A stretch of DNA of 64,000 nucleotides from Iphione sp. A-MEVVRFRX5 (taxonomy: Eukaryota): the NCBI GenBank assembly GCA_976226885.1, contig OZ320321.1, positions 73,842,001 to 73,906,000 on the forward strand. The letters are read 5' to 3'. Positions within the stretch are counted from its first letter, which is position 1. Every line of letters starts with the position of its first letter. A program made the position numbers and the translations under genes. The notes beneath the pieces are model-generated. The model was given only the letters and a program-made list of their open reading frames with translations, was not told where the DNA came from and ran no database searches. Below are positions 1 to 64,000 of the stretch, one piece after another.

Positions 1-1057
1 TAAACTTATTGATTCCTGGTAACACGTTACTAATTCCTGCTAATTAGGACAGTGATTCCTGGGTTTTAGGACAGGAATAGCCGTCCTGATGTAAATGTAA
101 TATAATTCCGACATCTCATGATATGATGACATATTCTGTCCGCTACCTTTTTTTGACTTTTTTTGTTGTGAAACTCAGTATATTCCTTCATCACATGTAC
201 ACACTAGTGTTCTTCCATGGAGAGAATTTTGGAAGATGAAGACTGTACCAAAGATAATATATGCTGATGTTATTCCTCCTGCTCGGCCATATTTGTTCAT
301 CACCAGACACAGACTACCATGAGCACCCACAGACTGTTATTTTAACAGGTTGTCCTTTTCTCTGGTAATTGTCTTAAATATGCAAGGGAACCAATGGTAT
401 TTTTTACACCAACTCAAAAAGTTCCTGACAAACTGGCAATATTACATACGATATCTGCTTGTTAGTCAGTAGGGGTCGACTGTGTCACATTAAGAGGTCA
501 GCCTTTTTTTTGGTGATTTTCTTGAATATTCAAGGGCCATTATGGAGTTGTTTTATTAAATGTTCTGTTACAATGCTGACACCCTCCTCCCACGTGATCC
601 GGTAAGCTTTGCGTCACGCCCTGCCAGTTTGAATACCCAGTAATGGGTACAGGCAGTACAGGCAGTGGGCAAGGAATAATAGCAGAAACAGTTCTCCTTT
701 AAAATCCACATGGTGCTTCCTCGTTTAGTAGATATCTAATCAGTCATTTTCTCTGCAAAAGATCTTTTTTCGTGATCACTCTAGGGACATTAGCAGCAGT
801 GATTATAACATCTTTACTATAGTTCACTTCCCATAGCCAGGGCGGTCCAATAGAGCAAATGACAATTTCCAAGGTGGCATCTGGCTTAGAAGACTTTCTG
901 CCATGTCTCACATATTCTTCTAAAACTGATTTAAGACAAACTTTCATATATTTTTTGTTCCTGGAATTAATCAGATCAGTGGTTAAATGCACTGTTAAGG
1001 TCAGTAGCGTTGAAAGTCAGGTGGCCATGAAACACTAGGTAATTATTTTAGAGAAAT

Positions 1058-1131
1058 GCACCCGCTAGGAATTGAACTCCAGACCTTTGGCATGACAGTC
1101 CAACACCTAACAATCTGAGCTAAAGGGGAGA
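1058..1131 (-). mobile_element. tRNA-derived SINE head or degenerate tRNA-like sequence
   Basis: The minus strand reads TCCCCTTTAGCTCAGATTGTTAGGTGTTGGACTGTCATGCCAAAGGTCTGGAGTTCAATTCCTAGCGGG. It has A-box-like TAGCTCAG, B-box GTTCAATTCC and a TTGG/CCAA anticodon-like stem, but the acceptor and D stems pair poorly. Confidence 0.55.
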
Positions 1132-2144
1132 CCCTTCTAGCCTCAGAGCTAGAGACTGGCCTAATCGCTCTGGTACACCACAATGCAGCTTCAGAAACCT
1201 CGGGTGAATAGTTGTGAGTGTTAATTGTTAGCCAGCCAGTATTCATTTCAGGCAAGATTGTAACATGACCTTTGAACCCCCAGCTGGTTCCTTCGAGGTA
1301 CATTGCAGTATGATTTATGACAAACCGTATGATTATGTGAGAGTACATGATAACATTATGAATGGAGTCTGTGTATCAAGAACTGTTTCTAAACATGACC
1401 CTTAGATATAAAAGCATAATCCGAGTGAACTGGTACGTAATTGACCTTTCGCCAGACACCACTACAGTGGTGCATCTTTTTCCTCTTGGGACATTGTAAT
1501 AGACCACCCAGTGATGAAAATGCTCTATTTTCACGACTTTCTTGTAAATGCTGCACTGTAATAGTTTGTATGTTTGTTTCGGCTGCCAGTGATGGGCCAG
1601 TCACTACTTTCGTTTGTTGATATTTGTAGCCTTTTCTTCACCGCTTTCCCTGCTCACTTCCATAGTCTACCAGTCGAGTGTTCCTAATCATGTTGCTGCC
1701 TCCAAAGGTAGCTTTCCAAAGCTTTGTGGTTAGAAGGAGGTCATGATAAGTGGTTAGATGTTACCACATGATACATCACGTGACATAATCAGCCTAGCCC
1801 TCTACCATATAGTCAGGGTTCAATTACCGAACAAGCAATAATCCCCCCAAAATAGTCGATTTCTAAATGAATTTTCATGGTACAAAGTGATTGTTTCCCC
1901 ATGGAAACAGCACTCAGTATGCGAGTGAACTCCCATTGCCAAATAAAATATAATGCGCCGAAGTTCATCTGTATATTGGGTCCCTTCTGTAAGTGACCTG
2001 TCCCAAGAACAAGTACATTGCATCATTGGTCTTAACCTCTTCTGGCCACTTTCAGGAACGTGCCCTGCCATGCTAATTCAACCTGTTACTATTGCTCAAG
2101 AAATGTACTGAGGCTTGGATATTTGTAGCTCAGTATACTTGCTG

Positions 2145-2617
2145 TATATGACTGTCATTGGAGTAAGCTTTGAGAGCAGAGTTGACTGGTTTCCTTATCA
2201 TATACAGCTGTCTTTGCAGTAAGTTTCCAGAAGGATGTTGACAGTGATTTACATGTTGTATACAACTGTCACTGCAGTAGGCTTTGAGGGGGGATGTTGA
2301 CAGTGGTTTACTTGTCGTATACAACTGTCATTGCACTAAGCTTCGAGAGGGATGTTGACAGTGATTTACATGTTGTATACAACTGTCACTGCAGTAAGCT
2401 TTGAAAATGATGTTGATAGTGGTTAACTTGTTGTGTACAACTGTCATTGGAGAAAGCTTTAAGAGGGATGTTGACAGTGGTTTACATGTTGTATACAACT
2501 CACTGCAGTAAGCTTTGAGAGTTATGTCGTATACACCTGCCATTGCAGTAAGCTTTGAGAGAGATGCTGACAGCAGTTAACATGTCGTATACATGTGCCA
2601 TTGCAGTAAGCTTTGAG
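2145..2617. repeat. ~58-bp minisatellite, ~8 degenerate copies
   Basis: Recurrent unit acaactgtcactgcagtaagctttgagagggatgttgacagtggtttacatgttgtat. Confidence 0.9.
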
Positions 2618-4133
2618 GCAGTTCCTTGTCTGGCTTTACGGGTAACACCGGGTCACATATCATTGGTGTCTGAATTGCTTGTTAGATGCGCTTTCCTCCT
2701 CCGGTGTGTTGTTGTAAGGTTATAAATTGTGTACAATCAGTCCACGCCATCTGAACGCGTGTTTCCGGTGAAACTGCTTGCATATCAGCTTTGTTTGGTT
2801 AAGAAATATTAAAATGTGCACATTGTCTAAATGCCAAATGGTTGTTTCAGAAATCATTCGGACATGAGAAAGCTCCTTGTACTGGGTGTTTACATAGCGT
2901 GGGCTGAGAGTACGTGGATCTGCACAGATTGATATTGTTGGTGCTTAGGAACGTGTGCAACTATACCTCCCAAGAAATTATTCTGGTCACAATGATGACT
3001 CGAAATGACTTAAACCACATTGCTGGTGAAAAAAATTGTTTCATACAAAATGGTAGCTAATATTGGTCCTCTAGTGAAATGCTTTTACATTTTTGCTCTT
3101 TTTGATACTCCATAGAGGAAGCAGAATTTGAAATTCAGATGACAAATCCTCTGTGATGTAGTAGAATAATGTGACAATACAATATACCTAAATACATTAC
3201 ACCAGAATACAGTATACCTTAATAAAGTAGTTATTAAAAAACTAGAAAATAAATCATCATATACATATACTAAATAAACTACTGTTTGCTGTCTACAGTG
3301 AGAGCCTCTCTCCAACGGGCATCATCTCTAAAGTGGTACTATTGATAAAGACTAAGTGATGGCCTTTGTACAGAGGTTCCTCTCTACATTGTTTATAGAC
3401 AATGCTAGAAAATCAGTTTATAAATGGTATAGTTATGCATAGTAACATTCTTGGTTTTCCTTGAATTACAAGAGTATTATGTATGAGTGAGTAATAAACG
3501 GTATGATTTCCGAACAATTTGGTTTGCGAGTGTGAGCTCGGTTTTCTGGTAATTGCCAACTTTGATAGGTGGATGGCTTTTATGTTGAATGTAAGGTGAC
3601 CGCTTTTGTTTCCATTAATTTGTAATCTTTAAGAGGTTATGGTAGGATCTTTTCTTTCAAAGATAATTTATTTTGTAATCCAGATTCGAAAATCTGATGA
3701 TTAATCAAATTGGAGATGGTAAATGTTCTCTGAAGATGATTTGTAATCCTGAGTGAGAAAATATGAAAATAAAAACTGTGGAGATGGTAAGAAATGTTCT
3801 CTAAAGTTGATACTACTAAAGGTTTCCCCCCCAGTTACATATCATCTGGGCGGCACATTTAGTTGGTTGATGACTAATTTTCTTTGCGATGATATTTTGG
3901 TTGTAATATTTTGATGTAATCTAGAAGTTGGATGTGTTATATGGAATTTTATAGGTGACTGCACCAACCATTACCTAATTCATCTGTATGCATATGGTAA
4001 GTGTAGGAAAGCTGCAGTGTTGTGCATAGATTTTTAATTGTTTATACTGTGAGGAACCTTCCCCCAAATAAAGTGATTTGGGCCTGTTTTGTTTGAACCC
4101 TGTGTTCAGCTTGTCTTTTTCTCTTTTTGTATA

Positions 4134-4309
4134 CAGTCAAAACCCTATTTGCAATCACCACTCGTTTCAAGCTGAAATGGTCACATTGGTAAATTTGGTC
4201 ACAAATACGGTATCAAATGTATAGAAATCACCATTTTTATTCCTACATTAGGCGGTTGCAAATAGTGAATGGTCTCAATTTGATGCGGTCAGAAATAGGG
4301 TTTCAACTA
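4134..4309. mobile_element. Tc1/mariner(pogo)-type MITE
   Basis: Imperfect terminal inverted repeats TA|CAGTCAAAACCCTATTT ... AAATAGGGTTTCAACTA|TA with flanking TA dinucleotides; ~176 bp, non-coding. Confidence 0.65.
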
Positions 4310-4599
4310 TATATTACCGATTGCCATAAGCAAGTCTATGCCGAACCCTGAAGCACCAGAACCATCTAAATCTAAATTCCACACCTGTACTGGAGTGTCC
4401 CGACCAAACTGTCCTGAGGTAGACACCTAGTGTCTGTTACCGGTACTAGAGCTGTAATATGGAGGCCCTGCATGAGAGATTTCCGGATTTACAGGCGATT
4501 GAACTAACGAGGAGATCTACATTAGAGGTGAATAGTAACGAGAGACAGGATGTCTGGGGAGGGGGGGAGACAGTAACGAGAGTTACACAATACAGCGAT

Positions 4600-6350
4600 T
4601 GTATACAGCAAGGACAGAGTTTACAGTGACAAGAGGTACACAATAAAGAGAGGATATACAGGAAGAAGACACTAGACAGTAGTGAGAGCTACACAATGAA
4701 GTGAGGATATACAAGAAGGATGGAGTTTATAGCAATGAGAAGAACACAATACAGCGATTGTATACAGCAAGGAGAGTTTACAGTGATAAGAGGTACACAA
4801 TAAAGAGAGGATATACAGGAAGAAGACACCAGACAGTAGTGAGAGCTACACAATGAAGTGAGGATATACAAGAAAGAAAGAGTTTACAGCAACGAGCAAG
4901 GACAGAGTTTACAGTGACAAGAGGTACACAATAAAGAGAGGATATACAGGAAGAAGACACCAGACAGTAGTGAGAGCTACACAACGAAATGAGGGTATAC
5001 AAGAAGGGTAGAGTTTACAGCAATGAGCAAGGACAGAGTTTACAGTGACAAGAGGTACACAATAAAGAGAGGATATACAGGAAGAAGACACCAGACAGTA
5101 GTGAGAGCTACACAATGAAGTGAGGATATACAAGAAGGAAAGAGTTTACAGCAATGAGCAAGGACAGAGTTTACAGTGATAAGAGGTACACAATAAAGAG
5201 AGGATATACAGGAAGAAGACACCAGACAGTAGTGAGAGCTACACAATGAAGTGAGGATATACAAGAAGGAAAGAGTTTACAGCAATGAGCAAGGACAGAG
5301 TTTACAGTGATAAGAGGTACACAATAAAGAGAGGATATACAGGAAGAAGACACTAGATAGTAGTGAGAGCTACACAATGAAGTGAGGATATACAGCAAGG
5401 AGAGATTATATAGGAGACAGGATGATTGTGGGGAGGGCAGACAGAAAAGAGAGTTACACAGTACAGTGAGCATATACAGCAAAGAGAGTCTACAGTAGTG
5501 AGAGTTACAGCGCACTGTAAGCACATACAGCAAAGAGAGAGTGTAGTGACAGTTACATAGTACAGTGAGGATGTACAGCAGGGAGAGTGTATACAGTAAG
5601 GAGAGGTGTACAATACAGTGAGTGTATTCATCAAGGAGAGAGTGTACAGTAATGAGAATTGTGCAATAAAGTAAAGGTATACATCACAGAGTTTACAGTA
5701 AGAAGACCTACGCAATGCAAGTCCATACAGAGTGGAGAGTGCACATTAATGAAAGGTACACGATACAGTGAGCATATACAGCAATGAGACAGTACACAGT
5801 AAGGAGAGCTACACAGTACAGCAAGGAGTTTACAGTAAGGAGAGAGTTTACAGTAATGAGAGGTACACAATACTGCGAGCATATACAGCAAGGAGACAGT
5901 ACACAGTAAGGAGAGCTACACAGTAGAGCAAGGAGTTTACAGTAAGGAGAGAGTTTACAGTGATGAGTTACACAATGGAGCAAGGGTATATAGCAAGGAG
6001 AGAGTTTACAGTAATATAGTTCACAGTTATGAGAGGTGAACAGTAATGAGAAGTGTACCTCAATGAGAGGTATACAGTCAGGAGAGTGTTTACAGTAGTG
6101 AAAGGTACACAATACAGTGACAACATACAGCAAGTAGAGAGTTTCAAGTAGTGAAGGATACACAATACATTAGCAGTATATGGCAAGGAGAGAGTTTACA
6201 ATAATTAAAGTTGACAGCAACGAGAAGTGTACATTAATGAGAAGTGAACAGTTATAAGACGTCTACAGTGAGGAGAGGGTTAACAGCAGTGAGTACTTTG
6301 TAATGAGAAGGTAGACATTGCAACAAGGATACACAATAAGGACAGAGTAT
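4600..6350. repeat. 131-bp minisatellite (~6 copies, 4600-5400) grading into degenerate purine-rich short repeats
   Basis: Near-identical ORFs start at 4778, 4909, 5040 and 5171, a constant 131-bp step; unit includes gaggtacacaataaagagaggatatacaggaagaagacac. Confidence 0.92.
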
Positions 6351-6958
6351 ACAGTAATGCAAGTATACAGTAATTCCAGAGAGTACAGAAAGGAGGGTTG
6401 GTTCAGGTCTATGGCAACAGAATCCAATGGAACCCAATTAGAATCCAAGGAAATGTACTTCCTAGGTCAGCAAAGGTTGAAGCAAATAATTTATAAGACC
6501 CATTTATATTGATGTCTTTGGCTGGCAAATATCTCTTTGAAAGGACGAAAAAAAATATATGTTTCAAGGACACTTTCGGGGAACATAGCAGGTATTATAA
6601 TTCTATTATTATCCTATTCCTTGCACTAAAGAAAAATGGCAGGCCCGAGGAAAGCGGGCTGCTTATCACTGATCCCAAAAATGACTCCAGAAATGCCGAA
6701 TTGAGCATTACTAGTTCAGCCAACACCGGGCACGGTGTGGATGGGGGAAACTTGTGTACAGACAACAGGCCCCATTGCTACATATACATATCCATGGAAA
6801 CCTAACGAAGAGAACGAGTCAAGAAGCATATACATCTCGATACCAGAGGGAGCCACCATCTCTTCACACTCTGCTGAAGGGGTATTGCTAGTTCACCCCA
6901 AACCAGGTACGGTGTGGATGGGAATAATTGGAAGAATAGAAAATAGGGGTCACTGCTA

Positions 6959-6959
6959 T

Positions 6960-6994
<35 letters not shown>
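6959..6994. repeat. (CA)n(TA)n microsatellite
   Basis: Direct reading of the sequence. Confidence 0.95.
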
Positions 6995-6995
<1 letters not shown>

Positions 6996-7964
6996 CCAAG
7001 GAAATTTAATAAAGAGAATGAGCCAAGTAGCATATACACCTCGATACCAGAGGGAGCCACTCGTGACTATGCTTCCTCCGCCAGGCGGTGTAGCTACTGA
7101 GCGAAATAGTTTTAATAAAAAGAAAGGTGACAAAATATCCTATCTTAAACTTCACGGTATCAGACGATACCCCCGATATCCCCTTGGCTACGGGCATGCC
7201 GGGATGTGTCCATTTATTGTGGCAGTGTGTGTACGTGTGTATAAGTGTGTGCACTACCCCGATCCAGTAAGACACAATGGCGACGATTTTTGAGAGGCGG
7301 GTATATTGTCACAGAGGCGTACACAAAGGCAAATCTGAGATGTAGGAGGTAAAGTAGGAGTAGATGAGAGGACAAAGTGAAATAAAAGACAAGCCGTAAG
7401 CATCTCTGCGAGGCTTTATCTGTTTTAAATCCCCCTCCTCCCCCTCATTCCACTGTACGATGTGTTGAATTTGTCAAGAAGGTTTCAAGACCGAAATGAA
7501 TTAGCGTCTATAATGTGTGTGTTACTTATTATAGATGATATGTGCTAAGTGTGCATATTCAAGCCCAAAGTATGAGTTAAGCCCGCTTCACAGATTGTTT
7601 CCCATACAACATGGGTGTCCAGAAAATTGGCCGATTTTCCGGACCCCTCCCGACGCCCCCCCCCCTTCCATGTACAGTCAAGGAGACCCACACGGACCAG
7701 TATAGAGATGGACCTTTTCAGCAGGATAGACACTGTCTATCACATGATAGATAATGTGACAGTTTTTACAGAATTGGGCAGAGTTCTTTCGGATCGGCAC
7801 AAAAACTGACAATTTTAACAGAATTGGGCGGAATTCTTTCCAATCGACTCAAAAACGCAGTTTTAACAGACTTGGATGTATTTCTTTCTGATTGCCACGA
7901 AAAAATCCTTTTGAACAGACTTGGTCAGAATTCCTTCCTATAAGCATTTAAAACATACACACGC

Positions 7965-8029
7965 ACTTTCTGTCTGTTTGTCTGTCTCTCTCTCTGTCTC
8001 TCTGTCTCTCTCTCTCCCTCTCTCCCGCC

Positions 8030-8066
<37 letters not shown>

Positions 8067-8075
8067 TTCTCTCTC
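7965..8075. repeat. (TC)n/(CTAT)n compound microsatellite
   Basis: Direct reading of the sequence. Confidence 0.95.
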
Positions 8076-8565
8076 TTGTTCTCTCCATGGCCATTCCCTG
8101 ACTGTCCGCTGTCCGTGGTCCGGAGAAATTTACAGGCAACGTTCGTTGCTTATCTCCGGAAAACGGAACACGGACGTGTAAACATAGAAACAATCATGTT
8201 AAACACCTTGTTTTCCCTTCACAGCTCCACCTATTACCCACCCAAGTCGAGTTCTAAGCCAGAAGTGACTGAATGCAAGTAATGTAAAGTGTGTACCCTG
8301 GACTTGATCATCGACGTCACTCTACGACCCACCTCAGCACCCTCTATCGGAACTCTGGTCGAGCGTACATGATCGCCTGGTCCCACAGAGAAATCTCCCC
8401 GCCTCGACCCCTCCCCCCACGCGCCCCATGCAAGCTACCGGCGCCCTCGAGTCGGTGAAATGTACATGATTCCACGCGCTTGCTTCCAGGTCCCAGGCCC
8501 CCAGCGTTGACAGCTTGACGCGCGGAACGAGGGGATCCACGTGAAATGTACATGATTGCCCGCTC

Positions 8566-9086
8566 TAAGGCCAAGGTAAGAAATATCGGTGTTTCCAGCC
8601 AGGTCTGCTAACCGACCGATCCTTGCTTTGTTCACAATGAAACTTTTTATTCTATTTTGTTTTTGTGAATATATCTCCAGAAAGCTAGAGATTAATACTA
8701 TATACTACAGTGTTCCTGAGATCTTTAGCGTTCACATGAAATCTGTTTCATTGACATCTAAGGTCTGGTGAATATCTGTGTTTCCGGTAACCCGACCGAC
8801 CCTACAGTTAAGCCAGTTGTATCCTTTTATTTCTTCACTGTTTTGTGAATATAGCTTCAGAATGAATAGGGATGGGGACTTATACGATACATTCCGTTTT
8901 CCTCCTTATGGCTCTAGCATTGATATTTAATCAGCTAGTAGAAGTAATAGTTCGAGGAATGTAAATTACTCTCAGGTATCTTCAGTGTGAAAATTCTGTA
9001 AGATAAGTAAAATAATACCACCGACCTACCGACCCTACATTTTTCTTCAGCACGTTACTGGAAACACAGATATTTTGTTAGGCCGT
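8566..9086. mobile_element. Non-autonomous DNA transposon/MITE with a duplicated left end
   Basis: Left ends aatatcggtgtttccagcc..ccgaccgatcc (~8582) and aatatctgtgtttccggtaacccgaccgaccc (~8772) are inverted relative to the right end gttactggaaacacagatatttt..ttaggcc (~9054-9085). Confidence 0.55.
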
Positions 9087-9241
9087 TCTGAGCGCAGGTC
9101 TTCACGTCACGTGGTGCCGGCCCGCAGGCGCGCGCACCTGAGCACGAGGTATTCACTTTGGGACTTGCAGGTGAGTGGACGTGTGCGTGGCTAGAGACAA
9201 GGTGCAATAGGTCGTTCATGGTCGTCCGTCCTCTGGGATGG

Positions 9242-9331
<90 letters not shown>

Positions 9332-9480
9332 ATTTCTCTCTCTCTCATTCTCCGCGCCAGCCTGCCTCACTCAAAAGATGCAGCATTTTATAATGTCTGC
9401 GTTGCCAAAAACTTGAGAGACAGTTGCGCGAGTCGCCGGCGAGGGGCATGCTTCTAGCGACATGGCGGCAGTTGTCCCTG
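9086..9480 (+). promoter_or_regulatory. CpG-rich putative host promoter / non-coding first exon
   Basis: CpG-dense stretch in a CpG-poor window. Contains CACGTCACGTG (CRE/E-box-like), CGCAGGCGCGCGCAC (NRF1-like), a consensus donor CAG|GTGAGT at 9170/9171, and CATGGCGGC (YY1-like) at ~9462. Confidence 0.4.
9245..9345. repeat. (CT)n microsatellite
   Basis: Long CT run; source of the RE-repeat and SL-repeat pseudo-ORFs. Confidence 0.97.
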
Positions 9481-9721
9481 CCCTGTTATCTCAGCTCTCT
9501 CTATATGGATGAGCTGTGAAGGATAGTTGTCGCATTTTTTCAGTGTCTCTGCAGGACCTTTTTTGTGACATGCCGACAGATTCCTCGTGGTAGTCCTACT
9601 TGGTCATAGGTGGTTGTTGTCGTGTGGAATTTTGGGGCTTTCTTTGCGCCTCGATTTCTTCCTTGTCATGCACCTGCCCCGTGCTGCCCGGCAGGCTGGA
9701 TTGGGCCGTCGCGGTCGTCTT

Positions 9722-10996
9722 ACTCCCAATTTAAAGAATTGTACTGGACACACAGCCAGGAATTGTTTTGGGGGGTATCGGACGATACCTCCGATACCCC
9801 AGAGGTGGAACTCCTGGAGGCCTATGTCTATGTAGGCCTATAGGCATTAGGTTTTGTGGGGGGTATCGGACGATACCCCCAATACCCCCTGGCTACGGGC
9901 CTGACACATACTGTAGATGTTTTTCCTGGCAAACAAGATCAGATCTGGCAGCTCGAGACAAGATCATGTGACCAAAAAAAGAAAACGTCTGTAATGATTA
10001 TTTCATATACAGAGGCTCTGGTGAGATCAGCCAATTTGCAAGGACTGAAGCAACATTGCTTTTCATAACAGCAATGTTCGCTATAAGTTCATCAGCAGCC
10101 ATGGTGCGAGGATGCATGAGTGGGGGGAGAGAGGCACTTATGTAATGAGATGCATACTGAATAGTGTGTTATGTGCGGTATTTATTCCCACCATGAGGCA
10201 TAGCACCAAGTGCAACCGAAGTGTGTATCCTTAATGTGGGAATGTATCAAGTACGTCTCGAAAGCCCGAGACAGACACACGTAACATACGAGGTGTCTAT
10301 AAAATCCAGAGTTTGAGGAGTGAAAGTCTTTTAGCGTTGTGAGGTTTTTTTTGGCCACAACTCAGGATTTTTACACACCTCGAGTTCTGGTGTAGTTGAT
10401 ATTCCCCACGTGGAGGGAAACACTCGGCTGGCCCTTCTGCTATAATCCCTACTGTGAGAATATATAATGTACAACACTCCATTCAGTATGTTATCTATTA
10501 CATAAATGCCTCTCCACCCCCCAACTCATGCAGCCTCACCCCTAAGACTGCTACTGAGAACATGCGGCATTGCTTTCTACGTTGATGATACCAGTATCAT
10601 TGACAGTGTCATCGTTTTGTTCGTCTCCTTTGATTGGTTGCTTCATAGATTAGAAGGGTGCTCGTCAGTTCCTGCCTGGTCTCTTGTGTTTTAGGGGTAG
10701 GCTTGCTTACCAGTGACAAGTTTCCGCCACAGATTCAATGACGGTCAAGGTTTCTGATCCAAGTCCTTTACTGGATTTGAAGACGGATTGTATTGAAAGG
10801 CTCTTTATGATTAGTAATGTTGCTCTAGTACTCACAAATTGGCTGATCTAACCAGACCCTCTGTATATGAAAATAATCATTACAGATTTTTTCTTTTTTA
10901 GTCACATGACCTCATGTGAAGCTGCCAGACCTGATCTCATTTGGCAGGAAAAGCATCTACAGTATGTGCCCAGTACAATTCTTAATGGTTTGGGTA
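9722..10996. mobile_element. Foldback/MITE-like element with ~180-bp inverted arms
   Basis: 9722-10057 (minus the nested insert) is the reverse complement of 10816-10996, e.g. gatcagccaatttg/caaattggctgatc and catactgtagatg/catctacagtatg. Confidence 0.7.
9752..9903. mobile_element. hAT-like MITE nested in the left inverted arm
   Basis: Right end CCTGGCTACGGGCCTG and eroded left end CAGCCAGG; two internal hairpins ggggtatcggacgatac(c/t)cc. The right arm preserves the empty site. A related end is at ~7145-7197. Confidence 0.6.
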
Positions 10997-11419
10997 CCTG
11001 TTCAGGTCATCGTCATGCTGAAGGCAAATAGTTTCCTTGTGAGGTTGTGATGCACATTTATTTAAGGATAGATTAAGGTAGTTCTTAAGGTAGTACTTAA
11101 GGTAGTTAAGACAGTTCTTTAGTTATAAGAAGTGTCTTCCGTAAGGATTTCAGGTTTCATATTGTGTCATGACAGTGTTACTGCTGTTTGCTATTTGAGG
11201 GAGATGGGTCCCTCCAAAGTCTCCTGTTAGACGTCAGGCCCATTCAATCTGGCTTCTCTTGGAACTCAAGTCTGTGCTTGTATCAATCTTTCACAGTCCT
11301 GGTGTCTGCAATATTGAAGCTGATTAGGCTTCTAGGCATTCTCAGGACAACCGGGAGTGGACAGGTTTTTACAATCATCGTAGTGTGAGAGTCTGTTGGT
11401 TATGTGGTTGAGTCTGTGT

Positions 11420-12180
11420 GTTGTCGAGTCTATGGGTGGTAACTGTGGTGTGTGTTGAGTCTAGTGGTGTTAACTGGGTGTGTGTATTGTCTACTGGTGG
11501 TAACTGGGCATGTGTGTTGTAGGTGTGTGTATTGTTGAGTCTCATGGTAATTGCGGTGTGTGTTGGGCCTGCTGGTGGTGACTGGGTGTGTGTTTCTAGT
11601 GGTGTGTGTGTTGAGTTCTACGGGTGTTAACTGTGGTGTGTGTTGAGTCTAGTGGTGTTAACTGGGTGTGTGTGTTGTCTACTGGTGGTAACTGGGCATG
11701 TGTGCTGTAGGTATGTGTGTTGTTGAGTCCCGTGGTAATTGCAGTATGTGTTGAGCCTGCTGGTGGTGACTGGGTGTGTTGTTTCTAGTGGTGTGTGTGT
11801 TGAGTTCTACAGTGTTAACTGTGGTGTGTGTTGAGTCTACTGGTGGTAACTGGGCATGTGTGTTGTAGGTGTGTGTATTGTTGAGTCCCGTGGTAATTGC
11901 AGTGTGTGTTGAGCCTGCTGGTGGTGACTGGGTGTGTGTTTCTAGTGGTGTGTGTGTTGAGTTCTACGGGTGTTAACTGTGGTGTGTGTTGAGTCTAGTG
12001 GTGTTAATGTGTGTGTTGTCTACTGGTGGTAACTGGGCATGTGTGTTGTAGGTGTGTGTATTGTTGAGTCTCATGGTAATTGCGATGTGTGTTGAGTCTG
12101 CTGGTGGTGACTGGGTGTGTTGAGTATAGTTGTGTGGTGTGTTGAATCAACTGGTGTTGACTTGGGTGTGTGTGTTGTCT
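11420..12180. repeat. TG-rich minisatellite with ~190-bp higher-order unit
   Basis: gtctagtggtgttaactgggtgtgtgt..gtctactggtggtaactgggcatgtg recurs at ~11458, ~11647 and later. Confidence 0.85.
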
Positions 12181-12259
12181 ATGGGTGTTAAATGGGTGTG
12201 TGTGCGTTTTAAACTGATTTAATGGTTTGTTGAGCTCAGTTGGTCGTGGTGCTATTGCA

Positions 12260-13790
12260 TGTGGTATGCTTCTTGGTTGTGTATGATCTGGTTGTCTCTC
12301 TGTTGGTCATATTTCCAGATTCTGTACTTCCTTGTTTTTACATTTGTTGATGCTCGTTTTCTTTTGTCATTCGGGTCATATCTGGTCTGTGATGTTAATG
12401 TTCCAGTTCATATTATCTGTGTGGATATTTTCTGGTTGATTTTTGGTGATGAAAATATATTTTGTTTGAAGCCTCATATATGGGTATGTTGTCGTTGGGA
12501 TAACCCCCTCACCTGGATTTGATTTAGCTTTATTGAAGCTGTTGGTTAAGAAATCGCTGGTATGCTCTTTCATTTGTATTGGATGTACAGGGGAATACTG
12601 TAACAAGGTGTTAGCATCTGCGGTCTCAGTGTAGAGAAAACTGGAGTTACCCAATTCGCTGATTGTCACAGGGCTGTCTGATTACTCTCTGTGGATGTCA
12701 CAGGGCTGTCTGTCACTATTATGGACATAGGGCAGCCACAGATGGCCCCGTGACAGTCATAGGCAGCCCAGTGCAGACATGGCCAGCCCCATGCCACAGA
12801 GACACAGGGACCATAACAGCAACGAACAGTCCTGTGACAGTCGCAGACAGCACCATAATGACCACAGATGGCCCTGTACAAGCCATGGCCAGTCCCATAC
12901 CAGCCATGGCCAGCCCCATGCCAGCCATGGCCACCCCAATTATTGATACAGGGACCATGACAGCAACAGATGGTCCTGTGACAGTCACAGACAGCACCAT
13001 AATGACCACAGATGGCCCTGTACAAGCCATGGCCAGTCCCATACCAGCCATTGCCAGCCCCATGCCAGCCATGGCCACCCCCATTATTGATACAGGGACC
13101 ATGACAGCAACAAATGGTCCTGTGACAGTCAGACAGCACCATAATGACCACAGATGGCGCTGTACCAACCATGGCCAGTCCCATACTAGCCATTGCCATC
13201 CCCATGCCCATCATGGCCAGCCACACCATGAACAAAGGGACCGTGACAACAACAGGCAGTCCTATGATGGTCATATCTGTTGTCTCAGTGTAAAGAGAAC
13301 TGGAATTACACAATTCACTGATTTATATAACGGCATCTAGGTATTGTACTGACTCGTTCGAGACTTCCTCAGTGAATTTTATGCAAGTTTTGTGCGAAAG
13401 TATGAAAATGTCAATAAAAGCGTACATATATGCTTAGTTGAAACGGGCCAACGGGTATGTGTCGAAATGAATCTCCTCAAAATGTCCCAAGATGATGCTG
13501 GCAGGTGGTATCCACACCTCCATTGCTGTCCCCTCCTATTTGTGAGTAAGTTTTCCATGATGGTCTCTCCTAATTTGAGATCATGACCTCCCTAGTGTGT
13601 TAAGGTGGAGGAGGTAGTAAATAGGCATAGAGATATGGGGGAGCAGTGTCTGTGTGGATCCTTATTACCTGCCCAATGATCTCTGTGATCGTCCCCTCTT
13701 GTTGGTCCTCTAGTCTAAATGTTCAATACGTGGTTATGCTTCCTTCTCTGCTGGCTAGCGAGTGTCTGACAGCCAGATACCTTCAACCCT
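12260..13790 (-). mobile_element. Degraded Penelope-like element RT remnant
   Basis: Frameshifted minus-strand motifs YSQIGGTAM..GHFEE, YVRFID(D)IF, IKFTEEVSNESVQYLD and SLYTETAD..LLQYSPVHP match PLE RT motifs (Q..GTAMG, RYIDD, IKFT.E....FLD, LY.KPTD...S.HP). Confidence 0.75.
12700..13250. repeat. 144-bp tandem repeat built from ~21-bp subunits, inside the Penelope remnant
   Basis: ga(c/t)acagggacc recurs at 12801, 12945 and 13089. Confidence 0.9.
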
Positions 13791-13809
13791 TTTATATATT
13801 ATTAATCCC

Positions 13810-15062
13810 CCTCTATTATGTTTAGACCGTGTGGTGAAATGCACCATGAGGTGAAATGGTTCTTAACTTCCCCATCCATTATGTTTAGACCATGTGGTGA
13901 AATCCACCATGTGGTGAAATGGTCCTTAACTTCCCCATCCATTGTTTAGACCATGTGGTGAAATGCACCATGTGGTGAAATGGTCCTTAACTTCCCCATT
14001 CATTGTATAGACCATGTGTTGAAATGCACCATGTGGTGAAATGGTCCTTAACTTCCCCATCCATTATGTTTAGACCATGTGGTGAAATGGTCCTTAACTT
14101 CCCCATCCATTATGTGTAGACGATGTGGTGAAATGCACCGTGTGGTGAAATGGTCCTTAACTTCCCCATCCATTATGTTTAGACCATGTGGTGAAATGTA
14201 CCATGTGGTGAAATGGTCCTTAACTTCCCCATCCATTATGTGTAGACGATGTGGTGAAATGCACCGTGTGGTGAAATGGTCCTTAACTTCCCCATCCATT
14301 ATGTTTAGACCATGTGGTGAAATGCACCATGTGGTGAAATGGTTCTTAACTTCCCCATCCATTATGTTTAGACCGTGTGGTGAAATGTACCATGTGGTGA
14401 AATGGTCCTTAACTTCCCCATCCATTATGTGTAGACGATGTGGTGAAATGCACCGTGTGGTGAAATGGTCCTTAACTTCCCCATCCATTATGTTTAGACC
14501 ATGTGGTGAAATGCACCATGTGGTGAAATGGTTCTTAACTTCCCCATCCATTATGTTTAGACCATGTGGTGAAATGTACCATGAGGTGAAATGGTTCTTA
14601 ACTTCCCCCTGTATTATGTTAAGACTGTGTGGTGAAATGGTTCTTAACTTCCCCATCCATTATGTTTAGACCATGTGGTGAAATGCACCATGTGGTGAAA
14701 TGGTCCATAACTTCCCCATTCATTGTATAGACCATGTGTTGAAATGCACCATGTGGTGAAATGGTTCTTAACTTCCCCATCCATTATGTTTAGACCATGT
14801 GGGGAAATGCACTGTGGTGAAATGGTCCTTAACTTCCCCATCCATTATGTTTAGACCATGTGAAATGCACCATGTGGTGAAATGGTCCTTAACTTCCCCA
14901 TCCATTATGTTTAGACCGTGTGGTGAAATGTACCATGTGGTGAAATGGGTCTTAACTTCCCCATCCATTATGTTTAGACCATGTGGTGAAATGCACCATG
15001 TGGTGAAATGGTTCTTAACTTCCCCCTCTATTATGTTTAGACCGTGTGGTCAAATTTACCAT
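13810..15062. repeat. 63-bp minisatellite, ~20 copies
   Basis: Unit ccatgtggtgaaatgcaccatgtggtgaaatggtccttaacttccccatccattatgtttaga; no unique spacers. Confidence 0.97.
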
Positions 15063-15099
15063 ATGGTCAAATGGTTCTCAACTGGTATAGTGCCTTGTA

Positions 15100-15352
15100 T
15101 AGGCATAGATGTTCTCATAGGTCACAAATTCCTCCAAAAATGAGTATTTGGTCATATACGTATAGGTTATCAGAGTGGTCTCATTTTCTGTAGCCTATTC
15201 GGATTTCCTCCAGGGATGCATTCAACCTGGTATACAGTGTCGTCCCTCTTGTAGTTATTGATACGACTTAGAAGGTGGCACCCCCTGGAGTCACTGACAA
15301 TTAGTACACTTCTTGGATTAAGGTGCACTACGTTCTCTTTGGCAGCATAGTC
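15100..15352 (-). pseudogene. Element D: SGNH-like ORF, N-terminal remnant
   Basis: DYAAKENVVHLNPRSVLIVSDSRG ... VECIPGG ... YDQILIFGGICDL across frameshifts; cut off near the 63-bp array. Confidence 0.6.
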
Positions 15353-15402
15353 CTAGAATAGACAAGAAACCTTAAAAGTTGACTGTAATTTTATGAGGTA
15401 TT

Positions 15403-16420
15403 TACTGTATTAATTTATCCCTAATTTCAACTAGCAATTTCCCAAGAGGATTGGTACCTGGTGATCCATTTTTCCTGTGATCAATTCCTTGTAGGTGGTA
15501 CCCGTGCCTAAATTACCATCTCTGTCACTGTACACTATAGATCTGACCCCTGTGTCTGCTAGTACAGCCAATGACCCAGGCTTCTGTCCGAATTTTACCT
15601 GAAGTATGCTTCTCATTGTGGCTTAAATCACGAGCCCATTTGTCATTACTTCCTAGTACAGCACTGATCTCGTCAATGTTCTCTTCTGAGTGGTTACATA
15701 AGAGTAATTCACCCAGGTCACTACGGTTCAGTGATTTGGCCTTGCAATAGGAAACACACCGCTTAATTGAGACAGTCGTCAAAGTTAAAAGTGACATGGG
15801 GCTGTGGTGGAAAAATTGCTTTTTTGTTTGGTAGGAACAAGCTTAAGTTAGATAAATGCCCCTGGGGTGCTTATATAGCTGATTTATAGTGTATGCATTG
15901 GCTATCAATGACTATGTAAAGGCCATACACTGTAGCTTTATGATTTTTTGCTCTTGCCAATTGGGCAATTAATTGAAGCTCGTGTTGAATTTTCTGGGCC
16001 TGTGAGGGTAGATCTTCATTGACCCATTATTTCTTCAGCAGATTTCTATTTTTGTAAATTTGGTCTCTTTTCCAGTTGTTTCGAACTACAATAAATGAAG
16101 ATTTATCTGTTTTTCTGATTTCAGTCATGTCATCCTCAGATATATCAGGGCTAATGGTTCGTAGTAGCGAGAGAACATTATCAGTCAACTTTTCTTTTGT
16201 GGTCCTAAGTCCAGAGATAATGAGGTTATACCTTCTCGCTTGGACTTCCTCAATGAGTCTCCTGTCTGATAGTAGTTGTAGTTCAGATTTTATTTTGCTA
16301 ACCTCAGTGCTCAGTTGTCTTTTTTCATTCAGGGGTGACGCCACACAGTGACAGCCCATCAGTCCCAACTGATGCACGAGTCCCTCTGCTATAATGTGAA
16401 TCATCACCTAACTTCATTTG
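15403..16420 (-). pseudogene. Element D: LINE-type ORF1 remnant (coiled coil, RRM-like, CTD, NADAR)
   Basis: RRYNLIISGL..WVNEDLPSQAQK (ORF1 RRM/CTD) followed by YCKAK...KFGQKP..LADTGVRSIVYSDRD..G and GTNPLGKLLVEIRDKL (NADAR C-terminal signature); stops and frameshifts present. Confidence 0.75.
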
Positions 16421-16819
16421 ATGATGACTGACAGGTAGTAAATAACCTTTGGCCCTTGTCGGCTCAGTTCCCTTTGGATGATTGTCATACAGTTTGTATG
16501 AAGACCAATCCTGATGTAGATGTCATACGAGTGCAGGTATGGTGCCAGTATTTTTTTGTTTAGAAACATTATTTATCCTCTGGTGATCAGTACAGACGTT
16601 GTACATAGTGACCAGGCTACATATTGTATATACAACGATGATAGATGACATTGATGAAAATGGCATTTTGCATAGCATTCTGATTCTATATTATGTAAAC
16701 TGATTATGAGCCTATGGATACATACATGCTATAGCATACTTTTGCCATTACATTCCGAGCATCTCTATGTAAGCACATGTTTCTTCCTCTGACATATCTA
16801 ATATACCACAGTTTTAATT

Positions 16820-17060
16820 TAGCAGTAATATAATAGTTAAATTGTTTCTTGGCCTTTATGAAATCTTCTCTTGTTTCGTGATACGGCTCCTTTTACTGAT
16901 TTTTTTCCAGACACTGGTTATCAAACCATGGGACCTTCAAAATATTCTATACTGACAGTGTCTTATTCTTTAGTAAAATAGGTCCATTTTGTTTCATTAT
17001 TAATGTTCACTGAACATTTTCTCCCAATTCTGTTTAATAAATTTTCAAACTGTCAACATT
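16820..17060 (-). mobile_element. LINE ORF2 linker fragment
   Basis: KWTYF...VPWFDNQC resembles the PWFD.EC linker between APE and RT. Confidence 0.4.
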
Positions 17061-18039
17061 TTCTGCACCAGCTGCGCCCTTCCACATGGGCAGAAGCCCG
17101 CCTGGTGTGCCTGTGGCACAGTCACTGTTTGAGGAAGGTTTTCAGGAAAAGCTATGCTTAAAAGTTGCTCCTCCTCAACCACATCTTGCACATTCTGTTC
17201 CTCCTTGGGGGGAGAACGTACCAAAGGCTGCCTGCAGTGCACCATCACAATTTCTGAAATAAAAAATGTGCTCCTCCCCAAGGCAAAACCTTACACAAAG
17301 CCTAAATCTGACCCTCTTGGTCAGAGAAGGACTTAAATTTTGATCATTCGACCCAGTTGCAGTAGAAGAGAAGGAAACCTTGTGGTGTTTGTGTAGTGCC
17401 TGTTCCCAGGTCAGTGTGTGCATCAACGATTTGAACTTGTGACCTTTCCATAACATGTGCTCCTTGTAGCACAGTCCTAGTCGAATGAAGTCATCATAGT
17501 CGATACAAGTACCCCCAATTGGTGTGTTGTATACATGTACCTAATACATATATGTGTGAAGGTATGGACCATTGCCCTCTCTCATACTACAGGCGATGTA
17601 AGCGGCCAGCTGCATATCGGGCCCAGCTCACCTCCTCTGAGCAGACTGAAGACCGCTGACCTCCTCCTCCTCCTCCTCCTCCTCCTCCTCCTCACCCACC
17701 TCTTCAATAAGTATGGTCCATTCAGGCTCTGAGAGACCCACCTCTAGTTAACCCTCAGCCTCAGGATCTCAAAATGCCACAGCAAATACAAGGAAGCAAG
17801 CATATAAAGACGTTTTCCAAAACACAACCCCTGCAAGTTATAAAAAGAATGCCTCAGGTCTGACTAGTGGTGGTAGTAGAGTGAAGGTACCCTTCAAAGG
17901 AGGGAAGGGAGTGACTCAACAAGGTTGCAGGCCTTCTCCTGAAAAAAATACAATGTTCACACAGGATGTTTGCTCTTCCTGCCCAAACTAAAAGCAGACT
18001 TGGACCTGGTATTGCCAGATCCTGGAACTCATTTACAAT

Positions 18040-18560
18040 CCCACTCCAAACAGAAAAAATAAATTGACTAACATAAAAATAACGAAAATATTAGTGGGCA
18101 GGAAAAGAAAGTTCTGGCATTTGAAACCTAATATTCTTACATTAAGTTTTTCTAGGATGCACTTTCTGAAATTTGAGTGTCTTCCCTTTTTAAACTGAAT
18201 ATCCACTGACAATATCCCTTCATTTTTCCCCATTAATTCAAGTATTCTTTAGGCGAACAACATTGTCCACCCATTTGCTTGACTAACGAGACTGTTTGCT
18301 CTATTTTGAGCTTTCTGATGTACAAAGTGTGAGTAAATGTTTTTTATCCCTTATTTGCACCAGAATACTAACTTTAATGATATCTAGGTACATGTACTCT
18401 CCATGACACCCTCCCTGTATTCTAATAATCCTAATCATCTTGCTATTTCTCTCTGGAAAACCTTTCCCAGACAGGCTAGTTTTGTAAATTGAGAGGAAGC
18501 TCTTAGTTATTTAAGGCCTCTTTCAGCATATTAACTATATTTTCCTATATTTAGGAGGCT
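18040..18560 (-). mobile_element. Highly degraded non-LTR reverse transcriptase fragment
   Basis: Residual RP.IT, GGC.E and NG....DIQFKKG motifs with many stops; clade not assignable. Confidence 0.4.
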
Positions 18561-18689
18561 GAAGGAGCTATTGAAGGTCCCTTCCCCTTCGTGTGGGCCC
18601 TGTTTGGTGTTGCTGGGGCTCTCGGGGAATGGCCCCTGTTTGGTGTTGCTGGGGCTTTCGGGGAATGGCCTCCTGACTTGGCCAGACTG

Positions 18690-21600
18690 TCTATGTGGAG
18701 CCAGTCCTGTTCAAAGAGCATTTAATTTGGTCATTTGAGCTTTTTACAAGCCTGGCAAACTGCCCTGGATGAGAGCTCAGTTCTTTCGCCACTTGGAATA
18801 GGGAGGCACTGCCTGCTTTCTTGGAATTGCCTTCTTGCAACTGCTCTGAGACTTTGCCTTGAAGGCACAACACAAATTCACACCTTTCATATGCAACAAT
18901 CTTCGAGATGGCCTTACTCTCATCCCATCTCTGTCTAGATCATCAAGCCATTGGGCATGCATGTTTGCCTTCGTTGCTGCCTCTAGGCTATTGTAGCCTA
19001 GCCACCATAACCTCTCAGCGTCTTCTGAGAGGTGGTCATCTGAGCTGGTCTGTAAGGTTTTGCAGTATTTATAAGGTGTAGTATAGGATGGGTTTTCCCT
19101 AAGGGTGGGAAACTTGATTAACACAGTGGAGAGAAGCTTTGAAGGTTGAAAAAAAGTAAATGCTTAGAACAAATATATTACATAGGAACAGTAAATAGTA
19201 GAAAGCATAGTTTTCATGTGAATATTATGGTTAATGAATGACTGTTGACTTCAATGACTGCAGTCTTCCTAATGCGCTTAAACTATCCAAATGGGACTGT
19301 TAATTCATTGTGCAAATGCCAGGCATAACATGCCTCTAAATGAATAAGGTCTTATACACCAATTAGATCTATTCTTCTATCAATTAATTGTTTGGTGAAG
19401 AGTGATAATAATGAGATTGGTCTGTAGTTGGTTAGGTCCAATGATGAACCAGCCTTGTGTAACGGAATTACTGTTGCCAATTTCCAATCAACTGGTAAGG
19501 ATGTAAATTTGATGGAGTTGAAGAGATGGGTCAGTTGGTCTATTGAATGTCTTTGCTACATCCTGTTTATTGAATTCATTTATTGTAAATTTATTTTGGC
19601 CATGTACCTCATTTGACGACGTACAACTGTAGCAGGAACTGAGTTCATTATGTTGAAACCACAAGTTGAGAAGTGCCTATTAAATACCTCCGATACTTGA
19701 GGTAGGTTATTACCTGTCTCATTGAGTGTAATTACTCCATTAGATTTCTTCTTTGAGCCTAGAATAGATAGGTGATGTTGGAGTATAGAACATTGAACAG
19801 ACTGTTCTTTTCTTTGAATTGCCTAATTGCATTATGTATATGTAGCTTGAGCCCAAATGAGTTCAGTAGTTCTGATAACTCTTTACTGTTTTTTTGTTCC
19901 CTTCAGTAAGTCAATATTCAAATTTCCAATCACAATAATTTCCTTTTTGCTATCAAAATTTTGTAAGACACCCTTGAGTTTGTAAAAAGCTCGGTATTGA
20001 TCTGTAGAAGTTTAGTAAAATTATTATTTCACACTTACCACTTTGTGTTACACTAGGCCACAAGTGCTCAGGCATTTCTTCCACGTATGTCCGGCATGGT
20101 AGGTCATGCATAGAGGTCTCCGTATCTAATGTGGCCAGTACAACCTGAGAGGAGGCAACCTGGAACTTATTGCCTTCAGAACGAATGATGCATTGCAACT
20201 CGTGATGCTTCAGCATCTGCTGCCAGTGATCGTGTATGTGCACCGACGTGGCAAGCTGGTGCAATGTGGGGCCAATATCAGGGGTGTTTTGTTCCTGCCT
20301 CAATTCCATCAAGGCGCAGCCTTGCCAAGTTCCTGCCTCAGCTGCATATAGACATATTGACATTGGCAGACATGGCAACAAGCATGCATCACCCAGGGGG
20401 TTGGGGAAGGGGTGAGTTAAGGTACGCAAATTGGCCACACCATTACACAAGGATGGGTACCCAAGCTATGTTACAAGTACTATGCATGTTACGAAACACT
20501 TAATTCCCATGCCAAAACTGAATTAGTCTGTTCATTACAAGATCTACGACTACATCCAATGCTACACTTGTATCACGACAACATGTTACACAACACAGCC
20601 AATCACTGAAAGTTTTACTCACTCTGAAATCACACCTGTACAGTTGCCAACCGAGGGTGGTGCATGTCAACTTATGTGCCCTTGGATGCTGCGCTCTCAG
20701 ATGCTGCCGGTGTCACTGTTATTAGTGGCATGGTTTGTGTTATGTCAGCGGGATCCTGAGTGGAAGCAACACATGCTGTGTCAAATATTTTTAGTAACAT
20801 GTGGTTGACAACTGCATAGCCCAATGCTGCACTTTTGCGTTCTTCTGCTCTGATTTGAACAGAAATTGCAGAGGCTTGTGATCCGTTCAAACAATAAATT
20901 TATGTCCGTACAATTACCCTTCCTTTTCAATAACGGGCCATCTCCATTGGTTATCACTTAGATGATCACTTAGATGAGGCAGTACTCTCTCCCACCCTCT
21001 CACCCTCTCATTTCTCACTCCCTCTACTCCACTTTGCCTGACACAGCTTTTTACATACTATCAGCTAGCGTGTCACCTATATAAAGTTACTTGGTTGTCA
21101 GGCACCTGATCCGACGAGATGCGCCATCACACATGTCCCACCCCACTGGTACCCCGCCACCAGAATCCACCACAAGTGGCGGTCCACCACTGCTCAGGCT
21201 GCCTTCACTGCTTCTGATCGCTGGTATGAGCTCACTCACACAGTCCCTCTACAACATGAAAAGCATGGAATGCTGACGTTATGGGCCACCTGTTACCCCT
21301 CTTCCCAACCCTTCTTCCCAATGTACCCATCACATAAAGGAGCAAAGTACAAAGTGGGAACCCTCATACTCACTTATCAGGCATCTACCCCCTTCCAGCA
21401 GAGGGGTGTCTTCTATGATTTCCGGGGTGTCCTCTACCCTTGTCCCTGCAAATATAAAAGACGAGAAACATCTTGTGAGCCCCTTTTCTAGTAATCTCTC
21501 CTCCTCCCCCTTTCTTTTTCTTGATTCCCCTCTCTTCCCTCCCTTTTCCACGACACTACCCAAAATACATTCAAGGTCTCCCACACCCCCCCACCTTGGT

Positions 21601-22299
21601 GGCCAACAACACCGGCCCTGTACTCTTACCTCCATCCCTGCCCAGCTCAATAAACTGGGTCACGTGGCTGACTGGAACTGTTATGACCTTGGTGCCACCT
21701 CTTGGCTCCCCCAGGCAGTACTCTCTCCCACCCTCTCACCCTCTCATTTCTCACTCCCTCTACTCCACTTTGCCTGACACAGCTCTTTACATACTATCAG
21801 CTAGCGTGTCACCTATATGAAGTTACTTGGTTGTCAGGCACCTGATCCGACGAGATGCGCTATCACACATGTCCCACCCCACTGGTACCCCGTGGTGGCG
21901 GTCCACCACTGCTCAGGCTGCCTTCACTGCTTCTGATCGCTGGTACGGGCTCACTCAAAGTGTCCCTCTACAACATGAAAAGTACGGAATGTTGAAGTTA
22001 TGGGCCACCCGTTACGCCTCTTCCCAACCCCTCTTCCTAATGTACCCATCACATGAAGGAGCAAAGTACAAAGTGGGAATCCTCATACTCACTTTTCAGG
22101 CGTCTACTCCCTTCCGGATCACCCCGGAGAGACCCCTCTGGGGTCTCCTCTATTTCATCCAGGGTCTCCTGAACCCTTGACTCTGCAAATATAAAAGACG
22201 AGAAACATCTTGTGAGCCCCACTTCTAGTACTCTCTCCTCTTCCACCTTTTTTTTCTTGATTCCCCTCTCTTCCCTCTTTTTCACGACACTATCCAAAA
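18690..22299. repeat. Copies of exon-like gene modules, including a 736-bp tandem duplication (~20980-22290)
   Basis: The same modules recur at 30740-33400, 34750-38585, 39440-40455, 41440-48450 and 60520-61900; ORFs at 21091 and 21827 are offset by 736 bp. This span also contains the separate RT fragment at 19110-19950. Confidence 0.8.
19110..19950 (-). mobile_element. CR1/L2-group RT fragment
   Basis: LTHLFNSI..LPVDWKLATVIPLHKAGSSLDLTNYRPISLLS. Confidence 0.8.
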
Positions 22300-23197
22300 A
22301 ATTGAATTGAATTGATTTGAATTGATTTTATTGTCTCTCTATATATCAAGTACAGAGGTGTCATTGACAATTTGTTTTAACAGCACTAGATGAGTTGAAT
22401 TAATTAAAAGAAAAATATTATCACACGTCCAGTTTGCAAAACATAAATTCCAAGTATGAAGTAACAAGATGTACAAACTGCTCTAGTTCGTTGTGATGAA
22501 TCATCGATCAAGGAGCACATATCAAAGCTTGTCCATGGTCCCATTTGACATACAGACTTTGAAAACATTTCATTACAGATAGTCAATCACAAAAACCTGT
22601 GAACCCAACTTGAATATCAGGGGTAACGCCTCCACCAACATAAATACAAGATAGATTACATAGGTAGTATATCAAGCCCATAGCAGTGCCAACTAGCTGA
22701 CGTCACACCACTGCATGAGTAGTGAGCACGTTTATAGTCGATCACCTGATTGTTGCTGGTAGAAGAGAAGAGCCTTAATTCAGGGCAGTCCACCCTGAAC
22801 CAATCTTGCACTCGACAGCATTACTACCACCCTAGATGTATAATAGTACATCCATTTACACCATAATCACACCAATGAGCACCCAGACTTCGTCTCGCAT
22901 AACCCTTTTTAATCAGAGTGCTCATTTCCCATGTGTGTCTACTGGTACATTAATGATTCATTTACTCAAATCACAGTCTTAGCATAAATGGCCGCACAAA
23001 CATAGGTATTATCAGGAATCAGGATCGGATCCACCGACTACACGTTTGTTCATGATATACCACAGTACACATACACAACCCATTAATGACAAGTACACAG
23101 TTTTTGTTTTTTGGACTATTGCTATTATGAGTTCTGGGGAGTATATCTATGCATACCATGTTCAAGTTTTACTTGCCATGCATGCACTTTTAACAGA

Positions 23198-26016
23198 TCA
23201 CATGAGGTTCCACACTCCTATAGGGCACAGCACACTTTTGGCATCTTGCGTAATGGCATCAGCGCTCTCACTCCGTAGTGCATACAAGTTCACCCCAGAC
23301 AACGATGGCTTTCCTTTCAGTCTCTCAGGCAACTTGTTCCACGCACACATGCCCTTGTACCGCAAAGATCTCTCATACAAGGCACTCCTCGGATGATGGA
23401 CACAGCATCTTATGCGGTCACCTTGTCTCGTCCTTGACCGAGGCTCCATCTCAGTCAGACCAAGTTTCACTAACCTGTGAACGGTCACTATCCCCTTGCA
23501 TTCTATGAGACTCTCCACCCTCGGTACTCCAAACTGCTGGTGTAATCTCTGTGCCGATAGAAAGCCTTTTCTTTGGACACACACCCATGCACACCTATTA
23601 ACAAGGACCTGGAGCCTGACTGTATCGGATTTGCCTATCATATACAGGGCCGGCAGCTGGTACATAAGATGCGACAGCACCAGAGATTTGAAGAGATCCA
23701 CCCTTGCCCGAATGGGAAGATACTGCTTGATGTGAGAAACTTTCCGAGCTGATGACCACATCCTCTCTCTAACAATTTTTAGTGTTCCTTTCACTCCTAG
23801 CTTCGGCTCAAAGCAGTAACCTAATATAGATTGGGTCGGTGTGAGTTCTAGGCGATTCCCATATAGCTCCAGATCCAAGTCAACATCACAAGTTTGCCCC
23901 ATGGTCATATAGGAGCATTTGTCGTGACTCAAAACAAAGCCATTTTCGGTACACCATGTCATCACACAGTCCACAGCCTCCTGCACCTTTTCTCTTAACT
24001 TTAGGAGATCACTCGCAGCTGTGATCAGTGTGAGATCATCAGCATACATCACTACATGAGCGCCACAAGGAAGTGCTTCCACTATTTGATTAAATACCCA
24101 TACAAAAGCACTAGGCCCAAACGCAGACCCTTGGGGCACTCCTTCCTTTAGTGGCATTATGGCTGAGCAATGATTGTCACACTTCACATACTGACCTCTA
24201 CCTGTAAAATAGCTCTCGATCATCCTCCTCGTTTTAATTCCTACCCCCATGTTACAAAGTACCCGCAAGACACTTGTGTGTGGTACTAGGTCGAATGCCT
24301 TTTTTAGATCTAGAGCTATTAGACTAAATGTAGAGACCCTGATTCATTTTGTCACAAATGATGTTACTGAGCATACCATAGGCGGTGTCCGTACCTCTAC
24401 CCTTCCTGAAGCCATGTTGACCAGCATCTAACAAGTTGTTCGCCTCCACAAATTTCATTAGTTCTGAAGTGAACCATTTTTCACAAATCTTCCCAGGTTA
24501 GGGTAGAATGGACACTGGCCTATAATTTCCCAGATCCTCGATACAACCTTTCTTATACACTGGTGTGACTCTCGATATTTTCCAGGCTGCTGGGTACCTG
24601 CCAGTGCGGTATATTTCACAGAATAACCATGATACAAAATCAGTCACCCTGAGTAATAAAGGCTTTAGTATTTGAGTGGGAACCCCCAGAATACCAGATG
24701 GTTTATCAGTATTGATCTTCAGGATCAGGTCAGCTACATAAGTCGGCGTCGGTTCTGTCAGGTCATATTTTCCATCTTCCCTTATCTGTGATTCACCTGC
24801 GACTTCATCTCCACTATTTGTCCCTGCTGCCCCTGCCAGATTTTCTACCTCAGAGATAAAGTACCTGTTGAAGGCCTGAGCAAGAGTCCCTGCCTGTCTG
24901 TCAGTTGAAGTACCCCAGGTAGGTAATAATCTCTGCACCTTGTTTTTGTTCAGCTGAGTGTTCATTACCTTCCATTTTTCTGCCTGACTGTTGCCTGCCA
25001 AGTGCAATTTCTTCCCCCAGAAAGCCCTTTTTTCCTCACTCAGCGCCAATTTTGATTTCTTCTTCAAAAATTTAAAAATATTGCCACTGTCTACACACCC
25101 CTTTTCCTTCCAAGCTCTAAAGAAGTGGTCTGTCACCCATCAGTTTCTTTAGTCCAATGCTTATAGCAAACCCATCCTCTCTAACTTTTTTGGTGTTTTC
25201 TCTGGACAGACTTATCTCCCTTGTTGCTTTCTCAAACTGACCCCATGCGTCTTCGTGATCCCCCTTTTTCGAAATGCACCCCCTATCCCTTAGTCTTTCC
25301 TCAATATCATCAATATCTGCATCCTTCCATCTTCTAACAACATACTGTTCTGCGGTTGTTCATGGGACACCCTTCTTAATTGTCACTGACACAGGCAGGT
25401 GGTCACTAATGAATTCATTATGTACACTACCTCCTTGACAGCCCTTTAATTTCACCCAGATATGATCAATAACATGACTGTTGCTGACCATTGAAGGGTC
25501 TGTGATCATCTGAGTGAAGCCCTGGCCTGACAGAAATGCACAGGTCCAATTCTGGTTTATTGAAGTCATAATTAAAGTCCCCCAGAATAATCTTGTCTCG
25601 CCTACCACCCAGAAAGAAGGACTTATAAGCCTCTGTTAGGACTTCCGTTGTTCCAGCCAATTTATTGTCTGGTGGCCTGTATACACAAAGCAAATCTAAT
25701 GGACGGCGCTTGCCACACTTCAGTTTAATCCCCAAAATTTCACATGTTGAGTTGCTGTTACATGTCCCCATTGTGTCTAACAATATGAAGTCTTCTCTAT
25801 AGTAGAGTAGCAACCCTCCTCCTCTCTTCCCTGTTGCTGTCTGTCTGTCCCTTCTCACTACCCTGTAGCCTGGTATTTGGATGTCATTGTCAGTTATGCT
25901 ACTGTTTAGCCATGTCTCCGTCACACATAGTATATGTATGTTTCTCTGCACCAAGAAGTTCTTGACTTCCTGACTAAACTCCTCACATTCCATGTTGCAA
26001 CCTGCAGTCCCACCAT
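23198..26016 (-). pseudogene. Element A ORF2: APE endonuclease + reverse transcriptase (frameshifted)
   Basis: VATWNVRSL, LCVTETWL, GGGLLLY, YRPPD, GDFN, SDHLPV; WKISRVTPVYKKG..NYRPVSILP; GVPQGSAFGP, YADD, AWNKLP. Confidence 0.95.
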
Positions 26017-27773
26017 ATTTATAATTATACTTGAACGTGCCTCTCCCCCAAAAGTATGTTAACAACAATTGATATCACATATAGTATTAGTAATACAGGA
26101 TATATATGTCAGTGTGCATGTCAATGATGTATGTCAAGCTATATGTCAATTCTATGTGTCAGAGCTCTGTATCAATGCTCTATATCGGTACTCTACAGCA
26201 GTGCTCCCATGGGAGTAACCCTTCCACTATACAGGTAACACTCCGGACTATATCACAGATAAGAGATATATTAATCACATGTCATAATTGTCAGTGATAA
26301 TAGCAAGATACTCTAGAGATTGTGGTATTGATTACTAGATAAAGTACAAAATGCATCTCCAATCAAAAAGGATTGAATTAAATGAGCATATCTTTCAGAC
26401 TAGTTAAGTATGGATAAACACCTCGATGCATTCTTGGCTGAGGTCGCATTGCTGGATTTGTTAACCGCATACACATATGGCAACCAGGTATTATGATACC
26501 ATGTAGTTGGATGCGGGTCAGGGGCAGTATCAAGACTAAGCAGTCATTGACATCACATTGAGTCAATTAGAAGAGATCAATCACAGCTCAAGATGTTACG
26601 TAAATACAATGACGGGTTTACTTGGATAGCATCAGGTAGAAATTATGTTACTTATAGACAAATACATATCATTATGGCACAAGAGACAATATTTTTCAAA
26701 TGATAATTCCCTAAACCAGAGTAAATGCAACAGGTATTTAAGTCATCAAACTCAGAGTCATCAAACTCAGACTTTGAATAGGGCAAATGAACAGTTGAGC
26801 AGCACGAGAATACTCGAGTGGTCAGACAGCATCAGGAGTACGATGTCTCAATTTGAGCATAAGCAGAAGATAAATGAGTGATGTATATAGATTCTGAGAT
26901 AAGCAGGTAGACATATCACAGGTTTTATCTGAAGTCAGGCATTTGCTATACATGTAATAAAGAATGGAGTTCAGTCAGTAGGATGACATAGCGTCATACA
27001 ATGGGTACAATCTGCACCTCACCCTGTGATAATTATGCGTGAATATTCAAGTGTAGAAAAAACAACAAAGAGCATCTGCACTCCCGGTTATGGGCCAGTA
27101 CTGGTTGGAGAATGGTATTAAGTGAATGGTTGCTTGGATACTATAATCAACAGATCTGGATTAGTCAATGCGAGAATTAATAGACAATAATTTTCCTTAG
27201 GACACAACCCGGTCGTAGTGAAGTAAAGCTGATACTATGTTTCATTAAGGACTGGCAAACACATATTCCCACATTCAAGGTATGAATTACATAACTGACC
27301 ACAACAACCGGGACCCAACCTAATCATCACTCGAAAGACAAGCATTTATAGGTGAGTATAGGATAATGGTATAAGCGACATCCGATTAATAACCGATGCA
27401 ACAGTCCTGTGAACGTACAGTGCTCCACAGAATAACAGTGATAATGATCCCGACTATACATGCACAACTAAATATAACATAGTGACATAAGATGACAGTC
27501 AACACAAGGTTCAAGAATTTCAATAAGAAGCATCAATATCAAATACTGGGCATATCAGATAATGGTGCCCAAAGTTCTGTGTTCAGCTACATCGGTAGTA
27601 CCTGAGCAGTCCAAAAGGGAGAAAAAGAGGGTTAATCCTGCGAATACGAAATTGTTCAAGTACTGTTGCCCAAATGTGTACAAGTTTTTTAGAGATGACT
27701 CAGCCCTCCCGGTCATGGGTCAGTCTGTTCGGTGGAGGGAAGACATCACATGAAGAATTGTACGGGCACCAAA

Positions 27774-28500
27774 TCAATAGTTCACATGAACGAGGGGGCC
27801 ATTGTTATTTATGTGGTAATAGCCATAGAGGAAAATGTACTCATGTAGAAAAAGGCGAATGGTGTAACTCCACTCGCCCACCGTTGCATCCTTGGGCCTG
27901 AACCCATCGTGCCTGAGGTGGTCAAAGTTATTAACTATATCTCCCCCACTTGGATGAGTGACCGGAGTAGCCAACGTACAGGGGAAGACTCCAATGGAGC
28001 TGGATGAGCTCTCACACCTTGACGTTATGGATGAACACCACCGCGTTGACTTTGAATTGCTCTAAGTCATCAGTGATGTGCGGGTTCATGCCAGATAAGT
28101 CGACGCATGCCGCCGGGCAGAGGATGACATGAGGACCACCATTTGGGCCCACATTGCACAGATGGCGAATCTTTCCAAGATAATAATCAAGTTGTTCCGC
28201 GTAGTTTGCAGGGGAACCCGTACGAACAGTCCACTCACCAGCTTCCTTCACCATCCAATCGTACATTCCGGTGGCAACTAGCAACAAGTGGAAACTGGAA
28301 ACATCGCTGTAGGACAGCCATCTCGCGATTTTCCTGTACGAGCACCTCTTGAGTGTTACTAGGTACATGGTCACAGGCGGCAACAAATGTAAGGACGCTT
28401 CCAGCTCCCTAAAGGCTGGCGAAGACCTTGTATCTGCGATGACCAGAATTCTCGTACAATGGGACGACCGTCCCTGTTGTGGATTCTTCATCACTTTCAC
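27774..28500 (-). pseudogene. Element A SGNH-hydrolase-like ORF (frameshifted)
   Basis: ILVIADTR..FHLLLVATGMYDW..VILCPAACVDL..HDGFRP; collinear with element C 57979-58707. Confidence 0.65.
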
Positions 28501-28595
28501 TGCAAAAAAAAAATGGAGACATAGCAGTCATGATCACTTTCCTAAACATTCGACATATTACCCCATAAGCAGAGAACTTGTGCAATTGTGACGTG

Positions 28596-30120
28596 CTACA
28601 TGTCCGTTGTGTATTGCGCGCGAAGCCCCATCAGAACCTCCCCCACAATGTTTTTTCCAGCTGCGTTATCCGTCGTTGCATTACGAAGCGATGTGACCCC
28701 CCTAACCCCCATACTAAAAAGTAGGTCATGATCAACATAAAGAATACGCCGTGTTCCAGTAGAGATAAGTTCATCACGAGCCCTACTGTTGTTTTGAAAG
28801 TGTGAGGCATATACTTTTGTCAATATTACCTTCAAATGAGATTCCCATTCCGAAATTGATTGCGTTTTTTGGAATGCTCTCCTCGATTCCGCGCTGCTAC
28901 GACAGTTGTTGACAAATCTCAAATCACGCTCATAACGAGATCCCAACGAGAAGGCAGCCACTTCCGGTGAGGCGTATTGTTTACCATCAACAACTAATGG
29001 ACCTATCTTTTCCGGAGAGAATAGGGAATTATCAGCGTCGAATTTGTACACCTTGTCCAAAGTATGAGAGCTCAAGGTATCATCCTGCAGGTAAGATAGC
29101 AGATAGCGCGTGTCAAGTGGGGTAAATTTCTCACCATCGATGATAAGATCCACCCCCCTTACCATGGCCAAACTCCCTTGCCCACGTGCTTTCCTTGTGA
29201 GCCGTTGTTGCCTTTTGTTTATATCCAACACTGAGGAAGGTAGGTCCTCTTTGATGTAGATATCCATATTGTCATATCTCCTAAGCTTATGTTTATTTCG
29301 AAATATCTGGTTCCTTGCTTCAAGAGAGCTGACCAACACACCAACTCGTAAGTAGTCAGACGTTTCATTGTAAACAGTGCAGTCTAGCACCTTGTCATGC
29401 CGGATTCCTGCTATCGAGAGAAAGAGGTCAGCAAAGAACAATTTCAGTTGCTGCCTGTTAGCCTTCAGGATACCCTCAATACTCCTGTCATTTATTTCCA
29501 GGCGTGTTAAATCAAGTCTAACACCATTGCAGCCATCTGTCAGTGCCTTTAGCTTGATCTTGATGTCAGCAATTTTACTGTCAAGGGTTGAAGTCAATGC
29601 TTCATGACTGAGTTTGTGGTGAGTTTTCCACAGTTGATTTGAGATCACTGATGTCCTTTCTGAGAGTATTTATCTCGCCAATGAACCTCTCTTCTATCCT
29701 CTCCACAGTATGCTGGAATTCCTCACGGATCTCAGAGCTGATCACGTCGGGAGTAGCGTCAATTGGAGATAACCCATTATGTGTGACATCAGAGTCCTCA
29801 GTGTTTGGAGGAATCATTGGAGTGGAACTCATTAATTCTTCACCACGCTTAAACATGGGCTTCTTTAGTGGTCCATCCATATTCAAAGAGTTGATTTCTG
29901 GCCACTGGTCTGGAGACAAGTAGCCCTTGGAGAACGTGATACCATGATCGGCAGTAGACTCTGCATGGAGGTAAGTTAGGAACCTCGAATTGTTACTACT
30001 TATGGTAGAGTTCGTGATCTCAACCGAATTTGTGCCATTGTCCACATTCCTCACACTATTTGTGCAAAAGGTTAGATTATCCGGTGGGCATTTTGACAAT
30101 TTCGCAAGCTCCGACAGCAT
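28596..30120 (-). pseudogene. Element A ORF1: disordered N-terminus, coiled coil, RRM-like/CTD, C-terminal NADAR
   Basis: IYIKEDLP..MVRGVDLIIDGEKF, then VDGKQYASPE..W..HFQNN..ARDELISTG..ILYVDHD..GKNIVGEVLMGLR; frameshift at ~29640. Confidence 0.85.
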
Positions 30121-30369
30121 GAGACGGGTCAGGCAGCCTTCTCCGATAGCTGTAGTGAGCAGCCAAGATCTTTAGAGGTCTGAGGCAGATTGTCTGCGTT
30201 GTCTTCAGTCCTAAACGTGGTTCCAGAACACGTAGTAGACATAGTTAAATGACAACTGTCATTTGTAGGGAGTTTGTGGCGACCCATACCACATTTCTTC
30301 GCCATAACCGGGAGAGCGTTTGTCAGACACGTCTACTCGTCCGCCATGTTGTGCACCTACTGTTGAGTA

Positions 30370-30620
30370 TGGCTACCTTGTGGGTTTCCATCATGTTGAC
30401 CCTGTGGGGTATGGCTTCCCTTTGGAGTATGGAATTTCCTGTGGGGTATGGCTTCCATAATGTTGACCCTGTGGGGTATGGCTTCCCTGTGGAGTATGGA
30501 TTCCCTGTGGGGTATGGCTTCCATCATGTTGACCCTGTTGGGTATGGCTGCCTTGTGGGTTTTGATCTTGTGGACCCTGTTGGTTATGGCTGCCTTGTGG
30601 GTTTCGATCTTGTGGACCTG
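30370..30620. repeat. 66-bp and 42-bp tandem monomers in the 5' region of element A
   Basis: tgttgaccctg recurs at 30394, 30461 and 30527; tgtggacc recurs with a 42-bp step. Confidence 0.85.
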
Positions 30621-33600
30621 CCAGATGGTCCTCAAATACTTCTGCTGCTTCAGATGGCAATCGTTCAACAGACATCTTTCTTTTCCTGGCGGTGTGTTCC
30701 TGTCTTCCTGGCGTGTTCGGAGTGCAATGAGGGGAATGAAAATACATTCAAGGTCTCCCACACCTCTGACCTCGTGGGACCTAGCACTGGTGGACCCTAG
30801 ACTTGCCACCATACTCCTCCTTATCTACTTTTGATTCTCCCCTCTCCTCCTCCCCCCTCCCTTCTACTCTCTCCCCTTCTCTTTTCTCTCCCTCTCCTCT
30901 CCTTCTCCCTCTCCATCCCCCCTTATCTCTCTCCCTCTTGTTTTCACTCTCTCCCTGTCTCCCTCTCCCTTCTCCCTCTCCCGATCCCTCACTTTCTCCC
31001 TCTCTTCTGCCACTCTTCTGCTCTCTCTCCCTCTCCTTAACACTCTCACTCTATCCCTCTCATTCCCCCTCTTTCTCCTCTTTCTCTCTGCGCAGCCTCG
31101 TTGTATGCCAAATTTTAACCACAGTAAGCCTGTAGCCAGGTACATAACATTATATGAATACCGCTTGCGCTACAGCATTCTTAATCTCATGTTATTTCAC
31201 ACTTACCAAGCAACATACACTCCAGAGTTTCTGCCACAGTTTCTGCCACATCATGTATCCTGTCGTGTGTAGAGGTCTCTGCATCCTTCGTGGCTCGTAC
31301 AACCTGAGAGCAGGCAATTTGCCGCCAGTGACCATCTTGAATGCAGACTGATGGGACAAGCTGGTGCGACACGTGGCCATCGTCGGGGGCATTTTATTGC
31401 TGCCTCATTTCCATCACAGCGTAGCCTTGCCAAGTTCCCGCCTCAGCTCATATAGACATTGACAATGTCGGACATGGCAACAAGCATGCATCACCCAGGG
31501 GGTTGGGGAAGGGGTGAGTAAGGTACACAAATTGGCCACACCATTACACAAGGACAGGTACCCAAGCTATATTACAAGTACTATGCACGTTACAAAACTT
31601 TTCATGCCCATGCCCAAACTGAGTTAGAAGTTTTACTCACTATGATATCACACCTGCACAGTTGCCAACCGAGGGTGGTGCATGGCAACTGACCTGCCCT
31701 CCTTGGTTGCTGCGCTCTCAGATGCCGCTGGTGTCACTGTTATTTGTGGCATTGTGTTTATGTCAGCTGGGTCCTGAGAGGAAACAACACATGCTCTGTC
31801 AAACATTTTTTGTAACATAGTTGTCATTCTGGCAAGCACTCATAACACAGTGAATATCAGCACACCATAAAATGATTACACAGTTGCAAAGTCATTCGAG
31901 CAAGTACCACATTACAGGTAGGTTACTTACATGTCCGCCTGAGGGAAGAGGTCTGGTCCGAACAGGTGAAGGCAGCCTGAGCAGTTGTAGAGGTGGCGGG
32001 GTACCAGTGGGGTGAGATGGCGCACCTCTTGTCAGTTCAGGTGCCTGACAATCAAGTAATTTTATATAGGTGACATTTTCAAAAGATTTCGAAACCACCA
32101 GTGATTCAAAAGATTTCGAAACCACCAGTGATGCAGAGGACATCGGTTGAAATCCCAATCAAGGCAATATTTCAGATCATGGAAAAACTCAAATCTGTGC
32201 TCTTTTTGATTTTAGTATATAGTGGATAGTCTAAAGAGCTGTGCTCTTTGCTGTGCTCTTTCATCTTAGTATATAGTGGGTTACTTACCTGTTCACGGAA
32301 GGGAAGACATGGCCATCCACCATTGCTGGTGGTGGCTTCGGGCGGCGGTGGTGGATGGCCACTGGTGGTGGGCTCGGGTGGCGGTGGATGGCCACTGGTG
32401 GTGGCCACCGGGGACGTGTGTGACGGCACCTGAGAACCAAGTAACTTTTATATAGGTGACACGCTAGCTGATAATCTGTTGGAAAGAGCTGTGCTCTTTC
32501 ATTTTAGTATATAGTGGATAGTCTGTAAAGAGCTGTGCTTTTAGGTATATAGTGGGTTACCTACCTGTTCACAAAGAGGAAGGCGCCTGATCAGCAGCAG
32601 CGGGGAACGAGTTGGGTGTCTGCTGCTTCCTCCCTCTCTGGATTTTGGTCTGTATTGCAATGTGGTAATAGGTGATCATGTGTCATTAGGCTCAATGTTC
32701 TCTGAACAGGTTAATATGGGTTTAAACATTGTATATCATACACCCCACAACAAAAAGTAACATTATGTTAGTGTGAGAACACTAAAAATACCTCCATTCC
32801 TGTTGATCTATAGGAAACAAAACAAGGATCCCAACATATGTAACAGGTCTTCATACATTCATAACCACATTGAACTCATAAATAATCCATTGATGACATG
32901 CATGTGTTTTTCAAAAAAGATTATATACTTTGACCTCCCCCACTCCCAACATAGGTTGGGGGCAGGTGGGGGGGACAAACCTTTAGCCACTGAGGTTGCC
33001 AAAGGCGCTTGTAATGTGTAAAAAATAGATATTAGAAATACAAACACCAAACTGTGCTAAAGGCATCTACCTTACCAGGTCATCTCAACCATGACAATGA
33101 AGTAACTGTATATAGGTGACACGCTAGCTGATGTCCTCTTTCATTTTAGTATATATTGGGTTACTTACCTGTTCAGGGAGAGGAAGCTGCCTGATCACAA
33201 GCAGCAGGGTACGAGTGGGGTGTGCCTGTTCCTCCCTGTGTGGGTGTCGGTCTGTAGCACAATGTGTTAATAGGTTATCATGTGTCACATGTTCACATCC
33301 TCTTACCCAAGATAGCCTTTTTATGCGTTATGGCTAAGATAGCCTTTTTATGCGTTATGGCTACAGCAAATTCTTGGTATCGTTTTATTCATTTCTGTGT
33401 GTCAGATTGCTGTGCATCAAAATGATGCGAAGTAACAAGGCAGTTAGGCCTGGTTACTTCGCATTGTTTTGATCACTGCCCACTCCTGGCATGTCAGTCC
33501 ATGGGGGCAGCCCTGGCGATGGAAGTCATCCCCAGCCACTGAGGATGACTTTGCCACACAGTCCTGCTCTGTGGGCTGGTTTTTCTTCAAGTACTGTTCT

Positions 33601-33729
33601 CTCTTTGAGTTCTTTTTTCAAACTGTCCTGGCTGATCAGAGCTCAGTTCTTTAGCAACTTCAAGCATTGATGCACTGCTTTCTTTCTTGGAATTCCCCTC
33701 CTCTTTCAACCTCTGAGACTTTGCGTAGA

Positions 33730-34720
33730 AGGCTTGACATACAGGGTACTGAAGCTAACAAGTGCTTCTGGCAACCAAGATTTCGAATCGATGAGTGATG
33801 ATATTCTGGCAAAGAACTTGGAAAATTTCTCTGCAAGCATATGGACAAAAGACGGAAAGCTGTATTGTAGTACTCTCAACTATAGTCCCCCTCATGCAAG
33901 AAATGTGGACATCACAAAGGATCATGAGTTCAGGCAGGCCAATCTAACTTATCGCGGTTAGGTATCTAAAATTTGAAAAGATGGATTTGACAAATCTGCC
34001 CATAAATCTATGATAGAGGAGGGAGATATAAAAAGTTATGATACTGTACTCCTTGATAACCCCAAAGGGTTACAACAACAGGTGTTTTTTGAGATTATGC
34101 TCCACTTCAGGAGGAGGGGGCGTGGGGGACTGAGGCAATTGAACAAGAGTTCTTTCCAATTCCAAACTGATGCAAATGGAATGTTACGATGTCTCAAAAT
34201 GAATGTGAAAAAATGTGTAAAGGTTGCAGGGAGGATAAGGAAGACACTGAAAAAAGCTATTGGTTCATGCCAAGTGCTTGACCCATTAAAGTAAACAAAA
34301 TCGTGGAACCTAGACCAATTAAAACATTCAAACATCAAATACAGGACAGTAAGATCAACTGCACTATGCTTAAACATCACTTTTCATACTATTGGGACAA
34401 AAAGTGGAGTTTGATGATATAAGTTAGGGAAGATTTCACAGAATGTAAACAAAAATTCTGTCTTGTCTTGTTTTGGAAAAGAAACTATGCATAAAACTAA
34501 TGCGAATTTGAATGTGTGCCAACCCCCAGAGAAAAGTGATGCTGTTGCATAATGCTCAAGTCAGTCGAGTGTAATTCAAACAAAGCAGAATGTAGAAGTA
34601 ATGCTGCAGAGACCTTGAAATATTTGTTCCAAGGTGCTGTGATGAACAATTGTACTGTTAATATGAATATGACATGTAAACTTTTGTGCTATTTTGAACT
34701 CAATATGCCTTGATATTACA
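33730..34720 (+). mobile_element. Degraded Crypton-type (DUF3504 tyrosine-recombinase-like) element
   Basis: DFESMSDDILAKNLENF..KDGKLY, PPHARNVDITKDHEFRQAN and LQQQVFFEIMLHFRRRGRGGLRQL..FQFQTDANG are typical of the CryptonA/ZMYM/KCTD1 DUF3504 family. Confidence 0.8.
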
Positions 34721-34749
34721 TGAAATGTTAATAATCTTTAAAACTACTT

Positions 34750-37700
34750 TCTCTTGGTGATACAGGCTGCAGGCATGGCCAGGGTTTATCACCAACATCA
34801 TGCAGTATGAGAGCTCAGTCATGTTATGTGTCAGGATTCAACACAAGATACTCAGGTCGGACACGATGCTCAATATAATTTATTTCATGGCAGGGCAGAT
34901 ACATAATGCGGACTTGAGGGTTCTAACACTCTGGTTATGATACTCCCCTATATAGCAGTGGACACGAGCAGGGCATTGGTCTTGAGACAAAAAACCTTCC
35001 GTTAAGCCATTCCTTTGCCATCAACTGATTTGTCATTAAGATGGCTTTGCCACACTGTTAAGGTTAAAAAGATCTTTTGACCAGCAAATCTGTTTGCTAG
35101 ATGACTTGATTAACTCATTCAAGTCTCTTGGTTGATCAGTGCTCAGCTGTGGTGCAGCTTCCAGCATTGTAGAGCTGCTTTCCTTCTTGATCTTACCCTC
35201 CTCTTTTAACTGCTTGGAGACCTACATAGTGCCACCACACTATGTAACCCTACGTGTAATATTGTCAGGTTGTATTTCACAGTTGATGTTTCTGGCAGTA
35301 CCGTCAGCACATCTTCCAGGTCCATACTGTACACTGCTGTGCATGATATATAATAGTTCTCTTTGCTCATCAGTGATATACTGCACTCTTGGGATCGGAT
35401 CATTTTGATCTAGTGCAGTGTATTTCACTATTTGCATGCTCATGTGAATAAAATACACACATTGCATAAAGTTCACTTCGGCCTGTTCTCCAACAATTGT
35501 CCCCTGATGTTCAATCGTTAATCCTATGCCAAATTTTAATCACAGTAAGCCTATAACCAGGTACATAATGTTATATCAATAGCACTTGTGCTACAGCATT
35601 ATCTTAATAATGCATAACGTTATTTCACTTACCACCTTGTGTTGCACTAGGCCAGAGGTGCTCCGGCATTTCTTCCACTTGTGTTTGATTCATGATTGAA
35701 GAGGTCTCTGCATCCAACATGGCCAGGGCAACCTGGAACTCATTGCCTTCAGATCGAATGATTGGTTGTGAATCGTGATGCTCCAGCATCTGCCGCCAGC
35801 GATCGTGACATTGTCAGACATAGCAACAAGCATGCATCACACAGGGGGTTGGGGAAGGGGTGAGTAAGGTACACAAATTGGCCACACCATTACACAAGGA
35901 CGGGTACCAAAGCTACATGAAAATTGGCCACACCATTACACAAGGACGGGTACCCATGCCAAAACTGAATTAGTCTGTTCATTACAAGATCTACAACTAC
36001 ATCCAATGCTACACTTGTATCACAACAACATGTTACACAACACAGCCAATGACTGAAACTTTTACTCACTCTGAAATCGCACCTATACAGTTGCTAACTG
36101 AGGGTGATGCATGGCAACTGATGTGCCCTCGGTTGCTGTGCTCTCAGATGCCGCCGGTGTCACTGTTATTTGTGGCATGGTTTGTGTTATGTCAGCTTGA
36201 TCCTGAGAGGAAACAAGACATGCTCTGTCAAACATTTTTTGTAACATGTGGTTGTCATTCTGGCAAGCACTCATAACACAGTGAATATCAGCACACCAGA
36301 AAATGATTACACGTTTGCAAAGTCATTCGAGCAAGTACCACATTACAGGTAGGTTACTTACATGTCCGCGTGAGGGAAGAGATCTGGTAAAAATGGGTGA
36401 AGGCAGCCCAAGTAGTCCACTGGTGGTGGCTTTAGGCAGGGTACCAGTGGGGTGAGATGGAGCATCTCTTGTCGGCTCAGATGGCTGCCAACCAAGTAGC
36501 TTTATATAGGTAACAGGCTACCCAGCAAACGTATACCGTTTTCAAAAGATTTCGAAAAGGTTTTCATAAAATGCTTTCGAAATTGTTAAATGTTTTCACA
36601 ATGTTATGAAAAGGTTTTGAAAAAGTTCCTAATACGATATTGTGAAACATTTTTACAATATTTTTGAAATGTTTTCTAAAGGTTTTGAAAAGGTAAAAGA
36701 ACAGAAGGTCAGGAGTGATGACATTTACACAGCTAATAAGAGGCAGACCCCCTGAACTCATAAAATAATCCATTGATGACATGCCAAACAACATCACACA
36801 CAATACATATTACTAACTGGTGCCTGAAAGTAGTACGGCCATGGGGACAGCTATGGGGAGTTTGTGTTGATAGTTTTTAAAGAATAATATCTAATGGTAT
36901 GTGTTTCTTTTCAAAAAAGATATATAAGAAAATATCCCAAAAGTTGTGTCAATTGGGACTACTTTTTCAATTAGGTGTATCCCTACACTGGTGTTCTGTG
37001 TGCATGGAAGTCTGTACTTTGACCTCCCCCACACCCAACATAGGGTGGGGGGAGATGCCAATAAACCTCCAGCCACTGAGGTCGACAAAGGTGCTTGTAA
37101 TGTGTAAAAAATATTAGAAATACAAACACCAAACTGTGCTACTCATCTCAACCCTGACAACGAAGTCCCTTTTTATAGGTGATACGCTAGCTGTAGAGAG
37201 CTGTCCTCTTTCATTTTAGTATATAGTGGGTTACATACCTCTTCACATAGAGGAAGCCGCCTGATTGCAAGCAGTGGGCTATGAGTGGGGCGTGCCTCCT
37301 CTCTCTGTGGGTGTTGGTCTGTAGCACAATGTGGTAATAGGTGATCATGTGTCATTAGGTTCAATGTTCTCTGAACACGTGAATATTGGTTTAAACGTAT
37401 AACATACACCCCACAACAAAAAGTAACATTATGTTAGTGAGATAATGCTACATCTTAGAAATGATGTATAGCATTATGTATAGTACTCAGCATTATGTTA
37501 TGTACAGTGAGTACTATAAGTAAAGCCTACTACAAAGTAACATAATTTTCCCATAGGAACTTGTGTTCTCATGCAGATCTTTGTATCAGTGTTGAATGCA
37601 AACAGACTTCTTATTAAAGCCATTGTATTTTGTGTTCAGTCACTATGTGAATAAAGTGGATCGTATTATTGATACCTTGAGAGACCCTATTTTATGACTC

Positions 37701-38585
37701 ATTGTATTGTGACATGTGAAGAATTCACATGTCACAAAACAATCTCAGGTCAATGTCAATAGAATGGCAATATCAGGTCCCCTCCCTCCTTCCCCTTCTC
37801 TTCTCTCCCTCACTTTCTCCCATCTTTTGTTCCCCTCCTCTCTCACTCCTCTTTCGCTCAACCTCGTGGGACTTAGCACTGGTGGACCCTAGACTTGCCA
37901 CCATACTCCTCCTTATCTACTTTTGATTCTCCCCTCTCCTCCTCCCCCCCTCCCTTCTACTCTCTCCCCCTCTCTTCCTCCCCCCCTCTCACCTTCTCTT
38001 ATCACATAATTCACATCTGTCTGGCATGGTAGGTCATGCGTAGAGGTCGCTGCATCCATCGTGGCCCGTACATTGTGAAGGCGCACTGATACGACAAGAT
38101 CGCCCACATCGTGGCCCGAAATGGGGCCGACATTGGGGGTGTTTTGTCGCTGCCTTATTTCCGTCATGGTGCACCCTTCCCAAGTTCCTGCCTCAGCTGC
38201 ATATAGACATTGACATTGTCAGACATGGCAACAAGCATGCATCTACCAGGGGGGTGGGGAAGGGGTGAGTAAGGTACACAAATTAGCCACACCATTACAC
38301 AAGGACGGGTACCCAACCTACGTTATGAGTACCATGCATATGACGAAACTTTTCATGTCCATGCCCAAACTCAATTAGTCCATTCATTAAAAGATCTACA
38401 ACTACATCCAATATGTGAGCAGAAAGTTTTGCAGAGGAAATTGCACAATGCTTACTGGGAATATGTGCTACACTTGTATCATGACAACATGTTACAACAC
38501 AGCCAATCAGTGAAAGTTTTACTCACTCTAGAAGCTCACGTGTACAGTTGCTGACCGAGGAGGGTACACGGCAACTGAGTCTGTC
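34750..38585 (-). pseudogene. Multi-exon gene-like unit of unknown product (best-preserved copy of the module array)
   Basis: GT-AG-bounded modules of 80 nt (37239-37318), 123 nt (36362-36484) and 190 nt (36070-36259) have compatible phases. Confidence 0.55.
36525..36700. mobile_element. AT-rich DNA-transposon end fragment beginning TACCCAGCAAAC
   Basis: CCCAGCAAAC start followed by ttttcaaaag/gttttgaaaa low-complexity repeats; also at ~43749 and ~46278. No matching opposite end was found. Confidence 0.35.
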
Positions 38586-39420
38586 CCTTGGAGAACGTGA
38601 CACCATGATCGGCAGTAGACTCTGCATGGAGGTAAGTTAGGAACCTCGAATTGTTACTACTTATGGTAGAGTTCGTGATCTCAACCGAATTTGTGCCATT
38701 GTCCACATTCCTCACACTATTTGTGCAAAAGGTTAGATTATCCAGTGGGCATTTAGACAATTTCGCAAGCTCCGATAGCATGAGACGGGTCAGCTTGACC
38801 ATTGGATTCAAAATGGCATCCTTCTCTGACAGCTGTAGTGAGCAGCCAAGATCTTTAGAGGTCTGAGGCAGATTATCTGCATTGTCTTCAGTCCTAAACG
38901 TGGTTCCAGAATGCGTAGTAGAGAGTTAAATGACAACTGTCATTTGTAGGGAGTTTGTGGCGACCCATACCACATTTCTTCGCCATAACCGGGAGAGCGT
39001 TTGTCAGACACGTCTACTCGTCCGCCATGTTGTGCACCTACTGCTGAGTATGGCTACCTTGTGGGTTTCCATCATGTTGACCCTGTGGGGTATGGCTTCC
39101 CTTTGGAGTATGGATTCCCTGTGGGGTATTGCTTCCATAATGTTGACCCTGTGGGGTATGGCTTCCCTGTGGAGTATGGATTCCCTGTGGGGTATGGCTT
39201 CCATCATGTTGACCCTGTTGGGTATGGCTGCCTTGTGGGTTTTGATCTTGTGGACCCTGTTGGTTATGGCTGCCTTGTGGGTTTCGATCTTGTGGACCTG
39301 CTGCTAGATGGTCCTCAAATACTTCTGCTGCTTCAGATGGCAATCGTTCAACAGACATCTTTCTTTTCCTGGCAGTGTGTTCCTGTCTTCCTGGCGTGTT
39401 CGGAGTGCAATGAGGGGAAT
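38586..39420 (-). mobile_element. Duplicated 5' end of element A
   Basis: Near-identical to ~29928-30738 with the same 5' junction (gaatg|aaaatacattcaagg), so it was copied with its flank rather than retrotransposed. Confidence 0.9.
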
Positions 39421-40454
39421 GAAAATACATTCAAGGTCTCCCACACCTCTGACCTCGTGGGACCTAGCACTGGTGGACCCTAGACTTGCCACCATACTCC
39501 TCCTTATCTACTTTTGATTCTCCCCTCTCCTCCTCCCCCCTCCCTTCTACTCTCTCCCCTTCTCTTTTCTCTCCCTCTCCTCTCCCTTTCCCTCTCCATC
39601 CCCCCTTATCTCTCTCCCTCTTGTTTTCACTCTCTCCCTGTCTCCCTCTCCCTTCTCCCTCTCCCCATCCCTCACTTTCTCCCTCTCTTCTGCCACTCTT
39701 CTGCTCTCTCTCCCTCTCCTTAATACTCTCACTCTATCCCTTTCATTCCCCCTCTTTCTCCTCTTTCTCTCTTCGCAGCCTCGTTGTATGCCAAATTTTA
39801 ACCACAGTAAGCCTGTAGCCAGGTACATAACGTTATATAAATACCACTTGCGCTACAGCATTCTTAATCTCATGTTATTTCACACATACCAAGCAACATA
39901 CACTCCAGAGTTTCTGCCACAGTTTCTGCCACATCATGTGTCCTGTCGTGTGTAGAGGTCTCTGCATCCTTCGTGGCTCATACAACCTGAGAGGAGGCAA
40001 TTTGCCGCCAGTGACCATCTTGAATGCAGACTGATGGGACAAGCTGGTGCGACACGCGGCCAACGTCGGGGGCGTTTTGTTGCTGCCTCATTTCCATCAC
40101 AGCGTAGCCTTGCCAAGTTCCCGCCTCAGCTGCATATAGACATTGACAACAAGCATGCATCACCCAGGGGGTTGGGGAAGGGGTGAGTAAGGTACACAAA
40201 TTGGCCACACCATTACACAAGGATGGGTACCCAAGCTATATTACAAGTACTATGCATGTTACGAAATTTTTCATGCCCATGCCCAAACTGAGTTAGTACG
40301 TTCATTACAAGATCTATGACTACATTCAATGCTACACTCTATTTTACACAACAAAGCTAAAAAGTTTTACTCACTCTGATATCACACCTGCACAGTTGCC
40401 AACCGAGGGTGGTGCATGGCAACTGACGTGCCCTCCTTGGTTGCTGCGCTCTCA

Positions 40455-43400
40455 GACAGTCCTGCTCTGTCGGCTGGTTTTTTGTCAAGTACTGTTCTCT
40501 CTTTGAGTTCTTTTTTCAAACTGTCCTGGCTGATCAGAGCTCAGTTCTTTGGCAACTTCAAACATTGATGCACTGCTGCTTGACGTACAGGGTACTGAAG
40601 CTAACAAGTGCTTCTGGCAACCAAGATTTCGAATCGATGAGTGATGATATTCTGGCAAAGAACTCTCTCTACAAGCATATGGACAAAAGACGGAAAGCTG
40701 TATTGTAGTACTCTCAACAATAGTCCCCCCTCATGCAAGAAATGTGGACATCACAAAGGATCATGAGTTCAGGCAGGCCAATCTAACTTATTACGTTTAG
40801 GTATCTAAAATTTGAAAAGATGGATTTGCCCATAAATCTGATAGAGGAGGGAGATATAAAAAGTTATGATCGATACTGTACTTACGATGTCTCACAATGA
40901 ATGTGAAAAAATGCGTAAAGGTTGCAGGGAGGATGAGGAAGACACTGAAAAAAGCTAAAATTGTGGAACCTAGACCAATTAAAATATTCAAACATCAAAT
41001 ACAAGACAGTAACTCAACTGCATTATGCTTAAACATCAAAGATAAATTCACATTTCATACTATTGGGACAAAAAGTGGAGTTTGATGATATAAGTTAGGG
41101 AAGATTTCACAGAATGTAAACAGAAATTCCGTCTTGTCTTGTTTTGGAAAAGAAACTATGCATAAAACTAATGTGAATTTGAATGTGTGCCAACCCCCAG
41201 AGAAAAGTGATGCTGTTGCATAATGCTCAAGTCAGTCGAGTGTAATTCAAACAAAGCAGAATGTAGAAGTAATGCTGCAGGGACCTTGAAATATTTGTTC
41301 CAAGGTGCTGTGATGAACAATTGTACTGTTAATATATTTCTCTACATAGAAAACCTCATTGTATTGGACTCATCCATGAATATGACATGTAAACTTTTGT
41401 GCTATTTTGAACTCGATATGCCTTGATATTGCATGAAATGTTAATAATCTTTAAAACTACTTTCTCTTGGTGATACAGGCCGCAGGCATGGCCAGGGTTT
41501 ATCACCAACATCATGCAGTATGAGAGCTCAGTCATGTTATGTGTCAGGATTCAACACAAGATACTCAGGTCGGACACGATGCTCAATATAATTTATTTCA
41601 TGGCAGGGCAGATACATAATGCGGACTTGGGGGTTCTAACACTCTGGTTATGATACTCCCCTATATAGCAGTGGACACGAGCAGGGCATTGGTCTTGAGA
41701 CAAAAAACCTTCCGTTAAGCCATTCCTTTGCCATCAACTGATTTGTCATTAAGATGGCTTTGCCACACTGTCAAGGTTAAGAGTTCTTTTTGTCTTTTGA
41801 CCAGCAAATCTGTTTGCTAGATGACTTGATTAACTCATTGAAGTCTCTTGGTTGATCAGTGCTCAGCTGTGGTGCAGCTTCCAGCATCGTAGAGCTGCTT
41901 TCCTTCTTGATCTTACCCTCCTCTTTTAACTGCTTGGAGACTTACGTAGTGCCACCACACTATGTAACCCTACGTGTAATATTTTCAGGTTATATTTCAC
42001 AGTTGATGTTTCTGGCAGTACCGTACACTGCTGTGCATGATATGTGATAGCTCTTTGCTCATCAGTGATATACTGCACTCTTGGGATCAGATCATTTTGA
42101 TCTAGTGCAGTGTATTTCACTATTTGCATGCTCATGTGAATAAAATACACACATTGCATAAAGTTCACTTCGGCCTGTTCTCCAACAATTGTCCCCTGAT
42201 GTTCAATAGTTAATTCTATGCCAAATTTTAATCACAGCAAGCCTATAACCAGGTACATAATGTTATATCAATAGCACTTGTGCTACAGCATTATCTTAAT
42301 ATTGCATAACGTTATTTCACTTACCACCTTGTGTTGCACTAGGTCAGAGGTGCTCCGGCGTTTCTTCCACTTGTGTCCGATTCATGGTTGAAGAGGTCTC
42401 TGCATCCAACATGGCCAGGGCAACCTGGAACTCATTGCCTTCAGAACGAATGATGGGTTGTGAATAGTGATGCTCCAGCATCTGCCGCCAGTGATTGTGA
42501 ATAGTCATGTCGGTACACAGCTGGCGCGACGTGGGGCCAATATCGGGGGTGTTTTGTTGCTGCCTCAATTCCAACCAAGCACAGCCTTGCCAAGTTCCTG
42601 CCTGAGCTGCATAGTATATAGTGGGTAACTTACCTGTTCCCGGATGGGAAGACGTCTGATCACCAGAAGCCCTGAAGGTAACCTGAGTAGTGGACAGCCA
42701 CTGGTGGTGGCTGCAGGTGGCGTGGTACCAGTGGGGTGGGTAGTGGGCGGTTACTTGCATAAGGACATATTGACATTGTCAGACATAGCAAAAAGCATGC
42801 ATCACACAGGGGGTCGGGGAAGGGGTGACATAATATGTATATTTTTTGTAACATGTGGTTGTCATTCTGGCAAGCACTCATAACACAGTGAATATCAGCA
42901 CACCATAAAATGATTACCCGTTTGCAAAGTCATTCGAGCAAGTACCACATTACAGGTAGGTTACTTACATGTCTGCATGAGGGAAGAGATCTGGTAAAAA
43001 CGGGTGAAGGCAGCCCAAGTAGTCCACTGGTGGTGGCTTTAGGCAGGGTACCAGTGATGTGAGATGGAGCATCTCTTGTCGGCTCAGATGACTGCCAACC
43101 AAGTACACAAATTGGCCACACCATTACACAAGGACGGGTACCCAAGGTACATTAAAATTGGCCACACCATTACACAAGGACGGATACCCATGCCAAAACT
43201 GAATTAGTCTGTTCATTACAAGATCTACAACTACATCCAATGCTACACTTGTATCACAACAACATGTTACACAACACAGCCAATCACTGAAACTTTTACT
43301 CACTCTGAAATCACACCTATACAGTTGCTAACCAAGGATGGTGCATGGCAACTGATGTGCCCTCGGTTGCTGTGCTCTCAGATGCTGCCAGTGTCACTGT

Positions 43401-45900
43401 TATTTGTGGCATGGTTTGTGTATGTCAGCTGGATCCTGAGAGGAAACAAGACATGCTCTGTCAAACATTTTTTGTAACATAGTTGTCATTCTGGCAAGCA
43501 ATCATAACACAGTGAATATCAGCACACCATAAAATGATTACACGTTTGCAAAGTCATTCGAGCAAGTACCACATTACAGGTAGATTACTTACATGTCTGC
43601 GTGAGGGAAGAGATCTGGTAAAAATGGGTGAAGGCAGCCCAAGTAGTCCACTGGTGTTGGCTTTAGGCAGGGTTCCAGTGATGTGAGATGGAGCATCTCT
43701 TGTCGGCTCAGATGACTGCCAACCAAGTAACTTTATATAGGTAACAGGCTACCCAGCAAACGTATAACGTTTTCAAAAGATTTCGAAAAGGTTTTCATAA
43801 AATGCTTTCGAAATTGTTAAATGTTTTCACAATGTTATGAAAAGGTTTTGAAAAAGTTCTTAATACGATATTGTGAAACATTTTTACAACATTTTTGAAA
43901 TGTTTTCAAAAGGTTTTGAAAAGGTAAAAGAACAGAAGGTCAGGAGTGATGACATTTACACAGCTAATAAGAGGCAGACCCCCTGAACTCATAAAATAAT
44001 CCATTGATGACATGCCAAACAACATCACACACAATACATATGTAATTAATAGCCAAGTCATTGTGTGAAGGGAATATCCTACATGACAGTAAGTACCTAC
44101 ACCTATATGCGCATGCATTTTTACACTAACTGGTGCCTGAAAGTAGTACGGCCATGGGGACAGCTATGGGGAGTTTGTGTTGATAGTTTTTAAAGAATAA
44201 TATTATGTGTTTGTATGTGTTTCTTTTCAAAAAAGATATATAAGAAAATATCCCAAAAGTTGTGTCAATTGGGACTACTTTTTCAATTAGGTGTATCCCT
44301 ACACTGGTGTTCTGTGTGCATGGAAGTCTGTACTTTGACCTCCCCCACTCCAACATAGGGTGGGGGGAGGTGGGGGGGGCCAATAAACCTCCAGCCACTG
44401 AGGTCGACAAAGGTGCTTGTAATGTGTAAAAAATAGATATTAGAAATACAAACACCAAACTGTGCTACTCATCTCAACCCTGACAACGAAGTCACTTTTT
44501 ATAGGTGACATGCTAGCTGTAGAGAGCTGTGCTCTTTCATCTTAGTATATAGTGGGTTACATACCTCTTCACATAGAGGAAGCCGCCTGATTGCAAGCAG
44601 TGGGCTATGAGTGGGGCGTGCCTCCTCTCTCTGTGGGTGTTGGTCTGTAGCACAATGTGGTAATAGGTGATCATGTGTCATTAGGTTCAATGTTCTCTGA
44701 ACACGTGAATATTAGTTTAAACGTTGTATAACATACACCCCACAACAAAAAGTAACATTATGTTAGTGAGATAACGCTACATCTTAGAAATGATGTATAG
44801 CGTTATGTATAGTACTCAGCATTATGTTATGTACAGTGAGTACTATAAGTAAAGCCTACTACAAAGTAACATAATTTTCCCATAGGAACTTGTGTTCTCA
44901 TGCAGATCTTTGTATCAGTGTTGAATGCAAACAGACTTATTATTAAAGCCATTGTATTTTGTGTTCAGTCACTGTGAATAAAGTGGATCGTATTATTGAT
45001 ACCTTGAGAGACCCTATTTTATGACTCATTGTATTGTGACATGTGAAGAATTCACATGTCACAATACAATATCAGGTCAATGTCAATAGAATGGCAATCA
45101 GGTCCCCTCCCTCTTTCCCCTTCTCTTCTCTCCCTCACTTTCTCCCATCTTTTGTTCCCCTCCTCTCTCACTCCTCTTTTGCTCAACCTCGTGGGACTTA
45201 GCACTGGTGGTCTCCCCTCTCTTCCTCCCCCCTCCCTTCTACTCTCTCCCCCTCTCTTCCTCCCCCGCCTCTCACCTTCTTCTTATCACAATGTTATTTC
45301 ACACTTACGACTACCCATCAAGTGCTCGGGCGTTTCTTTCACATCTGTCTGGCATGGTAGGTCGTGCATAGAGGTCGCTGCATCCATCGTGGCCCATACA
45401 TTGTGAAGGCGCACTGATACGACAAGATCGCTCACATCGTGGCCCGAAATGGGGCTGACATTTGGGGGTGTTTTGTCGCTGCCTCATTTCCGTCATGGTG
45501 TAGCCTTCCCAAGTTCCCGCCTCAGCTGCATATAGACATTGACATTGTCAGACATGGCAACAAGCATGCATCTTCCAGGGGGGTGGGGAAGGGGTGAGTA
45601 AGGTACACAAATTAGCCACACCATTACACAAGGACGGGTACCCAACCTACGTTACGAGTACCATGCATATGACGAAACTTTTCATGTCCATGCCCAAACT
45701 GAATTAGTCCATTCATTAAAAGATCTACAACTACATCCAATATGTGAGCAGAAAGTTTTGCAAAGGAAATTGCACAATGCTTACTGGGAATATGTGCTAC
45801 ACTTGTATCATGACATCTTACAACACAGCCAATCAGTGAAAGTTTTACTCACTCTGGAAGCTCACGTATACAGTTGCGGACCGAGGAGGGTACACAGCAA
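40455..45900. repeat. Segmental duplication of ~33570-38580 (Crypton remnant plus gene-like modules)
   Basis: Collinear blocks, e.g. ORFs 35139/41859, 37173/44499 and 37729/45056; the second Crypton copy (~40580-41430) is more deleted. Confidence 0.88.
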
Positions 45901-48559
45901 CTGAGTCTGTGCCCTCCTCGGTTGATGCGGGTGTCACTATTATTCGTGGCATTGCAGACCTTTCTGCTGGATCCTGAGAGGAAATGACACATGCTCTGTC
46001 AAACATTCATTTTTCGTAATATGTGGTTTTCATTCTGGCAGGCACTTATAACACAGTAAATATCAGCACACCATCAAATGATTACACATTTGCAAAGTCA
46101 TTTGAGCAAGTACCACATTACAGGTAGGTTGCTTACCTGTCTGCGTGAGGGAAGAGATGGCGGCCTGAGTAGTTCACTGGTGGTGGCTTTAGGTGGCAGT
46201 GTACCAGTGGGGCAAGATGGAGCATTTCTTGTCGGCTCAGATCGCTGACAACCAAGTAACTATATAGGTAACAGGCTACCCAGCAAACATATAATGTTTC
46301 CTAAAGATTTCGAAAAGGTTTTCATAAAATGTTACTGTAAAACGTTTTTACAAGGTTTTTTAAATATTTTCAAAAGGTTTTGAAAAGGTTAAATGTTTTC
46401 GCAATGTTATGAAAAGGTTTTGAAAAGGTTCTTAATATGATATTGTAAAACACTTTTACATTTTTGAAATGATTTCAAAAGGTTTTTAAAAGGTAAAAGG
46501 TTTCAATTTAATAACATTTTTAAAAATCTTGAACAGAAGGTCAGGAGTGATGACAACATTTTACACAGCTAATAAGAGGCAGACTCAAGTGGCCAAATGG
46601 AAAAGAGTGCTGACACCAGCAGGCAATATTTCAGATCATGGAAAAACTCAAATCTGTGCTTTTTGATTTTAGTATATAGTGGATAGTCTGTCAAGAGCTG
46701 TGCTCTTTCATTGTAGTATATAGTGGCTTACTTACCTGTTCATGGAAGGGAAGATGCTTGAGCAGTGGTGGATGACGCCTGAGCAGTGGTGGATGGCCAC
46801 TGGTGGAGGGTTCAGGTGGCGGGGTTCCAGTGGGGTGGGATGTGTGCGACGGCACCTGACAACCAAGTAACTTTTATATACATGACACGCTAGCTGATAG
46901 TCTGTAAATTTTAGTGTATAGTGGATAGTCTGTAAAGAGCTGTCCTCTTTCATTTTAGTATATAGTAGGATGGTCAACATATGCAATAGATCTTCATACA
47001 TTCATAACTACATTGAACATGGCATGGTTTGTGGCATTGCAGACCTTTCTGCTGGATCCTGAGAGGAAACGACATATGCTCTGTCAAACCTTTTTTGTAA
47101 CATGTGGTTTTCATTCTGGCAGGCACTCATAACCCAGTGAATATCAGCACACCATCAAATGATTACACGTTTGCAAAGTCATTCAAGCAAGTACCACATT
47201 ACAGGTAGGTTACTTACCTGTCCGCCTGAGGGAAGAGATCAGGTCTGAACTGGTGAAGGCAGCCTGAGCAGTTGTAGAGGTGTCGGGGTACCAGTGGGGT
47301 GAGAGTGCGATGGTGCATCTCTTGTCGGCTCAGGTGCCTGACAACTAAGTAATTTTATATAGGTGACATTTTCAAAAGATTTGAAAAGGTTTTCATAAAA
47401 TGTTAAATGTTACTGTAAATGTTTTTACAATGTTTTCAAAAGGTTTTCATAAAACGTTATTGTTAAATGTTTTCAGGATGTTTTGGAAAGGTTTTGAAAA
47501 GGTTTTCATAAAATGTTATTGTAAAAATGTTTGAATATTTTCAAAAGGATTTGAAAAGGTAAAACATTTTCAAAACGTAAAACAGAGCTTCATAAAATGT
47601 TATGAAATAACAAGTTTTAATTATATTTTTAAAAAACTTAGGTCAGGAGTGATGACATTTACACAGCTAATAAGAGGCAGACTCTGTGGCCAAATGGATA
47701 AGAGTGCTATCACCACCAGTGATGCAGAGGACATGGTTAAAATCCCCATCAAGGCAATATTTCAGATCATATGTGCTCTTTTTGATATTAGTATATAGTG
47801 GATAGTCTGTAAAGAGCTGTGGTCTTTCATTTTAGTATATAGTGGGTTATTTACCTGTTTGCGGAGAGTAAGCCATCTGATCACAAGCAGTGGGGAAGGA
47901 GTGGGGTGGGATGTGTGTGCCTGTTCCTCCCTGTGTGGGTGTCATTCCTAAGATAACACTAGAGCATACGTCTTTGTGTAGGTGAATACTAAAAATACCT
48001 CCCATTTTTCTTGGCCTGTTTCATTGTTGTTGAACGTGTTTGTCTCCTGTTGATCTGTGGTGGATGGCCACTGGTGGTTGCTTCAAGCATACATCTTTTG
48101 ATTGTGTAGGTAAATACTAAAAATACCTCCATTTTTCTTGGCCTGTTTCATTGTTGTTGAACGTGTTTGTCTCCTGTTGATCTGTGGTGGATGGCCACTG
48201 GTGGTGGCTTCAGGCATCAGTGGTGGATGGCCACTGATGGTGGCTTCAGGCGGCAGGGTACCAGTGGGATGGGCCATGTGCGATGGCGCCTGACAAGCAA
48301 GTAAATTTTATTATATAGATGACACGCTGGCTGATAGTCTGTAAAGAGCTGTGCTTTTTCATTTTAGTATATAGTGGATAGTCTGTAAAGAGCTGTGCTC
48401 TTTCATTTTAGTATAGAGTGGGTTACTTACCTGTTCATTGAGAGTAAGCTTCACAGCCCTTTACATTTTAGTATTATTTATTAAGACATTCTTTATTCTG
48501 GAAATATTCATACTGTCAACCATTCACGAGGTATACAATTTTCAGCTATAATTTGATTT

Positions 48560-50075
48560 AGCAGGTAATGAAACTCATCGTCTAATGTTAGTAGCATCTC
48601 CTTTATTATTCACGTTGGAATGCCTCGTAACATGCTAGCCTTATTATCTTTCAGGTTAATTATTATTAAAGTGAGTTCTAGAATTGTAACTGGATCCATT
48701 TTGAAGCGATGATATGTCTTTGACCCCCTCTGGTACTGGGTAATCGGCAGTAGTTCTGATACTCTCTTACCTACTGAACTGAATAACATGTTGAATTTAT
48801 CAGCGATTATTGCGTTCGACAATACCTCACCATTATCATTTAGTAATTTTATAGTCCTAGGGACTTCACCATAACCATAGTGACCCTTCAGTTTATTCCA
48901 AAACTTTAAGTTCATATGATTTCTTTCTAACAGTATATTGTGCTATTTTCAACATCATTTTATCACCGGGATTACCGCTGATCCTGTATTTTGTTGCTGC
49001 CCGATGTTTACAGCGTATCATATCTAAAAATTCACCTGTTACCCATGGTGGGGTATCCTGTCTTATCCTAACTCTTTTTACTGCCGTCAGCTTGTTTAGT
49101 AAGTTATTTACCTTAGACATGAAAATTTCCCATTGCTCCTGTACAGAAGTAGAATTGTACATAGCTGACCAGTCAAGTTCAATCAGTGCTCAGTTTAACT
49201 GTTGAATATCAAGATTACTATAATTCCTATATTCTTTGACAATCTGTTTATGATGTTGATGTTGGTTAATTGGGAGTACAATCTCCAGCATATAGTGGTC
49301 ACTTAAATCAACTTGTATTACCTTATTACGAAGTATTGAGGCACAATTCGTTAAACGTACGTCAATTATAGTTCCACCAGAACCAGACGGTCTAGTAATA
49401 TTGTTAATTATTTGTTGGAGTGAACTAGATATACAAAAATCAATCATTTTTTGTCTTATTGGAGTACTCACCTTCCAGTCTATATTCATGTTACCTATAA
49501 GTACAAGATAGGTATTTTTTTTTATATAATCCATAGAGCTATCCAAAGAATGCATGAAGTTGTCAATGTTATTATTATTATTATTATTATTATTAATCTT
49601 TATTTCAACTGGTTCCTTCTTACATCATGGTATGAGTAATTGCGACCAGCATTATTGCAATAACAGTATAAATCATCTTGACAGCAAATGTTGCCAGAGG
49701 GCGGTCGGTATATGGCACCAATTAATATCCTAGGTAGATTTTTGCAAATTATGTAAAACCACATAACTTCAATATCTTCAGTCATAACCGGAGTAAGTTG
49801 GGATGGTGGTACCTCATATAAGAGCTGTTCTCGAATATATACTAAGAGACCACCTCCTTTATTTCTATTTCTATCTTTCCTGATAATATTGTACCCTCTT
49901 AATAGTTACAAGGTATCAGGAATGTCCGGCAATAGCCACGTTTCACTTAATATCAAACAATCAGGTTGTAATCTATGCATGAATAAAGTGAATTCTGGGA
50001 ACTTACCTAATAGGCTCCTAATATTAAGATAATAGTCAAACCAGGTGAGTACGACCCTCCAGTATCATTCATTAT
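48560..50075 (-). pseudogene. Element B ORF2: APE endonuclease and linker
   Basis: LNIRSLLGK, LSETWL, RKDRNRNKGGGLLVY, GAIYRPPSGN, GNMNIDW, ITRP..TIID, SDHY, PPWVT. Confidence 0.9.
49571..49686 (-). mobile_element. Short retroposed 3'-end fragment nested in element B
   Basis: Ends in AATAAA plus a (TAA)n tail; flanked by AATGTT at 49565-49570 and 49687-49692; splits the YRPPSGNID motif. Confidence 0.75.
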
Positions 50076-50788
50076 TACGATGCCATAATACCCACCATGT
50101 TAACTGTAATGAGCTCAAGGAGAAAATTATTAGTTGATTCAAGTAAGCAGGAAGAAACATACACAAAAAATACATTAGGAAATAAAAAATATAACAGATA
50201 AACAAACCTTTAAAATAATATTGGTTGGTATTTGGTATATACACTAAATGTAAATATACGCCACTGCCACCCCTGCATTGTGACTTTTCTTACCGTTCCA
50301 CAAATTACCTTAACTTAAGATAATATAACATATGGAAGGCCTCTATTCCAACAACATAGTCGAATGGGTTTTCTGGTTGATTTTTTATTGGCATACTATA
50401 GTAACTGTTATATGAAAGTTGAATATCAGTACACTATCAATCCTCATAAATAGGATAATTTATACTACTTTACACAGTACTATTATTTGAACACACTTAT
50501 GAGCATACTACGTACTCACAAAGATATGACAAATCAAACCGTAAATGTGTCATAATAACTTAAATTATTAGTGATACCAACTCAAACATAATTATTACCA
50601 TTCAATGTCGGTATAGGACAATAACCTATCCAACTAAGTAATGGGTGAAATATATCCCATTTATTGTGCATTGTCAAAGAGATAATCAAAGCCACGGTTA
50701 TCAGCTTATAAAAAATATAGAGTATAAATTACAACGATATAACCACAGGTGCCACGTACCCGTAGCTCATCGCTGCACTATACAATTA

Positions 50789-51460
50789 TTACATATTTAC
50801 CAGTAGTTTCCATAATAGTCTCTCAAGAGCATGTAACATTTTCATTACTAGCTTTACTTTCCAGCAATATTTTAGGTGACAACCATCAACATACCTAACC
50901 AATCGATGTCTCCAAGCTCCACAATTTCTGTCATGTATGACAGTACTAGTCCATGGAGTAGGAACCCCATAGGTTCTGTTCATTATTGTAATTATCTGAT
51001 TTATTTTAATAACGGAGTCAATGAGTACAGCTTGAGAATTAGTGGAGGCGGCAGCAACCTCCTGTGAGCCGTTTAATGTCAGATTGTACTTAGCAAGGTC
51101 AGTTGCAAATATAGTGCAGTACATGATCACACTGTACTGGAGCAGATTCCTGGTAGTCCACAGAGTGTACCCTACTATATTAGAGGCAAGAGTGGAATTA
51201 TCATACCTTGGCACTACATATTTCTTACGCAGTCCCTCAGCAGATCTTATCCTTATTTTTTTGGTAAGATTATTACCTCCGGCTAGGATCACTATCACTC
51301 TTGGGAATGGATGCCATGTATTTCTGACTACATACTCACAGATGGATTCAAGCCGCCCCCCAGGGAACACATGTACTTGAACATTCCATCCAAAATGATG
51401 GAATATATTTTCAAGCTGCCTGCCATGACTTGAAGCGAAGACGTGGATGTAGTTATCAAA
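50789..51460 (-). pseudogene. Element B SGNH/GDSL-like esterase ORF
   Basis: YIHVFASSHGR (block I), VFPGG (block II), ILAGGNNL (block III), VDGCHL (block V). Confidence 0.75.
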
Positions 51461-51547
51461 CTACATTTTTGATGTCAACGTCAGCAGAGACCGTGGAGCA
51501 ATCTGGAAAATTACTGCATAATATTAACAAACCATCAACATCAATGA

Positions 51548-53025
51548 TTAGTTATACATCATGTCACTTAGTTTACTACGAGTCAGTTCAAGGATTTTGC
51601 CTAGATGGTTCAGCCCAGTAAATGTCCCATCCTTGATCTCTTTCGATTTTTTATTGGCACCAGCCCCCCAGAACGAATTTGGTGTACTTTCTACCAAATT
51701 TGCTTTGCCAGTTGCTAGTAGGTTATTCATTAGAGTAGTGTTTTGGTTGAACTTGGTATACACCAGTTCCTCCATCACTTCTAGTTTCAGCGTGTCCCAG
51801 TCTTCAACATCTTTTAACCCTCTACGTATATTTTTTAAGGCTTTATGATCGGTTGTGTGTAGAGAGAGGGACAGCTTTGAATCAACATTGGCAGCCTTGC
51901 ACTTTGAATATGTGTAAGCCTGCTCCAGGCTATCAAATGTTTTATTATCCCACATAATTTTACATGGGTAAAGATTTGACAAAAACGAATTTTTACCTGC
52001 ATACAGTAATATACCTGAGGTTGCTGCTTTTTCTGACTGTTCACCTTGATTCTCTTCAGTTTGCATGTTCGGTATTTTATCCAGGTTATCAACACTGAAC
52101 GATTTCCCATCTACAACCAATTGCTCCCCTCTAATGTAGACTGAAACAGAAGAATCATTTTTAGTTTTCGCATCATTCTCCTCAATTTGACTTGGGTTGT
52201 TTTCTGCCTTTTTGTCTTATCATTATTTATCCATACTTCCTTACCTTTTAATTTTTCTTTGCTAGCCAAATCTCATTCTTAGTAGCGAAACGAACAAATT
52301 TAACGAATACAATGGAGGTACCATTTTCTTTTGTTGATACTGTGTAACATTCACTTATATCTACCTTCGTTATATCCACACCTAAATCTTTGCAGAAATC
52401 TATCAATGTATCTTGGATATCAGCATCAGGGGTCAATGAAATACCATCAATAAATAGAATATTTCATTTTTGCACATGTTCCAGGTGTTCCAGATTATGG
52501 CACTCATCACTGTTTCCTTTTTTATTTTTCAGCAAGCCTATTTCTTCACACAAGTACTCATTTTCAGATTTTAAATGCTCAATTTCACTCTCCAAATTTT
52601 TTATTTTCTCCGAGTTTGTTCTCCGAAATGAACAATTTCATTGCAGGTATCAAGCTTACTGTCTATATCACTTAGTTTAGCTTGAACTTCACGACTTTCC
52701 TGAGCTGAGGCCTCTCTATTACGAATTATTTCTTTCAAAATAACGTCAAGTCCTGGAACACCACTTTCAGCTACTTCATCAAGTGAAAACTCAGTACCAG
52801 GACTGTTGTCCTTTCTCCTCTTACCTGAGAATTTCGATAAATCCGGAGTAGCAGTACCCTTTATAAGAAAATCAGAGATATCTTGCTGTTTTCCGTTCTT
52901 ATTCGTAGGTTCTGCACAAGTGTCTGCACCGGCCGGCGTTGAACATCAGAACTATTATTAGATTTGGCCTGTGGCGCTGACCCTTGGTTACTCGTACGAT
53001 CAGCAGTACTATTTTCAGATGCCAT
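51548..53025 (-). pseudogene. Element B ORF1 with a canonical NADAR (YbiA/RibX-like) domain; the NADAR part 51548-52120 is uninterrupted
   Basis: FLSNLYPC..FDSLEQAYTYSK..W..VMEELVYTKFNQN..LLATGKANLVEST.NSFWGAG..GLNHLGKILELTR closely follows the YbiA pattern FSNF..TSEHYFQAQK..KFEQH..LLLAT..LVE..D.YWG..GKNRLG.LLMELR. Confidence 0.9.
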
Positions 53026-54490
53026 ACCTGATTGACGTGCTGTGTATGTACCTTATTATCACTCACTCATCAGATTCTCAGATATTTATATCAAGCAACA
53101 CGTAGAAATAACAATAAAACTCTTCAGAACATAACCAATATCCTTATACAAAGGTTCATCCAATAAGACACCATTTAAGAATGAATAGAACACACTTAAA
53201 CTAACAATTATTAACAACAATGCGGGAGCAGCAAGCGGCACCTACCTACGTTACATACCAACCGATGCGATCCGATATACAGTTTATAGTGGATAGTCTG
53301 TAAAGAGCTGTGCTCTTTCATTTTAGTATATAGTGGGTTACTTACCTGTTGGCGGAGAGTAAGCTGTCTGATCACAAGCAGCGAGGAATGAGCGGGGTGG
53401 GATGTGTGTGCCTGTGCCTGGTCCTCCCTGTGTGGGTGTTATTCCTAAGATAACACTACAGTGTATGTCTTTTGAGAATTGAGAATTGAGTGTTTATTGT
53501 CTTCTCCATATGCATGTACAGAGTTATCACTGACAATAGGTCATCGCTATCCCCCTTTACAAAATTTAAAGTATATCATATATTCAAGCAGTATAACATA
53601 TATTCAAACAATCACACAGTAAAATATACAATACCAATAAGCGGGGCCTACAATAGATTACAGACCACCATAGCAAATTTAATCATCAGCACAAGCTCCT
53701 TGTTTTAACTAATTAGAGAGATGGTTCCCTACCATAGCATGCATCACAAAAACACCTTATACCCACAACAAGAATCAGGAAGTTCAAAGTAGGATACATG
53801 AGACAAGAGACTATAATGCCAACTAATTATGTACTGTGTCACTAGCAGTCAGAGAGACTGCTGTTGGCATTTCATCCGTCCAATACTTCACAGGAGAGAA
53901 TTAAGCAACTACGCTGCAATCACACAGTATGTTATACAATACCAATAAGCGGTGCTTACAATAGCTTAGAGACCACCAAACAAATTTTAAACCTCAGCAC
54001 AAGCTCCTTGCTTAACTAATTACAAAGATGGTTCCCTACAGTAGCATGCGTCACAAAATCACCTTATACCCACATCAATAATTACGAAATTCAAGTTGGG
54101 ATACAAGAAACAGAGATTATAACGTCTTAGTATCACTCACTTACTTAACCTATAATCAGACTTCAGGTGTATGACAAGGTGATGAGAAACAAGTCATCGC
54201 ATCTTCAACATAAGCAGGAATTAGAGTAACCATCTGTTTCCCCTTTTGATTTATGCTTATAAGAGATGTATACCATTGATGACTGGTAGTATGTTAGGCC
54301 GTAAGTGCTCTTGAGGCTCGACAGATTACCCAATGCATACCAGTGACATTTGCTCAGACCTGAACTTAAACAGTTTACCTCATGGCCATTCGGGTTCCGC
54401 CATTAAGTCATAGTGGCCAAGCCATTGTTACTGGGTAAAGCTCCCTACACCCACACTATGCACACTAGTTTGAACAGCTCATGTTCATGT

Positions 54491-54870
54491 TCATGTATGC
54501 GTAGAGTGCCTTTTGGGCAATGACCAGCTAGCCTTCGCAGTCTCAGGGAGCCCATTCCAAGCTAGGACCCCCCTATACCCCAATGACCGAGAGTATAGGA
54601 CAGTCCTTGGCCTAGACACTTTACATCTGTCAGTGCAACCTAGCCTCGCGGACGAGCTGGGCTCTTTTTCCATTAGCCCCAAGTGCACTAACCGATGCAC
54701 CAGTTGGACTCCTTTGTTCTCGATTAGGCTCTGTAACCGCGGGACTCCAAACCGACTGTGCAGCCTCGCTGCTGAAAGGAAGTGCCCTTTTTGGATACAG
54801 GCTCTTGCACACCGATTTACCTGGATTTGTAGTTTTGCCATTCCAGAAGATCCTAACGTGTAGAGTGCCG
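54491..54870 (-). pseudogene. Element C ORF2 C-terminus
   Basis: PALY..LQIQVNRCAR..FGVPRLQSLIE..AWNGLP aligns with the C-terminus of element A ORF2. Confidence 0.88.
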
Positions 54871-54875
54871 GGTAG

Positions 54876-55891
54876 ACTTGATCAAACGTATAGACATCAG
54901 AGGGTCGTCAGGTATCACTGGCGTTCCATCCAAAATCTTAAAGCCTCTACTACTAAGAGTCCCTGACTTTGTTGCGTGGATCTTTGGGCAAATCTTATCT
55001 GTAGGCAAATATCCAGATGAATGGAAGGTGGCAAGAGTGACGCCGGTGTACAAAAAAGGAGACAAAAACTGTCTAGGCAATTACAGACCGGTGTCTATCT
55101 TGCCCCTTCCAGGCAAGATCTGCGAAACCTGGTTCAATACCCAGCAAGTTGACTACATTGAAAGAAACAATCTGCTCAGTGCAAGCCAACATGGGTTCCA
55201 AAAAGGCAGAGGCACTGCAACTGCCTATTGTAAACTGCTAAATGTCATCCTTGAGAAGCAAAATGAAGGTCTGTTCACATGCCTACTCTCATTTGATTTG
55301 AGAAAGTGCTGCAGTCCATGGTGGATAAGGGGGTCGGACAGAAAACAGTAGCAATGGTAAAAAGCTACTTCACAGGGAGAGGCCAATTTGTGAGATGTGG
55401 CGATATATGCTCACAGGTAAGACCACTAGGCTCCGTGTTCGGTCCGACTGCCTTTACATGGGTGTTTTGACTCTATAATGGGGGTCCTTCCAGATGGAGT
55501 AGAATCGGTAGTATATGCTGACGACCTAACCATTGTAACATCAGGGAGTGAACAACAAACACTAAGAGAGTCGGCCATGCTAGCCATCAGTAGGGTTACT
55601 GACTGGTGCACTGCCAATGGTTTTGTACTGAGTGAAGAGAAATGCTGCTATGCTACGTTGGGAAGAGCGAGTGAAATAGACCTTGACCTGACGTTGAACG
55701 AAACACACTTGCAAAAAGTACAAACATTGAGGTTGCTGGGCTTCTTCATCGAATCGAAGCTAGGAATATCCAAGACTTGTAGTCATGTTAAAAAGAAAAT
55801 GTGGTTACCTGCAGGAAAAATTGCGAGGGTGAAACAACCTTCCTATCAGGGTCAGGTGTCAGCTGTTCGATTCACTTGTTCTCTCTCAACT
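54876..55891 (+). pseudogene. Element C RT core, inverted relative to the rest of the element
   Basis: WKVARVTPVYKKG..NYRPVSILPLPGK, QHGFQKG, FDLRK and YADD are all on the + strand. Confidence 0.92.
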
Positions 55892-56951
55892 GTCCCGCCT
55901 GCTCCAGTCGCCTGCCCCAAAAGGCCCTCATTTCCTGCTTGACTACCCTTGCTACCTGTTTCGACAGAAACCTGAATATGTTTCTACTGTCCTCACAGCC
56001 AACCCGTCTCCATTTCCTGAAATAGTAGTTCCTGTCTTGACTCAGTTCCTTTGCTGCAGCCGACAAGTAGAAGCCATCCTCCCTTTGTCGGGTTCTCACT
56101 ACAGTTTCGGGGCATTGGCTCTCCAGGATATCTCCTGTTTCCGTTATGAAATTGGACCAAGCTAATTCGTGGTTCCCAGGCTTATCTAACACCTCCTTAT
56201 CCCGTAGCATCGACACAACTTCTTCTAAGTTCACCCCACCCCAGTCTCATTTTGTGTGTGCAACTGTTCTTAAAGGTGGGACCCCCTTTTTTAAGACCAC
56301 CTGCACCGGTAGGTGATCACTAACGAATTCCTCAAGTACTCTGGATTTCTGATTCCCCTTGCACTTTGCCCATATTTAGTCCAGAATATGTGTGCTGTTG
56401 ACCATGGTGGGTTCAGATGTCAGCTGTGTGTACCCCTTTCCAGTTAAGAATGATATCAGCCAATTTCCTACCCTTCCTGGATTGCTGTGATCAAAGTTTA
56501 GATCGCCCAGAATGAACCTGTCTCTACGACTTTTACAAAAGACACTCTTGTAGGCCGTAGTCATAGCCCTGGTAGTGCCATCTAATGTGTCATTCGGTGG
56601 GCAATAGACACACAATAAATCTATAGGCCGCCTTTTGCCACCTTTTAAACTAACTCCTACTATTTCACAACACGAGTCAGGAGTGCCCAATAGTGTTACA
56701 TCTAGCAGTTCAAAGTCCTTCCGATAGTACACAATTATCCCACCACCCTTTTTCTTTCCCCCTGCTTGCCTATCCGCCCTCACAAATTTAAATCCCGGAA
56801 TGGTGACTTCTACATCAGAAACAGTGGAATTTAACCAGCTCTCTGTTATACACAACATATGAACATTGTTTTTCTTGATTAAAGTTGTGACAAGTGGGAC
56901 TTTCCTGACTATGCTCCTAACATTCCATGTAACAATTTTTAAACCCGGCAT
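55892..56951 (-). pseudogene. Element C ORF2: APE endonuclease and linker
   Basis: MPGLKIVTWNVRS, LCITESWL, GGGIIVYYR, GDLNFD, PTMV..HILD. Confidence 0.92.
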
Positions 56952-57978
56952 TGTACCAACTTAATGACCTAACTATGACTCTAACATCAAGGCCTAGGCA
57001 AGGCTGATTCTATCAAACTCCTTCATACCGGTAACACAGTTTCAATCACAGTCTTATATGCAGATTACGAAGTATCATTCACATGTATTAGTTGTGTTTA
57101 ATAGTATGGATGAGTCCCAGGGTAGTGGGCAAGATAGGTTCCCTAAATGATTGTATAGAACTAAGTTTAACCTCTCAGATTTAAAAATTTACTTAATAAA
57201 ATATTGCGCATATTGTATCATGATTGCACAAGTAGTTATCACAATTTGTAGTTGAGCATCTGTATCACACTAGTCATCTCATATGGTTCCAAATTTAATC
57301 TAACTCGATAGTACCCCGATTTCGGTATGTAGACATCAAACACTTTTAACTTGATTACATTCACATCTGGGATACAAAATGATTGAGTATACTAATGCTC
57401 CTATATTATCATATTACGAACAGTTATCACAAATAGAAGTTGAGCATATGTTATCACAGTGATTATATTATCATGATATTACAAACAGTTATCACAAATA
57501 GAAATTGAGCATATGTTATCAGAGTGATTATCACTATTAGTCTGAAGTGAAACTTGAAAGCACCCCTTTTTCATTATATAAACATCAAAACACCTTTAAC
57601 TTGAGTATGTTTACACAAGGATACGAGTATAATCTGAGTAGCACTGAACAAAACTGATTCAAGTACAAGTAACTGGTGCTCTCCCGCACAAGCAACCTTA
57701 TTGAATGGTCAATTAGGCAGCACTCCAACTATGTTTGTAGTTGCATTAGATACCCAACTAATTATCAGGATCAAACTCAGTCTCTTAATGGAAAGTTTTG
57801 TCATAAAGCGTGCAACATAGTACGGAATCTGAGTATAAAAGTTCCATTTTTTGGCCTTGCTCGAACACCTCTTGACTAAGACCAGGTCCCAGCAGTTTGT
57901 AAATGTCCTGAAACGCATCAGAACGCATCAGTTGCTCAGAGGAGTGGACCTGCCACTGCTCCCAGCTTTTAACAGCAG

Positions 57979-58707
57979 TCATTCAGCCAGGTTTAGATGA
58001 TGGTGCCCGTGTTCCCTGATATACTCACCAATGAGCAGTTGAATCGCAAATGCCCATTCACCAATGACAATATCCTTTGGTGTGTAGCCATCTGTGCCAA
58101 GTAAACTAAAGTCATTTACTATCTCACCTCCTGCATTTTGACTTACCGGCATCGCCAGGGAACACAGGTTGATGCCTATCCTCGTTGCTGATGATTCGCA
58201 GAACATATCATTGATATGTACTGCCACGTCCAGCTTGAACTGTTCCAAATCCCCATCAACGAGGGCTGGTTTGAGTTTGGAGAGATCAATACTTGGTGAG
58301 CCACAAAACAGCAAATGTGGGCCCCCCTCTCCCACTCGACACCGACGTGCCACCTTCGCTAGTGATCTGCTGAGCTTCTTTGAATACTCTGCTGGCGAAC
58401 CCATAGACACGGCCCACTGGCCCGTTTCCCAGTGCAGCCAGTCATGGGCTCCAGCAGCAACTATGATCACATGAAATCTCCTGGGATCCGCGTACGATAG
58501 CCAACGAGCTACCCCTCTGTAGCTGCATCTCTCCAGGGTTATTATGTAGATCTTGGTCGGGGGCAGCAGGTGGATGGTATTCTTCAGTGCTTTGAAAACT
58601 GGTGCAGTCCGCTCGTCAGCTATCACCAAGATGTTCATCTGATGCGAAACCTCTTCACCGGGTGTTTCATCATAGAGGCTATGGGAGTAGATAACAATTT
58701 TACACAA
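57979..58707 (-). CDS. Element C SGNH-hydrolase-like ORF (open, 242 codons)
   Basis: MNILVIADER..FHVIIVAAGAHDW..LLFCGSPSIDL..DGYTP; the only uninterrupted copy of this ORF. Confidence 0.65.
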   Translation of the reverse strand: MCKIVIYSHSLYDETPGEEVSHQMNILVIADERTAPVFKALKNTIHLLPPTKIYIITLERCSYRGVARWLSYADPRRFHVIIVAAGAHDWLHWETGQWAVSMGSPAEYSKKLSRSLAKVARRCRVGEGGPHLLFCGSPSIDLSKLKPALVDGDLEQFKLDVAVHINDMFCESSATRIGINLCSLAMPVSQNAGGEIVNDFSLLGTDGYTPKDIVIGEWAFAIQLLIGEYIREHGHHHLNLAE

Positions 58708-58776
58708 TAATTAAAGAAGCTGAAATAGCGTCACTATTCATCAATATGCAGTAGCACATACGGTGAATAACGTGAC

Positions 58777-60441
58777 CTACTGCATCAAAAACTTGCCTCT
58801 GATCTTCATCAAAGTTTCCCCCAAGAGATTTTTCCCAGAATCATTATCCCCAGAGTCATTGTCAGTGGATAGCAAGTTCACGATTCCACTCCCTAGCTCC
58901 ATATCGCGATCAACATATACAATCTTCCTCCTTCCCGTGGCAATTAATGCTAGTCTTGCCTCTTTGTTGTTTGCGATAACATTTGACATTACTTTTTCAA
59001 GAGTTACCTGTGAATTCGAGTCCCATGTTTGTTTTTTCTGCCCTTTGACTTGCTCATTTGATTTCATCAACCGCTTCCAAGTTGTTTATTTCACGCGCTA
59101 GTGCAAGATCTCGTGCTGTGCGAGACCTTAGGCGGTGATAGGCCACTTCTGGGTTATGGTAATGTTTACCATCAAGGATTAGTGGCCGCAAGCACATGGG
59201 CAACAGAAGGCTGTGGTCTCTGTCAAATTTAAACGTTTCCTCTGTTATGGCAACATTTTTCTCATTCGTTCGCAAGTCCTCAGGAAGGAATTCAAACATC
59301 TAGTGGAGTGTATTTTGTGCTGTCAATGATGAGGTCGATACCACGGACACTCGCCTTGTATCTGCTCGCTCGTGCCTTGGCTGCCAGTCTTCATTGCTGC
59401 GTGAAGATGTGTTTCAAGTCTTCCATCGTCGACAGCTTACCCTTTTTCCTTAATATCATGTTCCTCGCCTCTATTGAGTTCAAGAGGACTCCAACACGTA
59501 TCTTGGTTTTTGTTTCGTTAAAGACCAAGCAGTCCACTATCTCACTGGGTTTGATGTCTGCTACCTTTCCCAGTATGTACACAATTCTGTCGCGCAGTGT
59601 CTGTTTTTGACCGATGTGCACGCCATCAACAATCAAGCGCCTACATCGATCCTTAACCTCTAGCCTGGTCAAGTCGAGCTTCACATTGTTACATTGCTCA
59701 CCAATAGCTAACATGTGGCTTTCCATTTCAGCCAGTTTATCATCTAACCTTGCCAGATGTGCATTCTCAGCATTCTTTTTTCGGCTTCGTCACCAGCTTT
59801 ACCTCTGCCCGTGTAGTTATCTCATGCCTTATCTAGGTGATCTCCTGCCTGACCCCGGTGATCTCCTTATGCACGCCAGCCAGTTCAGTATCCACGTAGG
59901 TTCTGAAACATTTTATTTCCTCTCTCAATATATTTAAGAGATGGCTATTCCTGCAGTCATTGTCATCCGCGCTCCCTTCATCATTTACCCTGTCACCTGT
60001 AATCGTAACATCAGTCCCAATGTTATTCACCGATCCACTTGAACCTGGGCCCATCTGTGGATTGTTGTTGTCGGTGACAGTGTCACTACTCTCTCCTAAG
60101 GAGCATTCAGTATGCGTACCATTGGAGTCAATATTATTGTCGTTGCAAATGACGATGTTATTGATTTCTCCAGTTGGCCTACCTGCCTCAGGGCTGATGC
60201 AACCCTTGGAATCCTCCTTCCCATCATTCAAGCTCTGGACACCATGCAGGCGTTTGACATTGACCATTGGTCGGAGGTTTAAAGGTAGATTCTGCAGATT
60301 ATTGCTCACCATCCCCAAGTCAGGTAGGTCCGCAGCAAAGATCCTATTTCTCCTCCTTATCCAATCATCAAATGTATTTTGGCCTGTTCTTGAGTTGTTC
60401 TCAGACCTTCTTGCGCCGTCTCTTGTCGTTTTTCTACCCAT
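58777..60441 (-). pseudogene. Element C ORF1 (frameshifted) with a C-terminal NADAR domain
   Basis: RRLIVDGV..EARNMILRKK (RRM-like), then LDGKHYHNPE..W..ARLALIATGRRKIVYVDRD..GKNLLGETLMKIR. Confidence 0.85.
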
Positions 60442-60519
60442 GATTTCAATTAGGTAAGCATATTGGCGGGAGAGCACCTGTCAGCGTTACCTACTCGGTC
60501 ACCATCTTATCTTCCAATC

Positions 60520-61600
60520 TTGATTGTGTAGGTGAATACTAAAAATACCTCCATTTTTCTTGGCCTGTTTCATTGTTGTCGAACCGGTTTGTCTGCTGTT
60601 GATCTTCAGGCGGCGGTGGTGGATGGCCACTGGTGGTGGCTGGCCACTTTCAGCTGGCGGGGTACCAATGTGGTGGTATATGTGCGATGGTGCCTGTTCG
60701 CGAAGAGGAAGCCTTCTGATCACAAGCAGCGGGGAATGAGTGGGGTGGGATGTGTCTGTTCCTCCCTGTGTGGGTGTCATTCCTAAGATGTCTTTTGATT
60801 GTGTAGGTGAATACTAAAAATACCTCCATTTTTCTTGGCCTGTTTCATTGTTGTTGAACGTGTTTGTCTCCTGTTGATCTGTGGTGGATGGCCACTGGTG
60901 GTGGCTTTAGGTGGCAGTGGTGGATGGCCACTGGTGGTGGCTTCAGGCGGTGGGGTACCAGTGCGATGGTGCCTGACAAGCAAGTAACTTTTATATAGGT
61001 GACATGCTGGCTGATAGTTTGTAAAGAGCTGTGCTTTTTCGTTTTAGTATATAGTGGGTAGTCTGTAGAGCTGTGCTCTTTCATTTTAGTATAAAGTGGG
61101 TTACTTACCTGTTCATGGAGAGTAAGCCATCTGATCACAAGCAGTGGGGAACTAGTGGGGTGGGATGTGTGTGCCTGTGGCTGTTCCTCCCTGTGTGGGT
61201 GTTATTCCTAAGATAACACTACAGCGTATGTCTTTTGATTGTGTAGGGGAATACTAAAAATACCTCCATTTTTCTTGGCCTGTTTCATTGTTGTTGAACG
61301 GGTTTGTCTGCTGTTGATCTTCAGGCGGCGGTGCTGGATGGCCACTGGTGGTGGCTTCAGGTCGTGGTGCTGGATGGCCACTGGTGGTGGCTTCAGGCGG
61401 CATCAGTGGTCAATGGCAACTGGCGGTGGCTTTAGGTACCATCGGTGGTGGATGGCCACTGGTGGATGGCCACTGGTGGTGGTGGTGGATGGCCACTGGT
61501 GGTGGCTTCAGGCGGCGGGGTACCAGTGGGGTTTGAGTGCGATGGCGCATCTCTTGTTGGATCAGGTGCCTGACAACCAAGTAACTTTACATAGGTGACA
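60520..61600 (-). repeat. Tandem two-exon-like modules (Pro/Thr/His-rich) with 136-nt and ~56-nt GT-AG intervals
   Basis: GAACAG|GTAAGT ... TTGTCAG|GCACC and TGGAG|GTATTT ... TCTTAG|GAAT repeat in tandem. Confidence 0.65.
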
Positions 61601-61949
61601 CGCTAGCTGATACAATGTCTGTCTGACTCATGGCTGTTGATGTTTGCTGACCATGTGGTAGGTCGTGTGTAGAGGTCTCTGCATCCAACTTGGCCCTAAC
61701 AACCTGAGAGGAGGCAACCTGAAACTCATTGCCTTCAGAATGAACGATGCGGTGCAACTCACAACGCTCCAGCATTGGCCGCCAGTGACTGTCTTGAATG
61801 CACACCGTGAAAAGCTGCTACATGGGGCCAACATCGGGGGTGTTCCCGCCTTTCGTATGGAACCATCTTCATGATGGCCTTGCTCTCCCAGCAGTACATG
61901 GGCAATGGCCCGATGCCACATGACCCGAGTCACTGCCCATGTATGTTTG

Positions 61950-63150
61950 CCTTGGTACTCCCAAATATTTAAAGGTATTAACCCACTCTAATTCACTATT
62001 ACCAACATTTTATTCTATAATTTTCTCTAGTTTTCTTCAGGCCAAATTTCATTAACTTAGTTTTCCCTTTGTATATACCAAGATCCTGTTATTTACCGAC
62101 CATTTATGCAAGCAATCTAAATCAGCTTGCATATTTTCCATCAATGTCTTTGTGGTCTGACCTGTCGCAATTATAACTATATACAGTGTTTTTCTGTGCT
62201 ATTTGTCATCTTCGTCCGAGTCCGGTTGATCGTGTCATGGCGTTGTCTTGGGTTGGGTCAATTTGTAATTTTTTCTGCAAACGCTCCAAAGGACTAACCT
62301 CTTTTCTCTTAGGTTTCCTGTCCGATGTCTGGTGTTTTGTTTGAACGAGAACCTATTTTTGCCAACATAAGCTGACAGAATAGGCTAGGTACTCCGACTT
62401 CTTTTATATTTTCCTATTTCATCGGGTATCATGTTATGCGCTATACTTTTATTACCAACGCTTTAGGTTCGCTATTTGGTGCTCCTTTCTCCCGGTCCCC
62501 ATTAATTGCTGTTCATATCTCCAAAATTCTTTACCATCCTTTTCGTACGTCCTCAATATACTAGTTGCTTTTCTTCTTTTATAATATTGTAGTGCTTTCC
62601 TATACTGCTTTTTTGCCAGTTATAATTGTTGGCACATGTCGTTTGATTTTTGATCTTCGTGATTCTTTGTTGCCCTGAGAACATTGGCTTCCCCCCCCCC
62701 CCCGCTTACTCTATGAGTATCTACACAGGCAGTTTGTTTCCTATTACAGCAATGGACACATGTCATTTATTGCACTCATCAGTTGGTTATGTAAGATCTC
62801 TCAGCCCGATCTCTATATTCTCCCCCCCCTTTCTACTATATCTACCTCAATCTGGGGGTCTATAGACTCCCATTATCGTCAGACTGGCCCTTTTCATTGG
62901 TATCTTTATCATAGTTCTCTACATGGGGGTGGGTATTTTTTTCTGATTCTATCCTAATGTTTTGTTTCAGATATACCATGATCCCTCCTCCTTTCTTCTC
63001 AACTAGTCGGTCATTTTGTATTCCTCCGTACCTAATCTATTCCAGTGTAAACACTTATTAGGTTCCTTATTGGCGCCTTCTTGTTAAGAAGCCTTCATAT
63101 ATTTTGGCATATATTGATCATCCCGAAGCATGTAGACACCATACCCTTCA
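61950..63150 (-). mobile_element. Degraded, internally deleted LINE ORF2 (APE and RT fragments)
   Basis: KKGGGIMVYL, MGVYRPPD, MQADLDCLHKWS, KTKLMKF..NTFKYLGV. Confidence 0.75.
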
Positions 63151-63379
63151 GTGCAGGATCGGACACATAGTGAAAGTCGTAGGGGCCTACTTTGTTACAG
63201 CCTCCTGGGTAAAATGATGCATACATGATAATATAAAAAAGTTGACAATATTCATATTGGCATGGCAACACGTTTTCGAAACAGTGTTAAAGTCTGATAC
63301 TCTTACATTATCAGCATTCAAACTTAAGTATCTATATATGTAGACTAATTGGAACCGTCCACCCGCTCCTACTATAGCC

Positions 63380-63930
63380 TACAAGACCCCCTTCTGATTC
63401 ATAACGAGTAGTTTCCGTCAGGCTACATTCCAGGTAGGAACCATGGACTGGAGTCGTATTAGAACAAGAACCGTCTTGCTCGTTTGATGTTCATGCTTGA
63501 ATGGTACGGTATTTAGCAACATGCATAGACCCCGGATTACGTCAGATTAGGTAGTGATTCAGTGGGCTTGAGCATGTCACTTTATCCTTGTACCCAGTCA
63601 AATAAATCCCTCAAGCAGATACACTAGCTCATGTGGCGTGGGTGTACAATCAACCACGGGCAGCCAGACCAGCTTCTCCATATTGAGGCTGCTTCGAGGC
63701 AAGGCTTCACGTTCTTTAGAGGCCGAAGAGGAACGGGCCCTGACTGACGCCTACCGAGTGGTAATTAAACAAGATCCTGAGGTGATGCAGGCTTTTCAGG
63801 ATACTGCTATGAAGGAGATCGTCTATGCATCGCGAGATCCTTTTGGGGGACCTGTCACCTCTGAAGTATTGGGGGGCCTGGTTGGGTCCGATACCCCCCA
63901 GAAAACCTCCTGGGTCCGGGCCTGGAATAT
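63380..63930 (+). pseudogene. Element E: ORF1 CTD + NADAR remnant on the opposite strand
   Basis: IHNE.FP..ARL..LNGTVF (CTD-like), SLYPC, QDPEVMQAFQDTAMKEIVYASRDPF and, after a frameshift, YPPENLLG..LE. Confidence 0.6.
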
Positions 63931-64000
63931 GAACCCCTTTATTCATCAAAGTGTAGCATAGCCAGTACATGAGAGCAATAGTAGCACGTATAACGAGTAG

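Follow-up and report, generated by a model that had tools for sequence, protein, structure and literature searches.

Results

A NADAR domain in the remains of a LINE

At positions 51548–52120 of the window (the whole 64,000-nucleotide stretch of Iphione sp. DNA analysed here), the minus strand carries an uninterrupted frame of 190 amino acids in the ORF listing, which encodes a genuine canonical YbiA-family NADAR domain at about residues 43–184. The frame belongs to a retrotransposon, element C, whose parts all lie on the minus strand in the order broken ORF1, NADAR frame, SGNH-like ORF and APE/RT pieces. The N-terminal part of ORF1 (52121–53025) has an ATG near 53025 and a coiled-coil region, and is broken by stops and frameshifts that were read in the sequence itself; the RRM/CTD pieces at 52165–52457 match positions 199–297 of the ORF1 HMM profile. 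The middle ORF (50789–51448) is SGNH/GDSL-esterase-like by alignment, scores 76 bits with the middle-ORF HMM and retains the blocks 'AGGNNL' and 'DGCHL'. What is left of ORF2 (48619–50031) comprises the APE and the start of the RT, matching the ORF2 HMM at profile positions 8–457 of 946, and the remainder of the RT beyond position 457 is absent. Element C derives from a three-ORF LINE and is dead, with ORF1 broken and ORF2 incomplete, and its nearest relatives in the genome share no more than 71% protein identity with it.

The Pfam scan matched PF08719 (NADAR) to copy C over profile positions 9–162 of 163, with an E-value of 4.8e-26 and a score of 92.4 bits, the curated cut-off being 35.1 bits. 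The sequence also matches two solved NADAR structures, 8BAU (9.5e-8) and YbiA, 2B3W (1.7e-6). An AF2 model, for which 23 relatives from this genome supplied the alignment, has a pLDDT of 93.3 and displays the YbiA fold, in which small sheets flank a core of five helices; in Foldseek its only significant matches were 8BAU and 2B3W, both with a TM-score of 0.80 and a probability of 1.00. The original prediction had placed a NADAR-pattern domain at this position and called for HMM and structure-prediction checks, and these have borne it out. Both solved structures are of stand-alone cellular enzymes, whereas the LINE domain, 24–26% identical to them, is fused to an RNA-binding protein.

In the ADPr-bound structure of the oomycete P. 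nicotianae NADAR the catalytic centre is lined by E43, K50 and E125, and ADP-ribose is contacted by G78, R79, V81, D86, W89, R93, D130 and W133 (PMC11543638). We use the residue numbers of that study, which equal the 8BAU chain index minus 2, as checked on nine residues. Alignment of copy C to 8BAU places a glutamate at E43 (LEQAY), a lysine at K50 (YSK) and a glutamate at E125 (LVEST), and copy C thus has the full YbiA-type catalytic set; these three residues, W89 and W133 are common to copy C, 8BAU and 2B3W. Among the ADP-ribose contacts D86, W89, W133 and R79 are retained relative to 8BAU, with D130 changed to asparagine and R93 to lysine. Taken together, the identity of the domain and the architecture of the element around it are held with very high confidence.

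Other copies in the window

Five NADAR copies had been proposed for the window. Besides the canonical copy C, three of them (B, D and, as a remnant, A) have a very divergent NADAR-like domain, and the fifth (E) gave no significant match. Element B has ORF1 in two frames on the minus strand (29602–30120 and 28596–29648, the element part spanning 28596–30348), identified from the ORFs and the HMMs. Its NADAR-like domain, of a kind here called B-type, lies at about 28602–29096 on the same strand and is without K50 and E125; the frame at 28596–29648 scores 33.9 bits with PF08719, slightly below the cut-off. A model of the copy B ORF1 (350 amino acids) has a pLDDT of 65, and Foldseek matched it to YbiA (2B3W) and 8BAU with a probability of 1.00. 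A truncated SGNH-like middle ORF (28012–28500; ORF listing and alignment) and an APE-RT ORF2 in several frames (23297–25972; ORF2 HMM, profile positions 19–924) complete the element, again on the minus strand. B-type 5′ ends adjoin similar 66-bp repeats. Searching for the family 5′ motif located it in element B, as CATGGCGGACGAG at 30336–30348 on the minus strand, and in no other element of the window; the defined LINE ends claimed for elements A and C were found in neither, and at element C both the 5′ and the 3′ end motifs of the family were searched for and not found.

Element D, on the minus strand, has its ORF1 in pieces (58777–60477; Pfam and B-type HMM), with a B-type NADAR-like domain at 58789–59281 that is split by a frameshift (78.8 and 61.9 bits with the B-type HMM). 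The piece at 58777–59070 scores 37.9 bits with PF08719, and for alignment the broken frame was joined with an X at the break. A middle ORF of 242 amino acids (57979–58707; ORF listing and alignment) and remnants of ORF2 (54533–56939, with the APE at 56391–56939 and further pieces; Pfam and ORF2 HMM) lie on the same strand, and an inverted RT piece (54875–55837) lies on the plus strand, in the opposite orientation to the rest of the element.

Element A retains a decayed ORF1 on the minus strand (15170–16407, matched by the ORF1 HMM at 16027–16407 and elsewhere), a frameshifted, B-type-like NADAR remnant at 15408–15571 (minus strand) with the signature 'IVYSDRD', and the start of an SGNH ORF at 15170–15328 (minus strand; 'IVSDSRG'). 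The NADAR matches of this remnant are weak, at 14.6 bits and E 0.04 with Pfam and E 4e-4 to 5e-4 with the family HMMs. The element is cut short by a 63-bp satellite at 13806–15083, which occupies the region downstream of A in place of an ORF2, none being detected there by the ORF2 HMM or in the ORF listing. The proposed continuation of A, B and C into an APE-RT ORF2 therefore stands for B and, as far as profile position 457 of 946, for C, but not for A; element D is also linked to an ORF2. The claimed copy E is a 107-amino acid frame on the plus strand (63638–63961) containing the stretch 'IVYASRDPFGG'. It had no Pfam match and no match at E<1 with two family HMMs, even when these were run unfiltered. 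Aligned to each of the two families in hhalign, it gave in-register but insignificant pairings (probability 1.6–4.5%), and we did not count it.

The family in this genome

Searching all six frames of the genome with PF08719 returned 4,416 first-look candidates, and all 150 of those scored passed 93 bits, mostly within open frames of 450–700 amino acids. The design of the elements was surveyed in eight 10-kb loci cut around NADAR copies. Every one of the eight combines ORF1-NADAR, a middle ORF and ORF2 in a design of about 6.3 kb, and Pfam, run on three of them, found both NADAR and APE-RT. The canonical ORF1 is about 550 amino acids long with a C-terminal NADAR (about 100 bits), the middle ORF has 226–262 amino acids and is without a Pfam match, and ORF2, of about 950–980 amino acids, is one uninterrupted frame in four of the loci and split or 5′-shortened in the other four. 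The canonical family has a conserved 5′ end, CATGGCGGAGTAG ... GAGCGGGTTTGCTTA. At the 3′ end, as seen in L034 and L037, the two copies whose end falls within the stretch read, there is a CCTGG...CCAGG stem followed by TTAAATAAA and A13–15. With thousands of copies of the lineage in the genome and ORF1-NADAR joined to ORF2 at all eight loci, the proposal that the domain travels with the LINE and is not an isolated capture is upheld. L001 was considered as a host NADAR gene and rejected, as it falls among the ORF1-type rows of the NADAR-domain tree, the backbone of which is without resolution.

Selection was examined in the main canonical family, on 11 intact copies. Most pairs have reached saturation at synonymous sites (median pS 0.86), and for this reason raw pN and pS were used and not dN/dS. 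The value of pN is 0.105 for the NADAR and 0.264 for the 215 amino acids preceding it, which makes the NADAR the most constrained part of ORF1, and the canonical NADAR is under strong purifying selection. The equivalents of E43 and K50 are invariant across 23 diverse genome copies. E125 is replaced in some canonical-type subfamilies, by alanine (L015, L029, L034), leucine (L006, L008) or lysine (L013, L032). A conserved active site together with purifying selection fits an enzymatic role such as de-ADP-ribosylation.

ORF1 type, middle ORF and LINE clade

A profile of 14 intact canonical ORF1s, searched against the PDB, matched 8BAU (1e-22) and YbiA (6e-22), and also human L1 ORF1p (2YKP/2YKO, 3e-8), the L1 RRM-CTD (2LDY) and the L1 coiled coil (6FIA). 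The copy B model likewise matches the L1 ORF1p trimer (2YKO/2YKP/2LDY) with a probability of 1.00. Because of these matches to L1 ORF1p structures we regard the protein as an L1-type (type II) ORF1p with an appended NADAR, in agreement with the earlier placement of the domain after the RRM/CTD, and Pfam PF02994 gave no match in the ORF1s of the window or in the cut loci.

The middle ORF matched nothing in Pfam or in profile and sequence searches of the PDB. For that of a relative, L038, the Atlas gave a language-model feature score of 0.94 to GDSL clusters, with 60 of the 100 matches listed in the commonest Lipase_GDSL family set. SGNH/GDSL enzymes were recognised by block I (GDS), block III (GxND) and block V (DxxH), and the corresponding SDSHG, AGSNN and DGCH are present in L038, partly present in copy C and degenerate in the main family, where the catalytic serine and histidine are replaced. 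That the middle ORF encodes an esterase or pseudo-esterase may be taken as a lead.

The six ORF2s examined are compact, at about 950 amino acids, have GVPQGSILGPLLF / GVPQGS and YADDT-type RT motifs and end in '...LW..LP...FK..LK', and no C-terminal CCHC-like motif was found in any of the six. We take the compact ORF2 without CCHC, the GVPQGSILGPLLF and YADDT motifs and this C-terminus to be signatures of CR1/L2 (Jockey-superfamily) elements. The long ORF2 with a C-terminal CCHC that, along with site-specific insertion, marks Tx1 is absent from all six. Atlas names for ORF2 carried no clade information. From the ORF2 features, with which the esterase-like ORF agrees, the label CR1/L2-type appears plausible and preferable to L1/Tx1. 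The 3′ end does not fit classical CR1/L2, the elements ending in short poly(A) (L034, L037) and not in a short-tandem-repeat tail.

A lineage with an altered domain

The B-type lineage is itself abundant, with 3,211 first-look candidates in the genome search, 116 of which were scored (41–88% identity), and has many open ORF1 frames of about 560–620 amino acids. Its domain is related to that of the canonical family, the two aligning in hhalign over 169 columns at 97.5% probability (E 8e-12) with 12% identity, and the C-type and B-type ORF1s align across 302 columns. In the NADAR-domain tree B-type forms a single long-branch clade with a support of 100/100. The B-type domain retains the equivalent of E43 and W89; position K50 is occupied by G, L, C or R, E125 by Y or F and W133 by L, F or V, and the ADP-ribose-contacting equivalent of D86 is also gone. 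Its pN of 0.277 is that of the rest of ORF1 (0.278), at a pN/pS of about 0.40, so that the domain is under the same constraint as the remaining ORF1 and is still constrained. To judge from these residues, the domain of B, D and A is probably not a canonical hydrolase. Since B-type elements are without K50, E125 and W133 yet number thousands of copies, catalysis is dispensable for at least some elements. In this lineage the domain may have turned into a conserved pseudo-enzyme, most likely one with a structural or binding role only.

Relatives in other genomes

To follow the fusion beyond this genome we searched 1.84 billion representatives exhaustively with HMMER, using the profile of the full ORF1, and obtained 58,247 matches at E<=1e-3, of which 1,895 reached E<=1e-30. 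Among the best 150 of these 1,895, most have a single continuous match that runs from the coiled coil across the NADAR, and in each of the 10 of them that were scanned the Pfam NADAR scored at least 86 bits. E43 is present in 143 of the best 150, E125 in 142 and W89 in 149, the catalytic glutamate pair thus being conserved in about 95%, and the K50 position holds lysine in 101 and arginine in 33. Word-index searches, for which an intact ORF1 and the domain of copy C served as queries, gave three matches each and were little informative on distribution. A NADAR upstream of APE-RT in other genomes had also been suggested as something to look for, and the linkage is there in two ENA assemblies, ERZ26222911 and ERZ25767047, in which ORF1-NADAR is followed directly by APE-RT, in one of them with a 207-amino acid ORF between. 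The ORF1-NADAR fusion is old, widespread and maintained by selection.

Discussion

The original prediction knew of no description of a NADAR in CR1-group ORF1. NADAR is absent from the ORF1 domain catalogue of PMC4120745, and the architecture is not described in a gastropod non-LTR study, but several Tx1 LINE families of the Pacific oyster in Repbase have been said to have an ORF1 that appears to contain a YbiA-family NADAR (PMC12477816, Genome Biol 2025). The same paper reports a NADAR in an Ectocarpus Gypsy Pol and proposes that the domain takes part in the processing of the RNA intermediate. The oyster elements are the closest parallel, having likewise a YbiA-family NADAR inside an invertebrate LINE ORF1, and are mentioned there in a single sentence without characterisation, so the fusion is already noted in print but uncharacterised in that account. 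Compared by published description only, the elements studied here differ from the oyster Tx1 LINEs in their ORF2 of about 950 amino acids, in having no C-terminal CCHC, in their GVPQGS/YADDT-type RT motifs and in adding an SGNH-like ORF and a pseudo-NADAR sister lineage. ORF1 proteins of type II have been described from the L1, CR1, L2 and R1 clades, and an esterase ORF1 from CR1 and L2 (PMC4120745). With the type II and type IV ORF1s of CR1/L2 our elements share the coiled coil-RRM-CTD core and an accessory hydrolase of the SGNH kind (PMC4120745; PMC3905857), although here, unlike in type IV ORF1, the esterase-like protein has an ORF to itself, which lies between ORF1 and ORF2. The present analysis adds the three-ORF design with a separate SGNH-like ORF, the extent and strength of active-site conservation and the pseudo-NADAR sister lineage.

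A further parallel is provided by bacteriophages, whose orphan NADAR antitoxins act against DarTG1 (PMC11825919). There too, as with the DarT1-associated NADARs, a mobile parasite has a NADAR that possibly undoes ADP-ribosylation of its own nucleic acid. Those domains, however, belong to the BC4488 or phage subfamilies (Asp or His) and their writer is known, whereas the LINE domain is YbiA-type (Glu) and resides in an animal host; copy C has glutamate, and not the aspartate of the DarT1-NADAR (BC4488) group, whose gene neighbours DarT1, on the last strand.

YbiA-family and eukaryotic NADARs strip ADP-ribose from guanosine in DNA, and mutation of E88, K95 and D171 of the E. coli C7 NADAR, the equivalents of E43, K50 and E125, impairs de-ADP-ribosylation and/or DarT1 rescue (PMC11543638; PMC11125620). 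ADP-ribosylated cytidine is likewise a substrate, for a sponge NADAR and for enzymes of the YbiA type, and ScARP, a writer, acts on DNA as well as on RNA (PMC12945103). In active elements, a trimeric ORF1p coating the LINE RNA would place three NADAR hydrolase domains on the RNP, where they could cleave the N-glycosidic bond between ADP-ribose and base (guanine N2, possibly cytosine). During target-primed reverse transcription the substrate would be the element RNA, the newly made cDNA or the target DNA at its nick, and base ADP-ribosylation imposed on the element would be undone, leaving the template readable for reverse transcription. We give such an eraser mechanism close to an even chance for the canonical elements, and find the idea plausible for those of C-type; B, D and A are without the lysine and the last-strand glutamate, and therefore cannot simply be called erasers. 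The more specific proposal, that canonical LINE NADARs are active nucleic-acid de-ADP-ribosylases shielding the RNP or cDNA from a host base-ADP-ribosylating system, seems unlikely. With regard to the eraser mechanism as such, genome searches found neither a base-specific ADP-ribosyltransferase (PF03496, PF14487 and PF01375) nor a DarT or pierisin-type writer, and control genomes were equally silent in these searches. If the more specific proposal is true, these domains would be an animal counterpart of the phage anti-DarT NADARs, and the pseudo-NADAR lineage a relic or decoy of an arms race.

Several observations could also be accommodated by a non-catalytic module, whether its ligand is ADP-ribose, an NAD-derived nucleotide or nucleic acid or it simply stabilises the ORF1p trimer. 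The B-type lineage, with its 3,211 first-look candidates, has lost K50, E125 and W133 yet is conserved and abundant, and several canonical-type subfamilies are also without E125. We nevertheless judge this somewhat unlikely, since in canonical elements about 95% of the 150 best-scoring public representatives have the catalytic glutamate pair and the constraint on the NADAR is much stronger than that on the RNA-binding part, as expected of an enzyme active site. One variant would be a 'reader' and not an 'eraser', which could for instance direct the RNP to nicked DNA where the chromatin is ADP-ribosylated, and B-type is a poor candidate for reading ADP-ribose because its equivalents of the contacting residues D86 and W133 are lost. 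A further reading is an N-glycosidase for some other substrate, such as the reactive ribosylated small molecules of YbiA-like enzymes, another bulky base adduct or a modified nucleotide. In its favour, the activity for which E. coli YbiA, a close structural match (TM 0.80), was originally described is that of an N-glycosidase acting on riboflavin intermediates (as cited in PMC11543638). All YbiA/NADAR proteins tested in PMC11125620, however, hydrolysed guanosine-ADPr, metabolic housekeeping offers a retrotransposon no obvious gain, and a domain fused to a protein that coats RNA is more likely to act on nucleic acid, so that we think this improbable. Nothing except the broken state of copy C would favour a fragment or exon of a host NADAR gene that happens to lie beside a LINE, or a fortuitous similarity; the Pfam E-value of 4.8e-26, the thousands of copies in frame with ORF1 and the matching architecture in other assemblies refute this reading, whose probability is vanishingly small.

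ADP-ribosylation of bases in DNA and RNA has only recently been recognised as a modification, and NADAR is to our knowledge the only family that reverses it on guanine and cytosine. Here a NADAR is found in the RNA-coating protein of thousands of retrotransposons, under strong selection across many lineages. That such a fusion has been kept by selection argues that retrotransposition is affected by base ADP-ribosylation or by some related N-glycosidic adduct, and the sister lineage with its altered catalytic residues can serve as a natural control. An eraser carried by the canonical elements would point to a possible link between nucleic-acid ADP-ribosylation and the control of mobile elements in animals.

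Structure and termini of the elements

A conserved 5′ terminus, CATGGCGGAGTAG followed about 35 nt downstream by GAGCGGGTTTGCTTA, is found in very divergent families of the three-ORF relatives of the window LINEs (L031–L038). At the opposite end, L034 and L037 carry a stem, CCTGG...CCAGG, then TTAAATAAA and then poly(A), and the same stem is visible in L033 and L036, right where the sequence examined stops.

The window also holds a sixth LINE piece (38575–39029 on the minus strand, and 39067–39238), which consists only of the 5′ motif CATGGCGGACGAG and the start of ORF1, comprising the initial ~146 amino acids of a B-type protein; it lacks NADAR. Its 5′ end is adjoined by a tandem repeat of ~66 bp encoding ‘PVGYGFPVEYGF’, and a similar ~66-bp repeat adjoins the 5′ end of element B (30249–30800), one of the LINE copies with the divergent NADAR-like domain. 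The repeat could be a 5′ UTR monomer present in multiple copies or a preferred target.

Element A, a remnant with the B-type-like NADAR signature, is truncated just past the start of its SGNH-like ORF by a 63-bp satellite (13806–15083); the array scored 1586 and was also scored with a period of 189 bp. Within the ORF2 remnant of element D, a copy of the B-type lineage, a piece of RT runs on the opposite strand (54875–55837, plus strand), the result of an inversion or else part of a second LINE nested there. Repeats translating to ‘PPPVAIHH...’ motifs on several frames (60499–61600 and 47974–48217), together with a related stretch at 46732–47001, are probably members of another dispersed repeat family.

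NADAR domains outside the window

The top NADAR match of the whole genome (L001, G000:C22:27636416–27636865; 176 bits) lies in an open frame of 329 amino acids. It was first read as the host's own NADAR gene, but the domain tree places it among ORF1-type sequences from other assemblies; it may be either a host gene or a domesticated or transposable element copy. Among public proteins, P0003 (861 aa) combines an ADP-ribosylglycohydrolase domain (PF03747) with NADAR, and P0005 (1075 aa) and P0004 (4240 aa) have five and seven NADAR stretches, respectively. Such proteins may represent tandem arrays, or gene models that have been fused.

The SGNH-like middle ORF

The canonical SGNH blocks are kept in L038 and, in part, in copy C of the window. 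For the main canonical family, the most abundant one (L031–L037; for example L033:2502–3209), the presumed catalytic serine has been lost (FSDGRG), as have the asparagine (GIYD) and the histidine (DGxR/K). Despite these losses the middle ORF is open in all seven intact copies, and it is thus probably a conserved pseudo-esterase.
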